Shown in pieces: positions 1 to 64,000 of a stretch of 64,000 nt of DNA. The stretch lies in IMG/VR virus record IMGVR_UViG_3300045988_101743, positions 1 to 64,000 of that record; one strand, 5' to 3'. The stretch is from a virus. Numbering within the stretch: position 1 is the first letter of the stretch; every line of letters begins with the position of its first letter. The notes beneath the pieces were generated by a model that made no database searches, was not told where the DNA came from, and worked only from the letters and a program-made list of their open reading frames with translations. The translations under genes and the position numbers were made by a program.

Positions 1-135
1 GGTGGCCGCTGAACAGTCGCCTGTGTTGGTGGCCGCTGATTGGTCGCCTGTGTTGGTGGCCGCTGAACAGTCGCCTGTGTTGGTGGCCGCTGAACGGTCG
101 CCTGTGTTGGTGGCCGCTGATTGGTAGCCTGTGTT
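1..135 (-). repeat. 27-bp tandem repeat x5 (ggtggccgctga[ac/tt][ag]gtcgcctgtgtt), in-frame coding for 9-aa units TNTGD[Q/R/C]SAA of the CDS below
   Basis: Five head-to-tail 27-nt units at 1-27, 28-54, 55-81, 82-108 and 109-135 with 1-3 substitutions each. The minus-strand frame through them has no stops. Confidence 0.9.
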
Positions 136-489
136 GGTTGATTTCGCGTCCTTAAAATTCACTTTATCCAATATGAATTTTACTCCAGCCTTAATCAATC
201 CATTAAGACCTATTTCTGCCGATATATGTATATGCGATGTGGCGACTTTACAGTCCTCATTCGCTTGATCGACAATCCCACCACCTTCAACCTCACAATA
301 TCTGGAATCGCTTGGCGAATAATATCTAAACACGTCAAAAGGGTCCTCGCAGAAATGGAAACCTCTCTTGCAACACTTAACTTCTCCTTCTTGTTCGTAA
401 TCCTTTCCAATCTCGTATTGGAATCCACGGCATTTAAGGTCTTTATCAAAACCTTTGAAACCGCGAATTATATTATCTTTCTTACTCAT
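1..489 (-). CDS. Hypothetical Cys-rich protein with C-terminal 9-aa tandem repeats; 3' end truncated by the window edge
   Basis: ATG at 489-487 (MSKKDNIIRGFKGFDKDLKCRGFQYEIGKDYEQEGEVKCCKRGFHFCEDPFDVF...). The frame stays open through the tandem repeat to position 1. It is absent from the ORF track because it runs off the edge. Confidence 0.5.
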   Translation of the reverse strand, partial: MSKKDNIIRGFKGFDKDLKCRGFQYEIGKDYEQEGEVKCCKRGFHFCEDPFDVFRYYSPSDSRYCEVEGGGIVDQANEDCKVATSHIHISAEIGLNGLIKAGVKFILDKVNFKDAKSTNTGYQSAATNTGDRSAATNTGDCSAATNTGDQSAATNTGDCSAAT

Positions 490-735
490 AGCTTTTTATA
501 TTAGTTATTTGAAAGTTAATAAATCCTTGCGGTGGGGTCGCACATATCATCCAGTGTGCGTACCTTGCGCCATCGCTTTGCTCTGTTTTTGTTAGCATAT
601 ACGGCCATTGTCGAAATGTAGCACTGGCAAGCAGGAGTGAATGGCGATATTCGCCCCCCCCAATTAGGTGACGCCTGTTCCTTGCACCCTCCTGCCACTT
701 GGTCGTACATAAGGCAGTGTTCGCAAGTGTGTGGT

Positions 736-927
736 TTATGACTCATGGCCTGAATTATTTTTTTTAGCAACAAGTTTGATGCAGGCTGGGTAGACGGTAT
801 CAAAACCATCAAACTGCTCCTCTACGTGCTCTACACTGAAATCATCAAGCAGTCGATCTTCTGCTTCGATGTAAACGTCCTCCTCATCGGATGAGGATAG
901 CAGATCTATCAGTTCGTATTTGTTCAT
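736..927 (-). CDS. Small acidic hypothetical protein; possibly continues past an A8 slippery tract into the 516..812 frame (C4-type zinc-ribbon-like tail HTCEHC...GGCKEQ)
   Basis: ORF MNKYELIDLLSSSDEEDVYIEAEDRLL... ends just after an AAAAAAAA run at about 756-763. The overlapping frame encodes ...KKIIQAMSHKPHTCEHCLMYDQVAGGCKEQ... Confidence 0.35.
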   Translation of the reverse strand: MNKYELIDLLSSSDEEDVYIEAEDRLLDDFSVEHVEEQFDGFDTVYPACIKLVAKKNNSGHES

Positions 928-1162
928 AAGATTGATGTTGAATGTCCTGTATGTACCCGACTGTCCCCTTTGGGTGCTGCATAAACAGCAGGAACATCGG
1001 GGTGTATTTTTGTTTGCCCTCTCTCCATTTGTAGACGAGGTAAACCTTTGCGGACGGCCCTACGCTTCCGATTGTTTCAACGAAACGCGGAAGCTCGTTG
1101 AAGCGCTTTTGGCAATAGGAGTTGAGGTTGTCTTCGCCCTCTATCCATTTATATATAAACAT
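884..1162 (-). CDS. Hypothetical protein (~92 aa, start at internal ATG 1162)
   Basis: The ORF 884..1312 has an N-terminal part that is Arg/Ser-rich low complexity. A plausible start is MFIYKWIEGEDNL at 1162. Confidence 0.35.
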   Translation of the reverse strand: MFIYKWIEGEDNLNSYCQKRFNELPRFVETIGSVGPSAKVYLVYKWREGKQKYTPMFLLFMQHPKGTVGYIQDIQHQSYEQIRTDRSAILIR

Positions 1163-1178
1163 AAGCCTTTCTTTCTGT

Positions 1179-1472
1179 TTAGTCGCGCTCTTCGACCGCA
1201 GCCTTGTACTTGCTGAGCTCCTGCGTGAGCTGATAGTTCTCCTTGTTGTAGTAATCACGTTCCGCTCTCGCCTGGCCGATACAAACATAACTTGTGATGA
1301 TACATACGACAAGCACGGCGCCTATGAGCGCCCAAGGCCATCGGTGCACAAATCCATTAACTGTTCTCCATAGGTTGCGAAAGAACACGCTTGCGTAAAG
1401 GATAGAGTACACAAGCGCCTCTTTGGTTGTTGCGTTAGTCACGAAGCTTATTCTGTCTTTGTTGTTTCCCAT
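1179..1472 (-). CDS. Small membrane protein (one TM helix followed by a coiled segment)
   Basis: The stretch WPWALIGAVLVVCIITSYVCIG is a hydrophobic helix. It is tightly packed with the flanking genes. Confidence 0.5.
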   Translation of the reverse strand: MGNNKDRISFVTNATTKEALVYSILYASVFFRNLWRTVNGFVHRWPWALIGAVLVVCIITSYVCIGQARAERDYYNKENYQLTQELSKYKAAVEERD

Positions 1473-1477
1473 AATGC

Positions 1478-2050
1478 TTATCCTAAGAATATTGGTAATC
1501 TTCTAAAAATCTCGTTATCGGGAGTATTAAACTCCTCCTGCCACATGCGGTAAATCACATTGAGGTTTAGCTTCTCTGCGATATGCGCATGACGCTCCCG
1601 GAACGCCTTTTCTTGCTCTTTGAAAACGTACAGGCGGTTGCTTTTCAAGCGAGCGATGTTAGCTGATGACGCATCGTTCGCAAAAGCCTCCAAAGCACCC
1701 CAGTCGTTGCTGTTCTTTGGTGCGAAGTTGATGCCGTCCACATAACCGAAATGTTGGTCCTGACTTGCTGTTCTTGCAGCGAAAGCAAACCCACTTGTGT
1801 AGATGTAGATATTTTCCACGTTAGGGTATTGCAGTCTGATGTCCGCCGTAAGGTTGTCGATGTTTACCCATGACAGAAATGGCTCACCGCCAGTGATGCA
1901 GACGGTATGGACCGTTTTCAGCTCCTCGACCGTGGCCACTGGTATCTTGTTGATGTCGTAATGTTTGTTGCAGCACAGCCTGCAATGATGGTCGCACCTT
2001 TCAAGTATCATAAGGTGCATGATTTCTGGTTTCATTTTTATATTTCCCAT
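1478..2050 (-). CDS. Small radical SAM protein (NrdG/QueE-like [4Fe-4S] activase fold)
   Basis: CDHHCRLCC gives a CX3CX2C cluster motif near the N-terminus, followed by the glycine-rich TGGEPFL SAM motif. Length is 190 aa. Confidence 0.7.
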   Translation of the reverse strand: MGNIKMKPEIMHLMILERCDHHCRLCCNKHYDINKIPVATVEELKTVHTVCITGGEPFLSWVNIDNLTADIRLQYPNVENIYIYTSGFAFAARTASQDQHFGYVDGINFAPKNSNDWGALEAFANDASSANIARLKSNRLYVFKEQEKAFRERHAHIAEKLNLNVIYRMWQEEFNTPDNEIFRRLPIFLG

Positions 2051-2177
2051 TTGTCGTTAATGATTACTTACTTGGTTCCGTTGCACCAATTTTCTGTTGA
2101 CTGCCAATAGCCGGCAAGCCAAATCTCCTTCTTTGACGCATAGGGGTGGGCTTCAATCCACTCTTCCGCCTTTTTGT

Positions 2178-2813
2178 TTATGTCAGCCATCTTTGTTCTT
2201 TTTTTTTTTTGTTCTTGTGGTATTTAAGGTAGTCTTGGTAGGAGACGCATTTCTCGTTACCAATATCGGCATTTGCCTTTTTTATCTCAAGCTCACTATA
2301 ATGCGCGTCTATCGTGTCGTTCCTCTCAACAAGAAACTTTCCAACGGAGTCCATGATGACGAGTGGATCGACGTTCCCATAGAAAGTGCCATACCGTCCA
2401 ATCTTGAAGCGCCTTATGAAAAGCATGACCTCGGTCATTTTGAGATACCCGAAGTCGGCCACCATTAGCTGCGCCATCTGTAGCAGTTGCTGCGAGTTGA
2501 TTTTCTTGCTCACGCCAGCGAACTCTGACAGGTCAGAGAATTGGTACACGAGCCACTCCTCGGCCGTTCCTTTGCCGTATATGTTGTTGGCTGCCCACAG
2601 TGTAGGAACATTACCGAAGATGCAATACGTCTGATCATTCGTTATCGTCACCGAATTGTTGACATGGTATTTCAAGAGGAGCTCCTTCTTCGTCTTCGGG
2701 AATCCCTCTCCTTCTCCTATCCTCTTTGGATTGCTCTGAGAAATACGCCGCAACCCCTGCGTAGGAGTCGAGTCTCTTTGCTCGTTCCTCCTCCTCTCTT
2801 TGCGATGTTCCAT
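2178..2813 (-). CDS. Hypothetical protein; start uncertain; may be the C-terminal domain of the upstream initiator gene joined by a frameshift
   Basis: The ORF overlaps 2635..3360 by 178 nt in another frame. Its N-terminal 60 aa are Arg-rich low complexity. The C-terminus runs into a T14 homopolymer at about 2195-2210. Confidence 0.35.
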   Translation of the reverse strand: MEHRKERRRNEQRDSTPTQGLRRISQSNPKRIGEGEGFPKTKKELLLKYHVNNSVTITNDQTYCIFGNVPTLWAANNIYGKGTAEEWLVYQFSDLSEFAGVSKKINSQQLLQMAQLMVADFGYLKMTEVMLFIRRFKIGRYGTFYGNVDPLVIMDSVGKFLVERNDTIDAHYSELEIKKANADIGNEKCVSYQDYLKYHKNKKKKEQRWLT

Positions 2814-3360
2814 TTGACTGTGCGTTATTATTGTTGTAATTGTTTAGTTTCCACCTCGCAAGCCGTTTTGGTATGTCAAACACATTTTCCATTTCAAAGC
2901 GCATCCTCGTGCCACTCTTGTTACTCTCGGTCCAATAGTCGAAGAACTCCCGTATCATCGACTTACCATAGGTTTCCATGTACGGAACGAGCTTCAGCCC
3001 GAAGTCGTGACTACGCTGTTTTAGCATGTCATCATCGTGCGCATTTCGTGCGCATTTCGTGCGAGAAGTGGTCGTAACCCTCTGACTATCAGAAGAAATG
3101 CCGTGCGGAAATCGTGCGCGAGTCGTGCGGATTAGCAGTTTCTCTCCATACAACTTATCCATTATATGACGCACCTTCCCTTTTGTCGTACAGAACTCAT
3201 CGGCAATGCGTTGAAGGCTTACGCCAACAACACCTTCCTTCGTGTTCCGCTTGACAAACATGTATATCGTTATCTCAAGCCATGAGTGGTCGGTGAACAA
3301 TTTGTCAGGTACATTCATGCGTCCGAACGTTTGTCGTGTTTTCCAATGAAGGCCCGGCAC
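2635..3360 (-). CDS. Putative replication initiator / DNA-binding protein (N-terminal winged-HTH) with ori-like iterons inside its linker-coding region
   Basis: N-terminal HTH-like segment EGVVGVSLQRIADEFCTTKGKVRHIMDKLYGEKLL. The low-complexity linker TTTSRTKCARNAHDDD is encoded by the 11-bp TCGTGCG iterons at 3040-3115, a lambda-O-like arrangement. Confidence 0.5.
   Translation of the reverse strand: MPGLHWKTRQTFGRMNVPDKLFTDHSWLEITIYMFVKRNTKEGVVGVSLQRIADEFCTTKGKVRHIMDKLYGEKLLIRTTRARFPHGISSDSQRVTTTSRTKCARNAHDDDMLKQRSHDFGLKLVPYMETYGKSMIREFFDYWTESNKSGTRMRFEMENVFDIPKRLARWKLNNYNNNNAQSNGTSQREEEERAKRLDSYAGVAAYFSEQSKEDRRRRGIPEDEEGAPLEIPCQQFGDDNE
3035..3120. repeat. Iteron cluster: about six copies of TCGTGCG at 11-bp (one helical turn) spacing
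   Basis: catcgtgcgcatttcgtgcgcatttcgtgcgag...gccgtgcggaaatcgtgcgcgagtcgtgcgg. The same motif recurs in reverse orientation at 20990-21110. Confidence 0.6.
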
Positions 3361-3461
3361 TCAGTATCTTGGAAGAAACATCGTGACGGGCCTCGGTCTA
3401 TTCATCTATTATTATGGCATTAAAGGATTTGACTATCATTTCTGCGCCCCTTCTTGCCTTA

Positions 3462-3863
3462 TCAGAAAGGGAGGTCATTGTTGTTGCCCTGTTGCTGCTG
3501 CACGGGCTGCGCGGGCTGCTGAAACCCGGCATTTCCTTGCGGCTGGCTATCCTTTGGAACGCCGGGGGCGACCTCGTTAGGCTTGAGCATACGGTCAATC
3601 TTCCAAACGTTAATGTCGGTGAACCATCGGCCATTGTAGTCGCGGCTCCTGATGTCGAAGAACACCTGAAGGCTCTCGCCTGCCTTAACGGCGCACTCTG
3701 TGATCTTGTCGTTTCCGAAGATGCGGAAGCAGATGTCGCATGGGTAATTGCTATCGTCTGTCGTGAGGATGAACTCCTGCGTCGCCCACTCCTTTCCTGA
3801 TGCGGACACGCCCTGCTTCGTTTGGAGCACCTCTTTCACTGTTCCTGTTACTGCAAATGACAT
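3462..3863 (-). CDS. DUF3127-family protein (putative OB-fold ssDNA-binding) with a Gln-rich tail
   Basis: MSFAVTGTVKEVLQTKQGVSASGKEWATQEFILTT...DICFRIFGND...FFDIRSRDYNGRWFTDINVWKI matches the DUF3127 pattern. Confidence 0.55.
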   Translation of the reverse strand: MSFAVTGTVKEVLQTKQGVSASGKEWATQEFILTTDDSNYPCDICFRIFGNDKITECAVKAGESLQVFFDIRSRDYNGRWFTDINVWKIDRMLKPNEVAPGVPKDSQPQGNAGFQQPAQPVQQQQGNNNDLPF

Positions 3864-3884
3864 TGTGTTTCTTGTTTTTGTTGT

Positions 3885-4571
3885 TTATTTGTTAATGATC
3901 TGTTCGATGAACTCGTTCGCGAGTATCACACGCTCCTCCATGAGCTTGATGTCGTCTTCCACACGTTCTATCTCTGCGTGGTGTATAGGTTTCGTCAGCC
4001 ATGGGGTATAGGTGATGAACGTTCCGCTTTTGGCGTCCGTGCAGCTCATTTCGGCCATCATCTGCCAATAGTACTTTGGTTCTGTCTCCTTGAGTGACGC
4101 AGCGTCATGTATGAGCAAGCGGTATTTCATGTAGGTGTTGATGTTCGGGCATTTCACCTCGATGATGCGTAGGCCGCCATTCTCATAGATGCCACCGTCG
4201 GGGCTTGCCGCAAAGTGTGGTATGCTCTTGTGGCGGCATGATGGCATGGGCACCACGTCATTGTCCTTAAGAAACATCTTTTGGTACAGCTCAATTGCCG
4301 ACGACTCCTGCTCTGTTCCCCACTCCATTGCTTTCGACGTGAACGATGTCTGGTCAAGGTAGTCTTGAAACACATCATCGTCCTCAAGGAACACCGGATT
4401 GAAAAGACGCTCGGCTGCCACTTGGTAGAGGTAGCTCTTTGCGGTTTCTGACCACATTTCGTCCTTCTTTCGGCCAGCCTTCATGATGTCGGCGATTTTA
4501 GAACCTGTCAAATTTCCGATCCGGCTGCGGAACCATGCGGTCGAACGCTGCCCTGTTCCATCTGTAATCAT
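3885..4571 (-). CDS. YqaJ-like viral recombinase exonuclease (PD-(D/E)xK, lambda-Exo-like)
   Basis: STAWFRSRIGNLTGSKIADIM...IIEVKCP are YqaJ-domain hallmarks. It overlaps the recT stop by 4 nt. Confidence 0.7.
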   Translation of the reverse strand: MITDGTGQRSTAWFRSRIGNLTGSKIADIMKAGRKKDEMWSETAKSYLYQVAAERLFNPVFLEDDDVFQDYLDQTSFTSKAMEWGTEQESSAIELYQKMFLKDNDVVPMPSCRHKSIPHFAASPDGGIYENGGLRIIEVKCPNINTYMKYRLLIHDAASLKETEPKYYWQMMAEMSCTDAKSGTFITYTPWLTKPIHHAEIERVEDDIKLMEERVILANEFIEQIINK

Positions 4572-5407
4572 TTCTTCTCCTTCTTCTTTGCGGTTTCTGC
4601 CTCGGCTGCCTCGGCTGCTTTGGCGGCAATAGTCTTTTTGTTCTCCTCGGCACGATAAGGTCTCATCACCTCCTCAACGGTTGTGTCACCATCTTTAAGA
4701 GACTGCGTTATACCGAGAAGGACAGCGATTTGGTCAGCCTTTATCTGGTTAACCGTCTGTTTACCACAGAGCATTACAACCTCCTGCTCAGTGATACCAT
4801 ACTCGTCCTTAAAGAAGTCGATGCACTTCTTGCGTCTTGCCACGAGCTTCTCCTCGTCAGACAAATCACCAGTGACAAAGTGTTGTGCTGCTTGATACAC
4901 CTTATCTGTAATCGCCTTTGGAATTACAGAGAACACTGCGTTGCGATAAGCGATTGAGTTTGCCGCGTTACCAGTAACGGTAATCATATCGTCAGAGAAC
5001 CGCTTTCCGTTTTTGCCTACGATAGAACGGCGAACCTCGAAGGCCGTGGCGACGTTATTCTCTAAATCCCAACAAGTTCCTCGGCTAATCACTTGCTTGT
5101 CAGTAATCTGCACAACCTTTGCTTCCGCTCTCACATTTCCCCAATTACTAACTATGAGCTTTGCAAGATGAACGCTTGGTCCTGTAATGAGCTTTCCGCC
5201 ACGTGGGAGCGCATATCCGCAGCTCTGTGCGGTAGCGTAGTCCATTGTTGCCATTGCGATTGAGTTATTTACACTTCTTGCGATGTCTCTTGGGTATTGC
5301 TTTGCGGTAGCAACCTGCGAGTCAACATTCGCACGTTCCACTGCGTCAATCTGAATGATGTTTTGGTCTTGCTGAACTTGCAAGACTTCGTAATTTTCGT
5401 TCTCCAT
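4568..5407 (-). CDS. recT: RecT-family single-strand annealing recombinase
   Basis: 279 aa with RecT-like core (GYALPRGGKLITGPSVHLAKLI...) and a Lys/Ala/Glu-rich C-terminal tail. Paired with the YqaJ exonuclease. Confidence 0.7.
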   Translation of the reverse strand: MENENYEVLQVQQDQNIIQIDAVERANVDSQVATAKQYPRDIARSVNNSIAMATMDYATAQSCGYALPRGGKLITGPSVHLAKLIVSNWGNVRAEAKVVQITDKQVISRGTCWDLENNVATAFEVRRSIVGKNGKRFSDDMITVTGNAANSIAYRNAVFSVIPKAITDKVYQAAQHFVTGDLSDEEKLVARRKKCIDFFKDEYGITEQEVVMLCGKQTVNQIKADQIAVLLGITQSLKDGDTTVEEVMRPYRAEENKKTIAAKAAEAAEAETAKKKEKK

Positions 5408-5430
5408 ATAATATTAACTTGTTAATGATG

Positions 5431-5616
5431 TTATTGGTTACTCGGTGAAAACTTACTATGGAACTCCAAGGTCTTTCTGTTGAGCATCCGCGCCTGACCA
5501 TCCTCGTAGTTGAGCCGAAGGGCGAGTCGCGCGACCTGCTTGGCAGTCCGTCGAGGAAGAAGCCAAAGGCACTCATGGAGTATCTCTAGCGACTCTAATT
5601 TCTCGTTTACAGCCAT
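5431..5616 (-). CDS. Small hypothetical protein (61 aa)
   Basis: ORF only; fills the gap between recT and the upstream gene. Confidence 0.25.
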   Translation of the reverse strand: MAVNEKLESLEILHECLWLLPRRTAKQVARLALRLNYEDGQARMLNRKTLEFHSKFSPSNQ

Positions 5617-6065
5617 ATAACTTCACCCTTTAGGAAAACAGCCTCCACACTCGTACCTGTGGCCGCTACCGACACATAGTCGATCATGGCCTCTTTCATA
5701 ACCTTGTCTATGTAAGCGAGCGCTCTGCTTAAAGAGCTTGCCTGAACGAGGTACACAACCTTCGTGCGTTGCTCCTTGCCTGTTTTCTCGTCGAGCGATA
5801 TGAACTCAACCTTCGCCTTGTAGAACTTGTCGTCGTTCCCATCCTTTGAAAAGAGCACCTCCTTGTATGGCGCTATGCTTACGCTGACAATGTCAACATC
5901 GTAGCCGTCATACTCGGTGAGCGCCTTCTCCTCTGCGTCGCCAAACGACTCGGCCTCTACGACGACGGTCTCCTTCACCCTCTTTTCCTCACCGTCCTCC
6001 TCTGTCTTCGTCACCTTTGCGGACACCTCGAAGTACTTTCCTGTACGCATTTTCAATCCATCCAT
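5607..6065 (-). CDS. Hypothetical protein (152 aa)
   Basis: Clean ORF with balanced composition in the operon context. Confidence 0.5.
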   Translation of the reverse strand: MDGLKMRTGKYFEVSAKVTKTEEDGEEKRVKETVVVEAESFGDAEEKALTEYDGYDVDIVSVSIAPYKEVLFSKDGNDDKFYKAKVEFISLDEKTGKEQRTKVVYLVQASSLSRALAYIDKVMKEAMIDYVSVAATGTSVEAVFLKGEVIWL

Positions 6066-6110
6066 ATTTGTTTGGTTTATTTGTTAAACACTGTTTGTTT
6101 CAAAACCCTG

Positions 6111-6314
6111 TCAGATTAGGCCGCACCCACACTCGTCAGCATGGTAGTAATCCGTAGCTATCAAGTGGAGTATCTCGTGCCCTCTTTCTGTCTCGGCCTC
6201 CTTCATTAGCTGATGCACGAAGCCGTAGTCCATCCGTGCGGCCTGTGCCTGTTGTATGAGTTTCCTGTCGTGTTCAGGAAGCCCTTTCGTGTTGTAGTGC
6301 ATCATGGGGCACAC
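6111..6314 (-). CDS. Small hypothetical protein (67 aa, GTG start)
   Basis: ORF track. A further 42-aa hydrophobic peptide ORF (MRIIALSCLLVAICALIGAWIG...) lies at 6300..6426. Confidence 0.35.
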   Translation of the reverse strand: MCPMMHYNTKGLPEHDRKLIQQAQAARMDYGFVHQLMKEAETERGHEILHLIATDYYHADECGCGLI

Positions 6315-6961
6315 TCCTCATCCTCGTCCTCGTTAACAAGCCCGATGGCCCGTGACACGATGTTGCCGATCCATGCGCCAATGAGCGCGCAGATGGCTAC
6401 CAGTAAGCAAGACAATGCGATTATTCTCATAGCTGAAAACGTTTGGTTAGCCGTCTGCCCACCGTGGCCCGCGAGATAGCGTTAGCGACCTCAACGAGAA
6501 CAACGATGAGCATCATGGCGAACAAATAACAAAAACATAAAAAATTTCTCATAAGAGCCGCATCCCTGAGTCGAACAGGGTAATGAATCACTATCGCGCC
6601 TATCCGTTTAACGCGCTATATGCGGCTGTTGAGCGCCCGCTGGCGCCCGTGTTAAAAACATATCTAAGTATCTAAGACAGACAACGCCGTCACGGCGTAA
6701 ACATACAAGTAAATCCATCACGGACAACATGTAAAAAAACAAATGTGTTACTGTTTAACCTATTATATATCATTTATATGAAACAATTCAGCGCAAACCT
6801 GTTATCTCAACACATTTGCGTTGCTTTTTATCTTAGTCGTCGTTGTCTGAATTTCGTTGTTAAAGCGGGGAGGCTTCCGAGGCTCTTTGTCCATAGCGCC
6901 GCTTGCGCATTGCGCCAGCCTCCCCAATCAATAACAACAAATCAAACTATGAAACTATAAG

Positions 6962-7843
6962 CTAATTCTTCCCTAATGACCGACTCTCCTCCTCGGCATG
7001 CTCACAAGCGTCCATCATGTCGAACAGGCCCTTTATGGCCTTCTTCTGCTCTCCCGGTGTGCGCCATACGTCGTCATACTCCTTGAAGATGTCAACGGCA
7101 GAGCCGTAAAGCGTCTGTGTGTTCATCCACTGCTCTTCAAGCTGCGTGATGCCAAGCTGGATATTCTTCAGCTCGACGCCATCAAGATCGTAGTCGGTCG
7201 ATGGCTCTATTGCGAGCTCGGCCTTCATCCACAGCTCGCATATCGCCCTCATGTTAAACGCCTTGTAGATCTTATTCAGCTCACTTGGGGCTATGCCAAC
7301 CGTGTTTCCGGCGTTGTCCAACGCCGAACCATACACACGTACAGCTATCTTCAGGCACGTCGTTGCCGTGATGACCCAAGCTATGATGTCGGCGTTCTTG
7401 ACGCCGTGGCTCTCAAGCGACAGCTTGAACTTGTTGACAAGGCAAGTGAGGAACGGCCTTGTGCGTGAGTACGCTTGCGCACCAATGGCGGTCCACATGT
7501 CGAAATACTCCGAGTCCGTAATGTCACCGAACGACTTGCGCCTGTCAGGAGGAAGGTCTTTTAGCCTGAAGAAGTAAGGTGGGCCGCCATACAACAGGTT
7601 TCTCTCGTACTTGTGGTATTCGTCCACTACGTCCTTGAACCGTTTCTTGATGGACATGCCGTCCGCAGCACGTTTGCGGTATCTCGGATGCTCTTTCACC
7701 TTTCCGAGAGCTTCCAAGCAAGCCATCCAAGCGGCGTTGTTGGCGACACCGCAAGTCGTCTTCACGAGCCCTGATATGATGCCAGCGATTTGAGCCAGCG
7801 TCTCCTGCCGCTCTGCCCGTATCGTATGTTTCACTTCTTTCAT
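6962..7843 (-). CDS. Hypothetical protein (293 aa)
   Basis: Long clean ORF in the operon; no recognised motif. Confidence 0.55.
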   Translation of the reverse strand: MKEVKHTIRAERQETLAQIAGIISGLVKTTCGVANNAAWMACLEALGKVKEHPRYRKRAADGMSIKKRFKDVVDEYHKYERNLLYGGPPYFFRLKDLPPDRRKSFGDITDSEYFDMWTAIGAQAYSRTRPFLTCLVNKFKLSLESHGVKNADIIAWVITATTCLKIAVRVYGSALDNAGNTVGIAPSELNKIYKAFNMRAICELWMKAELAIEPSTDYDLDGVELKNIQLGITQLEEQWMNTQTLYGSAVDIFKEYDDVWRTPGEQKKAIKGLFDMMDACEHAEEESRSLGKN

Positions 7844-7850
7844 GTTCTTT

Positions 7851-8303
7851 CTATTTGTTAGTGCGCCTGCAATACTCTGCGATGAGCAATGCGTCGCAAG
7901 TCTTAAGTGTCACTTTCTTTCCGAGCTGCGGGAACAGCGCCTGCGCCTTCGCTTTAAGCATCCTTTTCCATTCGGATTTCTCATGCTTCTTGCTTGTGCC
8001 GAGCGAATATGTCTTTTCCCACTTTTGCGGCCTCGCCTTGATTGTCCTAATGCCAAGCGCGAGGAGCGCCATTTCAAGATGCCCGTTATGCCTTGCGAAC
8101 CTTGCCGTCGATGATGAAGATTGACCGGGCATGCCCTGCCCAACATCCTCAAGCACGCAAACAGAACCATCCTTGTAGCCCATGAGAAACTGGAATATCT
8201 CCATGGGAGTATCGGGCATGTTCACGCACTCTATTACAGAGCCATCATCGTCGAGTATTGCTATCCCGCCGCTTACGCCCGGGTCTATACCTATGTAAAC
8301 CAT
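7851..8303 (-). CDS. RuvC-like Holliday-junction resolvase (start at MVYIGIDPG)
   Basis: The N-terminal MVYIGIDPGVSGGIAILDDDG is the RuvC/YqgF catalytic motif. Length is about 150 aa. Confidence 0.65.
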   Translation of the reverse strand: MVYIGIDPGVSGGIAILDDDGSVIECVNMPDTPMEIFQFLMGYKDGSVCVLEDVGQGMPGQSSSSTARFARHNGHLEMALLALGIRTIKARPQKWEKTYSLGTSKKHEKSEWKRMLKAKAQALFPQLGKKVTLKTCDALLIAEYCRRTNK

Positions 8304-8313
8304 TCTACCAAAG

Positions 8314-8589
8314 TTAAAAAATAAAGTTGGGCCGCTTTTGAACGGGGTTGAACGACAGACTCTGGTATACGTTGTTTCCAAACCGTTGCCATTTTCCCGT
8401 CTTGTACTGTACGAGCCAGTCGCCCGTGCGCGCTATTGGTGAACCGTCTGTCGCCTCGTCCTTGAATCGGACTGTTATGTCCATTCTCCTGTGCCTGTCT
8501 TGGCTCACGCTAACGAACTCAAGGCAGTCGAGAGACCTTAGCTCCTCGACGTTGTTGCGCCAAACCCTGATGCTTTTGATAATGTTCAT
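8314..8589 (-). CDS. Hypothetical protein (91 aa)
   Basis: ORF track. Confidence 0.35.
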   Translation of the reverse strand: MNIIKSIRVWRNNVEELRSLDCLEFVSVSQDRHRRMDITVRFKDEATDGSPIARTGDWLVQYKTGKWQRFGNNVYQSLSFNPVQKRPNFIF

Positions 8590-8610
8590 CTTCTTGTCGT
8601 CACAAAGTCG

Positions 8611-8856
8611 TTAAATGCCGAACTCATCGTAATGCTTGTCGTCCTCTGCGAACGAAACGGCATGTACCGTGAGTGTTCTCTCATCCTCGTCAACGGTTGC
8701 CTTGTATCTCTTAACGTCCTTGCGTGGATGCTTTTTAGGAGTAGTGTATGCAAGCACTCGTCCGTTATAGCAAGCCTTGACAGTGTCGAGATAGAACACC
8801 CTTGTCTCTCCGGGTTTCAGCCTCATGTAGTCCATGTATCCTACTTTTCTTTCCAT
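8611..8856 (-). CDS. Small hypothetical protein; paralog of 11562..11771 (shared LKPGExxVFxLDTxKA motif)
   Basis: MDYMRLKPGETRVFYLDTVKAC here against ILNIKPGEFEVFVLDTPKAV in 11562..11771. Confidence 0.4.
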   Translation of the reverse strand: MERKVGYMDYMRLKPGETRVFYLDTVKACYNGRVLAYTTPKKHPRKDVKRYKATVDEDERTLTVHAVSFAEDDKHYDEFGI

Positions 8857-8873
8857 ATCTTAGTGTTATGCGA

Positions 8874-9164
8874 TTAGAATCTTGTTCCTTCGATGCGCTT
8901 TATCTCATCGTTGATGTAGAAGATGGCCTTTCTCAGGTCCTCTATGCGCTTCTCCTCCTCGGTCTTGTCACCGTCAGCCTTGCCCTTTCTCATAAGGTAT
9001 TTCAGCGCGTTGCCGATGGAGAAGTCGAAGTGGCGGCAGATTTCTATTGGCTCTACGCCACATAAGTCCTTCAGCCACGCATAATGGGATGGATGGTTGA
9101 CCTGTTCGCTCTTTTCGGCGTATTTTGGATATAAGCCAAGACCAATATCTTCTTTCTTAATCAT
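8874..9164 (-). CDS. DUF3310-family phage protein
   Basis: HPSHYAW...GVEPIEICRHFDFSIGNALKYLMRKG matches the DUF3310 pattern. Confidence 0.5.
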   Translation of the reverse strand: MIKKEDIGLGLYPKYAEKSEQVNHPSHYAWLKDLCGVEPIEICRHFDFSIGNALKYLMRKGKADGDKTEEEKRIEDLRKAIFYINDEIKRIEGTRF

Positions 9165-9370
9165 AAGCTATTCTCCTTTTGTATGCACGTATCCACAGAT
9201 GCCGACGTACATGATGTATTTTGAGTATTTAACCATTTTTCCAAAAATCTACTATATGGAGGAAAATTCTCAGCAAACAACAAATCCAAACCAAGAATGT
9301 CCTTATGATTTTTCTTCACTTCTTCTTTGCTAATTAGTTTCATCATTCTCAATCTCAATAAAATCTCCAA
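9161..9370 (-). CDS. Small hypothetical protein (69 aa)
   Basis: ORF in an AT-rich segment; weak. Confidence 0.25.
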   Translation of the reverse strand: MEILLRLRMMKLISKEEVKKNHKDILGLDLLFAENFPPYSRFLEKWLNTQNTSCTSASVDTCIQKENSL

Positions 9371-9740
9371 TGCCTAAACGAGCATTGTTTATGCAAGACG
9401 CAATCCACTCTATCAGGTATGCGCTGGCCTCTCCGCCGTGTTCCATACCGAGGGCCTCTTCTATTGCGTCGCAAACATGGCTCGCCTCATGGCTCACAAC
9501 TCCGACAAGGCGCGCTGTGGCATGGTTGTCGAACACCACGAGCTCGCCAATCTTGTTGTCAGAGCACCTTCGCACCTCGAAGCATGTCACGGCCTCGGCC
9601 ACACAAAGGTCGAAGTCCACAGGCTTTCCTCTCTCGCTCTTAAAAACACCTTCGAGGTCTTCCGGTCCCAACCCTACGGCCACCCAAAGCCTTCGTGGGT
9701 ATAGGCCAGGATCATACTCGTAGTATCCGTATCTCTTCAT
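9330..9740 (-). CDS. Hypothetical protein with an HExxH motif (possible small zinc metallopeptidase, ImmA/SprT-like); start at ATG 9740
   Basis: MKRYGYYEYDPGLYPRRLWVAVG...VVSHEASHVCDAIEE carries HEASH. Confidence 0.4.
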   Translation of the reverse strand: MKRYGYYEYDPGLYPRRLWVAVGLGPEDLEGVFKSERGKPVDFDLCVAEAVTCFEVRRCSDNKIGELVVFDNHATARLVGVVSHEASHVCDAIEEALGMEHGGEASAYLIEWIASCINNARLGIGDFIEIENDETN

Positions 9741-10187
9741 GCACCGTTCTATCTTTTTGTTATTTCTATGTTGGCGAGGAGGTTTCGGAACCTCACCCTC
9801 ATGCGGCCTACTCTCATTCATCCGCATTGCCGTGCATCTGTTGACACCACTCGCCACTTGGTTTCCGCTAAGTATATGATTTATAGACGCCCTTTGCGTT
9901 ATCGTCTTTGTCGGTCGGTGAGAGCCGCCCGGCAGCCTTCTGTGGTTTCGGTTACGCTTCTCTTGCCATCATGTGATGGTAGTTAGTCGTTGCTTGTCCC
10001 TACTCGCACCTTAGGAAGGACTTTCGATGGTCATGCGTCCGTTCACGGGTCGTTCGCCAGCCACATATTATTATATGTTGTGGCTTTGCGAAACAAGGCA
10101 GCCTCATTCGCCGCTCGCCGCTACTGTTTTTTCCACGCCATCTGTTTTGTTCCAATAAGCAAAGAGCTACTCCTTTCATTTCATTGT

Positions 10188-10237
10188 GCCTTCATCGGGG
10201 ATCGAACCCGCCACTGGGCGCCAGCCGCCCTGAAGGC
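10188..10237 (-). other. 50-nt tRNA-like minihelix: 7-bp acceptor-like stem + 5-bp hairpin + T-arm (GGTTCGATCC) + discriminator A; no D-arm or standard anticodon loop
   Basis: Minus strand reads gccttca-gg-gcggc-tggc-gcccagtg-gcggg-ttcgatc-cccga-tgaaggc-a. It lies in the 520-bp ORF-free gap 9858..10379. Confidence 0.35.
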
Positions 10238-10379
10238 TTGATAGGAATCCTGATGTCTCATCTGTATTCCTCTCCCCACGCTTGGGTACCTGTAATAATA
10301 CTAACCTCAAACTTTAGATTTTGAAAAATCAAAAATCAATCAATAACCAAAAAATCTATCTACCAAATATATTAAAGAA

Positions 10380-10638
10380 TTACATAATCCTGTTGTTCTC
10401 GATGAGCCTCATTACATCCTTCACCTTGTAAAGGAATGTGTTCCTTAGCTTATAGGTCGGCAACTGCCCTGACTCCCGAAGGTCCTTGATGAAATCCTTG
10501 CTCACGCCACCGAGAAAGACGGCCAGCGACTTGCTTGTAAGGAACTCCTGTTCCTGTTCCTTCAACGACAGCACTTTCTCGACCACATTGATGTTTAGGC
10601 TTGCGCGGCATCTTGGCCGCTTCTGTTGGCTTGTCTGC
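10380..10638 (-). CDS. HTH_17 / excisionase-family DNA-binding protein (start ATG 10638)
   Basis: LTSKSLAVFLGGVSKDFIKDLRESGQLPTYKLRNTFLYKVKDV matches the Xis/MerR-type HTH_17 pattern. Confidence 0.5.
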
Positions 10639-10642
10639 ATGG

Positions 10643-11533
10643 CTATCCCTCCTCTTTCTTGTTTTGCTCTATGAGCGGCATTATGTTGTGCTTCTTCAGC
10701 TCTTCGTACAGGAAGAGCCTGCCCTTCTGCGTCCATTTTGTGTGCATCACTGTTCCGTTCGTACCGTTCTTGTGGACTATTGGGAATGTGTCGGACTGCA
10801 CGTATCCGAACGGGAGGTGTTTTGCGTAGAGCACCCACTGGCCGCCTACCTTGTGCTGCACCCCGAAATTTCTGAGAAGGACGTTGAACGCCTTGGCCGA
10901 CTGTCCGTAGTCTTGCGCTATCTGCGTTGTCGTGACGGTCTCCTTGCTTGCGAGGATCATGTCAACGTATGTCACCTTTGGCTCCATTTCAGCTATCGCG
11001 CCGTTCAGCTCTACAATCTCCTTGGAGGTTGCCTCAAGTTGCCTCTGCTGTTCCTCGATCTGCTCCTGCTGCTTTGCGGCGAGCATGAGGGCCTCTGCGA
11101 ACGACTGGGGCACTTGGTACTGGCTTCTCTCTTTTGTCTCAAGCTCTTCCCAGCGGTTGATAATCTTAGCTCTCAATATTACATCATATCCACTTGCTAA
11201 AAGGAGACACGCCTTTTTATTTAAGACATACATGTTTCTTTCTTCTCCCTTGGTGTCCTTGTAAGTAGAACTCTCAATAATATAGCTTGATGTATTTTGC
11301 TTACCAAAGCACCAGTTCAAAATCGCCACCTGGGTTTTATTCGACAAATACTTATACTGAGTTCTATCACCTCGATGGTAATCTTCTCTGCAATCAACCA
11401 ATCCCGATGTGGATTCGTTGATTTTGTCTATAAGAGCTCTGATGTCACGCATTACGTGAGCATGTTGCTTGCCTGTCACCTCAGCTATCTCAAGCGAGGT
11501 CATTGTTTCCTTCTTGATAATTAGGTCTGTCAT
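10643..11533 (-). CDS. Phage antirepressor: Rha N-terminal domain + ANT/KilAC C-terminal domain
   Basis: N-terminal SLEIAEVTGKQHAHVMRDIRALIDKI is Rha. C-terminal TTTQIAQDYGQSAKAFNVLLRNFGV...GGQWVLYAKH...WTQKGRLFLYEEL is KilAC. Confidence 0.75.
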   Translation of the reverse strand: MTDLIIKKETMTSLEIAEVTGKQHAHVMRDIRALIDKINESTSGLVDCREDYHRGDRTQYKYLSNKTQVAILNWCFGKQNTSSYIIESSTYKDTKGEERNMYVLNKKACLLLASGYDVILRAKIINRWEELETKERSQYQVPQSFAEALMLAAKQQEQIEEQQRQLEATSKEIVELNGAIAEMEPKVTYVDMILASKETVTTTQIAQDYGQSAKAFNVLLRNFGVQHKVGGQWVLYAKHLPFGYVQSDTFPIVHKNGTNGTVMHTKWTQKGRLFLYEELKKHNIMPLIEQNKKEEG

Positions 11534-11561
11534 TTTTACCTCCTATACACTATTATTATTG

Positions 11562-11771
11562 TTACTCACTGGGAACGGCCTCGATCACGATTGTGCGGTC
11601 CTTGTAGTTGCATTTTGTTCGGTATCTCTCAACACCAGCAGGAGGCTCTATGTGTCCTATCTGCAAAGCGTATGATTTTGCCGAAACGACAGCTTTTGGC
11701 GTATCCAGCACAAAAACCTCAAATTCGCCTGGTTTAATGTTTAGGATGTCAGCCTTTGTCACTTTTTTCAT
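11562..11771 (-). CDS. Small hypothetical protein (start MKKVTKADIL), first gene of the leftward early operon; paralog of 8611..8856
   Basis: The ORF upstream of M33 is low complexity. Shares the KPGE..VF.LDT motif. Confidence 0.4.
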   Translation of the reverse strand: MKKVTKADILNIKPGEFEVFVLDTPKAVVSAKSYALQIGHIEPPAGVERYRTKCNYKDRTIVIEAVPSE

Positions 11772-12037
11772 TCTACTTGCTTTATTACTTCTTATATAAT
11801 TTGGAAATGTGCGACAAAAGTAGTATATTTGCAGTGTGAAATATTGATACGCCACTTTCGGTCGCACAGTCTTCCGTTTGTGTCGGTCTTAATTCGTTGC
11901 TTGACCCGAAACACAAGTGCAAAGATAGTGCTTTTATAGTGTAATGCAAAAGAAAAGGTCATTTTTCTCACTATATTTAACACTTCTAAACATTTTGTGT
12001 TGTTTTAGTTGCATATATGACACTAACGCACACAACT
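11772..12037. promoter_or_regulatory. Divergent promoter/operator region between the leftward early operon and the rightward CI-like repressor
   Basis: 266-bp AT-rich ORF-free gap with divergent gene starts on each side. Confidence 0.4.
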
Positions 12038-12697
12038 ATGGATACAAACATTATCGAAAGGATGGAGATGGTATTAGCGAAGAGGCATGAAACCAAGAAC
12101 TCTTTTGCTCTATCTGTTGGGATCGCCACCTCTAACTTCACTCGCAAGATGAAAGGAACGCAAGCATTCACCAAGCGCGACTTCATGTTGATCTCAAAGG
12201 CGACTGGCATCAGCAGGGAATGGCTTGAGTTTGGCGAGGGCGAGATGGTTTCCGACAAGGGCGCAATCGTGACACAGGTGAAAGCAGAGAGGCCCACGGG
12301 CGACGGGAAGCCCTTCTACGACGTTGACTTTGCGCTCGGCTTCAACGGAATGTATAATGACGAGCCGAACGTGCCTTCAAAAATCATCAGCGTACCCGGC
12401 TACGAGAAGGCCGACTTCTGGTGCCGCACGTCAGGCGACAGCATGAAGCCGTTCATCAGCAACGGAGACATCATCGCCCTGAAGGAGATAGAGGACTGGC
12501 AGAGCTTTCTCCCCATGAACGAGGTGTACGCCATCATGACAACCAACGACCTGAGAACCGTGAAGGTCGTCCGCAAGGGCAGCGACGACGAGCACCTGAC
12601 CCTCCACGCCTACAACGAGGAATACGAGGATCAGGAGATAAGCAAGAGCGCAATAACGAAAGTTTTCAAGGTGATAGGAGCTTTGAAAACAATGTAG
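12038..12697 (+). CDS. CI/LexA-like repressor: N-terminal XRE HTH + C-terminal S24 peptidase
   Basis: HTH FALSVGIATSNFTRKMKG and the S24 motif GDSMKP...NGDIIALKE. It is divergent from the antirepressor operon. Confidence 0.75.
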   Translation: MDTNIIERMEMVLAKRHETKNSFALSVGIATSNFTRKMKGTQAFTKRDFMLISKATGISREWLEFGEGEMVSDKGAIVTQVKAERPTGDGKPFYDVDFALGFNGMYNDEPNVPSKIISVPGYEKADFWCRTSGDSMKPFISNGDIIALKEIEDWQSFLPMNEVYAIMTTNDLRTVKVVRKGSDDEHLTLHAYNEEYEDQEISKSAITKVFKVIGALKTM

Positions 12698-12729
12698 GTG
12701 TAAAAAGAGAGATTAAACCAACAATATTT

Positions 12730-13036
12730 ATCCGTACCCAAAACCGTACCCGATATTCCAAATGGACCATAAAGTGCTGATAGTCATAGGGTTACAAATC
12801 GTTGCAAACATCTTCATGACGCTTGTCAGGAATTAGAAGCAAAACATCATAACACGCTATGTTTCAGATAGTTGCAAAATTGCAAGGCGTAAGCACCCAT
12901 GTGAAAATCGGCGATTTTTCGCACAAAAACTATAGGTTTATCGGGGTTTGTTCGGGTACTTCCGTACCCAAAATCGTACCCAACGAAAACAGGGTACGAA
13001 CGGAAAGGGTCTAACATAAAAAAGGAAAGGGTCTAT
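12730..13036. promoter_or_regulatory. attP-like region: clustered GTACCC/GGGTAC arm-type repeats upstream of int, plus a GGAAAGGGTCTA direct repeat
   Basis: ccgtacccaaaaccgtaccc at 12732-12751, ccgtacccaaaatcgtaccc at 12962-12981, inverted gggtacga at 12993-13000, and GGAAAGGGTCTA twice at 13005-13035. Confidence 0.4.
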
Positions 13037-13037
13037 T

Positions 13038-14252
13038 ATGAAGTACCGCATTTACGTAGACACAACGAAAAAGAGGCAAGACGAGCAAAGCCCGGTCGTG
13101 CTAATATTCGAGGACAGTGGAATGAGGTTCAAGATTTCCACGGGCCTGTTCTCTTCCAGGAAGTTCACAGGAAAGGAGTTTCCAAAAGAAGAGCCCAACC
13201 ACAAGGCTAAGACTCTCAATCTTGCGAAAAAGCTGCTTGATATCGACGAATACCTACTGGTGAACAGCGGTGTTCCGTTCAACAAGGCGAAAGAGGATAT
13301 CAAGGCGATTTTGAACGGAGAGGGGAACGCCCTGAAGCCAATCACGTTCTACATGGAGGAGCTGGCCAAGACCAAGACGCCGAGCACCGCAAAGTTCTAT
13401 ATCAAGACAGCGAGGAAGATCAGGGAGTTCGACCCATCAGCCACCTTCGACACCATAGATGCTGAATGGCTGCAAAATTTCGACACGCACATGAAGGAGA
13501 ACGGGAACACGACCGTCAATGGCCGCGCCATCCATCTTCGCGACATAAAGGCCGTGTTCAACGCCGCCTTGGCCGATGAGATAACGACCAAGTACCCATT
13601 CAGGAAGTTCAAGATCAAGGCGGACAGCGTACCCATCAAGAACATAACGCTTGAGCAGCTTAGGGAGCTCAGGGATTGCAAGGTTGAGCCCAACAGCCGT
13701 ATTTACCGCGACCTGTTCCTCCTGTCGTTCTACCTTTGCGGCATCAACCCTGTCGATCTGCTGCACCTCACTAAGGCAAACATCAAGAATGGGCGCATCG
13801 TTTATACGAGGAGCAAGACGCACAAGCTGTACGACATACCTCTGCCACCGGAAGCGAAGGAGATTTTCAGGATGTATAAGGGGAAAGACTACCTGTTGGA
13901 GGTGCTTGACTATTACGGTGATGATTACCTGCATTTCCTGAGCAGATGGAATAAGATGCTGAAAAGAATAGGAAATATGAAGATATGCGAGCGTTCGGAC
14001 GGCAGGAAGGTGCTGAGGATGGGTGAGCCTATATTGCCGAATCTGACTGTTTATTCGGCCAGATACACCTTTGCGAGCATCGGTGCGGTGCTTGAGATAC
14101 CGAGAGAGACCATAGCGTTGTGCCTTGGTCACTCTTGGGCCGATGTCACCGCGCATTATATCAGCTATAGCATGAAGCGTATAGATGATGCGGTAAGGAA
14201 GATCATTGACTATGTGAACGCAGACATTTCCAATGAAAATGACGATATATGA
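13038..14252 (+). CDS. Tyrosine site-specific integrase
   Basis: 404 aa. C-terminal catalytic region ...RYTFASIGAVLEIPRETIALCLGHSWADVTAHYISY carries R, HxxR and Y. Confidence 0.85.
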   Translation: MKYRIYVDTTKKRQDEQSPVVLIFEDSGMRFKISTGLFSSRKFTGKEFPKEEPNHKAKTLNLAKKLLDIDEYLLVNSGVPFNKAKEDIKAILNGEGNALKPITFYMEELAKTKTPSTAKFYIKTARKIREFDPSATFDTIDAEWLQNFDTHMKENGNTTVNGRAIHLRDIKAVFNAALADEITTKYPFRKFKIKADSVPIKNITLEQLRELRDCKVEPNSRIYRDLFLLSFYLCGINPVDLLHLTKANIKNGRIVYTRSKTHKLYDIPLPPEAKEIFRMYKGKDYLLEVLDYYGDDYLHFLSRWNKMLKRIGNMKICERSDGRKVLRMGEPILPNLTVYSARYTFASIGAVLEIPRETIALCLGHSWADVTAHYISYSMKRIDDAVRKIIDYVNADISNENDDI

Positions 14253-14261
14253 GGCTTGAAA

Positions 14262-14296
14262 AACAAAAAGGGAGGCTGTCGCACCTCCCTTTTTAA
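14262..14296. terminator. Bidirectional rho-independent terminator
   Basis: aaaaa-gggaggctgtcgcacctccc-ttttt: a perfect 7-bp GC stem flanked by an A-run and a T-run. Confidence 0.6.
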
Positions 14297-14336
14297 TATG
14301 ATAAACGTTTTTTATTATGATAAGCGTCAAGTCTGC

Positions 14337-14756
14337 CTACATGTCGTAGTCGCACATTTGGTTGGCAGGGCACAACTCGTAGTCCTCCACGTTCTCAATC
14401 ACCATATCCTCGCCGTTGAACTGCTTGATAATGAGTTTGCGGTTCTCTGCGTCGGGGTGGATGCTGCGGATGTTGTTGTTAGAGATCCATATAGGGAGGT
14501 TGGTTTCCTTGGTGTAAACCACAAGATACCACGGGCCAACCTTATACTGATCCATCACCACGGCGATTTTGGAAGTAAGGAGCGAGGAAACCTTGTCGAT
14601 AGCTTTCTCAACAAACTCCTCCTTGCGCTTTAAGATGACCTTCTCAATGAACTGCTCCTTGCGATTGCCGTTGAACTTGCCAATCCATGATGCGAAGAGG
14701 GCAAAGAGGAGAAGAACGAGAATGAAGACGAGTGCTTCAACGAAAAATGTTGTCAT
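14337..14756 (-). CDS. Membrane-anchored hypothetical protein (N-terminal TM)
   Basis: MTTFFVEALVFILVLLLFALFASWIG. Confidence 0.5.
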   Translation of the reverse strand: MTTFFVEALVFILVLLLFALFASWIGKFNGNRKEQFIEKVILKRKEEFVEKAIDKVSSLLTSKIAVVMDQYKVGPWYLVVYTKETNLPIWISNNNIRSIHPDAENRKLIIKQFNGEDMVIENVEDYELCPANQMCDYDM

Positions 14757-14840
14757 AATGTTTTTTGTTTTAATTGTTTCTATGTTTTGTTTAATTTTCT
14801 TTTCAAATCTATATACTATATGGAGTGTTGTCTGTCATAC

Positions 14841-15308
14841 TCAATCATGCTTTCCTGCCGATACCACCTTCAACGCTTCGAGCAAGGTTTTCTCACTGAT
14901 GCCGTTGCCTGATGCCAGACCGTTCTCCTTGATTTCGCCGAGCACACGATGGATCACACCGCTCTCTCTGAGCATATCCTCGTGACAAGCGTTGACAGCA
15001 CGAATGACATCCGTGCGCAAAGCCTCGATAGCGTCCTTGAGTGTGGCTTCATGCTCATTCTTGATTCCTTCGGCAATGACCTGAGAAGGAACGGGTAAAA
15101 TATACAGAATTTTGGCTAAATGTCTACCGTCATCATTTTTTTTACCAGCAAACACACTTCGCAATTCTTGACTACCATCGTCGAATTTTACGAGATAAAT
15201 ACCTTCTCCATTCGGATAATGGACAAGATACTGCCGTTCGTTCGTAGGGTTCAGTCTCGATTCTTCAATCACACCGGCAATCGGTATTCTCACTTCTTGT
15301 TGCTCCAT
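14841..15308 (-). CDS. Hypothetical protein (155 aa)
   Basis: ORF. Confidence 0.45.
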   Translation of the reverse strand: MEQQEVRIPIAGVIEESRLNPTNERQYLVHYPNGEGIYLVKFDDGSQELRSVFAGKKNDDGRHLAKILYILPVPSQVIAEGIKNEHEATLKDAIEALRTDVIRAVNACHEDMLRESGVIHRVLGEIKENGLASGNGISEKTLLEALKVVSAGKHD

Positions 15309-15324
15309 AATAATTTATGTTAAG

Positions 15325-15807
15325 TTAATCTTCTTGAATATCCAGCTTCTCCTTCCATTCGGGGTCATGGATAGAACCTACGACCTCTGATTTTTTAGTA
15401 TCGGAACTGTTGAAAAAATCTTCTCTTCCACTCTCATCTTCTGCTGATATAGAATCAGGATTCTTGTGCAGAACAAATATAGGACATAAGAAGTTCTCGG
15501 AATAATCGATTGATAAGTAATAATTATAAACGACGTTTCCACATTCATCAAAATCCGAGTAATCACTCAGTTCAAACGGTTCAAACCTTAACAAATCTCC
15601 CTCGTAAATTTCCTTGCCATTCTTGTCGGTTAGTCCCGTGAACTGGCATACGGTATCAGGGGCAACCAATACCGCTTCATTACGATTAAGCATAGAATCT
15701 TTCTGCCTATCCTTAATGATGTAGGTATTATCACACTCCTTATACAAATAGCCTTCAATCCACTCACTACTATCAACACTCTTACCTTTGAATTTGATGG
15801 TTCTCAT
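15325..15807 (-). CDS. YopX-family phage protein
   Basis: MRTIKFKGKSVDSSEWIEGYL...VAPDTVCQFTGLTDKNGKEIYEGDLL is the YopX signature. Confidence 0.6.
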   Translation of the reverse strand: MRTIKFKGKSVDSSEWIEGYLYKECDNTYIIKDRQKDSMLNRNEAVLVAPDTVCQFTGLTDKNGKEIYEGDLLRFEPFELSDYSDFDECGNVVYNYYLSIDYSENFLCPIFVLHKNPDSISAEDESGREDFFNSSDTKKSEVVGSIHDPEWKEKLDIQED

Positions 15808-15812
15808 AATAT

Positions 15813-16001
15813 CTACTTTTTATGTTTCTTATGCACCCCTGCGAAAACGTAAAGAAATAATACAAGAATGTTTCCCACCACAATTAAGATCATTGGCTGC
15901 ATAACTAACCACCACGACCAACTGATTGCTCCGCAGAGTTTCATCACGATAAAGGCTACCTGAAGCGTTACAATCATAAAATCAATAATACCAAATTTCA
16001 T
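15813..16001 (-). CDS. Small two-TM membrane protein
   Basis: 62 aa, mostly hydrophobic (FMIVTLQVAFIVMKL...MILIVVGNILVLFLYVFAG). Confidence 0.4.
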   Translation of the reverse strand: MKFGIIDFMIVTLQVAFIVMKLCGAISWSWWLVMQPMILIVVGNILVLFLYVFAGVHKKHKK

Positions 16002-16042
16002 ATCTCGTTTATAGTTTTAGTTCTGACATTGATGTACATAAG

Positions 16043-16654
16043 TTAATCTATTAGTTCGAAATCGTAAACGAACACATAAGGGTTGCTCTCCCAAGTGCCT
16101 TTGCCGGAAATGAGGTCGATAAGGGAGGCGTAGGCTTCCTGCGGAGTTCGGAACGAGGGATTGGCAAGACCGTGATACCAATACGTCGTGCCTTCAAGCC
16201 CTACGTTGTCGTCACGCCAAATGCCTTCTTTCAGGCAGCCTCCATTGCTGATGTCTTGCAGACGTTCTACGCGGATGTTGTTGATGCGAATATGATGGGG
16301 CATAAGTTCTGCACGGACAAACATCTTGTTGTTGTACCCTTTCTCGAGTCCTATGCGATCCAGAGGCATTCTGTTTTTGCCACAAAAACGATAAAATTCA
16401 TCGTCATTTAACAGATCTTCGTATCTCTGGGCGATGGCTATGGTTTCACCGAGTTTATAGTGGGCGGTTTTAAGCCTATTGTTGCGAAGCATAAGCAAAG
16501 CTTGGCCGTTGTCGAGCTTTTTGAGTTGAAAATCTTCATCATCAAACACAACAAACCCGTTTTGCGTATAAGCTATTCTTCTTGTCTGGGTCTTTCTGCC
16601 TTCAAGTACGGCCTGTGTAAGACCGTACTTGTCGTTGAACATAATCTTCTTCAT
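16043..16654 (-). CDS. ASCH/PUA-like domain protein
   Basis: The N-terminus MKKIMFNDKYGLTQAVLEGRKTQTRR resembles the ASCH domain. Confidence 0.45.
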   Translation of the reverse strand: MKKIMFNDKYGLTQAVLEGRKTQTRRIAYTQNGFVVFDDEDFQLKKLDNGQALLMLRNNRLKTAHYKLGETIAIAQRYEDLLNDDEFYRFCGKNRMPLDRIGLEKGYNNKMFVRAELMPHHIRINNIRVERLQDISNGGCLKEGIWRDDNVGLEGTTYWYHGLANPSFRTPQEAYASLIDLISGKGTWESNPYVFVYDFELID

Positions 16655-16733
16655 ACTCTATATTTTCGTTTTAACGTATTAACCCTGTCTTAAATCCGTT
16701 TTCCTTCAATCTGACGATATGGGACAAAGTCTG

Positions 16734-17273
16734 TCAGGTTTTCAACTGCTCGTCCGACAATGACTCCGAGCTATACAGCGACAGGTCATTATACCAGTGG
16801 TCTTCGTCGCCTATGTCGATGAAAGGGTTCTCGGGTATCTCGCAAGTTTTCACACTTGTCACCCACTCGCTCGGTATGTACGAGGCGAAAAACGCCATCT
16901 TCTTTTGCAAGGGGAACGATTGGTACAAGGGGCAGTACTTTCCGGCGAACTTATAGCACAATACCCTATGCAGCTTTCCGTCCTGCGACTCAAACGAGAC
17001 CTTATGGCGGTTCCCGCGGTGCAAGGCGGCCATGACGCGAAGAAAATCCTCCCATCCCACATCCCTGTGCAGCTCGCCTATGATCTTGTTGAAATAGCAC
17101 TCCCAGAGGTTACGACGCATGAAATACCAAAGAAAGTCCATGTCCGTTTCGTTCATCTGCGGAATACTCTTCCACACAAACTCACGCCATACGTGCTGAC
17201 GGAGGTGCGACCCTCTTGCGAACCCCTCGATGGCGCAGAGGAAGTCGTGGTGGTCAAGACTGATGGTAATCAT
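16734..17273 (-). CDS. Hypothetical protein (179 aa)
   Basis: ORF. Confidence 0.45.
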   Translation of the reverse strand: MITISLDHHDFLCAIEGFARGSHLRQHVWREFVWKSIPQMNETDMDFLWYFMRRNLWECYFNKIIGELHRDVGWEDFLRVMAALHRGNRHKVSFESQDGKLHRVLCYKFAGKYCPLYQSFPLQKKMAFFASYIPSEWVTSVKTCEIPENPFIDIGDEDHWYNDLSLYSSESLSDEQLKT

Positions 17274-17299
17274 ATATTATATATATTGTGATGTTTTTT

Positions 17300-17530
17300 C
17301 TATTTATCATCAAGAGTTCGACCTATATGCCATTTTTGACAAGTCCTGCATTGATATGCTGTATATCCCTGCTCCAACAGATTAGGTCGTAATTGTAGAT
17401 ATTCCCAAGCATCATCCTCAGTCTCATAGGCGACCTTCGCTTTCCACGAGCGGTACTTTCGTGTGTAATGCTCAGGGTCAGGAGTGAATGGAGGAACCTT
17501 GTTAAAATACCTATGTCTGTTTTTGGCCAT
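17300..17530 (-). CDS. Small hypothetical protein with a zinc-ribbon-like CxxC
   Basis: YQCRTCQKWH. The ATG at 17530 sits 12 nt after the stop that would end a full-length methyltransferase. Confidence 0.45.
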   Translation of the reverse strand: MAKNRHRYFNKVPPFTPDPEHYTRKYRSWKAKVAYETEDDAWEYLQLRPNLLEQGYTAYQCRTCQKWHIGRTLDDK

Positions 17531-17542
17531 TTGTTGCTTTTG

Positions 17543-18138
17543 TCAGTTAAACCATTTCACGGCTGTATCTCCTTTGTACCCTTTCTCCCAAATGAACCAT
17601 GCGTATGCGGCGGCGCTGCTTCCGTACGCCTTGAAATCGCCATTCATGGCACATTTTAGCCGTGACGAGCTTACCCAAACGCGAATGGGGGGGGGGAAGA
17701 ACGGAATAGAGAACGGCGAGCCTTTCCTTCAAGGAATGTCAGCTTGAGGAACATCGCCACCTTTTTTCCATTCGGGATGATGCGTAGAGCTTTCTCTACG
17801 AACTCCTGGGCGTACTTGTATGGAGGGTTTGTTACGATATTTCCATCCCATGACAAGTTGTCTATTGCGAGGAAGTCGGCCACTTCGCCGTAACCTCTAT
17901 CCACAAGGTCGCGGCTCACCACATCATACCCTGCCTTTTTCAGCACATCGCTCATGTGTCCTTCGCCACATGATGGCTCCAAGATCTTGCCTTCAAAATG
18001 CTCCAGCCGGCAGAGCCATTCTGTGGCCTTGGGCTCTGTAGCATAATAGTCCTCACACTGGCGCTCTCCATCCGTATGGTTGCTTGCTCCCAATGTCTTG
18101 AATATGGCGGCTGCGCCACCTGTCCAGTCCTTAGCCAT
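17543..18138 (-). CDS. DNA methyltransferase (N6A/N4C type; motif I then NPPY) interrupted by a frameshift at a G10/C10 homopolymer; intact in-frame part is 17671..18138
   Basis: LEPSCGEGHMSDVL is motif I (SAM-binding) and IVTNPPYKYA is motif IV. Reading through the tract 17688-17697 with one extra C gives a protein-like C-terminus ...AYAWFIWEKGYKGDTAVKWFN. The as-is and -1 frames end in SSPPPFAFG* or an Arg-rich string. Confidence 0.55.
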
Positions 18139-18161
18139 TCCGTTCGTTTTTTTACAATCTA

Positions 18162-18374
18162 TTATTTTCCCCTGCCTTCGACGGGTTTCTTTGCTGACTT
18201 ACACCAACCGAACACATCGTCATCGCCTGAATGTTCTTCCAGAAATTCAACCGTGTTTTTTAGACCCTTGGAAGCGTCTTTGTCTGAAATCCCCAAGTTT
18301 CTTGTGGCAGTAAAGAACAGCTTGGCCATCAGTTCTATTCCACTCTCCTCTGAGTTCAACACTATTTTTCCCAT
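18162..18374 (-). CDS. Small hypothetical protein (70 aa)
   Basis: ORF. Confidence 0.35.
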   Translation of the reverse strand: MGKIVLNSEESGIELMAKLFFTATRNLGISDKDASKGLKNTVEFLEEHSGDDDVFGWCKSAKKPVEGRGK

Positions 18375-18668
18375 ATTATCATATCTCTATTTCAAGTTAA
18401 ACAATCAGTACTACAGAAAGCCCCACCCTTTGTCCGTGTTGCGATCCGAACTTAGAGTGGGGCAAGTGTATAGAAGTGAAACGTCCCTATGCTCATTCCG
18501 TGTGTCCGCTATCAGGTTCGCAACTACCAACAAGCGAGAGCAAAGATAGGCAATAGGCAACTATCTTCCAAATATTGCAAAAATGCGTTAATGCGCTGAA
18601 TGGTGCGTTTTGTTGAGGTTTGGTATGAAACCTATAAACGAGCGATTTTTCTATTTATTGTTTATTAA

Positions 18669-18709
18669 CAAAAAGCCCCACAAGGCTATTGGGATAAGCC
18701 GTGTGGGGC
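18669..18709 (-). terminator. Rho-independent terminator for the leftward gene 18736..19029
   Basis: gccccaca...tgtggggc is an 8-bp stem followed on the minus strand by a T-run. Confidence 0.4.
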
Positions 18710-18735
18710 AAAGGGTTCTTGCAGAAAGGAGGCCG

Positions 18736-19029
18736 TCAGATGTTCTGGCAGATAGCGTCGTTGACCTCGGATTCCATAATCTTTGCCATGGTGCGTGTCA
18801 TGATGCTCGTCATTGCGTTGTACTGGTTGGTGAAGCGGTCTTCATCCTGATCGCTGAGCACACCTCCGTACTCATTGTTGCCACGTGTGGCCTCTCGCAT
18901 GAAGTCGCAGTAGACCTTGCGAAACTGAATGAGAATAGATGCGATGCAAGGCTGCTGAACGTTCTCGTACTTGGGGCGGTCGATAGTGTACTCGCCTACT
19001 TTTGATGTATCTGTTTCCATTGTTGTCAT
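18736..19029 (-). CDS. Hypothetical protein (97 aa)
   Basis: ORF. Confidence 0.45.
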   Translation of the reverse strand: MTTMETDTSKVGEYTIDRPKYENVQQPCIASILIQFRKVYCDFMREATRGNNEYGGVLSDQDEDRFTNQYNAMTSIMTRTMAKIMESEVNDAICQNI

Positions 19030-19044
19030 AGTGTTAAAGGGTTA

Positions 19045-19890
19045 TTACTTGAGGTCGATGATGGCCTGCTTGCTGATTCCGACTATCCCAAGGAGTTCGT
19101 CGAAAAGGTTGTCATACCAACGGGCCTGTGTCTGCTGCTGATACTTGGGGTCCTGTTGGTTCTGTCCGAACCTGTCGTAGTCGGGGTTGATGACGAACCA
19201 CTTGTGCGTCTTGCCGAACCTACCCGGGCGTGTGGCCTTTCTCACCACACCCTTGAGCTCAAGCATGCGGTTGAATGCCTGTGCCGATATGCCCACGTTG
19301 CGTTCCTTGAGCAAGTCGGAGGCAGCGTGCAGCACTGGGTTCGTTGTCCCTGCGTTCACGACCGATGGCAGCTCTGCCGCCAATCCGAACTTGTCGCTAA
19401 TCTTCTTCGCCCATGCAATCTTCGATGCGTCGTTGAGGTTGAGGGTCTTGATGGTCCAGTCGGCAAAGGTGAGGTTGGCCTGAATCTGCTCGTTGAGGCT
19501 TGCGCTCTATTGCTGAATATTGTTGGCTACATGATGGAATACTCTGCGATAAACCTCGAATACTGGGCGAACCTTGCGAGCAACAAAATACTCCAAGCAA
19601 GCGGAAGTGATGTAGTAATCAACTTTGTTGTTACCACCCCAATCTTGCTCCGCATTTTGGGGGAGCGAGCTATTTTCGCTCTTTTGGATAGCAATGTAAT
19701 CAACGTTCTCCATAAAGTTAGCTTTTAATGCTCTAACCGCATTATCTTTACGAGAATAAGCTAACTGCCAAACATCATCAAGGTTTACGGAAAATACCTT
19801 GTCTTGTTGGTCTAATGCCAACACACCGCGGAAGTAGCGTTCAATATCCGATGGAACACTATCCTTCGTTAAAATTAAATTTTCGTTCAT
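19045..19890 (-). CDS. Antirepressor (Bro-N/KilA-N N-domain + KilAC C-domain) interrupted by a single in-frame TAG at 19507-19509 (nonsense pseudogene or suppressed/recoded)
   Basis: ORFs 19507..19890 (MNENLILTK...VFSVNLDDVWQLAYSRKDNAVRALKANFMENVDY) and 19045..19506 (...ISAQAFNRMLELKGVV...KWFVINPDYDRFGQN...) are in the same frame. The 41 codons between the TAG and the first TTG stay protein-like. Confidence 0.6.
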
Positions 19891-20282
19891 TTCGATATAT
19901 TTTTGAACGTTAAACAAATGTTGGGTTGATACACGAAAAGGGTGTACCGCTACCCTTTGTTCAATGCCTATATCGGAAAGCACGCACACACCATTACGAT
20001 ATGTGCAAGGGGCGATACACCTATATCTTTGATATGGATATATCAGTCTCGTAAGATTAAGAGCATAAAAAATGCTCCACCGAATTGACGGAAGAGCTTC
20101 CTATTTCTCTCCCGATATATTTATTGAACGCTGCAAAGATACGAAAAATATTCCAATCTTGCGTGTGCTAAGTAAACCTTTAACCAAACTTTAACATTTG
20201 GCTTATTGATTATTCTTTCTATTTGTTGAGAGGATATAATAAACCCACCTACCTTTGTGGGGTAGATGGGTAAAAAGTAATT

Positions 20283-20831
20283 TTAGTTGTCGCTTAAACT
20301 TCTACCGAATTTTTTAACTATACAATATGCTTGTACATATTCATCAGTCGCATCAAAAGTGTCTTTCTTGCAACATTTTTTCTTTACAAATGAATCCGTA
20401 TCAGCATACTCCAGCGGTAATGAAAATGCGAGCATACCAGTTGCCTCTCCTAACCAATCACTATCGATACAATGTGCATTCTCGGATTTGTCGCTCATGA
20501 ACGAAACGAACAGGTTATTTTCGTATCTTAATAGGATAAACTGGCCCTTTCCATTTACATGACCTCCATAGGCATTTTCGGCAACAAATCTAAAATTCAT
20601 TACACACAGTGAGTCGCTGGATGCTACAATACTAAAATCACTTAATTTTGTCGCATCTGGGTTTCTGAAATTATCTTTTATATATTCGTGTAATTGCCGA
20701 TTGCATTCTTCTTGAAATAAAACCTTTTTGGGTTTCTCTGTTGGCTTTGGAGCTTGCTTTGGCTTTTCTTTGCATGCTCCAAGCAACACTACCGCCAGCA
20801 TTACCGCCAGCACGGATAAAATCTTCTTCAT
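20283..20831 (-). CDS. Lipoprotein (signal peptide + lipobox LLGAC), moron-like
   Basis: MKKILSVLAVMLAVVLLGACKEKPK. It is flanked by ORF-free AT-rich DNA on both sides. Confidence 0.6.
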   Translation of the reverse strand: MKKILSVLAVMLAVVLLGACKEKPKQAPKPTEKPKKVLFQEECNRQLHEYIKDNFRNPDATKLSDFSIVASSDSLCVMNFRFVAENAYGGHVNGKGQFILLRYENNLFVSFMSDKSENAHCIDSDWLGEATGMLAFSLPLEYADTDSFVKKKCCKKDTFDATDEYVQAYCIVKKFGRSLSDN

Positions 20832-20939
20832 AAGCATGATCTTTTAGTTATTGTTATTAGCTCTGCGAAATTACAAAATTCAGTTAACGCACGCAAGCCT
20901 TTTGCCGGATTTAACACTTCCAAAACAGGCGCTTTCACG

Positions 20940-21300
20940 CACCCGAATTTATCGCGTTTCGCAAAATATTACACCGAAATTGCAGTTTCGCACGATTTCC
21001 GCACGAAATGCGCACGATTTCGCACACCTTTACTCCTATGTATCAGTGAGTTACAAAACACTTGCGCACGATTTCCGCACGATTTCCGCACGGCTCGCAC
21101 ACTCGTATTTCTTAACACGGAAAATCAAAACCGCTTATAGTCAGCGAGTTACGTTCGTCGTGGCCTCGGGGAAATTTACAAAATCGGCTAAAATCGGCAA
21201 AAATTCATCCTCGCGCGCGTATTAGTACTATACCAGTATAGTATATTAAATATATATTATATATATTATTTATATTAAATTATTATTATGTCCGAAATCG
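20940..21300. repeat. Second iteron cluster (CGCACGA at 11-bp spacing, at least 5 copies, reverse orientation of the 3040 set) followed by an AT-rich segment with a palindrome; candidate replication origin
   Basis: tcgcacgatttccgcacgaaatgcgcacgatttcgcacac...tgcgcacgatttccgcacgatttccgcacgg. Then tactataccagtatagta and about 80 nt that is over 90% A+T, inside a 630-bp ORF-free gap. Confidence 0.5.
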
Positions 21301-21468
21301 AAAATTTTCGTGCGTGTTCTATGAGAGAGTAATTTTTTTTGAGCTTTCCGAACACCCCCAAAGCCCCCTCTTTTTCCTATGACAAAAAACAATCCCCACC
21401 TACGCTTGGCAGGTGGGGAGAGAAATGAGAAAACTTTTTGGAGTGTTTGAGTTTTCTGTAACGCTCGC

Positions 21469-21936
21469 TTACGAGTTCCTGACGAGGAACTTCACTCTAT
21501 TGCTCTGAAGGAAATACTTGGCGGCGTTGACAACATTCTGATCATCATCAATCCACATAAGACAGTTGCCATCCTCGAACACACACTCCGCATCATTCAG
21601 TAGCATTGGTAGCTCCTTTTCTGCCTTCTGCCTGTTAAACTCTGACTGGAACTCGTCAAAGTCGATGATATCGCAAAGCACGATTCTACGCTTACCATCG
21701 CGAAAGTTGGGTAAATAATCGTAGTTCTCATTCAGGTAGGCCTTCAGCTCGTCAATCTGCTCCTGTGTCGGCTCACCTGTCTCGTCGAGCTCGTCGTCAT
21801 CGAAAAACTCCTCGTAGCCCGTTCCGTTTTCGGCCACGCTGATAATATAGTCAGCGATAGAGTCGTAGCCGTTGATGATGGAAGCCGCATTGTCGTGTGC
21901 AATACCCTGCACGTATGTGTCTATTGATTTTCTCAT
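21469..21936 (-). CDS. Hypothetical acidic protein (155 aa)
   Basis: ORF. Confidence 0.5.
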   Translation of the reverse strand: MRKSIDTYVQGIAHDNAASIINGYDSIADYIISVAENGTGYEEFFDDDELDETGEPTQEQIDELKAYLNENYDYLPNFRDGKRRIVLCDIIDFDEFQSEFNRQKAEKELPMLLNDAECVFEDGNCLMWIDDDQNVVNAAKYFLQSNRVKFLVRNS

Positions 21937-21999
21937 GTGTGTGACTTAACCGTGATGTCGAGGGCTGAATAGTTGTTGTTAAATCAGTTTGTTAGTTAG

Positions 22000-22275
22000 T
22001 TAGAACGTCTGCTCGGTCTCGAACTCCACTTTGTTTTCCCAATCGAAGGAGTCGGTATCACTCTCCTCTTCTGGCGAGAGATACCAGTATGCGGTCAACC
22101 TGCAACCGTCCATTGTGACGGGCGCACCTGCATACTCAGCCTTTCCGATATGTTCGGGGTTCTCGAATGATGGGTACATAACCCTGCTGGTTGGCTCTGC
22201 GTTTGAAGCCGTCGCCTTGCTGACGATATCCTCGCCAAACTTGCTAATCGCTTCCGCTTTGCTTAATTTCTTCAT
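22000..22275 (-). CDS. Hypothetical protein (start MKKLSKAEAI)
   Basis: ORF with an internal ATG after low-complexity leader residues. Confidence 0.4.
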   Translation of the reverse strand: MKKLSKAEAISKFGEDIVSKATASNAEPTSRVMYPSFENPEHIGKAEYAGAPVTMDGCRLTAYWYLSPEEESDTDSFDWENKVEFETEQTF

Positions 22276-22341
22276 AATTTTGTTGTTGTTAATGGTTCGT
22301 TGTGAAATGCCCGTCAAGCCGATAGCGCAGCTTTGGTCCAT

Positions 22342-22605
22342 TTAATCAACGCAGAACCATGGTGACACGTACACTGGGTCGTTGAAATCGACAAACTCCC
22401 CCTTGTCGTCGAGAGACAAGATGTCGTCCTCGTACACCTCGTAACGGGCCACGTGCGCATCCGCACCGCACTCGCGCTTGTCGTCAACAATCTTCTTGTT
22501 TCCAATCAGGAAACGGATGCGCGACTCCGCATACTCGAGGCTGCTTTGGCAGTCTACGCGAGACGCATGTTTGGCCTCGTCGATGAAATAAATCACATAC
22601 ATCAT
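22342..22605 (-). CDS. Hypothetical protein (87 aa)
   Basis: ORF. Confidence 0.4.
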   Translation of the reverse strand: MMYVIYFIDEAKHASRVDCQSSLEYAESRIRFLIGNKKIVDDKRECGADAHVARYEVYEDDILSLDDKGEFVDFNDPVYVSPWFCVD

Positions 22606-22635
22606 AAATGATAAAAATTAAAGGGTTATGTAATG

Positions 22636-23571
22636 TTAGCTAAACAACGCCAGTACCTGTTTGCTGATTTTCTTTCGAGCACAGATATAGTTTGACGTCA
22701 TTGTGATGTTCGGTACATTTCCGCTTATGTGGCCCATCATGATGGCAATCTGCTCCAATGGGCAACCCTTGAGCGACAGGAGCGTTGCGAAGGTCCTGCG
22801 CCCCGTGTGTGTCGCAATGAACTGGTACTTCTTCCCGACCTTTGTCTTGCCGTTCGAGAACACGGACACCTCGTCGGTTATGCCGCATTTCCTGCACATG
22901 TCCCTAATCGGTTCGTTTAGGTGGTCGTTACGAATGTTTCTCTCATTGTCGGCCCAATCGTCCACAAGGTATTGAAGAAGCCATCTGTGTACGGGCACAG
23001 ACACCTCTACGGGGTGTTTTTGTGGAACGTACGTAAGGTACTCTGTGCCGTCGATGGTGTGCAGGTTGGCGATCGTGAACCTTCGGCAGTCAACACACCT
23101 CGCGCCAGTAAGGCACTCGCGCATGAACATGAACTTGGCGTAACGCTCACGCTCGTTCATCGGCTGGTAGTTGTGCAGCCTCTTGAGCTCGGCGGACGTA
23201 AGGTACACGTTCTGCGACGGAACCTTCTTGGACTTGAGGATTGTTGAGAAAGTCTTTGACTTGATGGGTTTCGTGGCCGAGTTCCTGTTGAGGATGGCCT
23301 TTAGCTCCGCGCATATAGTACGAACGCTGTTTGGCGACATCTCGGACAGCATATCCTCCTTTAGGTCGGACAGGGTGTCGTCGGTCAGGTCCTCCCACTC
23401 GGGAGTCCTTCCTATGATGTCCCTAAGCCTTACAAGCGTAGTGATCCTGCCTGGATGCTTGCGACACCACGTTCCCGAGAACGAATGCCAACGAGGGTTC
23501 TCTACGGTCAGGAACCCATGCTTGATAGCGGAGGAGTATTTCTTCCTCTGCTCTTCAGTTAGTTGTTTCAT
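22636..23571 (-). CDS. Second tyrosine recombinase (phage-integrase/XerD-like), carrying the cassette-type upstream motif
   Basis: ATHTGRRTFATLL...EQIAIMMGHISGNVPNITMTSNYI carries HxxR and a Y nucleophile. The upstream element is catatattaaccaatatccattATG. Confidence 0.8.
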   Translation of the reverse strand: MKQLTEEQRKKYSSAIKHGFLTVENPRWHSFSGTWCRKHPGRITTLVRLRDIIGRTPEWEDLTDDTLSDLKEDMLSEMSPNSVRTICAELKAILNRNSATKPIKSKTFSTILKSKKVPSQNVYLTSAELKRLHNYQPMNERERYAKFMFMRECLTGARCVDCRRFTIANLHTIDGTEYLTYVPQKHPVEVSVPVHRWLLQYLVDDWADNERNIRNDHLNEPIRDMCRKCGITDEVSVFSNGKTKVGKKYQFIATHTGRRTFATLLSLKGCPLEQIAIMMGHISGNVPNITMTSNYICARKKISKQVLALFS

Positions 23572-23648
23572 GACTCATAATGGATATTGGTTAATATATG
23601 GCTCCGCACACCTGTTTCACAAAGCGTGCGGATGTTGGCCAAACGCCC

Positions 23649-24149
23649 TTAGATGAGAGATACGGCTGCCGTGCCGGACAGCTTTCCCCTCTTCTTCTCA
23701 ACAACATACCCTCCCATTATGCGCAACATAGAGAGACTGTTCTCATAGAAAGGGTTGTCAACGATGATATATGTTGACGAATACAGCGTACGTTTTTTAA
23801 TCTCTGACGCATAATCGCTGAACCCTTCCGCTCCATAGTTGCGAATGCTGTATTTAATCCACTCGTCGAGGTCTATGTTCATGGTCTTCCAACCGCGTTC
23901 CCTGTCTTCGTCTGACAAGTTCCAGTATTCGTGACGGTCCCATCCGTACTCTCCGTCCTTCTTCATTCTCTCAACCTCTTCGCCAGTCTTGATGTCGACA
24001 AAACGAGTACGTAGCACGACGAGCCTACTGTTGACGTCTCGCTCGGAGAAGTATCCGGCCACGGCGTTCATGAAGCCTGTTGTGTCAAACTTGTTCGGAA
24101 CGAAACCCTTCTCCTTCAGAAGGTCTTTCGCCGTGATGATTTTTCCCAT
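23649..24149 (-). CDS. Hypothetical protein (166 aa), cassette-type gene
   Basis: Preceded by cgtatattaaccattaaaacaactaagcatttATG. Confidence 0.5.
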   Translation of the reverse strand: MGKIITAKDLLKEKGFVPNKFDTTGFMNAVAGYFSERDVNSRLVVLRTRFVDIKTGEEVERMKKDGEYGWDRHEYWNLSDEDRERGWKTMNIDLDEWIKYSIRNYGAEGFSDYASEIKKRTLYSSTYIIVDNPFYENSLSMLRIMGGYVVEKKRGKLSGTAAVSLI

Positions 24150-25647
24150 AAATGCTTAGTTGTTTTAATGGTTAATATACGTTCGCAAAGGTAGGTAAAT
24201 TATCTTATAACAACCAACCTTTTTATCTCTTTAACATAATAAATTCCGTCTGGCTCACAGGTGTGCGCACACGGCGAAAATATAGGCGCACTCTGAGGGT
24301 AGTGTAGCGTTCCTGTACGTGTGTGGTGTGGAGTGTGAGACGGCACGGTTTAATGAAAGCGACAGCTTATTAAACGGTACCATAGCTCAGAGTCCACCGA
24401 ATTGAGCCCTCCTTGTGCGCCTTCGGCTGCTATGCCGAATCCATGTGTCAGACGGCGCGCCGCATGACTATACTTCAATGACTAATTATGCGTGAGTCAC
24501 GATGAAGGATCGACGTCTGAGGGATACGAAGACGTCGATCTTGATTCAAGAGACTCATGCTTAAGATAATGTCGTCCTTCACAATGGAAAACTGCGGTTT
24601 TTGAATTGGTGGGCACGCTCAGACGGCGTGTAGCCTATCTGTACGTCATTGATACGCACCCGTTGCGTAGTGAAATGGTCCGCGTTCGATTTGCACGCGG
24701 ACCATGATCCGTAACAAACGGGGGCATTGAATTGTCCGTCCTTGCGTGTCCGTAGGGCTATCTGCTTGCTCCCCTCATTGACCTTGGCGCAACGCTATAC
24801 TCAGTTGATGTAAGCTGAGGGATAGACCCGGGTGAAAGGATGTCCGTTGGCATCAAGGAACCCGGGTGATACCCAGCTTTCATAAATGTGGTCAAACTTG
24901 GGAAACTACCCATGCGTTTGGGTTTTCGCGATTGCAGGCGGCTTGGTACAGTCGTCTACTTGATTGTTTTGTGCAATACTCGCCAGAAGACCGACATAGA
25001 GGTCGTCTGGTTAGAGACTTGCTTGATAAATGATGTCGCTCGCCATCGCGCTTTGGCGGTGTACTCCGCCTATGGATTGCGAAACAGACTGGCGCATCGC
25101 TTTATTAGCTTGATATAACCCGCCTTCTGAAAGAGATGGTTCCTGAAATCGGACGTTCGGTAGAACATGCGTTTCAGTGCTCCATCTCTCTCCTTGAGAG
25201 GCGGCGTTATTGAATTTGCCCGTTCCTCATCCATCACCGTGCGCCCGGTGCTCATAAAGGATCCACTCATGGCACATCCCGCATCGCATTACGTGTGTGA
25301 TACGAATCCTGTGGGAATGACCGGATAATCCAACCTAAAGCCTCGCCGATAAGGCAGGCTTTGGCTCGGATGAGCCGGTTCACTCACCAGGACGCTAAAT
25401 GTTGTGCCCGTCGTGAAGCGACCCTGCGGTGGGTTTGTGTCTTCCGTCATGTCGCGTTCCACATTGCAATACTGCGTTGATGTTGTGCGGCGTTGACACT
25501 GGCATCGTTAAGCCCGGTGTGGGTTTCAAGGATGCCAGTGGGAGGCCGTCTTCTTCCAGCGCGTTAGAGCTGGACCGAAGACGGACGTACGCCGCATGCT
25601 GAATATGCGACCATTCGGAAGACGGGCCCTGCGGTGGGTCACAACCA
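24150..25647 (-). other. 1.5-kb ORF-free, hairpin-rich region immediately 3' of the reverse transcriptase: candidate retroelement RNA component (DGR template region, group II intron domains or novel RT-associated ncRNA)
   Basis: No ORF of 60 aa or more with protein-like composition, despite about 50% GC. It has many perfect 8-11-bp stems, for example gatcgacgtct...agacgtcgatc at 24511-24542 and ggtccgcg...cgcggacc at 24680-24706. A 13-nt direct repeat ccctgcggtgggt at 25422 and 25627 brackets a hairpin at 25546-25584. Confidence 0.35.
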
Positions 25648-26913
25648 TTAGAGGTTGGCGACAAGCGCGCCGTACGCGGCCTTGCTTGTGCGTAGGGCCT
25701 TCTGGGCGCATCCGATTGACAGGAAGCCGCAAAGCTCCTTGTCGACCTTCGCCCTGTTGGCCTTGACGTTTCGGCCACGGCCACGGTCTATGCAACCTAC
25801 GGCCTGTGTCTTGACGTACCCGAGGCCACCAACCTTCGTCTTGCCTGTGCCTACCGCACGTATGCAGTCCATGGCAAAGGCGTTGAGCTTGTCGATGTCC
25901 TCCTTGACATTGAGGACGGGAAGAACCTGTGTGGCCCACGAGAACTCACCGTAGCCCTTGTAGAGGTATCGGTTGACAGCGTTGATGGCTTTCGCCATCG
26001 TATTGCCGCGCTTCTTGATGGTCCTTCTCTCAATCTCCTTCTGGAAGGTCTTGATCCTCTTTGCGGAGAGTGAGATGCTCCTTCCCTTGATGGAATACCC
26101 GAGGAACTTGAACCAGTGGTCCGAGTCAAGGTATTCGACCTTCTTGGGATTGAGCGTCATGCCCATCTTGGCCAGCTCCTCCGTCATGATCACCATGGCC
26201 TCCTTGTAGTCCTTTCCGATGAACAGCGTGTCGTCAGAGTAGCGGACGTAGTATCCGCCGAGACGGGACAGCCTGTCATCGATATGGTACAGGACCACGT
26301 CGGCGAGCCATGAGGCAACGCTGCAACCCTGCTTTAACGACTGGTACTTCTCTTGTAGAACGCCTTCTGTGTCAAAATAGTAGTTGCAATGGTAGTAATC
26401 CCTGATGACATCAACGAGAGCCGACTTACCGAACTTGTCCTCGACCTTGTCAAAGGCCCAGTCAACGAACGCAAGCGGCACCGTGTCGAAATACTTCGAC
26501 AGGTCGGACTTGAAGCCTATGACCGTACCGTTGGCGGAGGCTATCCTTGTGGAAACCTCCTGTACGACACGGCCACAACCCAGGCCCTTTTGGTAGGACT
26601 TGCAATTGGGATGCACCATCTCGGGCATAATCTCAAACAACAGGTCGTTTGCGATGCTGAGAAGAATGCGGTCGGCAGGCTCATTGATATAGACGGTACG
26701 GAACTCTCCGTTGTCCTTTGGTATGAGCGCCGTGTGTGGCGGCATGATCTTGTACTTTCCGTCACGTATTCTCCTATACATCTCAGCGCGCGCCTGTGGC
26801 GTAGTGAGCCTGTACATCGTGGCCTTGTCCATGTCCTTGTCCATGCCCTTCGCTATGGCGTATTGCCAACGCTCGGGCTCAAAGAACATCTGTAAGATTT
26901 TGTCTTCTTTCAT
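25648..26913 (-). CDS. Reverse transcriptase (RT motifs 1-7, YSDD catalytic box); family unresolved
   Basis: IPKDNGEFRTVY (motif 1), FKSDLSKYFDTV (motif 3, DGR-like KYFD), KQGCSVASWLADVVL (motif 4, group-II-like QG), YVRYSDDTLFIG (motif 5) and WFKFLGYSI (motif 7). 421 aa, with the cassette motif aacattaaccaatagaattATG upstream. Confidence 0.85.
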   Translation of the reverse strand: MKEDKILQMFFEPERWQYAIAKGMDKDMDKATMYRLTTPQARAEMYRRIRDGKYKIMPPHTALIPKDNGEFRTVYINEPADRILLSIANDLLFEIMPEMVHPNCKSYQKGLGCGRVVQEVSTRIASANGTVIGFKSDLSKYFDTVPLAFVDWAFDKVEDKFGKSALVDVIRDYYHCNYYFDTEGVLQEKYQSLKQGCSVASWLADVVLYHIDDRLSRLGGYYVRYSDDTLFIGKDYKEAMVIMTEELAKMGMTLNPKKVEYLDSDHWFKFLGYSIKGRSISLSAKRIKTFQKEIERRTIKKRGNTMAKAINAVNRYLYKGYGEFSWATQVLPVLNVKEDIDKLNAFAMDCIRAVGTGKTKVGGLGYVKTQAVGCIDRGRGRNVKANRAKVDKELCGFLSIGCAQKALRTSKAAYGALVANL

Positions 26914-26986
26914 AATTCTATTGGTTAATGTTAAACATGTGCCCTACTCTTTATGTAGGGCTTAGGGCTACGACACATTCAAGCGC

Positions 26987-27478
26987 TTAGGCCTTTTGGG
27001 TTCTTGCCGCAAAAAGGAGTGATTTCCATTCGTCATAGGAAACATACAACTCGAATAAGTCGTACTTCTCCATACCGCACTCCTTTCTCTTTGCCACAGC
27101 GGTACGCCTGTTGTCGCAAAAAACATACACGTCGTTGTTGTCCCTGAAATACCAGTAGCACACGCCAGGGCCATTCGTGAGGAATATCTCCTTGTCGCGC
27201 TCCCACAACTGCTCTCTAAGGAGTAGTCTCTGATTCCGAATGCACGTTCTGTTGATGTCGTCGGCTTTAAGTGTAGTCACGAACTTGTGCTTACAACGCT
27301 TCTCAATCAGCTTGAGAAGGTTGGGGCGCCATGCCTCGTTGTCCACAAACGGGAAGTCTCTGTTCTGGAATGAATACTCCGTACCGCTGACGCTTACGTG
27401 TATCTCACTTTTGTTCTCAATGGGCGCGTTCTTGACAGCGTCAAGGAGGCTTGAAATCTCTGCTTTTGTCATATTCAT
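26987..27478 (-). CDS. Hypothetical protein (163 aa), cassette gene
   Basis: ttattaaccattaaaaatttATG upstream and a hairpin downstream. Confidence 0.5.
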   Translation of the reverse strand: MNMTKAEISSLLDAVKNAPIENKSEIHVSVSGTEYSFQNRDFPFVDNEAWRPNLLKLIEKRCKHKFVTTLKADDINRTCIRNQRLLLREQLWERDKEIFLTNGPGVCYWYFRDNNDVYVFCDNRRTAVAKRKECGMEKYDLFELYVSYDEWKSLLFAARTQKA

Positions 27479-27719
27479 AAATTTTTAATGGTTAATAAGA
27501 GAGCCGGCCATGAGCTAACATGACCGACTGTTTTGGCCCAATGTCGCAGGCATGGCGCCTGTCTTTAGTCTTTCGATCTAATAAGCTGCCTTCTGTGAAG
27601 GCTGCTGGATACTTCACACTAAAGGTGTTACCTTGTGTGAGTATCCACCGCCTTCGGTTTGAGAAGCTTATGTGAATTTTTGCCTGCCCACACTGGGGCG
27701 CTTGGCGTTTAGGTGAGCG

Positions 27720-28721
27720 TTACTTCTTTCTCCACTCGGCAATCTTCTTGTCCACGTCGATGCCAGAGTCCTCGATGAGTTTCTTCATGACGCCGATCAT
27801 GCGCCAGCCTTCAACGACATACTCGCTGGCCTTCAACTCAACAAAGTCGAGCGACTTCTTCTCGTTGAGGCCGGTGAAGCGAGCGCCATGGAACATGATG
27901 AGGTTTCGCATGGTGAAATAGGCGCCAGAACCCTTGTACGCGTTGATGAACGAACCACTGATATTCGTGCTTCTCGCAAGGCGCTTGCGGTGCTTGTTGA
28001 AATCGCACACCAGCTCGTACAGCTTGCGCGGAGACTGCTCGTAGTTGAACTTCACGGCGTAACGGCGAATGTCGTCATACAACTTCTTGTTGAGGTCGCT
28101 CACGAAGATGTTCCTGCCTCCAATGCGCACATAGGGAACACCCTTGCACGTGTGCTTGTAGACTTTCTTCCTCTCGGAGTTGAGGCGGTACATGAGTTTG
28201 CCCTCCACGTAATCCTTGAGAGTGTTGAGATAATCTGACGCCATGACGGATATCGTTGGCCCGTTGAACCACTGGTTGCGACGCATAAAGTTGGCCATGT
28301 CGCCATGCTTGTGCATCTTCATCTGAGCGCGAAGCTCATCCTCGACCATGCGCCACTGGTACTCATAGCCTCGCTCCTGAAGGAGCTGGTTGAAATTCTT
28401 ACCGGACTTCATGTTTCTGAGGATATGGAACATCTGTGCCATGACCCATCTGCGGAATAGCTTGTAGTGGTTGATGTAACCACCGCCAGCAATCTTCGTG
28501 TAGACAGGGTCGTCGTCGTCAACCATCACAGGAACTCCGTCGACGACCTTGACAACCATCTCCTCTCCCATTGGAAAGTAGTTTGATGTGTCAACGCCAG
28601 CCGCCTTGAGCGCCTCGATGCGAGCGGCTGCTCCCTTGGGCTTGTAAACCTTGGCGCTTGCGCCCTGACCGTTCATCTCTGACAATGTGAACTCACCTGA
28701 AATCATTACGTTTCTTTTCAT
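27720..28721 (-). CDS. Hypothetical protein (333 aa), cassette gene
   Basis: cattattaaccaactaaattttagcaattATG upstream. Confidence 0.55.
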   Translation of the reverse strand: MKRNVMISGEFTLSEMNGQGASAKVYKPKGAAARIEALKAAGVDTSNYFPMGEEMVVKVVDGVPVMVDDDDPVYTKIAGGGYINHYKLFRRWVMAQMFHILRNMKSGKNFNQLLQERGYEYQWRMVEDELRAQMKMHKHGDMANFMRRNQWFNGPTISVMASDYLNTLKDYVEGKLMYRLNSERKKVYKHTCKGVPYVRIGGRNIFVSDLNKKLYDDIRRYAVKFNYEQSPRKLYELVCDFNKHRKRLARSTNISGSFINAYKGSGAYFTMRNLIMFHGARFTGLNEKKSLDFVELKASEYVVEGWRMIGVMKKLIEDSGIDVDKKIAEWRKK

Positions 28722-28792
28722 AATTGCTAAAATTTAGTTGGTTAATAATGTTAAAAACATGAAGAGGAACGGGGTGTGAACCCCATGCCTCC

Positions 28793-29071
28793 TTAGGCTG
28801 TCCTGTAAACTGCATCACATTCTATAATGGCCTTGTATTTCTTAGGGAACTTGGACCATCCATTGTACGCCTTGATAACTTGCCTCGACGACCACCATGT
28901 GACTGCCTCCTCGTCAATGTGGAAGCATTTTAGCTTATCCGTATCGTCATACAGAACCCACTCGCCTGATGCAAGCACGCCTTCCCTTAGATGAATGGCA
29001 TGGCCGCCAGACTCCGAATACCGACGCACAAGGTCGTCAACATAGTGGTAGTCGCAATAAATCTTTCTCAT
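28793..29071 (-). CDS. Hypothetical protein (92 aa), cassette gene
   Basis: cattattaaccaaccaaagaacgtattATG upstream. Confidence 0.45.
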   Translation of the reverse strand: MRKIYCDYHYVDDLVRRYSESGGHAIHLREGVLASGEWVLYDDTDKLKCFHIDEEAVTWWSSRQVIKAYNGWSKFPKKYKAIIECDAVYRTA

Positions 29072-29140
29072 AATACGTTCTTTGGTTGGTTAATAATGCT
29101 GACAGGAACGGCCACGCTAATGGCCGCACCCGGAAAAGGC

Positions 29141-29614
29141 TCAATCGTTTGAATCCACCCATTTGCGAAGGATGACGAAATCCCTGTCGTTCTTGGACTG
29201 CCAGAACCACGTTCCGTACTCGTCCTTCCATTTCAGGGCACCGGTCATGACCGCTGCAAGCACCAATGATTCAAGCATGAACCTCGCAAACTCTCGCGGC
29301 TCGCCGTAAATCATGTCAGCGTCCGACAACTCCTTCTCGGGCAAAGCCTTGAAATAGGTCCTGCGGTGCGACTCCGAGCGCTCTGATGGCACGGACCGCT
29401 TGTACGCCTCGTAGCGAACCTCAAGGCACTTGATGATGTCGTGCCCCTCAAAATCCTCCTCGCTAACACCGAGGGGAAGGTCGTGCTTTCCATCCTTGAT
29501 GAGATACTTACCGTCAATGATGAGGGATCGCCTCTCAAGGTTGACATAGAACTTTGCGCCATTGCTGACGAGCTCCTCTGTCTCCTTTCCGAAAATCTTA
29601 TCCATAATAATCAC
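29141..29614 (-). CDS. Hypothetical protein (157 aa), cassette gene
   Basis: catattaaccaacaaacgtgattattATG upstream. Confidence 0.5.
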   Translation of the reverse strand: MIIMDKIFGKETEELVSNGAKFYVNLERRSLIIDGKYLIKDGKHDLPLGVSEEDFEGHDIIKCLEVRYEAYKRSVPSERSESHRRTYFKALPEKELSDADMIYGEPREFARFMLESLVLAAVMTGALKWKDEYGTWFWQSKNDRDFVILRKWVDSND

Positions 29615-29669
29615 GTTTGTTGGTTAATATGCGCCAGTCACGCCGTATTCCGGCATGGCTGGCTGTTGG

Positions 29670-29882
29670 CTAAATGTTGTCGGAGACAACACGCTTGTCT
29701 GTCGCCATCGCCACGCGCTTATGACGCATGGCGCCGGCCTCATAGACCGTAACATAACGGTACTCCTTGGCGAGTTCAATCATCCTCTTTCTCGCCTCCT
29801 GTCTTGTCAGCAAGGCTGAAGTTTGCTCTACGCCAAGACCAAGTCTGAAAACATACACCCTCATAGCGTTCATTACCACCAC
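29670..29882 (-). CDS. Small hypothetical protein (70 aa)
   Basis: ORF overlapping the previous stop by 10 nt. Confidence 0.35.
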   Translation of the reverse strand: MVVMNAMRVYVFRLGLGVEQTSALLTRQEARKRMIELAKEYRYVTVYEAGAMRHKRVAMATDKRVVSDNI

Positions 29883-30148
29883 GTTGGGATAAAATAGGAT
29901 AGATTCTTAGATTCTCTACGAGCTTTTCTTCGTTCGTTTTCATAAACACTTCCGTTAATACACTCGTCAAATGTTCTTGCAAGCATTGCGCCAACTACCC
30001 AATAGGCTGGTCTGTAGTCTTGTGGGACTTTGTCGAGGTCGATGCACCCAGACGCAAGAATCTCCTCTATGCACTTGTTGAACGTGACTGGGTCGCTGTA
30101 CTCTTGAACGACGTGGTTGCATTTTCTGATAAACTCTTCTTTTGTCAT
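29873..30148 (-). CDS. Hypothetical protein (91 aa, start MTKEEFIRKC), cassette gene
   Basis: ctatttaaccatagcattataattATG upstream. Confidence 0.45.
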   Translation of the reverse strand: MTKEEFIRKCNHVVQEYSDPVTFNKCIEEILASGCIDLDKVPQDYRPAYWVVGAMLARTFDECINGSVYENERRKARRESKNLSYFIPTWW

Positions 30149-30209
30149 AATTATAATGCTATGGTTAAATAGGAAAATCCCCACCCGCAAGAGTGAGGAT
30201 TTGTTTGGC

Positions 30210-30413
30210 TTAATAAAGAGTTGCTCTGTCACGAAGGTTGCCGCTTATATCGCCATCCTTCTGTAGTCCATCAATCCAGTCATTGAAATTCATGTTCAAG
30301 TCAAGATCGAACTTTGTCTTCTTCCCCGTGTAGTCTATGCCACACTCGTCACAAAGCTGCCAGAACGCCTTTCTTAGCTCCTTCTGGTTCGTGTAATAAT
30401 ACTTTTTTGCCAT
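30210..30413 (-). CDS. Hypothetical protein (67 aa), cassette gene
   Basis: ttattaaccaatcaaattttgaattATG upstream. Confidence 0.45.
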   Translation of the reverse strand: MAKKYYYTNQKELRKAFWQLCDECGIDYTGKKTKFDLDLNMNFNDWIDGLQKDGDISGNLRDRATLY

Positions 30414-30461
30414 AATTCAAAATTTGATTGGTTAATAACAAGATCCGCATTAAGCTACACA

Positions 30462-30619
30462 GGATCTGGAAAAAAACAGTAACTTTGAAGCCACTCGCAC
30501 GCCAAAGCATCATCGAGGGCTTTCGCTGCTTGCTCTCCCCAAACTCGCGGTTTGTACGCATCTTCCTTCAGATACTTCTCTACAAGATGCTGTAGTTGTT
30601 TTTTTTCTTCTGATGTCAT
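30462..30619 (-). CDS. Small hypothetical protein (52 aa, MTSEEKKQLQHLVEKYLKEDAYKPRVWGEQAAKALDDALACEWLQSYCFFPDPV), cassette gene below the ORF-track size cutoff
   Basis: atattaaccaaaactacaaattATG upstream; translated manually. Confidence 0.35.
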
Positions 30620-30701
30620 AATTTGTAGTTTTGGTTAATATTATGTGGGTGGAAGGCCATAGGCCAACCACCCGTAGGCTCAAAGTCGCGCAAATGCAGC
30701 C

Positions 30702-31238
30702 TTAGGCAGTGGCGCATTGGTGCTCAAGCTCGTAAGCAATCTCGGAGACAGTCTCCCCGAAATTGTACGTGATGCCAAACTTACCGAAGGTGTTGAAATA
30801 CCACTCTGCGAGATACGCCCTGTCCTCGTCGGCACGCTTACTGTCCTCAGCTGCGTCCAAGCGAGCGACCATTTGGGGAAACAGATCAAAGTAGTCGTCG
30901 CCATCGTACTCAAAGCTCCAACGGGTGCCGGTGATGTGCTCAGGATAGTCGTCCTTGATGTTGGCGAAATAGCCACACAAGCTATGGTCTTTCATGTGGA
31001 GGTACTCCTTCATCTCCCTGTTCACCTTGAAGGCGAAATCCATGGAGAGCCAGTGGATTGAACCGATGGAGTCAGATAGGCACTCCTCTATTTCCTCTGA
31101 GTTGTCGTAGCCTTCAAGGCACCAGCGATAGAGGTTCTCTACGGCTTTGGCAAAGTTTCTTACACCGATGTAATCGGCTACCATCTCAACGACATCACCT
31201 TTGCTGTCGGTTACTGTCTCAACAATGTTTTTTTCCAT
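30702..31238 (-). CDS. Acidic hypothetical protein (178 aa), cassette gene
   Basis: caaaccaaccaattatagattATG upstream. Confidence 0.5.
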   Translation of the reverse strand: MEKNIVETVTDSKGDVVEMVADYIGVRNFAKAVENLYRWCLEGYDNSEEIEECLSDSIGSIHWLSMDFAFKVNREMKEYLHMKDHSLCGYFANIKDDYPEHITGTRWSFEYDGDDYFDLFPQMVARLDAAEDSKRADEDRAYLAEWYFNTFGKFGITYNFGETVSEIAYELEHQCATA

Positions 31239-31301
31239 AATCTATAATTGGTTGGTTTGTATGGTGGGAAAGGGAGCTGCTACACTCCCCTCCCCGATGG
31301 C

Positions 31302-32129
31302 TTAGGAGGCCTTGTGACCGTCAAGATTGTGCTCGGAGATAACATCCTTGATCAACTCGTCGCTGTCACAGTAGAAACCCCAGCAGGAGTCCTCCTCCCA
31401 GTCGCAGCAATGCTCGCTGTCGCGCCCGTCGTCGTAGACCTTGGTGTACGGCACCTTGCTCTCAAGCGTGTAGCCGATAACGTCACCCCACATCCACTTG
31501 CCGATACATTCACTCTCGGACTCCATGTTGGAGATGGCGCGCTCCTTCCAACCCTTCGTCGGCGCACCGCACATCTTGGCGTAGCGCTCCTTGTCGCAGT
31601 AGGCAATGCCACAAACGTAGTCGCCCTGGCTGTAGCCTCGGGACGACCACTCGCATATCGCCACATCCTTCGCGCAGTCGCGCATGATGGTGACAAGGTC
31701 GTCGTAGTCGATGTATCCAGTGAGGTCACTTGCGCATCCTGAACGGAGCTCGTCCACAGTAAACGTTTCCTCGTAGCGCTTGTTGTAGCGATCGTCGTAA
31801 TACATGACGTGCCAACAGCGCAGCGACCTGTCATACTGGAGCTTCACGCTACTCAGACAACCACCCTTCAGGTATGACAATAGCTTGTCGTACGGGACGT
31901 AGTGGTCGATGAGGCATTCGAGCGCCTCTTCAAGCGTGTAGCTGTTGCCGTCGTACAGCACCTTGTTGTCAAACGACGAGTAGCTGGATAAGCGGCCACG
32001 GCTGTTTTCGCTAAACAGGAACACACCAGTCATGTCCCAGTCCAATGGACAGATGGGGGAATCGTCACGCCATACGCTGATCCTGTAGTTGCCAATCTCC
32101 TTTGTCTCAATTAAGTCTTCTTTGTTCAT
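31302..32129 (-). CDS. Cys/Trp/Tyr-rich hypothetical protein (275 aa), cassette gene
   Basis: ttatcaaccaacttaaattatacgattATG upstream. Confidence 0.5.
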   Translation of the reverse strand: MNKEDLIETKEIGNYRISVWRDDSPICPLDWDMTGVFLFSENSRGRLSSYSSFDNKVLYDGNSYTLEEALECLIDHYVPYDKLLSYLKGGCLSSVKLQYDRSLRCWHVMYYDDRYNKRYEETFTVDELRSGCASDLTGYIDYDDLVTIMRDCAKDVAICEWSSRGYSQGDYVCGIAYCDKERYAKMCGAPTKGWKERAISNMESESECIGKWMWGDVIGYTLESKVPYTKVYDDGRDSEHCCDWEEDSCWGFYCDSDELIKDVISEHNLDGHKAS

Positions 32130-32197
32130 AATCGTATAATTTAAGTTGGTTGATAATGGAGGCCCGTGGCGCGTCGAGGCGCCATAGGCCGAAAGGC

Positions 32198-32380
32198 TCA
32201 GTCGTGGTACGCTATTGACACAAGCTCAACGACGGCGCTGTCAAACAACGCCTCGGCCTTGTGGTCAACATAGTTCATCTTCCTGTTGTTGTGCATCTTC
32301 CTCGCGGCAATCTTGATCCTGTTGATCTCGGCGAGCAGGGAACGCTCAAAGTTCCTGTCGCAGTTCCTGTCCCTAAGCAT
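32198..32380 (-). CDS. Small hypothetical protein (60 aa)
   Basis: ORF. Confidence 0.3.
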   Translation of the reverse strand: MLRDRNCDRNFERSLLAEINRIKIAARKMHNNRKMNYVDHKAEALFDSAVVELVSIAYHD

Positions 32381-32398
32381 GGCGCAATCGTGTGTGTG

Positions 32399-32788
32399 TT
32401 AGACAAAAGCGCGAACGCTACGCTCCGTAGAGAACTCAAGGGCGAGCTCCCTCACACCGTTGGCGAGGATGTCCCACCACTTATCCACGAAATCATCTTT
32501 TGACATCTTCTCTGGGACATATCCCCACTTGACGCCAATCAGGCCGATCTCGTAGTCCCTGAACTCCAGGTTGAAGCACGATGGCAGCCCTCTGAAATAG
32601 TCAGCGAGCTGGCTCACCTTCGTGCCTCTGTACGGCCTATAGTACTCAGACAGGAATGTCACGGCGAGAAAGTGTATTCTCTCGCGTATGGCAGCGCGTT
32701 CGTTGATTCTCATGTCGTAGACAAAGCGAGTGCCGTATCCGTCTCCGTCGATGCAGTCGACGATGTACTCTTTCAAATACTTATTCAT
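32399..32788 (-). CDS. Hypothetical protein (129 aa), cassette gene
   Basis: ttattaacccataaagttttacgattATG upstream. Confidence 0.5.
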   Translation of the reverse strand: MNKYLKEYIVDCIDGDGYGTRFVYDMRINERAAIRERIHFLAVTFLSEYYRPYRGTKVSQLADYFRGLPSCFNLEFRDYEIGLIGVKWGYVPEKMSKDDFVDKWWDILANGVRELALEFSTERSVRAFV

Positions 32789-32866
32789 AATCGTAAAACT
32801 TTATGGGTTAATAACAAGAATGGCGCAGCGCACCTAAGCGCCACGCCACAGGACAGCTACTGCCGG

Positions 32867-33190
32867 TTAATCAAAGGAGTTGCTTGGGATGTCCCCAACA
32901 GAAAGGGGAGTCATGCGGATGAGATTCTTGAAGCATCTCACATCGTGCTCATGAAACCTTATCTCAGGATCCTCCACGTCTTCTATCGGAGAGATGAATT
33001 TTTTCAGGAACAGGGAAACCGTATCCTTGCTGATCCCTTGCGAGATGTTCACGTCAAAAGACATCTTGTCGTAGTCGGTGATTCTCGCAAATGCGGTGCA
33101 GTCGGCGACTGTATAAAACGCAACGCTGCTTCCGTCAAAAAAGGCCTCGTGTTCCCAGTCGCCGAAATTGTGACAGTCATAATAAACCAT
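32867..33190 (-). CDS. Hypothetical protein (107 aa), cassette gene
   Basis: attattaacccttaaattattgacgtATG upstream. Confidence 0.5.
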   Translation of the reverse strand: MVYYDCHNFGDWEHEAFFDGSSVAFYTVADCTAFARITDYDKMSFDVNISQGISKDTVSLFLKKFISPIEDVEDPEIRFHEHDVRCFKNLIRMTPLSVGDIPSNSFD

Positions 33191-33601
33191 ACGTCAATAA
33201 TTTAAGGGTTAATAATATGGAGGAAGCGCCCATCGCAATGAGGGCGCAACCATTATGCTAAAAAACAAATATAGCTGTAGTTCTTTGACAAATGGCAATC
33301 GGGTAGGAGGTAAATGCTAATCATAAAAGGCATTTACCTCCTATTTTCACATTTACCGACGTTTCTCTTGCGTCGTCAGGGCACTGTATCATAGTTTTTG
33401 CATCATAAACCTTGCCATTGTCTACGACAAACCATGCATTTAAGCGTTTGTTGTGTACTTGTAATTTCTTCATTTTTTACTTTGTTTTTGGTGAATAATT
33501 ATCGTACTACCCAAGTTGACTTGAGTAGTTTTTAGGCCGAATAATCCTAAGCACAATTATCGTACTGCTTGGCAATTATCGTACTGCCAGCCAGAGAAAA
33601 A

Positions 33602-33821
33602 TCACAGGCGTGGCATGAGCAGGTTTTCCAAGCGCAGAGTGGCGCGCCACCAGGCTCTCAGGAACGAACGCCCCAAGCGAGAGCCAAGCAGCACGCACGA
33701 CAAGGCGAACGTGTAGGCGACACCGCACAGCACGCACGCCACGCTCCCAGATAACAGAAGGGAGCAGGGAAGACACAACACCGTGGCAACAGCCACAGTG
33801 AACAGCGATCTAAAAGTATTC
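33602..33821 (-). CDS. Small two-TM membrane protein (73 aa), cassette gene
   Basis: MNTFRSLFTVAVATVLCLPCSLLLSGSVACVLCGVAYTFALSCVLLG, with caaaaccaattaaaccatacgattATG upstream. Confidence 0.4.
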
Positions 33822-33888
33822 ATAATCGTATGGTTTAATTGGTTTTGGTGGGCGAGAAGGATATGATAATCCTTGCGCCCTGTGGCAA

Positions 33889-34071
33889 TCAGTCTCTTAG
33901 GTGATGCTTCCACCGCAAAGCTTTGGCGTGCGAGTTCACAATCTTAAATGGAAGTGAATAAAACCACCTCCCCATTGCGTTGAGTTGGATGGCGTACAGC
34001 TTGTCAATACGCTGGAAACCACGCTCGCCATCATTGCTAATGGTGTAGCAAAAATACTTGTTGTCTTTCAT
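33889..34071 (-). CDS. Hypothetical protein (60 aa), cassette gene
   Basis: ttatcaatcaacacattggaattATG upstream. Confidence 0.4.
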   Translation of the reverse strand: MKDNKYFCYTISNDGERGFQRIDKLYAIQLNAMGRWFYSLPFKIVNSHAKALRWKHHLRD

Positions 34072-34884
34072 AATTCCAATGTGTTGATTGATAATGGAAG
34101 GCAGGCGCAGCGCTATATGTAAACGCCCGCCTGCCCATAAGTTTTAGCCCGCTGCCGTGATATGTGTGTATGTTATTTTCTTGTTCTCGGATACCACGTG
34201 GATAACCCGTGCGACGACCATTCGCGCACGCTATGCAGCTGCTGAGCTTTTTGGGTGCCCAGCTATTCGTCCCCTTTTCTTTACACGCCACGCACGACAC
34301 GTGGCAAGCTCTTCTTTCTCTACGCCAACGGCGTACACGCTACATGAAGTGAGTTAACAGCTCGCGTGTCCTTTTCCCGCTAACCACTGCGGGCGTACCC
34401 CAAGGAGATAGGGAATTATGATTTATGAATTACTCATTTCTCTCACGCTGCTCACCGCTCAACACGATAACCGCTACACGCCAAAGGTCAATGTGTACTG
34501 TGCCTTCGCCACGCCTGTCCTGAACGCCTACTCTCAACCACAGCTCTTTTGCTACGGGATTCTCAGCTTTCAGCGGTGTGCGGTTACTGCCGTTTCTGCA
34601 CATATCGCCGAACCCGCCCCTTCGCCACAACAGGACTAACGTTTCATGAGATCGACACCTACGCCTTGCTCGACGTCTACGGGGATCTCATTGCGTCCTA
34701 TCTGTGTGACCGTTGGCGGTCTGTGTGGTTCACAGCTCCACACCGCACACTCCGATTTATCTTCTCTTCGTGCGCTTTCGCTGTTTTCCTGTTTCGCTAT
34801 TGTTGTAGCTCATCAGTCACAAATAACCCATGGGTATTGTGAGACAGGTGTAAAATTGTACCTAAATTTAGACAATAAACAAGT

Positions 34885-34914
34885 TACCCCACCTTTTTAC
34901 GGGTGGGGTAACTG
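34885..34914 (-). terminator. Rho-independent terminator after the leftward gene 34937..35473
   Basis: gttaccccacc-tttttac-gggtggggtaac is an 11-bp stem. On the minus strand it is followed by ttgtttattg. Confidence 0.5.
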
Positions 34915-34936
34915 AATTACTGCTAAGGTTAAAGCC

Positions 34937-35473
34937 TTATTTGGTGGGCTGCTCAGTGGTGGGCTGCTCAACTTTCACACCTGAAGACTTAAGCGAATTA
35001 AACATTACCTCTACAGATACGCCGAAATATTCGGCCGTTTTTGAAAGCGAACCGCAAATTAAATATAGTTTCTTTGCGTCGCTTACCTTAAATGAGGATA
35101 CGGTTTTCACGGTCTCTTTCTCTATTGACCCGTTTACACTATCAATAAACAAACGTGCGAAACGATCAACGGTATCTACAACGGCGTTAATGCCATTTGA
35201 TGAAATGGCTGCGTTGTTTGCGTGTTCGGCGCAAAAACCTTTGTGCATCTTGCAATAAGTGTTTATTGCTTTGCGCATGCATTCAGCAGCAAACTTGCCG
35301 GTTGCGTTTGTTCGATAGTCTTCTAACAAAGAAACGTTTAATTCTTTGCGTAAACGGATAGTCTTTTCAGACTCCGAAAAATTAGAACCCTTTGTAAGAT
35401 TCTCCAAATCTGTAGCGGTTAACGTCTCAAACAGAAACGCAAACGCTTTGTCTCTTGTCAGTTTATAAGCCAT
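34937..35473 (-). CDS. Hypothetical protein (178 aa), first cassette gene
   Basis: Its upstream element ttattaaccaactaaattttagcaattATG is identical to that of 27720..28721. Confidence 0.5.
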   Translation of the reverse strand: MAYKLTRDKAFAFLFETLTATDLENLTKGSNFSESEKTIRLRKELNVSLLEDYRTNATGKFAAECMRKAINTYCKMHKGFCAEHANNAAISSNGINAVVDTVDRFARLFIDSVNGSIEKETVKTVSSFKVSDAKKLYLICGSLSKTAEYFGVSVEVMFNSLKSSGVKVEQPTTEQPTK

Positions 35474-35510
35474 AATTGCTAAAATTTAGTTGGTTAATAA
35501 TGTGCGATAC

Positions 35511-35616
35511 CCCATCGCTATGGGGGGCGCGCGCTATGGGGGGCGCGCGCGTGGGGGGCGCGCGCGTGGGGGGCGCGCGCGTGGGGGGGGCGGTTAACCG
35601 CCCCCCCACGTTGCAA
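35511..35616. repeat. GC-rich tandem repeat (about 15-16 bp x5: ctatggggggcgcgcg / cgtggggggcgcgcg) ending in a perfect palindrome gtgggggggg-cggttaaccg-cccccccac
   Basis: Five G6 runs plus a G8 run alternate with (CG)4. A 13-bp inverted repeat centres on TTAA. The block sits alone in a roughly 1-kb AT-rich ORF-free region. Confidence 0.85.
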
Positions 35617-36531
35617 AGATACAACTATTTATATATATATAGGGTAAACTATTGTTAAATGTTAGTGTATAATAACCGTGTAATATAGAATTGTGTTAAA
35701 TCCGCAAAGAAAATACCGTTTAATTGTTAATTGTGTTAACAAGTGTAAACAGTCAGGATTATGTTATAACTACTTGTTATGCAAATAGTTACACAATCCG
35801 CGTGTAATTATATTTGCCTTAATGGGTGTTAAATGTTAAATGTAGTATCTTTTTACTTCGATTAAACAGAATTTAACAATATATATGCACACAAAGTGGA
35901 TCTATATTCAGTGTATAAACACACGTTCCCCATGGGAGTTAACACGCTAAATATGTTTGTTTGCTTTGTCCGCTTTTTTCTTATGAATAAATCCTACGTT
36001 TTTTGTGCATTTGTGGTTATTACTCTATATAATAACCATACCCCCACCCCCCCGAGGCCAGCGGAAGCATGGGGTATAGTTACCTCATTCACAGGTTTTT
36101 ACGATTTTTTTTGGATTTTTTATTTTTTCTCGAGTCTGCACAATTATTGGATTTATTTTATAACTTATTTACCCATTTACGATTTTTAACATTTTGCGAA
36201 ATTATTGTTTTTTTGTGCTTTTTGAGCTTGTTTTAATCGATGGTGTAGATTATTCTACATCTTAGTGTAGGTTTAGTGCAGTATTATTTCTAATCTACAT
36301 TAGTATTCTGCTGTATTTTGTTTGAAAAGTATTATTACCACATAAAATGTGCGGGAAAACCGAGGGTAGAAATTTATATGCCCCCTCCAAAACGGGCATT
36401 TTGAGCATATTGCGTACATATCCGCTGCATTTAGTCAACATTTGCGAAAATTATTGTTGTTTGATATTTTTATTTTTGGATTGGTGTGATATATTTATTA
36501 TATTTGCACCGTTAATGTATATAAATACGTA
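35617..36531. promoter_or_regulatory. About 0.9-kb AT-rich ORF-free hub between the leftward cassette array and the rightward primase module: likely divergent promoters, regulator-binding repeats or an origin
   Basis: Repeated TGTTAAATGTTA / TTGTGTTAA motifs, a palindrome tgtagattattctaca, and a C-rich island accccccacccccccgagg. Confidence 0.35.
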
Positions 36532-36537
36532 TTGCTT

Positions 36538-36798
36538 ATGCCTACCAAGAAAGACCCTAATTTGTGCGAGACCATAGACTCAGAGGTTTACTCATTGTGC
36601 AAGGACATACTGGAGAGGGTGTCACGCTTCAAGGACGCCACCGGTGTTAGCCGTGTCAGCATAGAGACGGAGGACGGCGAGCCTACGATGGAGTTCAACC
36701 GCTCCACCGGAAAGGTTGTCGAGTCCGGCAACCGCCTTCGTGTTAATGTGTTTGTCGACGTCCATGGTGACGGAGACGTAAAGATGGTTACGCTATGA
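36538..36798 (+). CDS. Hypothetical protein (86 aa)
   Basis: ORF overlapping the primase start by 4 nt. Confidence 0.4.
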   Translation: MPTKKDPNLCETIDSEVYSLCKDILERVSRFKDATGVSRVSIETEDGEPTMEFNRSTGKVVESGNRLRVNVFVDVHGDGDVKMVTL

Positions 36799-38348
36799 GT
36801 GGGCAGGGTGCGGTTATCGACCGTCTTGTGGAGCGATTCTACAAGCTGGCCCTCGGCGACGGCTACGGCTTCGCCCAGTTCGCCGTCCCCTGGGGCAGGA
36901 AGGAGAGCGAGTCGTGGCGCAGGAAGAAAATACTGTTCGACGGTGTCATCCGCCAGTTCGCCAAGGACTGCGGCGTCATGGCCATGGACAACAGGCTCTA
37001 CACTTTCAACGGAAAGATATACGAGCCGACGAGCTCCTTCGCCGTGTGCCAGGCGTACGACATCCTCATGTCGAAGCTTGGCATCGCCGACGTCATGAGC
37101 AACAAGACGCTGCGCAAGGAGGCTTTCCTCGACACCATCGTGGCGTACAACCAGCTTGAGGTGCGTAACGACCTCGTGGCGTTCTCCAACAAGGTTGTGG
37201 ACTTTAGTGGGACAAAACCCGTTGAGATGGGCAAGGGCATGTCGTTCGACCCGAAATGGCACGTCCTCGACTACCGCCCATACCGGTACGACCCGTCTGC
37301 CAAGGCCCCCAAGTTCATGGACTATCTGAAATATGTCCTTCCCGACAAGATGGACAGGGACGTACTTCAGATGTTCATGGGCCTCGGCCTTGTCAGGAGC
37401 TCGTCTGCGTTCAAGAACAACAACGGACCGAGGAGCACCGTCGAGCTGTGCCTCGTCATGCTCGGTTCTGGAGCCAACGGAAAGAGCGTCCTGTTCAACA
37501 TCATGTGCGCCCTGTTTGGCCGCAACCACATCACGTCCATCGACTACGAGACCATCACGTCGGACGGCGACGAGGGGTTGAGGGGAAGGGCCGCCATCCG
37601 CAGCGCGGTGTTCAACTGGTCGTCGGACTCTGACCCCAAGAAGTTCGGCATGCGCAACACGGCGATGTTCAAGAGGATTGTAAGTGGTGAGCCGTACCCG
37701 TACAGGCTCCTTGGCGAGGACATCAGGGTGTCGAGCAACTGCCCGTACCTCATCTTCTCCCTCAACGAACTGCCGAACATCAACGAGGGCACGCACGGTT
37801 TCATAAGGCGGTTGCAGTTCGTCAATTTCCAAAAGACGGTGCCGAGGTGGAAGCAGAACCCGACGCTGGCCCAGGAGATCATCACGAGCGAGCTGCCCGG
37901 CGTGTTCAACTGGGTGCTACGCGGAGCGAAGGAGATAAGGCGCCGCAAGTTCCATTTTCCGGCCACGGACGCCAACGTCAAGACGAAGATGCGCTCCCTC
38001 CTTCCGACGAACCCCGTCTCGGCCTGGTCGCTCGCATACCATGTCAGGGGTACGGCACTCGCGCCCATGGAGCAGTATGTCGAGATGCGCGTCGAGGACC
38101 TGTACCAGAGCCTGGTGCGTTTCGTTGACGACAATGATGGTGGAACTGCCCCGTCCAAGATAGCGTTCAGCAAGTCGTTGCAGAGCCTTGGGTTCACGAA
38201 GAAGAGGAGCGCTGACGGGGTTAGGTACGTGTGCTACGGTGTCTCCGAGAAGGATTTCGGTCAATCGGTGCTGATAGACATGTTCCATGAGGACGACGCC
38301 ACGCACAACTACGCGGAGGACTATGACGCGTTCAACAAGGAGGACTGA
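36795..38348 (+). CDS. DNA primase/helicase (P4-type primase C-terminal + SF3/D5-like helicase NTPase)
   Basis: Walker A LGSGANGKSVLFNIMCALFG. The domain order matches phage/plasmid primase-P4 / D5-family proteins. GC is near 60%, against about 45% for the rest of the window. Confidence 0.7.
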   Translation: MSGQGAVIDRLVERFYKLALGDGYGFAQFAVPWGRKESESWRRKKILFDGVIRQFAKDCGVMAMDNRLYTFNGKIYEPTSSFAVCQAYDILMSKLGIADVMSNKTLRKEAFLDTIVAYNQLEVRNDLVAFSNKVVDFSGTKPVEMGKGMSFDPKWHVLDYRPYRYDPSAKAPKFMDYLKYVLPDKMDRDVLQMFMGLGLVRSSSAFKNNNGPRSTVELCLVMLGSGANGKSVLFNIMCALFGRNHITSIDYETITSDGDEGLRGRAAIRSAVFNWSSDSDPKKFGMRNTAMFKRIVSGEPYPYRLLGEDIRVSSNCPYLIFSLNELPNINEGTHGFIRRLQFVNFQKTVPRWKQNPTLAQEIITSELPGVFNWVLRGAKEIRRRKFHFPATDANVKTKMRSLLPTNPVSAWSLAYHVRGTALAPMEQYVEMRVEDLYQSLVRFVDDNDGGTAPSKIAFSKSLQSLGFTKKRSADGVRYVCYGVSEKDFGQSVLIDMFHEDDATHNYAEDYDAFNKED

Positions 38349-38378
38349 TATTATTTACCGTAATAAATTGATATTGTT

Positions 38379-38912
38379 ATGAAGTTACCGTTTGGAAAGA
38401 AAGTTATGCTTGGAAGCTTCTATGTCTTGAAGCATTCCAGGTCGTTGTCTGCCAAGGAGGCCAAGGCGCTTAGGAAGGCAGAGGGCCTGCCGTCCGAAAT
38501 CATCAAGGCCCTCGACAGGCGCTCCCTTCCGTACATAAAGGTTTCCTCTGTGTCGGAGTCTTGGAGCGTTGAGTTTGTCGCCGGCATGTGCATGTACGAT
38601 GCCATTGACGAGATTGATGTCGCTATCGACGGCGAAGGCATCTACACGTACTATGGCGAGGCTTACAAGACCATGGGCAGCATCATCAATGGATGGATGG
38701 CCTACACGTCGACTGTTGGCGATGTCGAGTACCAGGCCGATGTGGTGAAGGCCATGCAGGCGTACCTGAAGCGCGCCGCAGAAAAGGGCAAGGAGCCTTT
38801 GCCAAGAGAGGAGAGCGAGAAGGCCGTCGAGGAGACCGCTTCCGTTGAGGAGCGTATCCGTACCCTCGGCGAGATGGGAAAATGTGCCGCCGCAAAAATC
38901 AACATACCATGA
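38379..38912 (+). CDS. Hypothetical protein (177 aa)
   Basis: ORF. Confidence 0.5.
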   Translation: MKLPFGKKVMLGSFYVLKHSRSLSAKEAKALRKAEGLPSEIIKALDRRSLPYIKVSSVSESWSVEFVAGMCMYDAIDEIDVAIDGEGIYTYYGEAYKTMGSIINGWMAYTSTVGDVEYQADVVKAMQAYLKRAAEKGKEPLPREESEKAVEETASVEERIRTLGEMGKCAAAKINIP

Positions 38913-39208
38913 TTAGTGCGGACAGGATACTCGATATGGCCGAGGACAAGGCGGCTGTCGAGACGTGGATGATGACCATCGCCCACGGGATAGAGACAGG
39001 TGTGATGCCGCGCCATTTCATCACATTTCATGATGATTGGTTGACGGACTTGGCGCAACAGGTTGAGGACGGCTTGAAAAGCTTGGTGTCAAGATGCCGA
39101 AAGACGATTAGTTGTCATATATACAACAAGACGCCACGAGCATCACTGCCCACGGCGCCCATGAATATTAACCAATTAAATTTATACGTTTTATGGATAC
39201 GTATGTGA
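38909..39208 (+). CDS. Hypothetical protein (start MISADRILDM; ATGA overlap with the previous stop)
   Basis: ORF. Confidence 0.4.
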   Translation: MISADRILDMAEDKAAVETWMMTIAHGIETGVMPRHFITFHDDWLTDLAQQVEDGLKSLVSRCRKTISCHIYNKTPRASLPTAPMNINQLNLYVLWIRM

Positions 39209-39255
39209 TTATGTATTTGCAAAGGTATCGCTTTTTTGCCTTTGAAGCAAGCGTT

Positions 39256-39756
39256 TCACCGTTTTTTCTCCTTCTTGTTTTGGTAAATTAAGCATTCTTC
39301 ACATCTTGTCGGGTAGTGGACTGGTACGAAGTACTGTATAGGCTTCTCGTCCACCTTGATGTCGTCCTGCTTGATTTTGGCGTATTCGGCGATGGCCTTT
39401 GTCATGTCCGTCCACTCCTTCGATCCGCTCTTGTACCTCTTTCGAGCCTTCACGAGGTCGCTGAGTATCTTTTCCTTGGACGTCTCCTTGTTGAGCTCTG
39501 CGAGGTCTATCTCCTCGTCTTTCGAGCCTGTTATGCGAGCGACGATGGCCTCGCTGTTCTCGTAGCTTGTCATCAGCTTCTGTTGCTGCGGCCTTGAGTA
39601 TGTGCTATACAGGCGCCCGAAAGACACATAGAACGCGTCCGACTTGTTCCAGCCAGCCCTTCTTAGGTCCGCATACATCAGCTCCTCTACGCTGTATATT
39701 CCAGTCTTATCGAGCTCCTTTTGCAATGTCACAGAAATTTGGAATCGCTCTTCCAT
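39256..39756 (-). CDS. Hypothetical protein (166 aa) downstream of the head-morphogenesis gene
   Basis: ORF. Confidence 0.5.
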   Translation of the reverse strand: MEERFQISVTLQKELDKTGIYSVEELMYADLRRAGWNKSDAFYVSFGRLYSTYSRPQQQKLMTSYENSEAIVARITGSKDEEIDLAELNKETSKEKILSDLVKARKRYKSGSKEWTDMTKAIAEYAKIKQDDIKVDEKPIQYFVPVHYPTRCEECLIYQNKKEKKR

Positions 39757-39771
39757 AATGTATCCTTTCTT

Positions 39772-40560
39772 TTATTCCTTGTTTTTCAAAATATCTTTCT
39801 CATCGAAAACGTACGTTACCCAGCAACAGCATCTTGAGTGGTACAATGGTGGCGGGTCGTTCTTGTCGTTCATCTTGTGGAAGCGCTCGGCGTGGCTGTC
39901 GCACAGCTCGCATGGGTAGGTGGAGCCCCTGTGCGGTATGAACCCAATGGCACCGTTTCGCCTTGCATAGTTGTACTCCTCCTTGCTCCACGCTATCGCC
40001 ACTGTCCCTTGTGCGTTCCTTACGATATTCTGGTATGCAGAACGATATACGCCTCGTCCGTACGACGGGGTGTCAATGCGCTCTCCGGCTGCGGACGCTT
40101 TGGATATCACGCCTCCGACATACGGGTCCTTGTACTCTGAAATGGCTGTTGATTTCGCGTCATCGTCTGACATCTTCATCCTCTTTGCCGCGAACAGTAT
40201 CTTGACAACATCGTTAAAGAAATACTCCATATAGCTCTCGCTTCTATCCCTGAACGTCCGACCGAAGATGTTTGAACGCAACAATCTACCAACAGCGCCA
40301 GTGTTCTTGTCTCCAACTATGGATATGCTGGCCTTTGAATACTCTACGATATACGCGTCAATATCCTCCTTCGCCTTGCTTATCGACGAGTTCGCCTTTG
40401 TCCTCACGGTTCGCGAGAAGACGGTCAGCGACGACGACACCCTGACACCATTTGCAGCGTCAGCGATGTCCTCCGCCAATGAAGAGAGAATTTCGTCTAT
40501 ATGGGCTTGGACGTTCCTTTCCGCCTGCTTCCTCTTTGAAGCTATAACCTTTCCGTCCAT
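39772..40560 (-). CDS. Head morphogenesis / minor capsid protein (Mu F / SPP1 gp7 family)
   Basis: C-terminal PCELCDSHAERFHKMNDKNDPPPLYHSRCCCWV resembles the conserved F-like motif (P..C..HPNCRC). Confidence 0.6.
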   Translation of the reverse strand: MDGKVIASKRKQAERNVQAHIDEILSSLAEDIADAANGVRVSSSLTVFSRTVRTKANSSISKAKEDIDAYIVEYSKASISIVGDKNTGAVGRLLRSNIFGRTFRDRSESYMEYFFNDVVKILFAAKRMKMSDDDAKSTAISEYKDPYVGGVISKASAAGERIDTPSYGRGVYRSAYQNIVRNAQGTVAIAWSKEEYNYARRNGAIGFIPHRGSTYPCELCDSHAERFHKMNDKNDPPPLYHSRCCCWVTYVFDEKDILKNKE

Positions 40561-42272
40561 TACTTATGCTTGTCGTTCCAGTCTTTCCAGTTGTTTTTGT
40601 CGTCAACAGGATTATTGCCGTTCTCATCCCACTTCTTCCCCGACTTGTTTGGGCGGCCAGGCTTTCTTCCGCTTCCTGTATTGATGTCGTTTCCTGACTG
40701 TCCGCGGTTGAGCCTTGCCTGCGCTTCCTGCTCCTCGATAGCGTTCTCCGTCTCTGCGTCTCCGCGCTGGATGTCGAGAAGAAGGTCTTGCTCCTGCTCT
40801 TCTTTCTTTTCCTTGACTATGCGTCCGTACTCGTCGTTCTTCGGGTATTGCGGGCAACGCTCTGACGCTGTCTGGTGCGACAGGAAGCCGTTCTGAACAG
40901 CGGTGGCGATGTTCGTAATCTCCTCCGTGTAGTTCTCGTGTACGTAAGCCTGTATGTACGCATAGATAGGGAGAGCCATCATTGTAGCGATGTTGTTGTT
41001 CTTGTATCCAGTCTGATACTTGGCCACGCGAACAAGCGACACGAGGAACGGTTGGAGATGCTGGGCGTCATTCATGGCGCACTCGATGGCCGGCGAGTAC
41101 AGTAGCTTTAGGGCCACACCGGGAAGGTCTCCAGATTTCAGCTCGGGAGGCTTTACGGTAAACGAAAGCTCGTATATGAGGTTGTAAGCCTTGTCGAGCT
41201 GTGTCGCGAACGCCTGCGACGCGTCCGTTCCGTTCAGGAAGCCCGCCTTTGCGTCAGGGTCGGTTATCGCGAGTGCCTTGACGGCCCCGTTCATATTCCC
41301 CTCGACCTGCAAGTCCTCTCCTTCTCCTTGGTAGTAGAAGATTGGGAACGCGTACGCCTCGTTGTTCTCGCAAAGATGCGAGAAAGCCTCCTCGTAGTCC
41401 TCAATAAGCTTCTGAACCGGCGACCAGCATGGCCCGTCGTCCCTTCTTGCGTACGCAACGGGAATAAACGGGAATCCGTGTTCCTTCTTTGACACGAAAT
41501 GAAATCCGCTTACAACATAGTCGTCTCCGATTTCGTAAATAAGATTGTCATCACTCTTCCCGTCAATCTTCTTGTTGAACCGGTATAGGTACTTGTCATC
41601 CCACACCTCCAACCATTCAGTCTTGCTCCTTCCGTCGATTTCGTAGTCGCGGTACGAGCGCCCAAAGACCATCAGGTCTCCCGTGACAGAATCAAACTGC
41701 GGATAAAGAGTGTCTCCGTTGAGGAACGACAGTGTTTTCACTCCAGGCCGTTTGTCCTTTGTTATAAAACCGACGATAGCGCAGTCAGCGGTGACGTTCC
41801 AGGAGTGTATGGCCTCGAAGAAACGTGTTTCCACGTCCATGTCGGACCACATCCGTTTGAATGACGACAGATGCTCCTGGTTCATCTCCTCTTGCGAATC
41901 ACCGTCTCGTCCTTGAGAAATCTCAAACTGCACATCGTTTCCTGTCAGATGCACGTCATGCTTTCCAGATATTAGCTTTTGGAAAGCGAACGCGGAGCGC
42001 TTGATCGGCTGCCTGTACACTTTCCCAGACACTGGGTCTTTCTTCCATATATCTGGATATTCCATAGGGTCGTTAATCCTATGGCCGCTTGGGAAAAACT
42101 CCCTAAGGAAATCCTGTTGCGTCTTGATGCACACCCTTAGGCTGTCTTCCGGCATAGCGACATCTGAATTTACTATCTCTATCTCTTCCCTGCCCTTTGC
42201 GAGATAACCCGTGGGCGTGACGATGTACCATGGTTTTTTGGTACACACTTCCCTTCTCATTGAAACATCCAT
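40560..42272 (-). CDS. Portal protein (start MDVSMRREV)
   Basis: About 570 aa, immediately downstream of terL, with an acidic/Gly-rich C-terminal tail typical of portals. Confidence 0.65.
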   Translation of the reverse strand: MDVSMRREVCTKKPWYIVTPTGYLAKGREEIEIVNSDVAMPEDSLRVCIKTQQDFLREFFPSGHRINDPMEYPDIWKKDPVSGKVYRQPIKRSAFAFQKLISGKHDVHLTGNDVQFEISQGRDGDSQEEMNQEHLSSFKRMWSDMDVETRFFEAIHSWNVTADCAIVGFITKDKRPGVKTLSFLNGDTLYPQFDSVTGDLMVFGRSYRDYEIDGRSKTEWLEVWDDKYLYRFNKKIDGKSDDNLIYEIGDDYVVSGFHFVSKKEHGFPFIPVAYARRDDGPCWSPVQKLIEDYEEAFSHLCENNEAYAFPIFYYQGEGEDLQVEGNMNGAVKALAITDPDAKAGFLNGTDASQAFATQLDKAYNLIYELSFTVKPPELKSGDLPGVALKLLYSPAIECAMNDAQHLQPFLVSLVRVAKYQTGYKNNNIATMMALPIYAYIQAYVHENYTEEITNIATAVQNGFLSHQTASERCPQYPKNDEYGRIVKEKKEEQEQDLLLDIQRGDAETENAIEEQEAQARLNRGQSGNDINTGSGRKPGRPNKSGKKWDENGNNPVDDKNNWKDWNDKHK

Positions 42273-43924
42273 AGATTCTTTACTTTTTTGTGTTTTTTTC
42301 TTGATAGCTTCGCTGGGTATTCCCAATAGTAGCAAGACTCGATGAAGTCCGGGGACCATCCGACATACCTCTTGGCGATTTTCTTCTGCAACACCCTGAA
42401 ACCACGGTCGTCTCCTCCCTCGTCGCGCCTGATGGCCTTTCTCTCCTTTTGCAGTATCCTCTCAAGAGTCCAGTTCTTGAATCCGTTTCCGGAGAATTTT
42501 CGTTCGAGGATTGAGCGTTCGATAGATATTCTGCCGTTCTTTATGTCCTCATAGAACATGAAGGCGCATTGGCTCTTTAGGTCCTTGTATAGGAATTTAA
42601 TTCCATCACGCTCCTCGCGTGTCAGCGCGATTGGCGCGAGCTGGTTGTTGAACGGCATCGCGTCTGGGAAAAATCCCTTGAAATACTGTCCGATACCCTG
42701 CATATCGTATGTAAAATTCTTTTCCTCAACCCCCCATTCTCTCAACTTGGCTTGCACAACGGACACGACGGTCTTTGAGTCAAGGCGCATTACGACGATG
42801 TCCTGGATATGATTTCCGACCCACAGCCACATCACGAAATTATCACCTCCTGTGAAAGCAATGTCAGCAGAAGCCCTTCGTATGCCATCTCCTGTCTGCA
42901 CGGAGTTACGGAAGAACGCCTCCATGTCCTCGTACTTAATCATGTCGTCTCCTGCCGCCTTCCAGTTCCAGTTGGCCTGCAAGTCGCGCATTCTCTGCTC
43001 CTCATCCTGCTGTGCGAGGTTTCCAAGATAAGATGGGTCAGACGACAATAGCTTGATGTTTTCTGAAAGGTCTGCGCGTATGAACGTGACCGACTTGATT
43101 GTAACGTCAAGCTTCGTCATCCCAAGCCTTGAGTACACCTCATCGTATTGCTCGTTCCAAATCGAGTCGATGATCGGCGCACATTGGTCGTACACCTCCT
43201 CGCGTGTGCTTCCCCAGTATATTGAGTCTGGAGAATCGCCATCCATGTAGCAGTATCGGATCACGCCGCATCGCTCTGGAATGGCGTAACCGTCATCGTC
43301 AATCCACCAGTCGATGAATTTTCTAACCCAAGAGTCCGGATCAGGGTTGCATGTTCCCCAAAATCGAGACCGAAGACCAGATGCGTTACGGTTAACCGTT
43401 GTCAGGTATTTGAACTTCTTGTATTCGCACTGCGTTATCTCGTCTATGCCGACATAGGAGTACTGGCGCCCTTGAAACCTGTCCTTGAACGATTGGTAGT
43501 TTCCTCCGTAGTATGAGAATTTCAGCCACCCTCCATTGTTGAAGTTCCAGGTCATGTCGTTGATGGACTTGTTGTATATGCCAAAGTCCGAGTATAGCTT
43601 GTATGAGTCGTTGATGAGAGAGTCGAGGTCTTTCGTTTCCTTACGGAGCAACAAGGCTGTAAATCCAGACGCGGTTATGTCGTATAGCGACTGCATAAGC
43701 ATAGAGAAAGATTTTGAGCCTCCACGAGAGCCTCCGCCAATCAATATGTCAACATTTGTGGCAAGCATTTTCTCTTGCGCTCCCTTCTGGGCAATGAACA
43801 CCCTGAGCGTCCCAGGATGCTTCATATCCTCATCCCTGAGCGCCTGTATATATTCCTGCGTAAATACCGGAGAACCGTCCGGCATGAAATATCCTGAGTA
43901 TTTGTTATCCTCAAATATCTGCAT
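42257..43924 (-). CDS. terL: Terminase large subunit
   Basis: Walker A GGGSRGGSKSFS and Walker B VGIDEITQ. A C-terminal nuclease region follows. Confidence 0.8.
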   Translation of the reverse strand: MQIFEDNKYSGYFMPDGSPVFTQEYIQALRDEDMKHPGTLRVFIAQKGAQEKMLATNVDILIGGGSRGGSKSFSMLMQSLYDITASGFTALLLRKETKDLDSLINDSYKLYSDFGIYNKSINDMTWNFNNGGWLKFSYYGGNYQSFKDRFQGRQYSYVGIDEITQCEYKKFKYLTTVNRNASGLRSRFWGTCNPDPDSWVRKFIDWWIDDDGYAIPERCGVIRYCYMDGDSPDSIYWGSTREEVYDQCAPIIDSIWNEQYDEVYSRLGMTKLDVTIKSVTFIRADLSENIKLLSSDPSYLGNLAQQDEEQRMRDLQANWNWKAAGDDMIKYEDMEAFFRNSVQTGDGIRRASADIAFTGGDNFVMWLWVGNHIQDIVVMRLDSKTVVSVVQAKLREWGVEEKNFTYDMQGIGQYFKGFFPDAMPFNNQLAPIALTREERDGIKFLYKDLKSQCAFMFYEDIKNGRISIERSILERKFSGNGFKNWTLERILQKERKAIRRDEGGDDRGFRVLQKKIAKRYVGWSPDFIESCYYWEYPAKLSRKKHKKVKNLWMFQ

Positions 43925-44051
43925 ATTTGTACTATAATGTTGCAAATATATTAAAAATAATTTGGATATTGTGTTTTTATGCACTATATTTGCAGATGTA
44001 ATATATTTTTACGTCCATATATAGCAATCGCGCAATCAGAGGATTGAGCAT

Positions 44052-44124
44052 AGCGGAGTGGCAGCAGTGGTAGCTCGCTTGCCTCATGAGCAAGAGGTCG
44101 TTGGTTCGATTCCATCCTCCGCAA
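44052..44124 (+). tRNA. tRNA-Met(CAT)-like gene (imperfect acceptor and D-stem pairing; no encoded CCA)
   Basis: Anticodon stem cttgc/gcaag with loop ctCATga. T-loop ggTTCGATTcc. D-loop AGTGGTA. 3' strand ctccgc pairs with 5' gcggag. Confidence 0.45.
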
Positions 44125-44184
44125 CAAGAGTAAAAAGATAAAACCTGGAAACACCAGGTTCAGGATAACAAACTTTTTAACACA

Positions 44185-44871
44185 ATGGAATTTGAAAAAA
44201 TCGTTTCCACAATTTTAGAGAAGTCTGGAAAAACCGACGTATCGAAAGCAACCGTGACCATGTTGGCAAAGCTTCTCCCCGTCGCAGACGGCGCTGAGCC
44301 TGACGAGGAGTATTTCGACAAGATGGTCAACGCTGTCAAGAGTGTGCAGGGTAACGTAAACAACGTTATGAGCGCAAAAGTCACCGAGCAGGTCAACGCC
44401 AAGGTGTCCGAGGAGCTGTCCAAGCGACGCAAGAAACCTAAGGACGACGAGAGCGAGAAGCTTGAAAGCGATGACGATATGCCAAAGTGGGCCAAGGAGA
44501 TGCGTGAGACACTCCGGAGCTTCACCGAGGAGAGGCAGCGTGAGAAGGCCGAAAGAAGCAAGAAAGAGTTGCTTGAATCGGTCAAAAAGCGCTTGGAGGA
44601 GAAGTTCGACGAGGGTGGCCTCAAGCTGAACGGATTCTTTGCGAAATCAGCGCTCTCTAAACTTGATATTCCTGAAAAGGATGCAGATGTAAAGGCTCTC
44701 GCCGATGAGGCGGAGAGAATCTACAACAGGGACCTCAAGGAAGCCGGTATTTCCATCGACTCGCCTCATGCTGGCGGGAATAGTGGAGGAAGTGGTGGTA
44801 AAGGAGACGATGAGCACGCATTCGACGACGTGGCCAAGGTTGTCAGTCGCTTCAGGCCCAAGCAAGATTGA
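44185..44871 (+). CDS. Putative head scaffolding protein
   Basis: Charged coiled-coil-like 228 aa directly upstream of the capsid genes. Confidence 0.45.
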   Translation: MEFEKIVSTILEKSGKTDVSKATVTMLAKLLPVADGAEPDEEYFDKMVNAVKSVQGNVNNVMSAKVTEQVNAKVSEELSKRRKKPKDDESEKLESDDDMPKWAKEMRETLRSFTEERQREKAERSKKELLESVKKRLEEKFDEGGLKLNGFFAKSALSKLDIPEKDADVKALADEAERIYNRDLKEAGISIDSPHAGGNSGGSGGKGDDEHAFDDVAKVVSRFRPKQD

Positions 44872-44898
44872 TTATTTACAATTTAACAAAATTTTGCT

Positions 44899-45651
44899 AT
44901 GACAGAACTTGACTTTTATCAGCAGAGGATTTTGAACAGTGGCGTTTTTCACGGCACGGTTCTCGTCCAGGCTCATGGCGAGATTGGCGGAACACGCAAC
45001 GTATTCGTGAAGTTGCAGTCAAGCGCCAAGAACGGCCTTGTGTATCCCACCATCGGCGGCGTGCTCAAGAATTCGTTCAAGGGCAACGCCAAGATCTTCG
45101 CAGGAGACCTTATCGAGTATGACCCTGGCATTGAGACTGACTCGGGTGCCACAGTAAAGGTTATGAAGACGTACCAGGTGGCCGCAGCCGTGACATCTGC
45201 GCAGACTGTGCAGATCGTACGCGACGGCTTCAAGCACATTCCGTTTGTAGGCGATTTCCTTATGGTGGCGCCCACAAAGATTGACGGGACAGGGACCGCA
45301 GTGACAGTCACTGGCGTGGAGGCAAAGACCGACAGTGCAAACGGCGACGTATGGGAGCTGTCGTTATCAGCCGCAATCACCGCAAAAAAGGGTGATGTCC
45401 TTGTGGAAGCATCCGCTGGCACAGGTACTGTAAAGGCCGTCGTGACCAATCCCAACGCATACGCCCCGAGTGACGCAGATTTCGTTTACAACCCAGCAGC
45501 GTCAAATGACGACTTCGAGGGCGCCCGCTATCTCTTCACACCTTGCTTGGCAGACCCTGGCACCATCCTCTACAAGTGCAAGATGTCTCCCACCCCAGCA
45601 AGCGTATTGGCAATGAACAAGAGCAACGTGCCTGGCTGGTTCGCTATTTAA
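44899..45651 (+). CDS. Hypothetical head protein (Gly/Thr/Val-rich; possible decoration protein)
   Basis: 250 aa, between the scaffold and the major capsid gene. Confidence 0.45.
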   Translation: MTELDFYQQRILNSGVFHGTVLVQAHGEIGGTRNVFVKLQSSAKNGLVYPTIGGVLKNSFKGNAKIFAGDLIEYDPGIETDSGATVKVMKTYQVAAAVTSAQTVQIVRDGFKHIPFVGDFLMVAPTKIDGTGTAVTVTGVEAKTDSANGDVWELSLSAAITAKKGDVLVEASAGTGTVKAVVTNPNAYAPSDADFVYNPAASNDDFEGARYLFTPCLADPGTILYKCKMSPTPASVLAMNKSNVPGWFAI

Positions 45652-45674
45652 CCACAACCTAAAAAGTAAGCACT

Positions 45675-46847
45675 ATGGCAAAGTATAATTTCAACTACTC
45701 AAGATACGCCAAGTTCTTCTCTTCACCAGAGAACTCAAGGTTCTTGCAGTCATACCTTGACAACAAGGATTTGTTCTGCACCAACTACGGTTGGTATAAG
45801 ACACAGGGCCGACTTGCTCCAGCAGAGACACCCGTCAGTCATGACGGAACCGCAGTGTTCATGTGCAAGTCGCGCAAGTTGAAGGCCGCTCATCTTATGG
45901 ACCTCCGCGCTCCTCTTGGAGACAGCAATCTCGGTGACACTTCAAACATGAAGTTTTATACGGCTTCCATCCCAGACTTCATCGCTGACGGAATGAAGGA
46001 GACCGCTACAGAGAGAGACTACAAGGTTCAGCTCTACGAGACCTTCGGAAACGACGCAGACATCGTTGCCGCCTATACCGAGAACCTTCAGGAGCGTTTC
46101 AACCAGGTTGACGCGACTATGTCTTGGATGACGGCCAAGCTCATGACTACCGCCAAGTTGGATTACACCAACATTGGCCGTGGCATCCAGCTTCCCTTGC
46201 ATAAGGCTGAGGTTCCTCCTGAGAACTTCCTGAAGGCTGGCGCAAAGGCGTGGGCAGACGAGAGCTGCCAGCTTCTGACACAGCTTCGCAAGATGGAACA
46301 GGATATCCGTCACAGAATGGGCGACTATGGAGGCCCCATGGTTATCCAGATGACACAAAACGACTTCCTTAACGTGTTCTTGAAGAACAAAGAGGTTCGC
46401 GCGTTCGTTTCCGACTATCGCAAGCTCAACTACCTCGCAAGCACACAGAACATACCTGTTCTCAGCTCAGAGTGGAACAAGGCTCGTGTAGACCTTGAGG
46501 GCGTGTCTCCCATCGAGCTTGTTGTCGAGAAGGAAGTCAACAAGACGCACACTAAGGAAGAGTCTGTAAACGGCTGGGCAGACGGCACAGTGGTGTTCCG
46601 TCCGGCAGGAGACGCCGTTGAGTTCGAGCGCAAGCAAATTCTCGACGAGCGTATGATACGCATGTATGGAGCCAAGGGTATCACTGCCGTCATCGGTCAT
46701 GCGAACGATGGGTTGTCTACCGTCATAAACACGACCATGGACAACGGTCGCTTTAGAGAGTGGCAGACGGATGTCATGATGTCGGCTTGCCCGGCATTGG
46801 TGAACTTCCCCAACCACTACATCATCGACATTACAAAGGCTGGTTAA
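45675..46847 (+). CDS. Major capsid protein (HK97-fold candidate)
   Basis: 390 aa, in the position and size class of major capsid proteins of Bacteroidales siphophages. Confidence 0.6.
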   Translation: MAKYNFNYSRYAKFFSSPENSRFLQSYLDNKDLFCTNYGWYKTQGRLAPAETPVSHDGTAVFMCKSRKLKAAHLMDLRAPLGDSNLGDTSNMKFYTASIPDFIADGMKETATERDYKVQLYETFGNDADIVAAYTENLQERFNQVDATMSWMTAKLMTTAKLDYTNIGRGIQLPLHKAEVPPENFLKAGAKAWADESCQLLTQLRKMEQDIRHRMGDYGGPMVIQMTQNDFLNVFLKNKEVRAFVSDYRKLNYLASTQNIPVLSSEWNKARVDLEGVSPIELVVEKEVNKTHTKEESVNGWADGTVVFRPAGDAVEFERKQILDERMIRMYGAKGITAVIGHANDGLSTVINTTMDNGRFREWQTDVMMSACPALVNFPNHYIIDITKAG

Positions 46848-46866
46848 CTAATAAGAATCGCTACGT

Positions 46867-47301
46867 ATGGGAACAGAGGTGAATGGAAACTTTTACAGCA
46901 TCATCGACTACCTTCTTGACAAGGTGCGTTTCGATGTTCCGGAGTCCGCAATCAAGCCGATACTCATTGAGAGAGGTTTGGATGGAGGCATGCTTGCCAC
47001 AGATTGCGACAGGGACTCGCTGCGCCTGTGCTATGCAGACTTGTTGAAGTGGTATGTCATTGGTGCGAGCAAGGTGAACAGCACCTCTGACTCAGACAAC
47101 GGATGGTCACATTCTGGAGGAGGCTTCTCGCTTGATGCTGACGACAGGAAGCTTATCATCAAGGAGGCGAACGCCATCTACGGTGAGCTCGAGCCATCGT
47201 CGTCGATCAAGACGAAAGGTTCCTTCAGAATGATGTCCTTCGGTGTCAGGCACGCAGACTATGATATTTCCGGCAATCCGTTACCGCATGTTATAAAGTA
47301 G
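46867..47301 (+). CDS. Head-tail connector/adaptor candidate
   Basis: 144 aa in the post-capsid position. Confidence 0.45.
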   Translation: MGTEVNGNFYSIIDYLLDKVRFDVPESAIKPILIERGLDGGMLATDCDRDSLRLCYADLLKWYVIGASKVNSTSDSDNGWSHSGGGFSLDADDRKLIIKEANAIYGELEPSSSIKTKGSFRMMSFGVRHADYDISGNPLPHVIK

Positions 47302-47304
47302 TAT

Positions 47305-47688
47305 ATGAGAAAGGATAGGATTGACAACCCACGATACCCGCATCACATAAGGATTGTGCGCGTAAATCCGTCGGCTGGCCAAGGCGCTGACCCTAACGAC
47401 CCGTTTGCGGAGCCTGTCAAACCAGGCGAAGATGCTGATGTGGTTGTGTATGACGGTGTTGGACGTTCGTTCACTGATACTACTACGACAGGAAATGACG
47501 ACGTTGACACAAACAAGAGAAAGGCGTCAATACCTGTCAGGTTTGACATGTGGAAAGTTGGCGTAAGGCCGCTTGATGGAGACACAATCTATGCGACAGT
47601 AGGTAATTACACCGAAATAGGCCAGGTGAGGGACTTTGAGCCTGACAACAACAGGTCTTTGGTGTACTGGGATTTTGTAAGAGTTTAG
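47305..47688 (+). CDS. Head closure / head-tail joining candidate
   Basis: 127 aa. Confidence 0.45.
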   Translation: MRKDRIDNPRYPHHIRIVRVNPSAGQGADPNDPFAEPVKPGEDADVVVYDGVGRSFTDTTTTGNDDVDTNKRKASIPVRFDMWKVGVRPLDGDTIYATVGNYTEIGQVRDFEPDNNRSLVYWDFVRV

Positions 47689-47692
47689 GAGT

Positions 47693-48232
47693 ATGGCGGG
47701 AGGATTGGTAGGGCTAAACCGCATCATGAAGGCTGTTCAGCAAAGGTCTGTTGCAGCGACAACAATGACCATGAACGCTGCGGCGGACAGGGCTATTGAG
47801 GAGATTCTCAACGATGTTGATTTCTTTTCGGTAACAGGTAACGCATATACATCAATATCCGCAGGTGTGTACTACAAGGGTGCTCTCATACATATTGCAA
47901 CTATAGCGAGACACGCCAAGGAGCCATTGAGACCGAGTATCCGGGCCGGCGAGACATGGATAACGAAGGAGTTCTACGACAAGTCACCGACGCCTTTGAA
48001 AAAATACCGATACAAGGGTAAATATGGACGCGGAGGGCAGTGGGGTCCGACGCTTGGAACATGGTGGCTGAAGAGATTGCATCCTGCGAAGAGAAAAACG
48101 TGGGAAATCGTCATAGTCATCCCAGTGTCATACGCCAAGTACAACCCAAGGATTGTCGGAACTCTGCAAAAGATGATGGACGCCCTTCCTGCGCAGCTTG
48201 ACTCTTCTCTTGTCCGTGTTGAAACCGTTTAA
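47693..48232 (+). CDS. Tail completion candidate
   Basis: 179 aa. Confidence 0.45.
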   Translation: MAGGLVGLNRIMKAVQQRSVAATTMTMNAAADRAIEEILNDVDFFSVTGNAYTSISAGVYYKGALIHIATIARHAKEPLRPSIRAGETWITKEFYDKSPTPLKKYRYKGKYGRGGQWGPTLGTWWLKRLHPAKRKTWEIVIVIPVSYAKYNPRIVGTLQKMMDALPAQLDSSLVRVETV

Positions 48233-48243
48233 CACAAACCGCA

Positions 48244-48651
48244 ATGATTAGTCTAAGGAGCTTATATAACAACGTTGGAGAACGGATGAAAGGTATTGGC
48301 GACAGGTTGTACTGTCAGGATCGCCCTACGGCTGTCGATACCAGGATCAACAGTTATGTTGTCATATCTTTTCCGTCCGTAATCGCAAACAACGAAATGG
48401 ATCCGTCTGGAGCGTACAACGACTACTCGACCACTGTGCTCATTGAGGTGTATGTGCGCGACAAGATGTCTGCAAAAAACCCTGTTGGTATTGATCTGAA
48501 CGCTATGGACGAAAAGGTGTCGATGGTAATGGAGCTCCTTCCATACGAAAGCAAAGGCGTTCAGGTGACAAGGCCAGAGGTGATTATGCAGTCAAACGAC
48601 GGTAGTGGATTTCATGTCACACTCATACGAGCGATGTTGAGAACAAAATAA
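48244..48651 (+). CDS. Tail component candidate
   Basis: 135 aa. Confidence 0.45.
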   Translation: MISLRSLYNNVGERMKGIGDRLYCQDRPTAVDTRINSYVVISFPSVIANNEMDPSGAYNDYSTTVLIEVYVRDKMSAKNPVGIDLNAMDEKVSMVMELLPYESKGVQVTRPEVIMQSNDGSGFHVTLIRAMLRTK

Positions 48652-48682
48652 GAAACTTTTTAACAATTAAAACTTTTACGAT

Positions 48683-49261
48683 ATGGCAATTTCAGCAACA
48701 AAAGACCTCGTTGGCGCATTGAAGAAGATCTTCAACGACCCCGCCACCATCCTGTATTCAACGACGGCCTATGACCTTACAAAGGACAAGACCCTGACGT
48801 TCGACTACAAGTTGCCCGTCACCGTCGACACCCTTCAGGTCACTCAGGACGACCCGACCATCAACCACTACAAGATCATTGGTCTTAGTGGTGACTGGGC
48901 AAGTTCCGCCACACTCGGCGATGTGTCAATCCAGATGACCATCCCCAACGTTTCTGACGACGCGTTGAAGATGTGCTTCGGCGAGGAGAACGTCAAGACC
49001 CTATCCGCTATCAAGATTGGCTCAGGCACATACGCCGGCAGTGGCGTAATCGCCAAGAAGCACAAGCTTGAGGGCACTGTGGCCGTTGTCGCGTCCAACG
49101 AGAACGATCTTATGCTCATCAGCGGAACTGCGCTCTTCGCCAAGTTCCTCTACGAGAACCCTGGTACTGACCCGTTCGCCATTCAGTTGAACGGCGGCAT
49201 CGAGGTAGACGAGGCACGTCCTTCTATCTCATGGCTCACAAAGACAACTGAGAGCGTATAA
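48683..49261 (+). CDS. Major tail (tube) protein candidate
   Basis: 192 aa, directly upstream of the chaperone pair and the tape measure. Confidence 0.5.
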   Translation: MAISATKDLVGALKKIFNDPATILYSTTAYDLTKDKTLTFDYKLPVTVDTLQVTQDDPTINHYKIIGLSGDWASSATLGDVSIQMTIPNVSDDALKMCFGEENVKTLSAIKIGSGTYAGSGVIAKKHKLEGTVAVVASNENDLMLISGTALFAKFLYENPGTDPFAIQLNGGIEVDEARPSISWLTKTTESV

Positions 49262-49354
49262 TTCGTCACAAGCAGGATTACAATCATTGACTTTCATTGG
49301 GCGGCAGGCTATTGTTAAGAAGCCGCCGCCCTTAATTTTTTCTAAAAGCCCAAT

Positions 49355-49816
49355 ATGGATAACAAAGAGATAATGCCGCCTGAGAGGAAATTCGAGAAGC
49401 TTCTCGACGAGCTCATGGAAGCTACACCTGAGGAGTACACCTTTCGCGGAAAGACGCACAAGATGGGATGGCTTCGCAACAAGACAGTCCGCATGATGAC
49501 ACACGCCATGCTTCACGAGGAAAACGACCACAAGCGCAACATGAAACTGTGCGCAATCCTTCGTGTGAACAATGTTTTTGCATGGTTCAGGCACCTTGTG
49601 TACGCTGTGAAGTGGAGGTGGTACATGTACGTACTGGACCTTAGTGACATTGAAGCCCTTAGGGTAATCAACGCAGCTAAAAAAAAAGTTCCGTCGGAAG
49701 CATCCTTAGTCATTACCATATTAGCGACCGCGATGATGGACACGTCGATGGCGACGACGAGGAAAGAAGCATCAGCTATCCAAGCCGCACAAGGTGGGGG
49801 GCAGCCTTCTCGTTAA
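49355..49816 (+). CDS. Tail assembly chaperone (G-like)
   Basis: Sits immediately upstream of the tape measure. Contains the slippery tract gct-aaa-aaa-aaa-g at 49676-49688. Confidence 0.55.
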   Translation: MDNKEIMPPERKFEKLLDELMEATPEEYTFRGKTHKMGWLRNKTVRMMTHAMLHEENDHKRNMKLCAILRVNNVFAWFRHLVYAVKWRWYMYVLDLSDIEALRVINAAKKKVPSEASLVITILATAMMDTSMATTRKEASAIQAAQGGGQPSR

Positions 49817-50082
49817 GCGACAAATTTCCATGGTTGTTTGAGCGTAAGTTCTTCATCAAGGCTTACGACTACTGGTATGGGTATTCCAAGGCACAGATTG
49901 AGCTCATGATGATCGACCAGCCAATTACCGTATATCCGAAAGACGAGAAGAACTCCGTAAACGGAGGCCACACAAGGGAGGAGATGCGAAAGATTGCCGA
50001 GGAATGGGAGAAAAAGCACGGAAAGGCTGGCAAGGTTTCCGGCAAGGTGAACCTGTCTGAGTTTCTCGCAGGAGGTAAGTAA
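49681..50082 (+). CDS. Tail assembly chaperone -1 frame extension (T-like; predicted G-T fusion by -1 programmed frameshift)
   Basis: The -1 frame opens exactly at the A-run (the previous stop is TAA at 49678-49680). It stays open to 50082, ending 38 nt before the tape-measure start. Confidence 0.5.
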   Translation, partial: KKSSVGSILSHYHISDRDDGHVDGDDEERSISYPSRTRWGAAFSLSDKFPWLFERKFFIKAYDYWYGYSKAQIELMMIDQPITVYPKDEKNSVNGGHTREEMRKIAEEWEKKHGKAGKVSGKVNLSEFLAGGK

Positions 50083-50119
50083 GGATAACTTTTACAATCT
50101 ATTAAACCAGCGAATATAG

Positions 50120-53100
50120 ATGGCATCAGGAAACATGGGTGACTTGAGTATGACACTCACTCTCAAGTCAAGGATGGAGGACGAGGTAAAGAAGATTGTT
50201 GACCAGCTCAACAAACTCGACGAGTCAGGCAAGAAAGCGCAAGGGGCCCTTGAAAAAATACGAGACTCTGTAAGTGGTGTCAAGGGAGCTGACGGTCTGA
50301 AACAGATTGAAAAGGATTTGAATAGTATCCAACGAAAAATAGATAGTATTCAAAAAGACGATTCAAAGAAAAAAGCTGCCAAAGACCTTGAAACTCTCAG
50401 AGTCGCTTATGAAAGAGTTTTGGGCATCATGAAAGAGATGCGCAGCCAGGGAATAGAAGGCTTGAACATCTTTCCCAACAGCGTATCCAAGTCCGCAAAC
50501 GAAGCAGAGATAGCTTACCGAAAACTTTACAACACCATACAGGATATATCAAAGCTGCATGGTGAGGGATTGTCTATGCTTGGTGTTGGCGCGACAAACA
50601 ATATTAGGCAAGTGTTGTCTGACCTTGAAAAATACAAGACAACGCTCGACCAGATACGTTCCAACGGAGGGTTTCATCCCGTCGCTGGATATACAGCATC
50701 CGACATAACGAAATCCTCTGGATACGTCCAGGCTCTCGACGATGCAAAGCGCTATTACAAGGAGCTAAAGGAGGCTATGCGCTTGGCAGAGGAGGAGGAG
50801 AAGCGCAATGTCGGCATTGTCGAGAGCCTTATCCAGCAGAGGGTAAAGGCAAGGGAACTTGCTGCCCAAAAGGAAGCGGAGGCCGAGAAGCAAAGACAAG
50901 AGCAGGCCAAGGTTTCTGCACAGATTGCACAGGAGAATGCAATGAGCGAAATCAAGTGGAACGAGCAGAAATCGAAGGCTTTCTCTGAAGCACTACGTAG
51001 GCAGATGCAGGCCTCCGTTGAGGCCGAGAAGAAAGGGCAAGTATCTCTGTTTGCCAATGGGTTTGATACGAGCGTGCTCGAAAAACGCCTTGCGATATTG
51101 AACCGAATGAAGGAAATACAGGAGAAGCTTGAGTTCTATCGCCCAAAGCTACAATACTCTTGGCTTGACTATCAGACGAGCGCAAAGTTCGGAAACGCCA
51201 ACGATCCTTCTATAAGGCACAAGGAAGACGATCTTCAGCGTTTGAGGAATATTGTTGCTGACTTGGAGTCGGAGTTCAATAAGATCGGCGGAAACGACGT
51301 ATTTAGGAACATCGACAATCAAATCAAAAGCATTGAACAAACGATAGCTCGTTTGAAGGATTCTACCGGTTCTGTGAATCTTGGAAAACTACTTGGCTTG
51401 GAAAACAAGTCAACAGACGAATTTAGGGTTGCCAAAGAAGCAGCCATGGCTACAGAGGCACATGTAAAGAGGCAGAATGAGCTAACTGCCGCTTTTGAGA
51501 AATATTTCCGTGTCCAAGAGCAGGTTGAGGCAGCGGAGAAAAGGCTTGCAGAAGCTACCGCAAGAACAAATCAGGCTCGGCGAGAGGCCATAGCCGCATC
51601 AAGGCAACAGGCGGAATCTCTTGTTCGTAACAGAGTTAAGGAACTTGAAGCTCAAAGGAAGCAACTACAGGAATTGTTCGGTAGTGGAAAGAGTGTGCTT
51701 AACACGCAAGAACTATCACAGGTACAACGAGCCTTCTCTCAAATTACGCAAGAAATAAACACACTGCGTAGTGCGATGAATAACCTTGGTGGCTATTCCA
51801 TAAAGGACTTATTCTCCATTGGAAGGGGAACGAGTGACTATACACCGATGATAGGAAACATGAGAACTGTCATCGACCAGAAGCAAAAGGCTATTGAACT
51901 TGAAAGGCAGCATCGCAATGAACTCGCAGCAACCATAGCAAGCGCAAACAAGGAGGCCGAGCGCATGAGAGGAATTATTGGTGACATCAAGTCGTTGTTT
52001 TTACAAGGAGGGCTTGTCTTTGGCGCGCAGCAATTCTTCAATTCCATCGTACAGACTGGCGGCGAGATTGTACAACAGCACATCGCATTGCGTTCTATCA
52101 TTGGCGACGTACAGAAAGCTGACGAATTATTTGCACAAACCCAGCAGCTCGCCTTGCAGTCACCTTTTAAGTTTGGTGAATTGAACAGAGATGTCAAGCA
52201 ACTTGCTGCGTTTGGAGTGGAGGCGAGCGAGTTGTACGACACCACAAAACGTCTCGCTGACATTTCCTCTGGACTTGGCGTTTCGTTCGAGCGACTTGGT
52301 CTTGCGTATGGTCAGGTAAAGGCTCGTTCATGGCTCGACGGAAAGGAACTTAGGCAGTTCGCTTACGCCGGTCTTCCTCTGTTGCAGAAAATTACAGACC
52401 TCTACAACGCAGAGGGCAAGAATGGGCGGAGGAACTATACAAACTCTGATGTCAAGAAGATGATCACCAACAGACAGGTCAGCTTTGAGGACGTCCAGAA
52501 GGTTCTTTGGCAAATGACGGACAAAGGCGGACAATTCTACAACATGCAGTTCGTCTTGTCTGAGACACTCCTTGGAAAATGGAACAAGCTCATCGACGCA
52601 TGGGACATCATGCTTGGCAAGTTCGCAGAAGGCAGGAGCGTTATTGGGGGAACATTCAAATACGCCATTGACGGAACGACGGCATTGGTGCAGACTCTCG
52701 ATAAGATTTCCCCAGCATTGCTGTCTCTTGGAGCCGTATCTGTCTCGCGTATGATTGGACGAGCAGCGATGTCTGGAATAGGAGTCAACTCTTTGCAGAG
52801 GAGATTTATGTCTGGCGTCAACGAGCAGTTGAAGATATATGCCGTCAAGCAACAGGAGGCTGTTGTAGAGGGCAAGATAACACAGCAGCTTGCCCAGCAG
52901 AATGTCTTCAAGCGTGCGTCGCTTCTTTCAGACCGACAGAGTCAACAGGCAGCTTACAACAGGATGGCAATTGAAGGAAAGTTGTCGGTCCTCCAGATGC
53001 AGACTCTTGTCGGGAAGAAACAACTTTCTGCGGAAATCATTAAGCAACTCACCTTGATGGGGCAGATAACCGCAAGGCAGGAACAAATAATCCTTGGAGG

Positions 53101-56100
53101 AAGCCGAATGGCCGCAGTGTGGAACGGAGCTACGACGAAGCTCGGGGGAATGATGAGCTTCTTCGGCGGATGGTGGGGACTTGCGATTACTGGTATAACG
53201 TCATTGTTCCTTGGTTATTCTCAATGGTCAGACAAGGTAAAGGAGGACGAGAAGAGCCTTATGGATGGAGCAAGGCAACGCTCAAAGAACTATGGAGAGT
53301 TTTTGAATGGGCTTGGAAACAAGGGTGATGTCGACTTGTCTACACAGGTGGAGTCCATGAAGGATATTCTTCAGAACTCAAACGACTATACAGATTCCAT
53401 CAAGGAGCAAGTCGAGAACGCCTACGACCTATCAGAGCAATACGACATCCTTAAAGAGAAGATTAAGGAATCCAAGGATGTTAACGACGCACTTGTTAAC
53501 AAATACGGTCCGTCGGTAAGCAATGCCACCGCCTCTACCGGTCTTGAGAACGACTCGCTGTTCGATTTGTTTGGCCTCGATACTCCAGGATGGCTCAAGT
53601 GGCTTAATGGTCTTGGCAACGACTCCATTGAGAAGAATGCCGAGGACGCGCAAACGTCATTGCAGAAGTACCAGGTGATGTTTGACGAGCTTGACACGAA
53701 TACGAAGTCTAAGATGCAGGACTTTATCAATACGCTCATCAGTGGCAATGCGGAGCTGTCAAGACAGATAAAGGGTCTTCCTATCGCTGAACAAGTGAGG
53801 ATGCTCGCGGCTATTGGAGGCGATGATTGGGAAAGGTTTGTTGATCGTTTCGTTTCCGGCAGCGAGATGACGCAGGAGCAGTTCAAGGAACTGTCCAACA
53901 GGGCCAAGGAGTCAAGCGGAGACATCTCCGAAATAATGTATGACGACATTCCAAAGGCGCTTGATTCATTGAGGAAAGACCTTGGAATGTCACAGGAGCA
54001 GTTCAAGGAATGGGCCAAGAAGAATCCCGTCATCTTTGCTTCGATGATGGATAAGATTGCGCAGAAGGCGAACATAACGAGCAAGACAATCCTTTTCTAC
54101 TTCCACTCTGCGATAAGCGAGTTGATGAACATGGATTTCTGGCCTGGCAGCAAGAGCGGAGGAGGAAGAAAGAAATACAGAACGGGCCTTGAGGGGTTCT
54201 CGAAGATGATATTCGAGAACGCTATACTTGACGGCACTCTTACAGGAAAGAAGAAAAAGGGTGAGTTCTGGGTCTCGGAATACGTAAATGCCCTGAAGAA
54301 GGTTCAGGCAGGAACGTATGAGGAGACAGGAAAGAACATACAGAGCAAGCTCAAGGATGCGAGAAACGAGCTTGATATGCAGGATACTGCCGCCAAGAAG
54401 CTAAACTCCAAGAGAAGGGAGGCTTTTTACAAGAGTAGCGATTATTTGAAGGCCAAGAGGGAATACGAGCTATGGAGCGACATAGCCAAGCATGGGGGTG
54501 TATCGGACGATCTTGGCAAGAATAAGGTTACTGGTAACTATGCCAAAGAAAAGGGAAAGAACTTGGATGCGGAGGCCAGTAAGGCTGACAGGGAGCATCT
54601 TAGAGCCTTGCAGGCACGTCTGAAGCTCATCAAGGACGCTTATAGTATGTATAAGCAATACTACGAGATGCTACATGACGAGAAGGAGGCGAGCCGCATT
54701 GTCGCCGACAGGTTTAAGGACCAAGGCTTGTCGAATGATGACGTAGCGAAGATACGTTCAGAGAAGGACTTGCTGTCTCTTGTGCAGAACTATATCAGTA
54801 GAGTGCGCGCATGGACGCCGAAGCGGCCACTGGAGATGAAGGATAGCAAAGATGCCGCCATATCAGAAGGCGTGAAGGAGACTGACGACATCAGGTATCG
54901 TGCGGCCAAAGAGGCTCTTGACGACTATACGAACGCCACAGCGCTCGACCTTGACATGATGACAAAGCAGTGGGATGCCTTCCAAAAGGTTCTCGCTTCA
55001 ACTGGAAGCTACGACCTTGCTGCGGAGATTTCCGGAATATCCAAAGACAAGAATGCAATAGACAGGAATATTTATCCTACTGGAACAATGAGTAGCGAGT
55101 ACGTGTCTCGGTTCTCAGACTTCCTCAGGAATTATCTTGATTCCGTATTGTCATCATCCGGGAAAATTGGTGGGGAAACCATTCTTGGTGACAATTACGA
55201 CAAGGTCGCAGGAATGACAGATCAGCAAATAGAAAAGTATGCTGGGTCTTTGTTAAGCAAGAACGCTCCACAGAAAATCGGAGGATTCATCAGCGCTCTG
55301 AAGAAGCTCCGTGATTTAATGACAAACACCGAGTATAAGGATGGCATCGAGGCTTACACAAACCTTATCGAAAAGGTTATTACACAGACGGCTAAGATTG
55401 CGAGAAACAAGGCGGATTTTGAGAATGCGAAGAGCAAGATTATGGCCGCATACTCAAATGGAACTATCGACAAAGGCCAGAAGGACGATGCGCTGTCAAT
55501 CGCCAGAGCCGTCATGAACGACAAGGATTTGAAGGCTTCTGACTCGTACAGCCAATTCATGGACCAGATAACATCCATGACCGAGAAGGCTGCCAACGGT
55601 ATGCGAGACAAGATTTTGGCCAACCTTGACGAACAATACTCAAAGGGGCTTATCTCCGCGAGTGATTACGCTAACGGCATCCAAAAGGTAAACGACCAAA
55701 TGGAGGCGTTCATAAGTAGTAAGAGCCCTGCGCAGGCTTTGCTGACAGGAGGGCTTGAGGGCTTTTTGAATGACCGAAAGCAGAAGGTGAAAGACAAGAT
55801 TCGCGCTGATATGGAGAATGGAGGCGGTGAATATTGGGGTCTTGATCCCGAAACGGGGAAGCTCGGTCTCACAAAGAAGGGAAAGAAAGCCTCTGAAGGA
55901 ACCGCAAAGATTGCGTCCAAGCTCAACTTTGTCGGTTCGATCATTGGAAGCGTAAACGAGAACATTCAGTCATACAAGAAACTTGAGGAAACCTGGACGA
56001 ACGCCTTTGGAGAAGGTTTGAAGAACAGCGGATTCTCTCGGTTCATGGATGGACTCATGGATGTTTCTGGAGGTGTTCAGGAGGCGTGGTCCTCTCTATT

Positions 56101-57334
56101 GAAGGGAGATTTCGTTGGAACTCTCGATGGAGTTCTAAACACCTTCACAGGATGGTTTTCGTGGGGAAACGCAGCAAAGAACCGCAGCTACGAGAAGCAG
56201 GCTGAGTATCTAAAGAACATCCAAGCGACCGTTTCCGACATCAACAACAATGTCAAGAAAAGGATGTCGTCAGAGGGCGGAAGCAAGATACAGTCTCTTG
56301 GAGAGGCATACAAGGGGAACTTGCGAAACGAAGCAGCCGAGGTTCGTGAGACTTACTATCGTTGGTCACAGGCACATACGCTCCACAAGAACCACAGGAA
56401 TCGTATGTACACGAACCTTGACTACAATCAGATAAATGATTATCTGAGAAGTATCGGTTACGACGGAGAGGACGTGCGAAGCGACACCATACAGAATCTG
56501 TCTGGAGAATGGCTTAGCAAGATACGTGAGCGGTTTGCTGGAATGTGGGCAAAGATACCACAGGAGGCGAAGGATTACCTCAATAGGCTCATCGAGATTG
56601 AGGGTAAGACTGGAGAGATAACCGATATGACGAGCGAGATCATCCAGGCGCTGACAGGCTTGAATAAGGACGAGCTTCGCACAGAGTACAAAGACTTGCT
56701 CAATGACCTTAATTCCGACAATGAGGATTTTGCTGATTCGTTCGAGAAACATCTTCGCGACGCTATTCTTGGCGGTATGATTTCCAACTTATACAAATCA
56801 GCGATCGACGACCTCGTGAAGAAAGCAGCCGAGAGCGCAAGCACTACATCAGGATATTATGTTGACAAGAATGGAAACGTAAAGAAGCATACGGGCGGAG
56901 ATGACTCCGCAGACACGGCGTCCGAGTACACGCAGGACGAGTACGAGGCGTTGAACAAGCAAAACACCGAGCTTTCCGAGAAGATGCGGGATACGCGTGA
57001 TATGCTCAAGGAGCTGTATGGTTGGTCGGATTCGGGAAGCTCGTCCATGAGAAGCTCCGCTGTGGGCATAACTGAGCAGGCTGCTGACTATCTCGCAAGC
57101 TACATCAATGCAACACGTGCCGATGTAAGTGTGATAAGGCAGCTTGAAGGTGTTTATTTCGCAAAGTTTGACGTGACGGCACTTGCCCAACTTGAGCAGT
57201 TGACGATGATCTCCGAGAATACGCTAAGAAACGCAGATGCCGCGGTTGCCATACAGACAGCTGTGTACGAGATTAAGGACATGATAAACAAGTCGCAGAG
57301 CGGAATTAAGCCAATCTATGTGAATGTCAAGTAA
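50120..57334 (+). CDS. Tape measure protein (2404 aa)
   Basis: Giant alpha-helical/coiled-coil ORF after the chaperones, with internal hydrophobic segments, for example WGLAITGITSLFLGY. Confidence 0.85.
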   Translation: MASGNMGDLSMTLTLKSRMEDEVKKIVDQLNKLDESGKKAQGALEKIRDSVSGVKGADGLKQIEKDLNSIQRKIDSIQKDDSKKKAAKDLETLRVAYERVLGIMKEMRSQGIEGLNIFPNSVSKSANEAEIAYRKLYNTIQDISKLHGEGLSMLGVGATNNIRQVLSDLEKYKTTLDQIRSNGGFHPVAGYTASDITKSSGYVQALDDAKRYYKELKEAMRLAEEEEKRNVGIVESLIQQRVKARELAAQKEAEAEKQRQEQAKVSAQIAQENAMSEIKWNEQKSKAFSEALRRQMQASVEAEKKGQVSLFANGFDTSVLEKRLAILNRMKEIQEKLEFYRPKLQYSWLDYQTSAKFGNANDPSIRHKEDDLQRLRNIVADLESEFNKIGGNDVFRNIDNQIKSIEQTIARLKDSTGSVNLGKLLGLENKSTDEFRVAKEAAMATEAHVKRQNELTAAFEKYFRVQEQVEAAEKRLAEATARTNQARREAIAASRQQAESLVRNRVKELEAQRKQLQELFGSGKSVLNTQELSQVQRAFSQITQEINTLRSAMNNLGGYSIKDLFSIGRGTSDYTPMIGNMRTVIDQKQKAIELERQHRNELAATIASANKEAERMRGIIGDIKSLFLQGGLVFGAQQFFNSIVQTGGEIVQQHIALRSIIGDVQKADELFAQTQQLALQSPFKFGELNRDVKQLAAFGVEASELYDTTKRLADISSGLGVSFERLGLAYGQVKARSWLDGKELRQFAYAGLPLLQKITDLYNAEGKNGRRNYTNSDVKKMITNRQVSFEDVQKVLWQMTDKGGQFYNMQFVLSETLLGKWNKLIDAWDIMLGKFAEGRSVIGGTFKYAIDGTTALVQTLDKISPALLSLGAVSVSRMIGRAAMSGIGVNSLQRRFMSGVNEQLKIYAVKQQEAVVEGKITQQLAQQNVFKRASLLSDRQSQQAAYNRMAIEGKLSVLQMQTLVGKKQLSAEIIKQLTLMGQITARQEQIILGGSRMAAVWNGATTKLGGMMSFFGGWWGLAITGITSLFLGYSQWSDKVKEDEKSLMDGARQRSKNYGEFLNGLGNKGDVDLSTQVESMKDILQNSNDYTDSIKEQVENAYDLSEQYDILKEKIKESKDVNDALVNKYGPSVSNATASTGLENDSLFDLFGLDTPGWLKWLNGLGNDSIEKNAEDAQTSLQKYQVMFDELDTNTKSKMQDFINTLISGNAELSRQIKGLPIAEQVRMLAAIGGDDWERFVDRFVSGSEMTQEQFKELSNRAKESSGDISEIMYDDIPKALDSLRKDLGMSQEQFKEWAKKNPVIFASMMDKIAQKANITSKTILFYFHSAISELMNMDFWPGSKSGGGRKKYRTGLEGFSKMIFENAILDGTLTGKKKKGEFWVSEYVNALKKVQAGTYEETGKNIQSKLKDARNELDMQDTAAKKLNSKRREAFYKSSDYLKAKREYELWSDIAKHGGVSDDLGKNKVTGNYAKEKGKNLDAEASKADREHLRALQARLKLIKDAYSMYKQYYEMLHDEKEASRIVADRFKDQGLSNDDVAKIRSEKDLLSLVQNYISRVRAWTPKRPLEMKDSKDAAISEGVKETDDIRYRAAKEALDDYTNATALDLDMMTKQWDAFQKVLASTGSYDLAAEISGISKDKNAIDRNIYPTGTMSSEYVSRFSDFLRNYLDSVLSSSGKIGGETILGDNYDKVAGMTDQQIEKYAGSLLSKNAPQKIGGFISALKKLRDLMTNTEYKDGIEAYTNLIEKVITQTAKIARNKADFENAKSKIMAAYSNGTIDKGQKDDALSIARAVMNDKDLKASDSYSQFMDQITSMTEKAANGMRDKILANLDEQYSKGLISASDYANGIQKVNDQMEAFISSKSPAQALLTGGLEGFLNDRKQKVKDKIRADMENGGGEYWGLDPETGKLGLTKKGKKASEGTAKIASKLNFVGSIIGSVNENIQSYKKLEETWTNAFGEGLKNSGFSRFMDGLMDVSGGVQEAWSSLLKGDFVGTLDGVLNTFTGWFSWGNAAKNRSYEKQAEYLKNIQATVSDINNNVKKRMSSEGGSKIQSLGEAYKGNLRNEAAEVRETYYRWSQAHTLHKNHRNRMYTNLDYNQINDYLRSIGYDGEDVRSDTIQNLSGEWLSKIRERFAGMWAKIPQEAKDYLNRLIEIEGKTGEITDMTSEIIQALTGLNKDELRTEYKDLLNDLNSDNEDFADSFEKHLRDAILGGMISNLYKSAIDDLVKKAAESASTTSGYYVDKNGNVKKHTGGDDSADTASEYTQDEYEALNKQNTELSEKMRDTRDMLKELYGWSDSGSSSMRSSAVGITEQAADYLASYINATRADVSVIRQLEGVYFAKFDVTALAQLEQLTMISENTLRNADAAVAIQTAVYEIKDMINKSQSGIKPIYVNVK

Positions 57335-57453
57335 AGACAGGGACACTGTAAGCCAATCTTTATAAAAAATATGAAGATTTGTTTACAGTGCTTCTTGCAA
57401 GTTTATACATTTATTCGTATATTTGTGAAACATTTATACAATCTCCATACATC

Positions 57454-57909
57454 ATGAAGTATTATAGGTATTTTATACAAAAAGAGTCGAATGGTTCGCC
57501 TGTCAAGGAGACTGGTGAGGATTTTGATATTTTTGAAATGGAGAGCAGTTTTTACGGAGGTAATGAGGCTAAGGATGTCCCTAAGCGCACATGGTATGAC
57601 GAGCATGGAGATGATGAGTTTGTACCAGACACGCTCATGATGCAAGCCAAGGAACACTCCGTGAAGTTTGGCTACAAGGGAGACAAGTTCTCTGCAAACG
57701 CAGCCATCAAGTCATTCATCAACTATCTGTCAACTGGCGGAAAGATGAAAATATATGACGAGTACAACCAAATCGGACGTCAACACGTAAGGTTCAAGTC
57801 GCTCAATGACAGCGCAGAGCTGTTCCGTGACGACGATGGAGATATTCTCGTATTTACTGTCAACTTTAAGGTGAACGACCCAGTCACCGACATAACGCTA
57901 AAGAAATGA
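57454..57909 (+). CDS. Distal tail protein (Dit)-like candidate
   Basis: 152 aa directly after the tape measure; ATGA overlap with the next gene. Confidence 0.45.
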   Translation: MKYYRYFIQKESNGSPVKETGEDFDIFEMESSFYGGNEAKDVPKRTWYDEHGDDEFVPDTLMMQAKEHSVKFGYKGDKFSANAAIKSFINYLSTGGKMKIYDEYNQIGRQHVRFKSLNDSAELFRDDDGDILVFTVNFKVNDPVTDITLKK

Positions 57910-60900
57910 CAAAGTGGTCCATATATAACAGAAAAGGAGATGTTCTGCATGAGAGCGTAACCGAGTTCGACGGAAACGGAGAGGTTGTCCGCCAGGATAC
58001 GCTTGAATATAGCGGGAAATGGATGGGAGAGTGCTTTGTCACCGTCTCTTTCAAATCCGCATATCCCATCGACTTTCAGATTGGCGACTACATAGAGTAC
58101 AGAGGAGAGCGGTTCTGCCTCAATTATGACCCATCGGTTGTCAAGAAAGCGCGCCGCGGCTCTTATGGAGAGGGGTTTGTTTACGACAGTGTGAAGTTCA
58201 ACTCCTTGTCGAATGAGCTTACCGAGATGCGGTTCCGTGACTGGGTTCTGTCCGACAACCAAGTTCATTACACGTCGCTTCCTTCGTTCTCGTTCTACTG
58301 CAAGGATGTTGACGATCTTGTTGACAGGTTGCAGGCGAACAGCAACAGATGGTGCAAGTCAAATGGGTACGCCAATGAAGACTATTGGATGTTCTACACT
58401 CTTAGGAATAAGACTGTAGGAGGAACCGACGACAAGGAGCAAACGCAGACTACAAGCGAACGCACATTGGAACGTGCAAGAAGCGTGTATGACAATGATG
58501 ACTTTGTTTCCTCTGTGAAGGAAAAGTGGATTAAGGCTTACGGTCTTGGAAGCGACTATAAGGACAGTCGTGACGACGAGCGCTATGACAGGAATGTGTC
58601 TGTAAGCGGCCAGACTGTATGGGACGCCCTGTCGCTGATCAAGAAGGAATTTGGCCTGAACTTTATCATCCGTGGAAGAAATGTGTTTGTTGGAACAGTA
58701 GGAATACCAACAAGCCATGTGTTTAGATATGGAAAGGGGAATGGGCTGTACGAGGTTGACAAGACAGCGGACCAAGACCAGGCGGTTGTAACAAAATTGC
58801 ACGCATACGGAAGCAACGAAAATCTTCCTACAAGATACTATGCTGAAGTTGGCACAACACCTTATGGAAGAGTCTCTTATATAAATCACAAGGACGATGT
58901 TACGTCAACAAGCACTCCGCTCGTGAATGTCACGCTTGACCTCGCATGGTCGTCGTCGTATTTCAGCACAAAGCTCGAAAACTCGCAGTCAGATTCCGAC
59001 ATCAGGATTGTTGGCGTCAAGGTTAGCGACATGACTGCAAAGGGAAGGGTGTATGAGCTGAACGGAAAGGTATGCCTTGTTGTTGGCTACAATGAGAAAA
59101 GCAGCGACCCTGACAGCAACATCGGAAACAAGGACAATGTTTTCAATATTATAAGGTCAATTGCTATAAATGAGGTGTTTGAGTTTGTTGAGGGCGTAAA
59201 CAAGGATTCATTCCCATCAGACCACAAGAACTACGCTTATGTTAACGGGATGCCGAACAATATGGCCGTCAATAGCTTGATGCTGCCAGGCTTTCCCGTA
59301 TTTGCACTTTCCGAACTTTGCAAGTGTGAATACGATTCGCAAAAAGGTGAAACACGATACTATATAAGAAAGGACAAAAGTGGTTCTGGTTGGATATTGT
59401 TCCATACGGAAATCGGCGAGCACATCGTTACTTTCTCAAACGACTGCCATGACCCGTTTATCGTGTCGCAAAATGCGGATATTCTCGGAATAAGAGAGGG
59501 CGACATATCTTGCACAGAGGAGAATGATGACAACGGACTTGAGAAGGTCTATCCAACCATAGAAGACATGGTTGGGTCTGACGCAGGGTTGGCTAACGAT
59601 AAGAGACTGGATGAGGTTCTTTCTGCCGACACCATTGATGACAACGGAGTTTATCCAAAGACGCAAGAAGAAGATAAGATACAAGGTTTCAATATCTATC
59701 TCCCAGAACTTGGTTTCGACCTAAAAAAGGCCGCAGAGGATGCTGGTGGTACAAACATGAAGATTAGCATGAAGGACGGCTTTTGCGGAGGTCGCACCTT
59801 CGATGTAACTAACGCCGTATTCAAAAATGACCGCTGGGAGCTTAGGTGTAAGCGTTCGCATGATGCCGACCTTGACCTTTGGTTCCCGTACTCATACGCT
59901 AAATCGGTTAGCTCGCCGGAGGCTTCCATGAGCGGCGCTTATCAGGTTCAGAAAGGAGACCGGTATATCCTGACAGGTATATATGTCGACGATGTGAATT
60001 ACGTATGGGCGGCGAGCGTAAGGCTTCTTAGAAAGGCTATTCATTGGCTATGCAAGAACGACTATACTACATACGTGTATTCTCCAAAGATTGACGAGAT
60101 TTACATGGCCGAGGAGGCTCTTGCCGCAGACGCTATGGGCTTGACAAGCATACATGACAGCATCAAAGAAGGCGATGTTCTCATTTTTGGCGACAATGAT
60201 CTAAAAATTGACGGAAGCGTCTATATCGACCAACTTAATATAAAGGAGAACGGCAACAACGGAATTGCGACATACGATGTCACTTTGCGAAACGAGGTTA
60301 ATGTTGGCACAATCCAACGAATACAGAACAAAGTTGACTCACTTGTTACAGATGTCAAGTCAGGAAAGTATTCAAGTGGGTTTACGAGCGTTTCACAGAT
60401 AGAGGCGATTATTAGGGCGTATGGACCAGAACTATTCTTGTCGCGCATTGCGTCGGACGTTGCGAAAGGATACATAACGTTTGAAAGAGGACTAAAGAGC
60501 AATGGCGACGTTTCTATTGAACAGGACGCCACCATCGGCGGCGACCTCGACGTGACCGGAAACACCACGCTGACCGACGTGGTGGTTGACCGTGTGCATG
60601 ACGCGAAGTCAACGCCTGCCGAGCGTGTCATCATGGGGGCGCAGGGCTTCGACCTCTATATGGGCGAGGATGGCAAGAGCCATCTTTACATCGACTACCT
60701 CACGGCCCGCACCAAGTTCTTTGCGGCCTCTGCCGAGGTGCGCAAGGTGAGCTATTCGGGCGGCACAACGCTCTTCTCCAACGCGGGCAGCACCATCATG
60801 AAGGTGGTGGATGTGCTCAACGAGAGCAAGGCTGTGATAGCCTACAAGTGTTACGCCTTGGCAGACGACGGCACGACCAAGACGATGAATTGGTGGCATC

Positions 60901-63900
60901 CTGGCATGATGGCCTTGTGCCAGACTTTCAACGTCAAGGCTGGCGACACGGCCAACCTTGCCAACCGCTATTACTGGCGTTTGGTTGTTGGAGTAGGCCA
61001 AGAAACGCTCAACGATGGCAAGCTATACGATTACGTCATTCTCTCGAACAAAAAGACCTTCGTCGGCAACGAGGCCGTGGTGCCCGTGGGCTCTACGCAG
61101 GTCATAGGATGGAACGGCCACCCCTTGGTGTTCGGCAATGTGGCCATCGAGGTTGGCTCTAAAGGCGGCATGGAGAGCTTCGCTACCGTGGTGGCCGACT
61201 ATGAGGGTCTGACCAACGACGAGTCGGGAACGGCCATCGTCTCCCGCGTGTTCTACGGCTATGAGCCTGCCGCCGATGGTGGAGAGCCCGACGCTCCCCA
61301 GCCCTACGATGTCATTGTGCAGGCTGGCGATCAGGTGCAATGGGGCAAGTATGGCAACCTCATTAAGCTCACAACCTCTGTGGAGGATGGTGTTGATGCT
61401 GCCAACGCGTCCTCCATAGCCATGTTCCACAACATGGGAGCGCCCTACAAGGTGGGCGGTGGGGTCAATCCATATCAGTGGAAGACGCTAACGTCGCTCG
61501 ACTCGCCTGAGCTTGTCTTAAAGAACGCCAATAACTTCAAGTTCTTCACCGACGATGATCCCAACAACATCATCGACCCCATCACGGTTTCGTATGAGAT
61601 AAATGCGAGCGCCGATTTCATCATTCGCAAGCCTACCACGCAAACGGCCACGCCCACCGACATGACCTTTACCGTCACAAAACGGATGGGCAACAAGACG
61701 GAGGATGTCACGGCCACCGTCAATCTCTTTGCCGACTACACTACAACCGACGGAGCAACTAAGGCTGATGTGCCCATCAAGCGCCTGTCCGACATTGGCG
61801 TGAGTTTTTATGCGCTCGCCTCTGTTTCCGTCAAGGCAAAGGATAAGAGCGGTGGCGATACGCTTGCCACTCTCAGCATCCCTGTCTTGTCGGATGGCGC
61901 ACAGGGTAGCGCAGGAGCGCAAGGAAAGCCCGGTCAGGATGGCAAGAACGGTGTTGACGGAAAGCCGGGGGTTGACGGTAAGGATGGCAAGACCCCATCG
62001 GTTATGTCAACCACCTACAAGTATGCGGTTACGGCTACTGCCGTAAAGCCTGCCGATAACGCTTGGCAAACCACCATGCCCGACCCTTCTAAGAACGAGG
62101 GCAAGTTTATGTGGACCAAGACCACAACTACTTGGAGCACAGGCGATGCGACCGACACCTTCACTTGCACCTATGTCGGCAAGGATGGCGAGAATGGAAC
62201 GAGCGTCACCATTAAGGGTACGTTTGATAGCGTTGACCAACTGCCCACCACGGGAAAGGAGAATGAGAGCTACATCATCGCTGGCGACCTGTGGGCTTAT
62301 ACAGGCACGGATAAAGAGGATGCCGAGAACCATAACGGATTTACCAACATGGGCCGCATCAAGGGTGAGGATGGCAAATCAGCTACCCAATACTATATTC
62401 ATACAGCATGGATGAAAGATGCGGATGGCACAGGATTTACCATCGCTAATCCGCAGGGCACGGCCTATCCCTATATCGGCACACTCATCGACACCAACGA
62501 CAAGGACTCGTCTAATTGGCGTGACTATAAGTGGACCTACGTCAAGGGTGACACAGGTTCAAAAGGCGACAAGGGCGACCAAGGTGAGAAAGGTGAGAAA
62601 GGTGAGAAAGGTGAGCAGGGTGAAAAAGGCGAGCAGGGCTTGCAAGGAGTGAAAGGTGATAAGGGTGAGAAAGGCGACAAGGGTGACCAAGGCTTGAAAG
62701 GAGACAAAGGAGAGCCGGGCGAGCAGGGTATCAAGGGTGACCCAGGTAACGATGGCCAGCCCGGCAAGGACGGCACCAATGGCACCGACGGCAAGGATGC
62801 CGTGGAGTTTGTCATTAAGGATGCGCCCATGGTGTTCGACACGGCAACCGATGGCGTTGTGCCCACCGGCACGAGCAAGACCGCAAAGATTTACGTCTAC
62901 CGTGGTGGCGCGAACGTCAGCACCCAGCCTATCGCAGGCATCGTTGACCAACAGGGATGCTCTGACGCAAGGGTGACGAAGTTTTCCGACCATTTCGAGG
63001 TGACACTTGAAGGCCGCCACATCAAGAAGGATGGCGGTGTGAGCGTGACGAGCGGATATGTCGCCGTGCAACTCACCTATGATGGCAAGGCTTATGTGCA
63101 GCAGGTGCCGTTTCTCGTTAATGTGGCCAAGTTTACAGGCATGGTCAGCTCCAACAACGCGGAGCTGAGCAGCAAGTACACCGAGCTCACGAATAAGCAG
63201 GCGCAAACCGCCAAGGATGTGACGAACTTGCAGACTACGCTTAATGGCGTGCCTATCAAGAGCAACGACGACCTCACCAAGTACACCTCGGAGATTAAGC
63301 AGACCGCACGTGAGATTTCTGTCGAGGTAAGCTCGGAGGCCGTGCGCACAGGCCGTAACATGCTATTGGGTTCCGATTTCCACCGTCAGGGCTACGGCTA
63401 TGCGCCCAACGGCACGGCCTTCACGGAGAGCAACCTAAAGATACGCACCTACGATGGCTTTGCCGGTTGCAACTCCCTGTTCATCGAGCAAACGGCCATC
63501 GGCAACAGCTACGCAGGCGTAAGGTGGTCCGATGTGCCCGTTACGGGAGGCAAGACCTATGTGATAAGCGCTTGGCTCAAACGCATGAGCGACACCTTCG
63601 GCGAACGATGCTCCATCATCGTGCATGAGTATGCTGGCAACGGCACGACAATAGCGAAGAACAACTCCTTCACGGCGCTTGATGCCGATGCCGACCCGAA
63701 GGGCACGTGGCGCAAGAAGGCGGTTACTGTCACCTTGCAGGCCACCACAACAAGGGTGAACGTCATTTTCTGCCTTGGCTCAACAGGCGCTTTCTCGCTC
63801 TGTCAGCCTATGATGGAGGAGGGCACGGAGAGCAACGGGTGGACGCTCGCTCCTGCCGACTACGGTTACATCATGGGCAACCGTATCGTGGGCAGCTTGG

Positions 63901-64000
63901 CGCTCACGAAGAACGCCACCTCACTTGCGCAGGATGGCTCTACGGCAAGCATCGCTGGCCTTTATGGTTCTGTGGTCACGGGAACGGATGGAGTGGCTAT
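57906..64000 (+). CDS. Tail tip/fibre protein (Tal-like N-terminus + collagen-like Gly-X-Y repeats + C-terminal beta-rich carbohydrate-binding-like region); 3' end beyond the window
   Basis: ATG at 57906. Frame 0 is open to 62585. Collagen-like runs sit at about 61890-61990 and 62540-62810. It is absent from the ORF track, consistent with running off the edge. A 1-nt shift pair at 62581 and 62700 in the printed sequence contradicts the track (see rejected). Confidence 0.65.
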   Translation, partial: MTKWSIYNRKGDVLHESVTEFDGNGEVVRQDTLEYSGKWMGECFVTVSFKSAYPIDFQIGDYIEYRGERFCLNYDPSVVKKARRGSYGEGFVYDSVKFNSLSNELTEMRFRDWVLSDNQVHYTSLPSFSFYCKDVDDLVDRLQANSNRWCKSNGYANEDYWMFYTLRNKTVGGTDDKEQTQTTSERTLERARSVYDNDDFVSSVKEKWIKAYGLGSDYKDSRDDERYDRNVSVSGQTVWDALSLIKKEFGLNFIIRGRNVFVGTVGIPTSHVFRYGKGNGLYEVDKTADQDQAVVTKLHAYGSNENLPTRYYAEVGTTPYGRVSYINHKDDVTSTSTPLVNVTLDLAWSSSYFSTKLENSQSDSDIRIVGVKVSDMTAKGRVYELNGKVCLVVGYNEKSSDPDSNIGNKDNVFNIIRSIAINEVFEFVEGVNKDSFPSDHKNYAYVNGMPNNMAVNSLMLPGFPVFALSELCKCEYDSQKGETRYYIRKDKSGSGWILFHTEIGEHIVTFSNDCHDPFIVSQNADILGIREGDISCTEENDDNGLEKVYPTIEDMVGSDAGLANDKRLDEVLSADTIDDNGVYPKTQEEDKIQGFNIYLPELGFDLKKAAEDAGGTNMKISMKDGFCGGRTFDVTNAVFKNDRWELRCKRSHDADLDLWFPYSYAKSVSSPEASMSGAYQVQKGDRYILTGIYVDDVNYVWAASVRLLRKAIHWLCKNDYTTYVYSPKIDEIYMAEEALAADAMGLTSIHDSIKEGDVLIFGDNDLKIDGSVYIDQLNIKENGNNGIATYDVTLRNEVNVGTIQRIQNKVDSLVTDVKSGKYSSGFTSVSQIEAIIRAYGPELFLSRIASDVAKGYITFERGLKSNGDVSIEQDATIGGDLDVTGNTTLTDVVVDRVHDAKSTPAERVIMGAQGFDLYMGEDGKSHLYIDYLTARTKFFAASAEVRKVSYSGGTTLFSNAGSTIMKVVDVLNESKAVIAYKCYALADDGTTKTMNWWHPGMMALCQTFNVKAGDTANLANRYYWRLVVGVGQETLNDGKLYDYVILSNKKTFVGNEAVVPVGSTQVIGWNGHPLVFGNVAIEVGSKGGMESFATVVADYEGLTNDESGTAIVSRVFYGYEPAADGGEPDAPQPYDVIVQAGDQVQWGKYGNLIKLTTSVEDGVDAANASSIAMFHNMGAPYKVGGGVNPYQWKTLTSLDSPELVLKNANNFKFFTDDDPNNIIDPITVSYEINASADFIIRKPTTQTATPTDMTFTVTKRMGNKTEDVTATVNLFADYTTTDGATKADVPIKRLSDIGVSFYALASVSVKAKDKSGGDTLATLSIPVLSDGAQGSAGAQGKPGQDGKNGVDGKPGVDGKDGKTPSVMSTTYKYAVTATAVKPADNAWQTTMPDPSKNEGKFMWTKTTTTWSTGDATDTFTCTYVGKDGENGTSVTIKGTFDSVDQLPTTGKENESYIIAGDLWAYTGTDKEDAENHNGFTNMGRIKGEDGKSATQYYIHTAWMKDADGTGFTIANPQGTAYPYIGTLIDTNDKDSSNWRDYKWTYVKGDTGSKGDKGDQGEKGEKGEKGEQGEKGEQGLQGVKGDKGEKGDKGDQGLKGDKGEPGEQGIKGDPGNDGQPGKDGTNGTDGKDAVEFVIKDAPMVFDTATDGVVPTGTSKTAKIYVYRGGANVSTQPIAGIVDQQGCSDARVTKFSDHFEVTLEGRHIKKDGGVSVTSGYVAVQLTYDGKAYVQQVPFLVNVAKFTGMVSSNNAELSSKYTELTNKQAQTAKDVTNLQTTLNGVPIKSNDDLTKYTSEIKQTAREISVEVSSEAVRTGRNMLLGSDFHRQGYGYAPNGTAFTESNLKIRTYDGFAGCNSLFIEQTAIGNSYAGVRWSDVPVTGGKTYVISAWLKRMSDTFGERCSIIVHEYAGNGTTIAKNNSFTALDADADPKGTWRKKAVTVTLQATTTRVNVIFCLGSTGAFSLCQPMMEEGTESNGWTLAPADYGYIMGNRIVGSLALTKNATSLAQDGSTASIAGLYGSVVTGTDGVA

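Follow-up and report, generated by a model that had tools for sequence, protein, structure and literature searches.

tRNA-like structures mark processing sites in a range of transcripts, among them mitochondrial transcripts ("tRNA punctuation"), MALAT1 and MEN-beta (mascRNA) and the tRNA-miRNA units of murine gammaherpesvirus 68, and some phage RNAs, such as C4 of P1 and P7, are likewise processed by RNase P. RNase P, tRNase Z and the CCA-adding enzyme all accept acceptor/T-arm minihelices as minimal substrates; such a minihelix has so far been mainly a laboratory substrate and a hypothetical ancestral half of tRNA. In nematodes and mites, D-armless or "armless" mitochondrial tRNAs measure 42-60 nt.

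Here we describe an anticodon-less tRNA-like minihelix of 50 nt, located on the minus strand at positions 10188-10237 of a 64,000-nt stretch of viral DNA (the window) and recognised from its sequence, its folds, a chance test and its relatives. It shares with tRNA-like processing signals a non-decoding tRNA shape at the boundary of a functional RNA, where RNase P and RNase Z could cut, but the cleavages of those signals have been mapped experimentally, whereas cleavage of the minihelix is a prediction. It differs from mascRNA, which keeps the cloverleaf, in consisting of the acceptor/T-arm half plus one short hairpin, and from both the mitochondrial and the mascRNA cases in belonging to a bacterial virus whose sister lineages carry real tRNAs in the same place. 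Like synthetic acceptor-TpsiC minihelices, it sets a 7-bp acceptor on a T-arm with a canonical T-loop and has a single-stranded 3' discriminator; the laboratory molecules are single 12-bp hairpins of ~35 nt, whereas the window's element adds a 5-bp hairpin, a 4-nt linker and a mismatch at 49-65. Armless mitochondrial tRNAs are similarly very short and lack a D-arm, but they keep a 7-nt anticodon loop and decode, whereas the 5-nt loop of the minihelix presents no anticodon.

The minihelix adjoins a structured RNA that, in its genomic context, resembles GOLLD (RF01998) and ROOL (RF03087), large multi-helix non-coding RNAs of phages and prophages that have no known function, lie by tRNA islands and sometimes contain embedded tRNAs (PMC12286853, PMC5737381). 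The likeness consists in a phage or prophage location beside a tRNA island; the RNA described here is smaller (~230-430 nt), belongs to Bacteroidota gut phages and matches no Rfam model. GOLLD and ROOL also assemble into homo-oligomeric cages. Rfam 15 has no family for it, and the GOLLD and ROOL models find no match in the window or in the L043, L129, L159, L192, L193 and L148 loci at E up to 5-10. A reverse-strand match to the Rfam entry "Plastid-ycf2" proved to be the mirror image of a tRNA shape, and the matches, at gathering thresholds as well as at permissive E-values, were otherwise tRNAs and noise.

Sequence and fold of the minihelix

Read along the minus strand, the element opens with the acceptor 5' strand GCCTTCA (10237-10231), followed directly by a central hairpin of 5 bp with a 5-nt loop (GGGCG GCTGG CGCCC, 10230-10216), the linker AGTG (10215-10212), the T-arm (10211-10195) and the acceptor 3' strand TGAAGGC (10194-10188), after which comes the discriminator A at 10187, with no encoded CCA. 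The two acceptor strands, 36 nt apart, form a perfect Watson-Crick helix of 7 bp. Within the T-arm (G CGGG TTCGATC CCCG A), the four base pairs CGGG/CCCG close the loop TTCGATC, which together with the G53-C61 pair is canonical (G53 U54 U55 C56 R57 A58 C61). RNAfold returns the identical structure for the minihelix alone and within a 570-nt transcript of the gap. Sequence and folding thus confirm the original prediction of a tRNA-like minihelix with a perfect 7-bp acceptor, a canonical T-loop and a discriminator base, with some correction of detail: the "gg" spacer placed between acceptor strand and hairpin is absent (the string given for the element adds up to 52 nt, the element itself to 50 nt), and the proposed 5-bp T stem has four Watson-Crick pairs but a G49.A65 mismatch at the fifth position.

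Ordinary phage tRNAs share the T-arm string CGGGTTCGATYCCCGA and have a T49-A65 pair at the position of the window's G49.A65. Phage tRNAs and tRNA pseudogenes further share with the minihelix the genomic slot, the 7-bp acceptor, the discriminator and the lack of an encoded CCA, but the minihelix, at 50 nt, has no D-arm or anticodon loop and goes unrecognised by ARAGORN and Rfam. A D-arm with G18 G19 is absent, 20 nt separating the acceptor from the T stem, and so is an anticodon arm (5 bp, 7-nt loop, U33), the loop of the hairpin being 5 nt, GCUGG, closed by G-C. We rejected a 4-bp/7-nt reading of this hairpin that would place a CUG anticodon in a 7-nt loop, which requires G33 and breaks the G-C pair.

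ARAGORN called tRNA-Met (44052-44125) as the sole tRNA of the window and did not call the minihelix; Rfam gave no tRNA match, not even when 1.6 kb were searched with E-values as high as 10 allowed; and a tmRNA was neither found in the window by ARAGORN nor matched by Rfam (RF00023). The tRNA-like domain of a tmRNA is built from distant 5' and 3' ends, whereas the acceptor strands of the minihelix are close together.

A conserved RNA module in LoVEphage-like phages

Judged by sequence comparison, everything from the end of the HTH gene to the ORF that follows belongs to a single non-coding module, which is conserved among LoVEphage-like temperate Bacteroides/Phocaeicola phages. In it, leader hairpins are followed by the tRNA slot, a ~330-nt structured RNA and a second odd tRNA-like element. 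In the window this non-coding gap spans 10379-9741 (639 nt), up to ATG 9740. The 520-bp ORF-free gap reported at first is reproduced as 522 nt if the next ORF starts at GTG 9857, but that stretch is conserved tRNA-like RNA, and the 330 nt then described as upstream (9858-10187) lie downstream of the minihelix on the transcribed minus strand. The module shares its strand with the Ant-HTH early genes. Directly upstream of it is an HTH_17/excisionase-like gene (10380-10640, minus strand; Pfam, PHROGs), which comes after the Ant/Rha antirepressor gene (10643-11533) in the early lytic operon; this operon diverges from CI (12017-12697) and the integrase (13038-14252), and the order of Ant, HTH and RNA module is the same in relatives. 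The first protein gene after the module (9330-9740, minus strand) encodes 136 aa from ATG 9740 and belongs to phrog_1365, of unknown function. A small protein within the gap (59-aa ORF, 10179-10000) was considered and rejected: the frame is broken in L043, and the indels have lengths not divisible by three.

We surveyed the slot with ARAGORN in 26 representative family members and looked at the window and L043 lineages separately. Of the 26, 22 have a genuine tRNA (Arg-CCU, Asn-GUU or Gln-UUG) in the slot, ending 21-250 nt upstream of the first conserved block of the structured RNA, with further tRNAs lying 226-630 nt downstream. Three lineages have uncalled tRNA-like elements in the slot, of 50 nt in the window, 57 nt in L002 and 68 nt in L043; L245, a divergent member of the 26, has nothing tRNA-like there. 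That the minihelix could be a degraded tRNA, one of the options raised originally, is favoured by the real tRNAs in the slots of these 22 relatives and by a T-arm like that of ordinary phage tRNAs. Derivation from the relatives' particular Arg, Asn or Gln tRNAs was rejected, the sequences having only generic tRNA features in common. None of the tRNAs or tRNA-like elements compared encodes CCA, and all of them therefore need endonucleolytic 3' processing.

In L001, a 95%-identical relative, the minihelix is kept with a single change, which falls in the unpaired linker. Between the window and L043, the T-arm is identical at 15 of 16 positions and the acceptor 5' strand at 6 of 7, and both changes in the acceptor 3' strand preserve pairing (U5-A68 to C5-G68 and U4-A69 to U4.G69), whereas the centre of the minihelix is unalignable (20 vs 38 nt) and the surrounding leader is ~50% identical. 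L192 and L002, which are 98% identical, differ by U-A to C-G in the central stem and by U4.G69 to C4-G69 in the acceptor. For six elements, RNAalifold yields a consensus of acceptor plus T-arm. Of its 14 predicted pairs, 4 have changed on both sides, namely two acceptor pairs, one T-stem pair and one basal pair of the central hairpin; this covariation comes from three lineages only, with few independent events, and conservation among close relatives may reflect recent common descent. The T-loop identity positions G53, U54, U55, C56, R57, A58 and C61 are intact in all three minihelix lineages, and the base of the T stem is mismatched among the elements (G49.A65, or A.A / A.C).

The exact 50-mer had 0 matches in viral contigs, because the closest relative differs by one linker base. 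A core 20-mer gave 24 matches in genome contigs, all by chance in unrelated sequence, with no host or prophage copy. In viral contigs, a loose 20-mer pattern matched mostly by chance, and a two-anchor pattern revealed the family; a metagenome scan recovered only lineages already known, and blastn of GenBank phage records gave no match.

The minihelix had also been proposed as the start of a structured RNA, and a conserved, covarying RNA does begin within ~25 nt of its 3' end. The 5' domain of this RNA (10014-10174, minus strand) has helices Pa, Pc and Pb nested in one another, an expanded insert where hairpin Pd would be, and the conserved loops CUUAUUGG, GCGUGGAAAA..AGUA and GAACGGACGCAUGA. 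Covariance model R1, which was built without the window lineage, matches the window at 10174-10014 with 57.2 bits (E ~1e-12). Over 33 distinct sequences, pair counts for R1 are 91% paired, with 12 of 24 pairs changed on both sides; none of 500 shuffles does as well, and slid controls are at most 50% paired. G.U pairs in the helices are consistent with the minus strand only, and helix Pa is weakly supported, with C-G in just 12 of 32 sequences. Because a model built without the window finds the RNA there and its helices covary, we take the structured RNA to be real; it is conserved and apparently undescribed. R1 has 57 matches in the fetched loci of human-gut viral contigs, where the family is abundant. 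A K-turn at the Pb/Pd junction fits the main-group consensus, but the window has the insert instead of that hairpin, and we do not claim a K-turn there.

A second domain (9935-10020, minus strand), drawn by eye, is closed by helix Pe, CCTTC (10019-10015) pairing with GAAGG (9940-9936), and encloses CCATC-ACAT-GATGG. By eye, Pe in other lineages reads CCAG/CTGG, GCCAG/CTGGC, CCTG/CAGG, CTAG/CTAG or CGAG/CTCG, and the hairpin inside it CACCG/CGGTG, TCACGG/CCGTGA or ATGTT/AACAT; the domain is 86% identical between the window and L043. In short-spacer lineages the purine-rich conserved start AAUGAAAGGAG comes 3-10 nt past the 3' end of the tRNA or tRNA-like element, and in long-spacer lineages 126-250 nt lie between the tRNA and the conserved core. 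LoVEphage is the nearest isolate by terminase (57% aa). A covariance search of its first 50 kb found only a truncated GTTCTTTGACATATTG...AAAGAC remnant, after the HTH gene, with no tRNA-like element before the motif. Since both L245 and LoVEphage are without one, a tRNA before the structured RNA is not obligatory. We rejected the idea that this RNA is a template or ncRNA array unit of the UG27 RT (25648-26913): it is single-copy and lies ~15 kb from that gene, and R1 with filters off found nothing across the UG27 RT region (23500-30500). The ncRNA array of the UG27 RT consists of repeated ~150-nt units in the intergenic region of the UG27 locus (preprint).

On the 5' side of the minihelix, leader hairpin 1 (CCCA-AGCG-TGGG, 10275-10286, minus strand), recognised by eye, has counterparts, also found by eye, in L043 (CCCA-AGAG-TGGG), L148 (TACCA-AGCG-TGGTA) and L195 (CCCAT-AGCG-ATGGG); 11 of its 12 bases match L043, between flanks of ~50% identity. 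Leader hairpin 2 (GGAAT...ATTCC, 10244-10270, minus strand), taken from the MFE fold with relatives compared by eye, stands directly 5' of the minihelix, and its position is filled by a hairpin of other sequence in L043 (CGGGGTG/CATCCCG), L148 (GGGCGAG/CTCGCCC) and L195 (GGGGCG/CGCCCC). Just past the HTH stop codon, a regex search picked out TAtaTTTG (10364-10371, minus strand), which fits the Bacteroidetes -7 consensus TAnnTTTG. Its conservation was not seen in the relatives inspected; it may give a weak hint of a transcript start for the module, and read-through from the Ant-HTH operon is equally possible. A sigma-70 promoter or a terminator was rejected as an explanation, the promoter scan doing no better than shuffles.

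On the 3' side, alignment with L001 delimits a 76-nt segment (9859-9934, minus strand) between the structured RNA and the 3' tRNA-like element. It is 70% identical to L043 and cleanly missing from L001, and is therefore dispensable. The second tRNA-like element (9772-9856, minus strand), which has a cloverleaf-like fold, closes the module. It combines an acceptor TGGCGAG/CTCGCCA, a D-arm GTGT-CAACAGAT-GCAC and a T-like arm GAGGT-TCCGAA-ACCTC with a long central hairpin (ATGCGG...CCGCAT, 15-nt loop), and has no anticodon loop. This element aligns with odd tRNAs of ~90 nt that stand at the corresponding position in relatives and that ARAGORN reports as Ser(act), ???(aact), Lys(ctt) or Leu(taa); the window copy, 82% identical to L043, is not called.

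Candidate roles of the minihelix

The reading that we favour, at a probability of about 0.55, is that the minihelix is a degenerate tRNA retained as an RNase P/RNase Z processing handle, which would free the adjacent RNA from an early transcript. Of a phage tRNA, only the coaxial acceptor/T-arm "top half" would remain, the D-arm and the anticodon arm having gone, and the element would act as punctuation, with selection keeping the parts that enzymes read and letting the decoding parts go. The module would be transcribed together with the Ant-HTH genes or from a promoter of its own. RNase P would then cut 5' of G10237, because an acceptor/T-arm minihelix is a minimal RNase P substrate, and RNase Z would cut after the discriminator A10187, because no CCA is encoded, which would place the 5' end of the structured RNA at ~10186; RNase P acting on the downstream tRNA-like element (9856-9772) would set its 3' side. 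The features expected of a processing signal are present, namely a coaxial acceptor/T-arm, a canonical T-loop and a single-stranded 3' side, at the boundary of a conserved RNA and in a slot where real tRNAs are interchangeable. The cleavages at the ends of the minihelix are entirely predicted, and it could be poorly cut on account of the G49.A65 (or A.A, A.C) mismatch and the lack of an elbow. The long spacers of 126-250 nt further indicate that the tRNA 3' cut is not always the functional 5' end.

By extension, and at a little short of even odds, the gap may harbour a structured phage RNA of a new class, the third after GOLLD and ROOL in tRNA arrays and the first for Bacteroidota gut phages, with tRNA-shaped modules domesticated as non-decoding processing handles. 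If so, the 50-nt element of the window would be a natural tRNA "top half" kept by selection for processing alone, and thus an evolutionarily maintained acceptor/T-arm minihelix in a bacterial virus. The association of large structured RNAs with phage tRNA islands, known from GOLLD and ROOL, would extend to Bacteroidota gut phages, and a reason for that link would suggest itself, that tRNAs are built-in processing signals. The early operon of LoVEphage-like phages would also contain a widespread, conserved and unannotated RNA; these phages rank with the most prevalent temperate phages in the human gut, and cultured relatives exist.

An unlikely alternative, though one to be taken seriously, is that the minihelix is a functionless relic, a phage tRNA gene with internal deletions that is decaying while it is carried between two conserved RNA segments. 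Such an origin would suit a slot normally filled by a working tRNA, an element that cannot decode (5-nt loop, no D-arm) and has lost its first T-stem pair, and three lineages that show three degrees of loss (68, 57 and 50 nt); the window lineage and L001, moreover, differ by only 5%. The decay, however, is uneven. Acceptor and T-arm are intact, with compensatory change, where centre and leader have diverged to ~50%; the T-loop identity positions have survived in all three lineages; and a perfect 7-bp Watson-Crick helix is unexpected in a neutral relic at 68% overall identity. The minihelix differs from a plain tRNA pseudogene in that its top half is kept by compensatory change. Were it only a decaying pseudogene, the minihelix would be ordinary, and the neighbouring RNA family would still be worth describing.

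We give little credence to the proposal that the minihelix stays attached as a working domain of the large RNA, offering a handle to the CCA-adding enzyme, EF-Tu, tRNA-modifying enzymes or the ribosome. There is precedent in GOLLD, whose linker regions sometimes contain tRNAs and for which a role of linked tRNAs has been suggested (PMC12286853). In the phages compared here, tRNA-shaped elements frame the module on both sides (the 5' one is missing in L245 and LoVEphage), and in the L002 lineage a compensatory change preserves the central hairpin, for which a signal serving cleavage alone would have no use. Against this, the slot of most members holds ordinary tRNAs of three identities, which must be released to function and show that no specific body is required, and the spacer from tRNA to core ranges from 21 to 250 nt.

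Less credible still is a trans-acting tRNA mimic or decoy, the latter also among the initial suggestions, for example a sponge for a host tRNA-targeting defence nuclease or a tRNA-binding factor early in infection. Position in the early operon, with presumed expression, would fit such a role, as would the presence of several anticodon-less tRNA-shaped elements in the window, and LoVEphage is annotated as encoding the tRNA ligase RtcB, which suggests that tRNA damage matters to these phages. But most known tRNA nucleases attack the anticodon loop, which the minihelix lacks; between lineages the minihelix sequence keeps no more than generic tRNA features; and RtcB was not found in this window.

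It is very unlikely that the minihelix is an attP core or remnant, a copy of a host tRNA 3' end serving one of two tyrosine recombinases, although an att remnant for the second recombinase had been among the initial suggestions. The phage is temperate and has two integrase-family genes (13038-14252 and 22636-23571), Bacteroidetes phage integrases frequently target tRNA 3' ends, and the T-arm and acceptor 3' strand do look like such an end. The element nevertheless sits within the early operon. It is separated from the first integrase by 2.8 kb that include CI, two small ORFs, Ant and HTH, and from the second by ~12.6 kb. It has the acceptor 5' strand as well, not just the 3' part of a tRNA; the compensatory changes on both L043 strands point to a constraint on RNA rather than on DNA identity; and in 2.9 million viral contigs the combination of CGGGTTCGATYCCCGATGNNGGC and this acceptor is confined to this phage lineage. 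Nor would G49.A65 be expected of a functional host tRNA.

For a chance expectation, we counted T-arms (GTTCRANNC, 4 or 5 of the 5 stem pairs formed) flush with a perfect Watson-Crick 7-bp acceptor, in 500 dinucleotide shuffles of the window. The count was 0.026 per shuffle, with at least one occurrence in 13 of 500 and at least two in 0 of 500, and the window itself has 2 matches to this strict pattern, the minihelix and 6626-6557. The reading of the minihelix as a fortuitous palindrome holding a T-loop-like word, to which its unremarkable folding energy as a single sequence (z = -1.3 to -1.6) and the fact that 28% of shuffled windows contain a T-arm flush with a 7-bp helix once G.U pairs are allowed would lend some colour, runs against this strict expectation and is refuted by comparative sequence data, the element being syntenic in other phages and keeping its structure there through compensatory changes. 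In all, at least three anticodon-less tRNA-shaped elements occur in the window, at 10237-10188, 9856-9772 and 6626-6557.

The minihelix is tRNA-derived and occupies a tRNA slot

The source of the window is a temperate phage, whose minus-strand early operon diverges from the integrase gene (13038-14252; SAM_5 domain) and the S24/CI repressor gene (12017-12697) and includes Ant/Rha (10643-11533) and an HTH_17/Xis-like gene (10380-10640). The latter lies 5' of a non-coding gap; the first gene after it, also on the minus strand, encodes 136 amino acids from an ATG at 9740 and precedes DUF3310 and a RuvC-like resolvase. Portal and large terminase lie at 40.5-44 kb, and the terminase is 57% identical to those of Bacteroides phage LoVEphage, Bacteroides phage BI-TP1 and Phocaeicola phage PV4-TP1. 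LoVEphage, a temperate phage of 71 kb for which nine tRNAs, two integrases and one reverse transcriptase were described (PMC8525569), has a gene inventory similar to that of the window.

The minihelix (10237-10188, minus strand) comprises an acceptor stem (GCCTTCA/TGAAGGC), a hairpin (GGGCG-GCTGG-CGCCC), a linker (AGTG) and a T-arm (G-CGGG-TTCGATC-CCCG-A), followed by A at 10187. In RNAfold predictions, the acceptor helix, T hairpin and 5-bp/5-nt hairpin form both in the minihelix alone and inside the whole 570-nt gap transcript. The fold of the original prediction is thus upheld, but its 'gg' spacer is absent from the minus-strand sequence, and the T stem, described as 5 bp, is 4 bp plus a G49.A65 mismatch. 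ARAGORN, which had been proposed as a check, does not call the minihelix as a tRNA, and Rfam does not call it either. Lacking a D-arm and an anticodon loop and undetected by finders, it was rejected as a tRNA, and it was likewise rejected as a tmRNA.

The closest relative, IMGVR_UViG_3300045988_098110, shares the gap at 95% identity; its minihelix has a single substitution, AGTG to ACTG in the unpaired linker, and it carries a clean 76-nt deletion farther downstream. More distant phages, with HTH proteins 58-65% identical to that of the window, have the same gap anatomy, although most of the gap has no blastn similarity to them: the HTH gene is followed by a tRNA or tRNA-like element and then by a block of conserved words (CTTTG..TTATTG, ATGCGTG, AAAGGACGCAYGAC.ATACGAAAG). 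We collected the family by pattern scans on these words. A strict 20-mer returned few members; a two-anchor pattern matched 73 viral-contig stretches, with true members amounting to 26 distinct cores, nearly all from viral contigs of the human gut, 45-88 kb long. A scan of a genome collection gave chance matches only. The order Ant, HTH, RNA module, small protein and replication genes also held in larger groups.

ARAGORN finds a genuine tRNA (Arg-CCU, Asn-GUU or Gln-UUG) in the slot in 22 of the 26 representatives, ending 21-250 nt before the first conserved block starts, and additional tRNAs 226-630 nt downstream. A divergent member, L245, has an ordinary hairpin in place of the slot tRNA. 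Uncalled tRNA-like elements fill the slot in three lineages, those of the window (50 nt), L043 (68 nt) and L002 (57 nt), the last counted within the 26 representatives and the other two examined separately. All three share a 7-bp acceptor stem, a canonical T-loop, a discriminator base, no encoded CCA and a 4-bp T stem mismatched at 49-65 (G.A, A.A or A.C); their centres are wholly different, being a 5-bp hairpin, a degenerate cloverleaf and a long hairpin. Among viral contigs, the acceptor sequence of the minihelix is confined to the window lineage. Its T-arm string, CGGGTTCGATYCCCGA, is the T-arm of ordinary tRNAs carried by unrelated phages, in which positions 49 and 65 form a T-A pair, and the minihelix is therefore tRNA-derived. 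Together with the genuine tRNAs in the slot, this bears out the earlier suggestion of a degraded tRNA.

The structured RNA beside the minihelix

The minihelix heads a conserved structured RNA, as had been anticipated in describing it as a possible structured RNA start. We built a covariance model of the 5' domain of this RNA, R1, from 13 sequences with the window lineage left out; it matches the window at 10174-10014 (minus strand; 57.2 bits, E about 1e-12) and gives 57 matches among the fetched loci. Across 33 distinct sequences aligned under the guidance of R1, pairing is kept in 91% of cells and both partners have changed in 12 of 24 pairs; these counts are biased toward structure because the alignment was fitted to R1. 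None of 500 shuffles attained any of these measures, and slid controls were at most 50% paired.

Helix Pc was found independently by RNAalifold on a plain MAFFT alignment (GUAUG-CGUG with CACG-A-CAUAC, three compensatory pairs). Pb reads GCGG/CCGU in the window and UCGG/CCGA, GUGG/CCAC, GCCGG/CUGGC, CAUC/GGUG or GCUGCCGU/ACGGCAGC in other members; the closing helix of the second domain, compared by eye, reads CCUUC/GAAGG in the window and CCAG/CUGG, GCCAG/CUGGC, CCUG/CAGG, CUAG/CUAG or CGAG/CUCG elsewhere. Helix Pa is weak. The G.U pairs are compatible with the minus strand only. Searched against Rfam with E up to 5-10, the gap RNA of five lineages matched no family. The gap gave no blastn match to GenBank phages, and relatives do not conserve the 59-aa ORF that it contains. 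The RNA headed by the minihelix looks like an undescribed family.

In most members the Pb/Pd junction (CCGG-A-GA-GCAUC / GAUGC-CGU-GA-C-CUGG) fits the kink-turn consensus of a C stem, 3-nt bulge, tandem G.A pairs and NC stem. The motif is not clear in the window (10113-10121 and 10044-10051, minus strand) because the Pd hairpin is replaced there by a ~70-nt insert. Six relatives (L202, L204, L205, L221, L247, L251) have a 126-146-nt spacer between tRNA-Arg and the conserved core, holding an extra conserved, apparently structured segment of ~100 nt (...GACGGCGCAAAGGTAAGTCC...CTTGCGTCAGA...) that is absent from the window lineage and could represent one more domain of the RNA. LoVEphage retains only a truncated remnant: the 384-nt gap after its HTH gene (MW660583.1, 22254-22637) begins with the family's outermost motif, GTTCTTTGACATATTG...AAAGAC, and the core is missing.

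A second tRNA-shaped element (9856-9772, minus strand) has a predicted fold in which a 7-bp acceptor, a D-arm and a T-like arm accompany a long hairpin at the centre, whose loop is 15 nt, and it aligns with odd tRNAs of roughly 90 nt at the same place in relatives. Because tRNA-shaped elements were found at both ends, the structured RNA is bracketed by them in the lineages examined on both sides; L245 has no tRNA-like element 5' of the RNA. The ~90-nt genes (in 1.4-kb extract coordinates, L204 735-824, L221 857-946, L148 1029-1119, L247 826-921 and others; window homologue 9772-9856) are normal in their acceptor, D and T arms, but the anticodon arm is extended and bears an 8-nt bulge and an inner hairpin that is conserved (GAUA-CC(N)NUCU-UAUC). 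The anticodons that ARAGORN gives them disagree: Ser(act), ???(aact), Lys(ctt) and Leu(taa).

Conservation and possible function of the minihelix

The acceptor/T-arm half of the minihelix is conserved and the centre is not. Against L043, about 68% identical overall, the T-arm retains 15 of 16 positions and the 5' acceptor strand 6 of 7 (read by eye; MAFFT moves this strand by one column). The 3' strand has two changes that retain pairing (U5-A68 to C5-G68; U4-A69 to U4.G69), the centre cannot be aligned (20 nt against 38 nt), and identity across the leader and promoter region is about 50%. Between L192 and L002 (98% identical), a central-stem U-A becomes C-G and acceptor U4.G69 becomes C4-G69. 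The RNAalifold consensus of six sequences is the acceptor plus the T-arm, with changes on both sides in 4 of 14 predicted pairs (acceptor two, T stem one, base of the central hairpin one). This pattern is consistent with constraint confined to the top half; independent events are few.

Acceptor/T-arm minihelices suffice for RNase P and RNase Z, and tRNA-like folds punctuate other transcripts. For these reasons we favor, at a probability of roughly 0.55, retention of the minihelix as an RNase P/RNase Z processing handle; it is a tRNA remnant that is probably used as a processing signal. RNase P would cleave on its 5' side and RNase Z after A10187, since CCA is encoded neither in the minihelix nor in the neighbouring real tRNAs, freeing the adjacent RNA. 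By analogy, the minihelix would act most like tRNA-like processing signals such as mascRNA and the punctuation of mitochondrial transcripts; its shape is nearest to that of laboratory minihelices. The attached RNA makes it more interesting than a stray hairpin.

That the minihelix is a plain relic is a lesser possibility. That the minihelix is a functional domain of the RNA attached to it is unlikely, and a decoy acting in trans is more doubtful still. The att-site remnant originally proposed is very improbable on four counts: where the minihelix lies, that it contains both acceptor strands, that its covariation is of the RNA type, and that no other copies turn up among the viral contigs. A chance palindrome is scarcely credible. 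The minihelix has an ordinary folding energy (z about -1.3 to -1.6). For a T-arm abutting a 7-bp helix made up wholly of Watson-Crick pairs, the expectation is 0.026 per shuffled window (at least one in 13 of 500 shuffles, at least two in 0 of 500); the window has two.

GOLLD and ROOL are described as RNAs of phages and prophages, 'often near tRNA islands', and the GOLLD linker sometimes contains tRNAs (PMC12286853, PMC5737381); their context is like that of the adjacent RNA, but their models do not match it. The window also encodes a UG27 reverse-transcriptase system (25648-26913, 26987-27478 and 27720-28721, minus strand), with the RT at 25648-26913 (PADLOC RT_UG27, E = 3e-217) and an accessory protein matching RTas337 (E = 6e-105). 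ncRNA arrays of UG27 were described in a 2026 preprint, and the ORF-poor 1.5-kb region beside the RT (24150-25647) may hold one; no tandem repeat was detected there. The gap RNA, which is single-copy and about 15 kb away, was treated as unrelated to UG27, and R1 has no match in the UG27 locus.

Other elements of the phage

Another anticodon-less tRNA-like element (6557-6626, minus strand; 71 nt as folded with the 3' T at 6556) lies in an ORF-free stretch at about 6440-6961, preceded by a long hairpin (GGGGAGGCT...AGCCTCCCC, about 6863-6922). Its acceptor is perfectly paired over 7 bp (GCCGCAT/ATGCGGC), its D-arm reads AGCGCG-TTAAACGGATAG-GCGCG, a 5-bp stem with a 3-nt loop takes the place of the anticodon arm, and the 5-bp T-arm is canonical; the folding z is -2.5. 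The closest relative (L001) shares it, and the same D-arm motif occurs in elements before the resolvase gene in L002 and L192. Just before its own resolvase gene, LoVEphage has a 203-nt two-piece feature annotated 'tRNA-His / tRNA-Undet' (29237-29439); it also has an RtcB tRNA ligase gene (39267-40532), of which no homologue was found in the window.

The sole canonical tRNA of the window, tRNA-Met (CAU; 44052-44125, plus strand), lies just past the point where the minus-strand gene for the large terminase starts; LoVEphage has its eight-tRNA array in the same neighbourhood. The 'second recombinase' of the original prediction is a 311-aa tyrosine recombinase (22636-23571, minus strand; Phage_integrase, E = 4.5e-7); LoVEphage also has two. 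Finally, a 41-nt AT-rich intergenic motif (...CATAAT...TTGGTTAATAA) occurs three times on the plus strand (29056-29096, 29590-29630 and 30398-30438), 534 and 808 nt apart and each just before minus-strand ORFs; these copies may be repeated promoter or operator sequences.

Follow-up and report, generated by a model that had tools for sequence, protein, structure and literature searches.

A small orphan DNA methyltransferase gene carried by a temperate gut phage is probably phase-variable, being switched on and off by a hypermutable homopolymer within its reading frame, and the copy described here appears to be in the OFF state. The gene was found in a stretch of 64,000 nucleotides (positions 1 to 64,000 of IMG/VR record IMGVR_UViG_3300045988_101743), hereafter the window, where it is split over two reading frames. 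The split coincides with a G/C run of length 10, the sole one of its kind in the window; it reads G10 on the plus strand at 17687–17696 and C10 in the coding sense on the minus strand. In dinucleotide-preserving shuffles, 0.04 runs of this kind were expected per window, and any at all appeared in 2 of 100. The earlier note had recognised this tract correctly but placed it at 17688–17697, one base too high. The gene and its surroundings are laid out as follows.

17543–18138, minus strand: whole methyltransferase gene in its ON-state reading, 197 aa with C8 and 198 aa with C11, as judged from repaired translations, homologues and PHROG 799
17671–18138, minus strand: OFF-state ORF, 155 aa, ending ...SSPPPFAFG*
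17953–17982, minus strand: motif I, predicted SAM-binding loop LEPSCGEGHM, residues 53–62
17818–17829, minus strand: motif IV, NPPY, the catalytic motif of amino-methyltransferases, residues 104–107
17687–17696, minus strand: hypervariable homopolymer C10, encoding a Ser-Pro-Pro(-Pro) loop before the predicted strand 153–156
17671–17673, minus strand: premature TAA, reached in the C10 frame
17543–17686, minus strand: stranded intact C-terminal segment, 47 codons and a TGA, shifted into the -1 frame with respect to the upstream ORF
18162–18374, minus strand: upstream gene, 70 aa, the first of the cassette
17300–17530, minus strand: downstream gene of the same three-gene cassette, a 76-aa small protein with Cys-x2-Cys and no family match

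The OFF ORF starts with an ATG at 18138 and ends with the TAA at 17673–17671, its 3' end reading TCT TCC CCC CCC CCA TTC GCG TTT GGG TAA. It had been described as ending 8 codons after the tract, which holds when counting from the first tract codon; four full codons follow the codon that contains the last C. Both motif I and NPPY, reported earlier as intact, are present in this 155-aa ORF. The stranded 47-codon frame reads IRVWVSSSRLKCAMNGDFKAYGSSAAAYAWFIWEKGYKGDTAVKWFN (also written IRVWVSSSRLKCAMNGDF...AYAWFIWEKGYKGDTAVKWFN) and encodes the conserved VSSSRLKCAxNGxF...AYAWFxWEKGY...KWFN, including the predicted strands 153–156, 179–185 and 193–196. A gap of 12 nt separates its TGA at 17545–17543 from the start codon (ATG, 17530) of the following minus-strand gene, exactly the spacing that had been pointed out. 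Repaired translations revealed that either the gain of one C (C11) or the loss of two (C8) fuses the 155-aa ORF to the 47-codon frame. A single added C thus restores the C-terminus as had been proposed, but it does not give the usual in-frame state. Homologous proteins are all one proline shorter than the C11 repair (S/T-PP-I), so the usual ON state is C8, and the window allele is two bases longer than this common ON length.

The restored frame could be confirmed as the true end of the gene, as the earlier note had suspected, since the repaired protein matches homologues of 197–199 aa over 99–100% of its own length with up to 88% identity. A search of metagenomes returned 7978 matches among 8000 candidates scored; the best 120 homologues were 195–254 aa long, nearly all 196–199 aa, with 76–88% identity over 98–100% of the query. 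Alignment of 33 homologues demonstrated that L53, P55, C57, G58, E59 and G60 of motif I and N104, P105, P106 and Y107 of motif IV are invariant, and that the C-terminal block SSSR..C.A.NG.F...AYAWF.W.KG...W.FN is invariant or nearly so. Because full-length homologues match throughout and the C-terminal block is conserved, the downstream frame could be taken as the genuine C-terminus.

Functional assignment of the repaired protein was based on PHROG 799 'DNA methyltransferase' (E 3.8e-66), the only strong match. The protein fell below the curated cut-offs of every named methyltransferase family in Pfam and NCBIfam (Methyltransf_23, 16 bits against 27; Dam, 12.9 against 28.1), and a PDB sequence search gave E values of 0.23 or worse. 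The AlphaFold2 model was of moderate quality (mean pLDDT 67.6, pTM 0.71) and consisted of alternating strands and helices. Foldseek analysis of the model returned M.TaqI chains as the top solved structures (E 4e-7, TM-score about 0.5), with the tRNA m6A methyltransferase TrmM and CamA among further matches. The order of motif I followed by NPPY is the signature of gamma-class amino-methyltransferases, and motif I likewise precedes motif IV in the predicted Rossmann-type fold. This order is shared with M.TaqI (PDB 2np6, 1aqj, 1g38), which provided the best structural matches; M.TaqI, however, is about 390 aa long and carries a C-terminal target-recognition domain, whereas the phage protein corresponds to the catalytic core only, at 16–20% identity. 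The model aligned to the M.TaqI catalytic domain alone, a separate target-recognition domain being absent from the 197-aa protein. The product is most likely a small stand-alone SAM-dependent amino-methyltransferase, predicted to be of the N6-adenine DNA type with an M.TaqI-like catalytic core.

In the same model, the tract encodes a predicted loop at residues 148–151, and the frameshift removes the predicted strands 153–156, 179–185 and 193–196. The OFF product is presumably inactive, since the conserved C-terminal 47 residues and the last predicted strands are lost.

The window represents phage DNA, with an integrase (13038–14252), a portal protein, a large terminase, a major head protein, a 2404-aa ORF and a reverse transcriptase. 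The carrier is a human-gut phage, temperate and about 84 kb in size, whose host is probably Prevotella; relatives were human-gut viral contigs of 50–105 kb, and the genome-collection contigs with the same tract context were exclusively Prevotella metagenome-assembled genomes or scaffolds. Comparison of the 1.1-kb region with GenBank phage DNA gave a single 88-nt match at 75% and no annotated relative, and look-ups by exact sequence found neither the 155-aa OFF product nor the 76-aa downstream protein. A diversity-generating retroelement acting through the phage reverse transcriptase was considered and rejected, because no template/variable repeat pair was found in 22–32 kb and because such elements change adenines and not run lengths.

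The methyltransferase sits within a long leftward block of small genes, where it forms a cassette with the 70-aa and 76-aa genes. Ten neighbouring ORFs scanned against Pfam contained no nuclease domain, and YopX (PF09643) was the only family above cut-off; a PHROG scan of four neighbour ORFs matched a single family without assigned function and, weakly, a 'transcriptional regulator'. The enzyme was classified as an orphan because the ten scanned neighbours lack a nuclease domain. In close relatives with identical flanking 97-, 179- and 203-aa proteins, the same slot holds a Dam-like PF02086 methylase and a 68-aa gene. By comparison of these gene orders, the slot is an exchangeable methyltransferase cassette.

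A comparison of the tract in related phages had been suggested by the earlier note as a check, and it revealed an uninterrupted C run at this very site in many relatives, with lengths of 7, 8, 9, 10 and 11. Among the best 80 IMG/VR loci, a set skewed to intact genes, about a third carried ACC CCC CCC and the rest had interrupted codons (ACC CCA CCC, ACT CCC CCC, CAG CCA CCT), apart from L032 with its in-frame C11. Pattern scans using the run and its downstream flank in any frame gave the following counts.

IMG/VR, 37 contigs: C7 out of frame 8, C8 21, C9 out of frame 6, C11 1, in-frame ATC-C7 1
Metagenomes, 50 contigs: C7 out of frame 10, C8 28, C9 out of frame 10, C11 0, in-frame C7 2
Pooled distinct alleles, 71: C7 out of frame 15, C8 38, C9 out of frame 15, C11 1, in-frame C7 2

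The two sets overlap and were pooled by counting distinct alleles, each defined by its 300-nt flanks together with the run length. About 40% of the tract-bearing contigs were out of frame. The sole C10 allele was that of the window, and in-frame C11 was found in one relative only (L032/L116). The ON alleles (C8, C11) encode proteins of 196–205 aa ending in ...KWFN, and the OFF alleles (C7, C9, C10) encode products of 154–196 aa with unrelated tails. Compensating indels were absent from the C7, C9 and C10 alleles; reading of the translations showed the downstream 47-codon frame to be intact in all of them except L134, which has a stop. An extra A adjoining the run was found in L169 and in the C8 allele L159, both of which are frameshifted by it.

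Identical 300-nt flanks with differing run lengths were observed in five groups of contigs, and mixed lengths occurred in at least 8 clusters at no more than 1% divergence. Since near-identical backgrounds mix lengths in this way, the alignments indicate many independent, recent and recurrent length changes. The single in-frame C11 allele hints that such switching may be reversible, although it is only suggestive of this.

Assemblies of the strain of the window also differ in tract length. Exact-protein look-ups with neighbouring genes identified an ENA scaffold (ERZ28624166, scaffold_4, sample SAMN03283241, 83,732 bp) whose alignment with the window spans 5,214 nt and contains no mismatch and one gap. 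The single gap is the tract, C9 in the scaffold and C10 in the window, both out of frame. Together with the variation on identical flanks, this difference supports the on/off switching by slippage put forward in the earlier note. In sequencing run SRR1761668, a Logan contig with 100% identity to the window starts exactly at the tract, and the preceding contig ends about 200 nt upstream. Likewise, a Prevotella sp. CAG:1092 scaffold starts inside the methyltransferase tract, and another viral contig ends within a different tract. Mixed tract lengths within one population are thereby indicated only indirectly. Disagreement between assemblies and contig ends at the tract would be expected from a mixed population, but can also be produced by homopolymer read errors.

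Background variability was assessed by grouping the homopolymers in all fetched loci by their 12-nt flanks and counting distinct alleles off the modal length. Non-modal alleles made up 0–3% at A/T runs of 4–7, 0% at G/C runs of 4 and 40–60% at G/C runs of 7 or more, with long A/T runs too few for a length-matched control. In addition, off-frame lengths formed the consensus in deep assemblies, at 635x in L121 (C7), 347x in L144 (C9) and 113–146x in L120, L123 and L154. Generic assembly noise is an unlikely source of the variation, because control runs were stable and the deep-coverage consensus recurred in many independent SPAdes assemblies.

These observations also bear on a sequencing or assembly error in the window itself, by which the true genome would be C11 or C8 and the C10 a miscall. 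The length call is indeed unstable, with C10 in the window against C9 in ENA scaffold_4 for one and the same strain, and with a third assembly interrupted at the tract. However, C9 and C10 are both out of frame, and both assemblies would need errors of 1–2 bases in a particular direction, while no other difference was found across the 5.2-kb comparison and the long ORFs of the window (the 2404-aa ORF, portal and terminase) are intact. An off-frame consensus in many unrelated Illumina/SPAdes assemblies at 100–600x, with short A/T runs and G/C runs of 4 rarely varying in the same loci, makes such an error quite improbable. A further alternative accepts the C10 and assumes programmed recoding, in which -1 ribosomal frameshifting on C CCC CCC or RNA-polymerase slippage would produce the full-length enzyme. 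The sequence conforms in formal terms to a slippery X XXY YYZ motif, and the conserved C-terminus would result exactly from a shift by -1 or from an mRNA with one C added. Long homopolymers are, moreover, known sites of transcriptional slippage. Yet the gene is read in a single frame in most relatives (C8 or interrupted codons), and opposite shifts would be needed for different alleles, +1 for C9 and -1 for C7 and C10, so that one programmed event could not account for all of them. A stimulatory structure was not predicted after the tract (minimum free energy of a 111-nt stretch against shuffles, z = +0.47). Programmed frameshifting was rejected as the main mechanism owing to the lack of structure beyond shuffles and the differing directions of the shifts, and recoding in general is highly improbable; a low-level leaky rescue of the full-length product may nevertheless occur and would be compatible with phase variation.

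The main rival is a mutational hotspot that serves no switch, in which the gene is a dispensable accessory and its OFF alleles are young pseudogenes. The gene does occupy an exchangeable accessory slot in which close relatives carry the PF02086 methylase and 68-aa gene instead, OFF states are very common (about 40%), and the OFF allele L134 has acquired a stop in the downstream frame as well. Many relatives, roughly half, carry interrupted and stable tracts, so hypermutability is not essential to the gene, and this counts against a switch. The position of the tract is a second counterpoint: it lies at about 75% of the ORF, whereas many classical switches sit near the 5' end. Against the hotspot, the downstream frame remains intact in all but one of the C7, C9 and C10 alleles, and the OFF alleles occur dispersed among ON backgrounds that are the same or at least 99% identical, and form no decayed clades. 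The in-frame C11 (L032/L116) is most simply explained by a tract that went through OFF lengths and returned, and four other genes of the DNA-modification type in related phages, listed further below, are built in the same way. Codon use at the site points in the same direction. The four Pro codons are about equally used (25% each) in the 55 long ORFs of the window, whose 13 Pro-Pro dicodons include no CCC-CCC; at the tract site, CCC-CCC was found in 30 of 73 distinct in-frame relatives (41%), usually after ACC, against roughly 6–9% expected from codon use. The figure is inflated by shared ancestry, and maintenance of the dicodon is suggestive only. Weighing these points, a hotspot without switch function is considered unlikely, and phase variation remains the preferred reading. 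Of the marks of a simple-sequence-repeat contingency locus, a repeat inside the ORF, excess length variation and a toggle between full-length and truncated products are found in this gene.

Under phase variation, the C run about three quarters along the ORF (Thr/Ser-Pro-Pro) would gain or lose single bases, presumably through slipped-strand mispairing in DNA replication. Lengths of C8 and C11 would be read through to the full 197- or 198-aa enzyme (ON), and C7, C9 and C10 would shift the frame and yield a product without the conserved C-terminal 47 residues (OFF). The window allele, C10 or C9 depending on the assembly of the strain, would be OFF. Phage progeny or lysogens would then consist of a mixture of methylating and non-methylating variants. 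Such a mixture could pay off as bet-hedging, where methylation would guard against host restriction-modification and its absence would help to escape methyl-dependent restriction or spare the lysogen a cost.

Switching methyltransferases on and off by means of repeats is a strategy well studied in bacteria. On the phage side, Sorensen et al. (2021, Cell Rep 35:109214, cited in PMC12823448) are said to have described hypermutable poly-G tracts in receptor-binding or tail genes of virulent Campylobacter phages that affect host recognition. Phage-encoded G/C homopolymers of varying length are common to both cases, and phenotypically mixed phage populations are likewise reported there; the present tracts differ in that the genes affected concern DNA modification and that the phage is temperate, comes from the gut and probably infects Bacteroidota. 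Among bacterial systems, repeat-toggled methyltransferases include the phasevarion Mod enzymes of Type III systems (Haemophilus, Neisseria, Helicobacter, Moraxella) and Type I hsdM/hsdS (PMC5909438, PMC7383803, PMC13076061). As in the phasevarions, whose populations hold ON and OFF methylation states, a simple sequence repeat within a methyltransferase ORF toggles the frame. The phasevarion enzymes are, however, chromosomal and large, with a restriction partner and with repeat units mostly of four or five nucleotides close to the 5' end, whereas the phage enzyme is a stand-alone protein of 197 aa from a temperate phage with a mononucleotide run at about 75% of the ORF. It could not be placed in a Type I or Type III restriction-modification system, as it stands alone and no nuclease occurs among the scanned neighbours. 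A closer likeness is offered by the Type IIG enzyme cj0031 of Campylobacter jejuni, in which the ON/OFF effect of a poly-G tract on site-specific methylation was shown experimentally (PMC4889913). In both, the ORF for a methylating-type enzyme contains a G/C homopolymer, but cj0031 is a chromosomal fused restriction-methylase and the present gene is phage-borne and methyltransferase-only. In the Bacteroides fragilis group, prophage-borne 'roving' methyltransferases generate diversity by gene swapping (PMC10333322). They resemble the present case as orphan enzymes in an exchangeable slot of a temperate Bacteroidota phage; the text of that paper does not mention 'homopolymer' and describes no repeat-based on/off switching. 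A phage-borne repeat-switched methyltransferase was not found in full-text literature searches or in a 2026 review of prokaryotic methyltransferases, although absence there is not proof; the searches yielded bacterial cases and the tail-gene example from Campylobacter phages only.

If the switch is real, gut phage populations would be epigenetically heterogeneous by design, which would affect the prediction of host range and restriction escape from a consensus genome. Accessory genes that appear 'frameshifted' in viral metagenomes may then be OFF states and not errors or pseudogenes. Lysogens of abundant gut Bacteroidota might also differ in their methylomes.

The flanks of the relatives contained four more G/C runs of variable length (5–10), each mid-gene on the strand of the methyltransferase and reading as poly-G in the coding sense. 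The four genes concerned are absent from the window.

Site A: 283-aa PAPS-reductase-domain protein (PF01507), intact with G9 (L012), split with G7 (L008) and G5 (L006)
Site B: 385-aa PAPS-reductase-domain protein (PF01507), intact with G8 (L003), split with G6 (L034) and G7 (L014)
Site C: 339-aa Cys-rich CxxxCxxC protein without Pfam match, intact with G8 (L007), split with G7 (L042) and G9 (L003)
Site D: 256-aa PF01555 DNA methylase, intact with G7 (L058), split with G8 (L047) and G9 (L067)

By these comparisons, the methyltransferase tract belongs to a family of variable runs spread over DNA-modification-type genes in this group of phages. Tentatively, the lineage might keep a set of G/C-homopolymer switches covering the M.TaqI-like methyltransferase, the PF01555 methylase, the two PAPS-reductase-domain proteins and the Cys-rich protein. 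Each burst or lysogen population could then hold combinatorial modification states that hedge against the diverse and likewise variable restriction systems of its hosts. Such a multi-gene set, if true, would be the phage-side counterpart of bacterial phase-variable restriction-modification. In an IMG/VR census of site D, G7 (ON) was present in 8 contigs and the OFF lengths G6, G8 and G9 in 1 contig each. The census of site A was confined to the ATTGTA and GAATTG flank classes, several frames being open in the GATTGG and GACTGG classes; in one class, G6 or G9 (ON) was found in 4 contigs and G5 or G7 (OFF) in 5, and in the other, G7 (ON) in 1 contig and G8 (OFF) in 4.

Comparison of the window at 17,300-18,374 with the corresponding loci of six close relatives (L176, L178, L180-L182 and L184) revealed that the flanking genes were exactly shared. 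In these relatives, a 240-aa Dam-like PF02086 methylase and a 68-aa gene were present instead of the three-gene cassette of the window, which consists of a 70-aa gene, the methyltransferase carrying the G/C tract, and a 76-aa gene. Judged from this comparison, the slot is one where methyltransferases are exchanged.

In related phages, a poly-G run could also be observed in the middle of four more genes located close to the methyltransferase, all of which were absent from the window. The length of these runs was 5-10 and differed between contigs, and the integrity of the ORF was toggled by the length.

Genes with a poly-G run found only in related phages (coordinates are those of each locus)
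L012:1756-2607, PAPS-reductase-domain protein
L003:1141-2298, second PAPS-reductase-domain protein
L007:868-1887, CxxxCxxC protein
L058:3615-4385, PF01555 DNA methylase

The variable G/C runs were also the exact end point of three contigs, each from an independent assembly (the start of L175, the start of L169, and the end of L198/L046). Contigs ending inside such runs are expected if mixed lengths make the assembly graphs branch there.

Among the other homopolymers of the window, a T12 run (2199-2210; A12 on the coding minus strand) occurred in the last codons of the DUF6633 ORF (2178..2813), with a 40-aa ORF and a 4Fe-4S/radical-SAM-like ORF (1478..2050) lying shortly downstream. The second-longest G/C homopolymer, leaving out the repeat region at 35.5 kb, was a C8 run (654-661), where the surrounding ORFs were only short and doubtful.

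The intergenic region at 35,508-35,607 contained 4.7 copies of a 15-nt tandem repeat, TGGGGGGCGCGCGCG, directly followed by the perfect G/C hairpin GGGGGGGGCGGTTAACCGCCCCCCC. Based on its alternating CG and G-run composition, this region could form unusual DNA structures, or it could act as a strong terminator. The window opened with a 27-nt tandem repeat of 5.1 copies (1-138), and a repeat of 9-nt period (GGxGAx-like, collagen-type) was located at 62,561-62,714 within an ORF near 62.6 kb.

The motif ...CATAAT...TTGGTTAATAA recurred, when read on plus, a short distance beyond the start codons of genes on the minus strand (29,056-29,096, 29,590-29,630, 30,398-30,438, and also about 35,489), and may represent a promoter or leader element common to leftward early genes.

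The reverse-transcriptase gene (25,648-26,913) matched PHROG 1423 (E 1.3e-25), and a search for a template/variable repeat pair in the 22-32 kb part of the window found none; the gene may belong to a diversity-generating element, be retron-like or be of another type. A tRNA-Met gene (anticodon CAT) at 44,052-44,125 separated the terminase gene from the block of structural genes.

Follow-up and report, generated by a model that had tools for sequence, protein, structure and literature searches.

The early region of a gut (Prevotella-type) phage contains about 17 small genes spaced by one recurring linker of 60–75 bases, which, as read from its sequence, combines a stop context with an RNA hairpin and with a leader of idealised form for ribosome loading. 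The window, which is the whole 64,000-nucleotide stretch of viral DNA that was analysed, is best explained as DNA of a temperate, siphovirus-type Prevotellaceae phage that includes its leftward early region; the phage is placed in the gut-phage group that bears the UG27 reverse-transcriptase system. Our reading as a whole, which we hold with moderate confidence, is that of a polycistronic operon in which the linker would act as a portable adaptor and single-gene cassettes would be exchanged through short homology. The initial annotation had described the array and offered interpretations of it; its observation is confirmed, and its interpretations are partly supported.

Anatomy of the recurring linker

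At all 17 motif positions that had been listed, the minus strand has TTAACC, or a variant differing by one or two bases, 15–26 nt 5′ of an ATG. The box is exact at 13 of these sites and variant at four (TCAACC at 32148, CAAACC at 31250, AAAACC at 33838, and TCAATC at 34088), and its distance to the ATG is 19–24 nt at 13 of the 17. A GC-rich hairpin precedes the box at 16 sites, with folds of the 62 nt upstream ranging from −14 to −27 kcal/mol; the sole exception, 24165, has a host-type −7 promoter box instead. Two copies said to be identical over about 30 nt match exactly over 33 nt, ATG included (28719–28751 and 35471–35503), and the modules of box, small ORF, and hairpin are indeed present in one orientation. 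The conserved parts of the motif are (C)(T)ATTAACC(A)A and (A/G)A(A/T)TATG, and the AAATTTT of the proposed consensus holds for only a few copies. The recurrence of the motif is not chance. A search with GGTTGGTTAATAA, allowing up to two mismatches, returned six hits against 1.1 expected, a number reached in none of 100 shuffles, with all six GGTTGGTTAATAA hits on one strand within 28736–35500; moreover, 11 of the 13 minus-strand occurrences of TTAACCA lie inside 23594–35497.

In 162 unique modules from the window and 24 related loci, TTAACC is conserved at 98–100% at five of its six positions and at 79% at the second, the spacer after the box is variable, and the box-to-ATG spacing is 19–24 nt in 91%. 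The leader frequencies in this sample are 0.91 for A−3, 0.90 for A−12, 0.82 for A−13, 0.69 for A−6, and 0.96 for T−1, and the hairpin ends 3–7 nt ahead of the box in most modules. The stop context is T(A/G)AGCC in the window and (TA)GCCTAAA in relatives, and it serves two frames, with an offset of −2 in 28 modules and of +3 in 22. By its sequence, the composite element comprises (i) a stop-codon box in a conserved context, usable in at least two reading frames; (ii) a GC-rich stem-loop, predicted to fold in the sense RNA and mostly without a U-tract; (iii) the box (C)TATTAACCAA, beginning 19–24 nt 5′ of the ATG; and (iv) a GC-poor, A/U-rich leader, predicted to be unstructured, with A at −13/−12, −6, and −3 and U at −1, ending in AAUUAUG.

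Upstream of the genes of two unrelated Bacteroides phages, TTAAC is not significantly enriched (6 versus 2.5 in B40-8 and 4 versus 2.4 in crAss001), and in distant UG27 phages it is only 2-fold enriched, so the box looks lineage-specific and may have a dedicated partner. Published translation-start logos do not account for the invariant CC in this otherwise A/U-rich leader.

Gene content of the array and its UG27 system

The array, read on the minus strand, is headed by a host-type −7 promoter box, TATCTTTG(CA) (35614–35621), identified by the TAnnTTTG scan and the sequence, and by a GC-rich leader, predicted to be transcribed (35521–35607), that consists of a perfect hairpin (GGGGGGGCGGTTAACCGCCCCCCC) and then 4.7 copies of a 15-nt tandem repeat. 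Cassette 1 (34937–35525; hairpin 35510–35525, box 35492–35497, ATG 35473) has a 178-aa ORF without a homologue among 24 close relatives, and the gene is followed by a 12-bp hairpin with a U-rich tail (34882–34913) that looks like a true terminator or attenuator. The 865 nt of 34072–34936 are non-coding and highly structured (MFE about −300 kcal/mol), with the second module at their 3′ end. Cassette 2 (33889–34150; hairpin 34096–34150, variant box TCAATC 34086–34091) and cassette 3 (33602–33880; hairpin 33850–33880, variant box AAAACC 33841–33846) encode 60 aa (family 28) and 73 aa (family 21), respectively; a 50-aa ORF (33321–33601) has three GTACGATAATT-containing hairpins and a variant box (ATTATTCACCAAAAAC) upstream; and an internal host-type −7 box, TATATTTG (33266–33273), lies upstream of the hairpin (33222–33251) and box (33207–33212) of cassette 4 (32867–33251; 107 aa).

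Cassette 5 (32198–32849; hairpin 32820–32849, box 32806–32811) carries a 129-aa ORF (family 8, PHROG 11100) and, 18 nt further on and without an intervening module, a second ORF of 60 aa (family 4). The 275-aa product (family 35) of cassette 6 (31302–32190; hairpin 32161–32190, variant box TCAACC 32148–32153) gave an AF2 model (pLDDT 85.9) with no significant PDB match and no known anti-defence fold. Cassette 7 (30702–31295; hairpin 31266–31295, variant box CAAACC 31254–31259) encodes 178 aa (family 18); cassette 8 (30455–30673; hairpin 30647–30673, box 30633–30638) a 54-aa ORF whose family is also met in other arrays; cassette 9 (30210–30467; box 30430–30435) 67 aa, behind a weak hairpin (30441–30467) that overlaps the 3′ end of the preceding ORF; and cassette 10 (29670–30202; hairpin 30175–30202, box 30163–30168) 91 aa (family 16), with a second ORF of 67 aa (family 49) coupled to it via an overlapping ATGA.

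Three array genes belong to the known UG27 reverse-transcriptase system, to which the large non-coding gaps can probably be assigned as well. Cassette 11 (29141–29663; hairpin 29633–29663, box 29622–29627) encodes the 154-aa small accessory protein, cluster 346 (RTas346, E 1.2e-50); cassette 13 (27720–28792; module 28722–28792, hairpin core GGGGTTCACACCCC, box 28740–28745) the 333-aa large accessory protein, cluster 337 (RTas337, E 6e-105); and cassette 15 (25648–26982; hairpin 26931–26982, box 26923–26928) the 421-aa reverse transcriptase (25648–26913; RT_UG27, E 3.4e-217, full length), which the initial annotation had correctly recognised. The window carries extra cassettes inside this trio: cassette 12 (28793–29132; hairpin 29103–29132, box 29088–29093), whose 92-aa ORF separates the two accessory genes and belongs to a family (84) present in only two loci, and cassette 14 (26987–27529; hairpin 27502–27529, box 27490–27495), with a 163-aa ORF unique to the window. 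Predicted folding and the literature suggest that 34072–34936 probably holds extra UG27 ncRNA units and that the DNA following the reverse transcriptase (24194–25647; MFE −565 kcal/mol over 1498 nt), ∼1.45 kb that are non-coding and highly structured, is probably a UG27 ncRNA array. The conserved structured RNA spacer at 27530–27719, in which 15 of 23 predicted pairs show compensatory changes across 13 relatives, is probably one such unit. A search of the window for a DGR-type TR/VR repeat found none.

Cassette 16 (23649–24193; −7 box TACCTTTG 24186–24193, box 24170–24175) encodes 166 aa (family 5), and cassette 17 (22636–23632; hairpin 23603–23632, box 23589–23594) a 311-aa protein (22636–23571) that Pfam (Phage_integrase, E 4.5e-7) and PHROG (integrase, E 1.5e-14) confirm as the motif-bearing tyrosine recombinase described earlier. 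The recombinase ATG is overlapped by an out-of-frame uORF, 7 codons long, that starts at the ATTATG of this module. A canonical terminator, a hairpin and then TTGTTTTTTG (21393–21419), marks the end of the leftward unit. The description of this DNA as an array of small genes, called here by a simple greedy ORF rule, applies to most of it, but not to three structured non-coding stretches (24150–25647, 27479–27719, and 34072–34936) or to the three or four genes at which the canonical module is missing (29670–29873, 32198–32380, 33321–33473). Most cassettes are ORFans, which is typical of an accessory early region and agrees with the accessory island that had been proposed.

Predicted transcription and translation

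In the intergenic DNA of the array, TAnnTTTG occurs only at 35621, 33273, and 24193, each time upstream of a TTAACC box and in two of the three cases upstream of the hairpin too; given these upstream −7 boxes, the TTAACC box is probably part of the transcript. The box at 35621 has the TATnTTTGCA form, as in the full TTTG-N-TAnnTTTG promoters at 36475(+), 43961(+), 11800(+), 18572(−), and 11950(−). In relatives, one TAnnTTTG box heads the array and none occurs in the subsequent linkers as far as the UG27 genes. The modules themselves lack the Bacteroidetes TTTG/TAnnTTTG consensus, and a simple U-tract rule is satisfied by only 3 of 16 module hairpins, with true U-tract terminators at 34913 and 21419. 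The promoter/terminator punctuation suggested earlier does not agree with these observations. Among the window proteins that were searched, none was identified as a phage RNA polymerase or sigma factor. Transcription of the region would most likely be by host RNA polymerase, starting at a small number of ordinary Bacteroidetes promoters, one at the array head (35621) and two internal (33273 and 24193), and would yield long polycistronic RNAs.

The hairpin and U-rich tail at 34913–34882 may halt much of the transcription begun at 35621, which counts against an operon. For the genes directly downstream of this hairpin, no canonical promoter was found.

We infer the operon structure, the RNA folding, and the role in translation alike from sequence. 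The hairpin zone has a mean MFE of −14.8 kcal/mol versus −8.1 for random 50-mers of the same loci, the zone from the box to ATG+12 has −0.48 versus −5.39, the box-to-ATG leader has a GC content of 21%, and folds of whole linkers give a hairpin and then a fully unpaired tail. With a median of 7 pairs and a loop of 5, the hairpins are short and almost perfectly paired, and their internal mismatches are mostly G·T/T·G rather than A·C/C·A (30 versus 4, p = 6e-6; 15 versus 4 across 61 stem groups), which argues that the sense strand is the one that folds. In its sequence the leader agrees with the published Bacteroidales start that lacks a Shine-Dalgarno sequence (A−13/−12, A−6, A−3, U−1): positive initiation determinants measured in Flavobacterium johnsoniae occupy the same positions (PMC6847099), as does the Bacteroidales/Prevotella start logo (PMC3155529), and such features are reported to favour Shine-Dalgarno-independent initiation in Bacteroidia. 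Compared with the Bacteroidales promoter consensus, as the initial annotation had proposed, the element gave no match, its ATG-proximal half being the generic translation-start logo. Further, a hairpin placed at −21 in Prevotella bryantii left translation uninhibited.

A putative endoribonuclease, of host or phage, might also cut the polycistronic RNA between the hairpin and UUAACC, in the manner of RNase III processing of T7 early RNA; the upstream fragment would keep a protective 3′ hairpin, and the downstream mRNA would receive a ∼23-nt leader starting with the box. This proposal, which we think unlikely, is compatible with the operon reading and would give the box a role. The hairpin-to-box distance that is fixed in most modules, the selection of hairpins in the sense strand, a leader as long as the modal Bacteroides 5′ UTR (23 nt in Bacteroides thetaiotaomicron), and homology blocks whose starts lie shortly before the box and whose ends lie shortly beyond it all speak for it, as does the position of the box at the extreme 5′ end of predicted primary transcripts (24193 and relatives), since processed and primary mRNAs would then start alike. 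However, RNase III would need longer stems, the cassette products include no recognised nuclease, and the hairpin-to-box distance ranges between 2 and 12 nt when the linkers of the window are folded.

That each TTAACC box is a −10-like element for an alternative host sigma or a putative phage factor, each hairpin ending or attenuating the upstream transcript so that every cassette is its own transcription unit, is in our judgement quite improbable. It has a precedent in the PeSLs of T4-type phages, in which a repeated promoter and stem-loop stand ahead of ORFans, and a lineage-specific rather than host-generic box would suit a phage-specific factor; the 19–24 nt from box to ATG equal the modal B. 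thetaiotaomicron 5′ UTR, so that the box could be the 5′ end of the transcript, and the hairpin-to-box spacers in the window are pyrimidine/T-rich. Besides the missing consensus and the lack of a sigma factor or RNA polymerase in the window, four points weigh against it: (i) the box lies 3–10 nt downstream of canonical −7 boxes (24193 and relatives), hence inside the transcript, where two promoters would overlap; (ii) at 35621 and 33273 the hairpin is downstream of the promoter, where efficient termination would cut short the RNA just begun; (iii) a −10-like element at −24 to −17 would start transcription at about −12, and the conserved A−12/−13 would be lost from the mRNA; and (iv) tightly packed late structural genes likewise have an excess of TTAAC ahead of them (16 versus about 2 expected).

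Cassette exchange among relatives

An exact-pattern scan added at least 120 further viral stretches to the window and the 24 related loci, and arrays of this type occur in at least 145 related viral loci. Among the matches listed, at least 673 modules lie on one strand and 6 on the other, and grouping at least 895 cassette ORFs (at least 145 loci) gave 91 families, the median length being 86 aa. Maps of the gene families in 25 loci reveal a common backbone with single-gene swaps, the order 8-4 of the window versus 4-8 in relatives, and displaced families 28 and 21. In the comparison that had been suggested, cassette content varies between relatives while the linkers stay alike; the opposite possibility, a generic host promoter with invariant content, holds only in that the motif includes a generic signal of the host, one of translation and not of a promoter. 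By this sequence comparison, relatives have exchanged, gained, lost, and permuted single-gene cassettes at the direct-oriented linker (∼17 copies).

Ends of blastn homology blocks fall within −60 to +40 of the box in 38% of cases versus 9.4% at random, a contrast that is partly trivial for junctions between different genes, which fall between genes. Among 54 distinct junction events, those with the same upstream gene break at +6 to +30 in 21 of 23 cases and those with the same downstream gene at −56 to 0, where pair counts are non-independent and linker similarity blurs the exact breakpoints. The breakpoints, spread over about 90 nt and thus at several points in the linker, point to short-homology recombination and not to a single site-specific cut.

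An integron-like system, as entertained in the initial annotation, would have the hairpins as attC-type sites and the 311-aa recombinase moving cassettes at the box. Such a system is very improbable here, even though the window and relatives alike have a tyrosine recombinase at the array end, each cassette consists of an ORF and a 3′ hairpin adjoining a conserved core, cassettes lack host-type promoters of their own behind a common upstream one, many homology blocks begin or stop beside TTAACC, and the permuted cassette order is hard to explain by simple collinear exchange. The recombinase is not IntI-like (18.8 bits with the XerA/integron-integrase model, cutoff 220), is co-oriented at the distal end rather than divergent at the head with an attI site, and in the window lies behind its own promoter (24193) and uORF. 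Moreover, the hairpins lack R″/L″-L′/R′ architecture and leave the box outside the stem, GGTTAAT and GTTGGTT do not fit GTTRRRY on direct reading, the strand that folds is, by the G·T excess, the coding (sense) one, and breakpoints occupy three or more zones, among them one preceding the hairpin, one at the box, and one past the ATG. That nothing special is present, only a generic host translation-start context and ordinary intergenic terminators repeated since the genes are small, is scarcely credible: the ATG-proximal half does equal the generic logo and TTAAC is expected more often by chance where upstream regions are A/U-rich, but the near-invariant box at a fixed distance in 162 non-identical linkers with varying neighbours, the strand asymmetry, the two-frame stop box, the 33-nt identity, and the absence of the box from LoVEphage, which has the structural module in common, and from distant UG27 phages, in which the genes are closely spaced, all contradict it.

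Exchange through short homology, which fits these data, is likewise the process that fits the PeSL cassettes of T4-like phages, a system that the array resembles. In the operon reading that we favour, the linker would be a portable expression adaptor, whose hairpin would sequester GC-rich upstream sequence and may stabilise or delimit the RNA, and the result would be a standard single-stranded ribosome-loading leader for any downstream ORF.

Organization of the repeated linker

The leftward early genes at ∼23572–35505 form an array of single-gene cassettes, and the initial annotation had placed one shared element at 17 positions within it. The element is present at all 17, where the minus strand reads TTAACC (the box) or a variant differing by one or two bases. 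The hexamer is exact at 13 of these sites, the variant boxes being TCAACC (32148), CAAACC (31250), AAAACC (33838), and TCAATC (34088), all on the minus strand; at every site, an ORF-opening ATG lies 15–26 nt past the box when that strand is read. A GC-rich hairpin precedes the box at 16 of the 17 sites, and the 62 nt located 5′ of each box have folding energies of −14 to −27 kcal/mol. Whole linkers, which comprise (i) a stop box, (ii) the hairpin, (iii) the TTAACC box, and (iv) a leader, fold as one hairpin followed by a tail that is fully unpaired as far as the ATG. This recurrence is not due to chance. With up to two mismatches allowed, GGTTGGTTAATAA has six matches compared with 1.1 expected, a number reached by none of 100 shuffles; 11 of the 13 minus-strand copies of TTAACCA fall within 23594–35497; and the linker copies at 28719–28751 and 35471–35503 are identical over 33 nt.

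Further sequence elements accompany individual genes of the array. At 33474–33601 (minus strand), 5′ of a 50-aa ORF, small hairpins contain or adjoin three copies of GTACGATAATT, together with a variant box, TTCACC, and the related TACGATTATG sits ahead of the start codons of three other array genes. In the linker of the recombinase gene, the conserved ATTATG (23572–23580, minus strand) is out of frame and opens a uORF of seven codons (ATG AGT CAT GAA ACA ACT AAC TGA), which overlaps the real ATG 8 nt downstream; this arrangement may hold recombinase translation low. In the transcript predicted from the −7 box at 35621, the opening segment (35521–35607, minus strand) has a perfect hairpin (GGGGGGGCGGTTAACCGCCCCCCC) and after it a GC-only 15-nt unit (CGCGCGCGCCCCCCA) repeated 4.7 times in tandem; such a leader is unusual for an AT-rich regulatory region.

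The leader and Shine-Dalgarno-independent initiation

We compared 162 non-identical linkers to define the conserved parts of the module. Five of the six positions of TTAACC are kept at 98–100%, and the second at 79%, while the spacer after the box is variable. The distance from the start of the box to the ATG is 19–24 nt in 91% of the linkers, and the hairpin ends 3–7 nt from the box in most of them. Relative to the ATG, the leader favors A at −3 (0.91), −12 (0.90), −13 (0.82), and −6 (0.69), as well as T at −1 (0.96) and −2 (0.79), whereas the corresponding frequencies in the window's other genes are only 0.41 for A at −3 and 0.52 for T at −1. From the box to the ATG, the leader has a GC content of 21%, and the segment from the box to 12 nt past the ATG is essentially unstructured (mean MFE of −0.48 kcal/mol versus −5.39 kcal/mol for random segments), whereas the zone 5′ of the box folds far better than random (−14.8 versus −8.1 kcal/mol). 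The stop box is read in at least two frames, with a TAG ending in the G of the box in 28 modules and an internal TAA in 22, and is thus conserved as DNA or RNA rather than as coding sequence.

Leader A/U positions promote Shine-Dalgarno-independent initiation in Flavobacterium johnsoniae experiments (Baez et al. 2019, PMC6847099), and the Bacteroidales/Prevotella start-codon logo contains A/T at −13 and at −8 to −6, A at −3, and T at −1 (Accetto and Avgustin 2011, PMC3155529). The array leaders match both the F. johnsoniae determinants and this logo. The linkers carry the full set of features associated with initiation lacking a Shine-Dalgarno sequence in Bacteroidia, namely an unstructured leader of low GC content that has U at −1 and A at −3, −6, −12, and −13. 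In Prevotella bryantii, leader structure lowers translation, whereas a hairpin at −21 is harmless to it. Bacteroidia initiation regions and the array leaders are both free of secondary structure from ∼−25 to the start codon, with structure tolerated further 5′. Two differences stand out: the published Bacteroidia logos contain no conserved UUAACC at −24 to −17, and the array leaders are far more uniform than those of ordinary genes.

Relation of the linkers to promoters and terminators

The Bacteroidetes promoter consensus consists of TTTG at −33 and TAnnTTTG at −7 (PMC7366714). A consensus scan of the window returned full promoters at 36475, 43961, and 11800 on the plus strand and at 18572 and 11950 on the minus strand; the promoter at 43961–44125 (+), TTTG-N20-TATATTTGCA, lies directly 5′ of a tRNA-Met gene and the head-gene block. 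On the array strand, a TAnnTTTG scan placed intergenic −7 boxes only at 35621, 33273, and 24193. All three lie upstream of a TTAACC box, and the first two also lie upstream of a hairpin, so the linker elements fall inside the predicted transcripts, which would be aborted if termination at such hairpins were efficient. In the relatives, a −7 box heads the array, with none in the later linkers up to the UG27 genes. The linkers do not match the host primary-sigma consensus, as they contain neither TTTG nor TAnnTTTG. Other promoter types fared no better: a sigma-70-type scan found nothing aligned with the modules, and an ECF-type promoter (AAC ... CGT) was rejected because the ∼11-nt spacing, read in six window copies, is too short. 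No sigma factor or phage RNA polymerase was matched among the window proteins searched. By their sequence, then, the linkers appear to be intercistronic elements, not host-type promoters.

Punctuation by terminators had also been proposed, and most of the hairpins lend it no support. An intrinsic terminator has a GC-rich hairpin directly followed by a U-tract, and this tract is absent from most modules, a simple U-tract rule being passed by only 3 of 16 hairpins. Canonical terminators were instead located at 34913–34882 and 21419–21393 (both minus strand). Two module hairpins sit downstream of promoters (35621 and 33273), and the terminator-like hairpin after the first gene may limit read-through from 35621; no canonical promoter was found for the genes just 3′ of that hairpin. 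Immediately past this closing terminator of the leftward unit (21419–21393), two clusters with a total of at least six iteron-like 11-nt repeats (CGCACGATTTC) occupy 20984–21108 and could represent an origin or a protein-binding array.

The pattern of mismatches in the stems (median of 7 pairs, with a loop of 5) bears on the strand that folds. Isolated mismatches are of the G·T/T·G type in 30 cases versus 4 of the A·C/C·A type (p = 6e-6), or 15 versus 4 when counted once per stem group. G·U pairs are tolerable only if the sense strand folds, which favors a role in the RNA, or at the least on the coding strand, over both an attC-like site of the bottom strand and a protein-binding palindrome in double-stranded DNA.

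Distribution of the array and exchange of cassettes

Homologues of the 333-aa protein, the large accessory protein of the UG27 system, were found in 153 viral contig stretches, as well as in prophages of Alistipes, Bacteroides, Phocaeicola, Muribaculaceae, and Leyella (Prevotella) stercorea. Among these loci, the array is confined to the closest clade (L001–L023 and the Leyella contig L109), whose members carry up to 21 same-strand TTAACC copies per 20 kb and whose 333-aa homologues are mostly 52–55% identical to that of the window (63% in L001). The clade linker is even more stereotyped, reading (TA)GCCTAAA, hairpin, CTATTAACCAA, 8–14 nt, and GAATTATG. The linker is absent from distant UG27 phages, in which the genes are tightly packed, and from LoVEphage. 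An exact-pattern scan of viral contigs added at least 120 further stretches, with at least 673 modules on one strand versus 6 on the other among the matches listed, and the cassette pool comprises at least 895 ORFs from at least 145 loci, in at least 91 families with a median length of 86 aa. Megablast against INPHARED found no near-identical DNA in named phages, and literature searches, by motif string and on linkers of Prevotella phages, turned up no earlier account of the linker for Bacteroidales phages.

ORF clustering across 25 loci bore out the expectation that cassette content would vary among relatives between conserved linkers: the loci share a common backbone, on which single genes are replaced, inserted, or deleted. 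More than one downstream family follows 24 of the 74 upstream families, and in the window, families 8 and 4 are reversed and families 28 and 21 are displaced relative to the related loci. Ends of blastn homology blocks fall within −60 to +40 of the box in 38% of cases versus 9.4% for random positions (a 4-fold excess), although it is partly trivial that gene-to-gene junctions fall between genes. With each junction type counted once, there were 54 events. Of the 23 blocks with a common upstream gene, 21 end between +6 and +30, ten ending just past the box and seven at or beyond the ATG. Where the downstream gene is the common one, the blocks start between −56 and 0: nine ahead of the hairpin, thirteen within its 3′ arm, and eight immediately 5′ of the box. 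The box is included in both kinds of block, and the breaks, which form at least three zones, lie within conserved boxes and not in unique sequence. In one example, two unrelated genes have the whole spacer in common, as far as the ATG. Several break zones, together with breaks in conserved boxes, fit exchange by recombination at short shared sequences rather than a single site-specific crossover.

Comparison with known systems

The closest known analogue is the PeSL (promoter-early stem-loop) of T4-type phages, with which the linker shares its logic and evolutionary role, if not its parts. Both are short composite intergenic motifs that run from an upstream stop codon through a GC-rich stem-loop to a ribosome-loading site and start codon; both recur at many points in intergenic DNA ahead of small ORFans in a hyperplastic early region; and in both, ORFs are inserted, deleted, and replaced between related phages exactly at the motifs. 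In PeSLs, exchange between neighboring motifs is reported to yield circular single-cassette DNAs, or mini-circles. PeSLs, however, include a Shine-Dalgarno sequence and a promoter matching the host sigma-70 consensus, and their stem-loop has been shown to terminate transcription (Arbiol et al. 2010, PMC2839356; Comeau et al. 2014, PMC4122927). In contrast, the linker contains no primary-sigma promoter (the −7 boxes lie upstream of its elements), its leader is of the Bacteroidales type lacking a Shine-Dalgarno sequence, its hairpin mostly lacks a U-tract, and it adds an invariant TTAACC box. The two also differ in host phylum, in phage type (temperate siphovirus-like here), and in scale (hundreds of gut virome contigs here). 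The feature is real and widespread, and from its sequence organization it is best regarded as a translation-level form of the mobile regulatory cassettes of phages.

The early region of T7 offers a partial likeness. There, RNase III cuts long double-stranded stems between cistrons, and the array similarly has hairpins between consecutive early cistrons of what would be one long transcript; the array stems have only ∼7–12 pairs, compared with the long RNase III stems of T7.

The integron-like cassette system suggested in the initial annotation is not supported. Integrons and the array both consist of one-orientation, mostly promoterless single-gene cassettes behind a common promoter, with a hairpin-forming element ending each cassette, variable content and order, and a tyrosine recombinase nearby; the array does work like an integron in the one respect that its cassettes lack host-type promoters of their own and have a common promoter upstream. 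Integron attC sites are imperfect inverted repeats (R″-L″/L′-R′) of ∼57–141 bp, with a GTTRRRY core in the stem. The array departs from integrons in its integrase, attC architecture, core sequence, crossover point, and folding strand, and it has no attI. The 311-aa recombinase matches only Pfam Phage_integrase, scoring 18.8 bits against a cutoff of 220 for the NCBIfam XerA/integron-integrase model, and is a generic tyrosine recombinase, not an IntI-like one; in integrons, IntI sits beside the array and diverges from it, with attI and Pc, whereas this recombinase is co-oriented with the array and located at its far end. The box is not part of the stem and departs from GTTRRRY, the breakpoints span −56 to +30 instead of marking a fixed crossover, and the hairpins are selected on the sense strand.

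Possible roles of the TTAACC box

The shorter motif TTAAC is also enriched 5′ of window genes outside the array, including late structural genes, with 16 occurrences versus ∼2 expected, a count reached by none of 2000 shuffles. That its TAA serves as an upstream stop codon was rejected, as it forms a stop in only 2 of 118 clade cases and 9 of 70 cases in distant relatives. Nor was a generic Bacteroidales-phage signal supported, since B40-8, crAss001, and LoVEphage show no significant TTAAC enrichment or strand bias; in distant UG27 phages, the enrichment is only 2-fold. The box therefore looks amplified in this lineage rather than like a generic host signal, and its constancy amid varying neighbors points to direct selection on it, not passive homogenization.

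The modal 5′ UTR of Bacteroides thetaiotaomicron is 23 nt (PMC7366714), which equals the box-to-ATG distance, and the box lies at the extreme 5′ end of the primary transcripts predicted from the −7 boxes at 24193 and in relatives. The UTR-length match, the 5′-end position, and the constancy of the box together suggest that it marks the start of each cistron's functional leader, where RNA processing, standby binding of the ribosome or S1, or recognition by a phage factor could take place. A stronger proposal, which we regard as rather unlikely, is that UUAACC and the upstream hairpin form a lineage-specific RNA signal read by a dedicated candidate factor, which may be a phage endoribonuclease, a translation activator, or a ribosome standby contact. 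If so, every phage cistron would have its 5′ end or its loading site set by this signal, cassette boundaries from comparative genomics would coincide with mRNA ends, and a new gene-expression signal would be added in bacteria that ignore Shine-Dalgarno sequences. In its extreme version, to which we attach hardly any probability, the UG27 RT would copy processed cassette mRNAs back into phage DNA.

The UG27 system and other genes of the phage

The window derives from a temperate phage. It encodes a CI-like repressor (12017–12697), an integrase (13038–14252), and a P4-type primase (36795–38348), along with an Ant-type anti-repressor, a portal protein, a large terminase that is 57% identical to that of the Bacteroides LoVEphage, a major head protein, and a tRNA-Met. 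A complete UG27 system lies inside the array on the minus strand, with full-length matches to the RT (25648–26913, E 3.4e-217), the 333-aa large accessory protein RTas337 of cluster 337 (27720–28721, E 6.1e-105), and the 154-aa small accessory protein RTas346 of cluster 346 (29141–29605, E 1.2e-50); its three genes are split by unrelated cassettes of 92 aa and 163 aa. The full-length UG27 match and the absence of a TR/VR-type repeat in the window exclude a DGR, and a group II intron type was rejected at 111.7 bits against a cutoff of 300.

Earlier work has placed UG27 systems in gut phages of both Bacteroidetes and Firmicutes (Mestre et al. 2022, PMC9226505). Their loci are reported to carry variable arrays of ∼150-nt structured ncRNA units (∼135–167 nt), which the three proteins copy into short ssDNA hairpins (bioRxiv 10.64898/2026.09.22.753630). 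Like these systems, the window combines the three full-length proteins with adjoining long structured non-coding stretches, which total ∼2.5 kb in three places within the array. Non-coding 24150–25647 and 34072–34936 (minus strand) fold very strongly, and a spacer within 27479–27719 (minus strand) is structurally conserved in 13 relatives, among which 15 pairs covary. Judged by sequence and fold, the three stretches probably hold UG27 ncRNA units, and their presence within the array coordinates is probably explained by the ncRNA arrays of UG27 loci; Rfam gave no match in the array, even at E ≤ 1. In L002–L023 and L109, the RT and the large accessory gene are separated by gaps of discrete sizes (∼226–243, 388, 487–493, and 696 nt), consistent with gain or loss of whole ncRNA units or small cassettes. 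The UG27 system is cargo of the array, as distinct from the repeated linker: distant UG27 phages have no linker, and in the window, extra cassettes separate the UG27 genes.

The remaining cassettes of the window are ORFans in Pfam, PHROGs, and PADLOC; Pfam and PHROGs named almost nothing among the cassette proteins beyond the recombinase and the RT, and four cassettes had no match among PDB sequences. Among 42 representatives of the cassette families from all loci, six matched Pfam (MutS_I, DpnD/PcfM, GP88, N6_Mtase, Peptidase_M42, and DUF7222). In the further array-bearing stretches (L110–L229), cassette products that are candidates for host takeover or anti-restriction include an orphan N6 DNA methylase, a DpnD/PcfM-like protein, and a protein with MutS domain I alone.

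Elsewhere in the window, a 2404-aa ORF at 50120–57334 (+) has no Pfam or PDB sequence match; its lysine/glutamate-rich, coiled-coil N terminus and its position after the tail genes suggest a very long tape-measure protein. Near the right end, a 9-nt periodic repeat at 62514–62767 encodes collagen-like Gly-X-Y triplets in a plus-strand frame, and the left edge (1–138) carries ∼5 copies of a 27-nt tandem repeat (GGTGGCCGCTGAACAGTCGCCTGTGTT).

Implications

As a putative natural, compact insulator joined to a strong leader that needs no Shine-Dalgarno sequence, the linker is a candidate part for expression in Prevotella and Bacteroides, and the box offers a simple handle both for the true starts of very small genes and for the pool of at least 91 cassette families. 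For the UG27 system, the arrays act as carriers, and cassettes inserted at the linkers can separate its three genes. The PeSL idea would extend from T4-like coliphages to temperate Bacteroidales phages, where a PeSL-like outcome would come from a translation-level adaptor instead of a promoter. More broadly, our analysis suggests that, in a highly abundant group of phages of the human gut, the early accessory region stays mosaic by means of a standard linker, which would let any small ORF be expressed where it landed while supplying the short homology for exchange.
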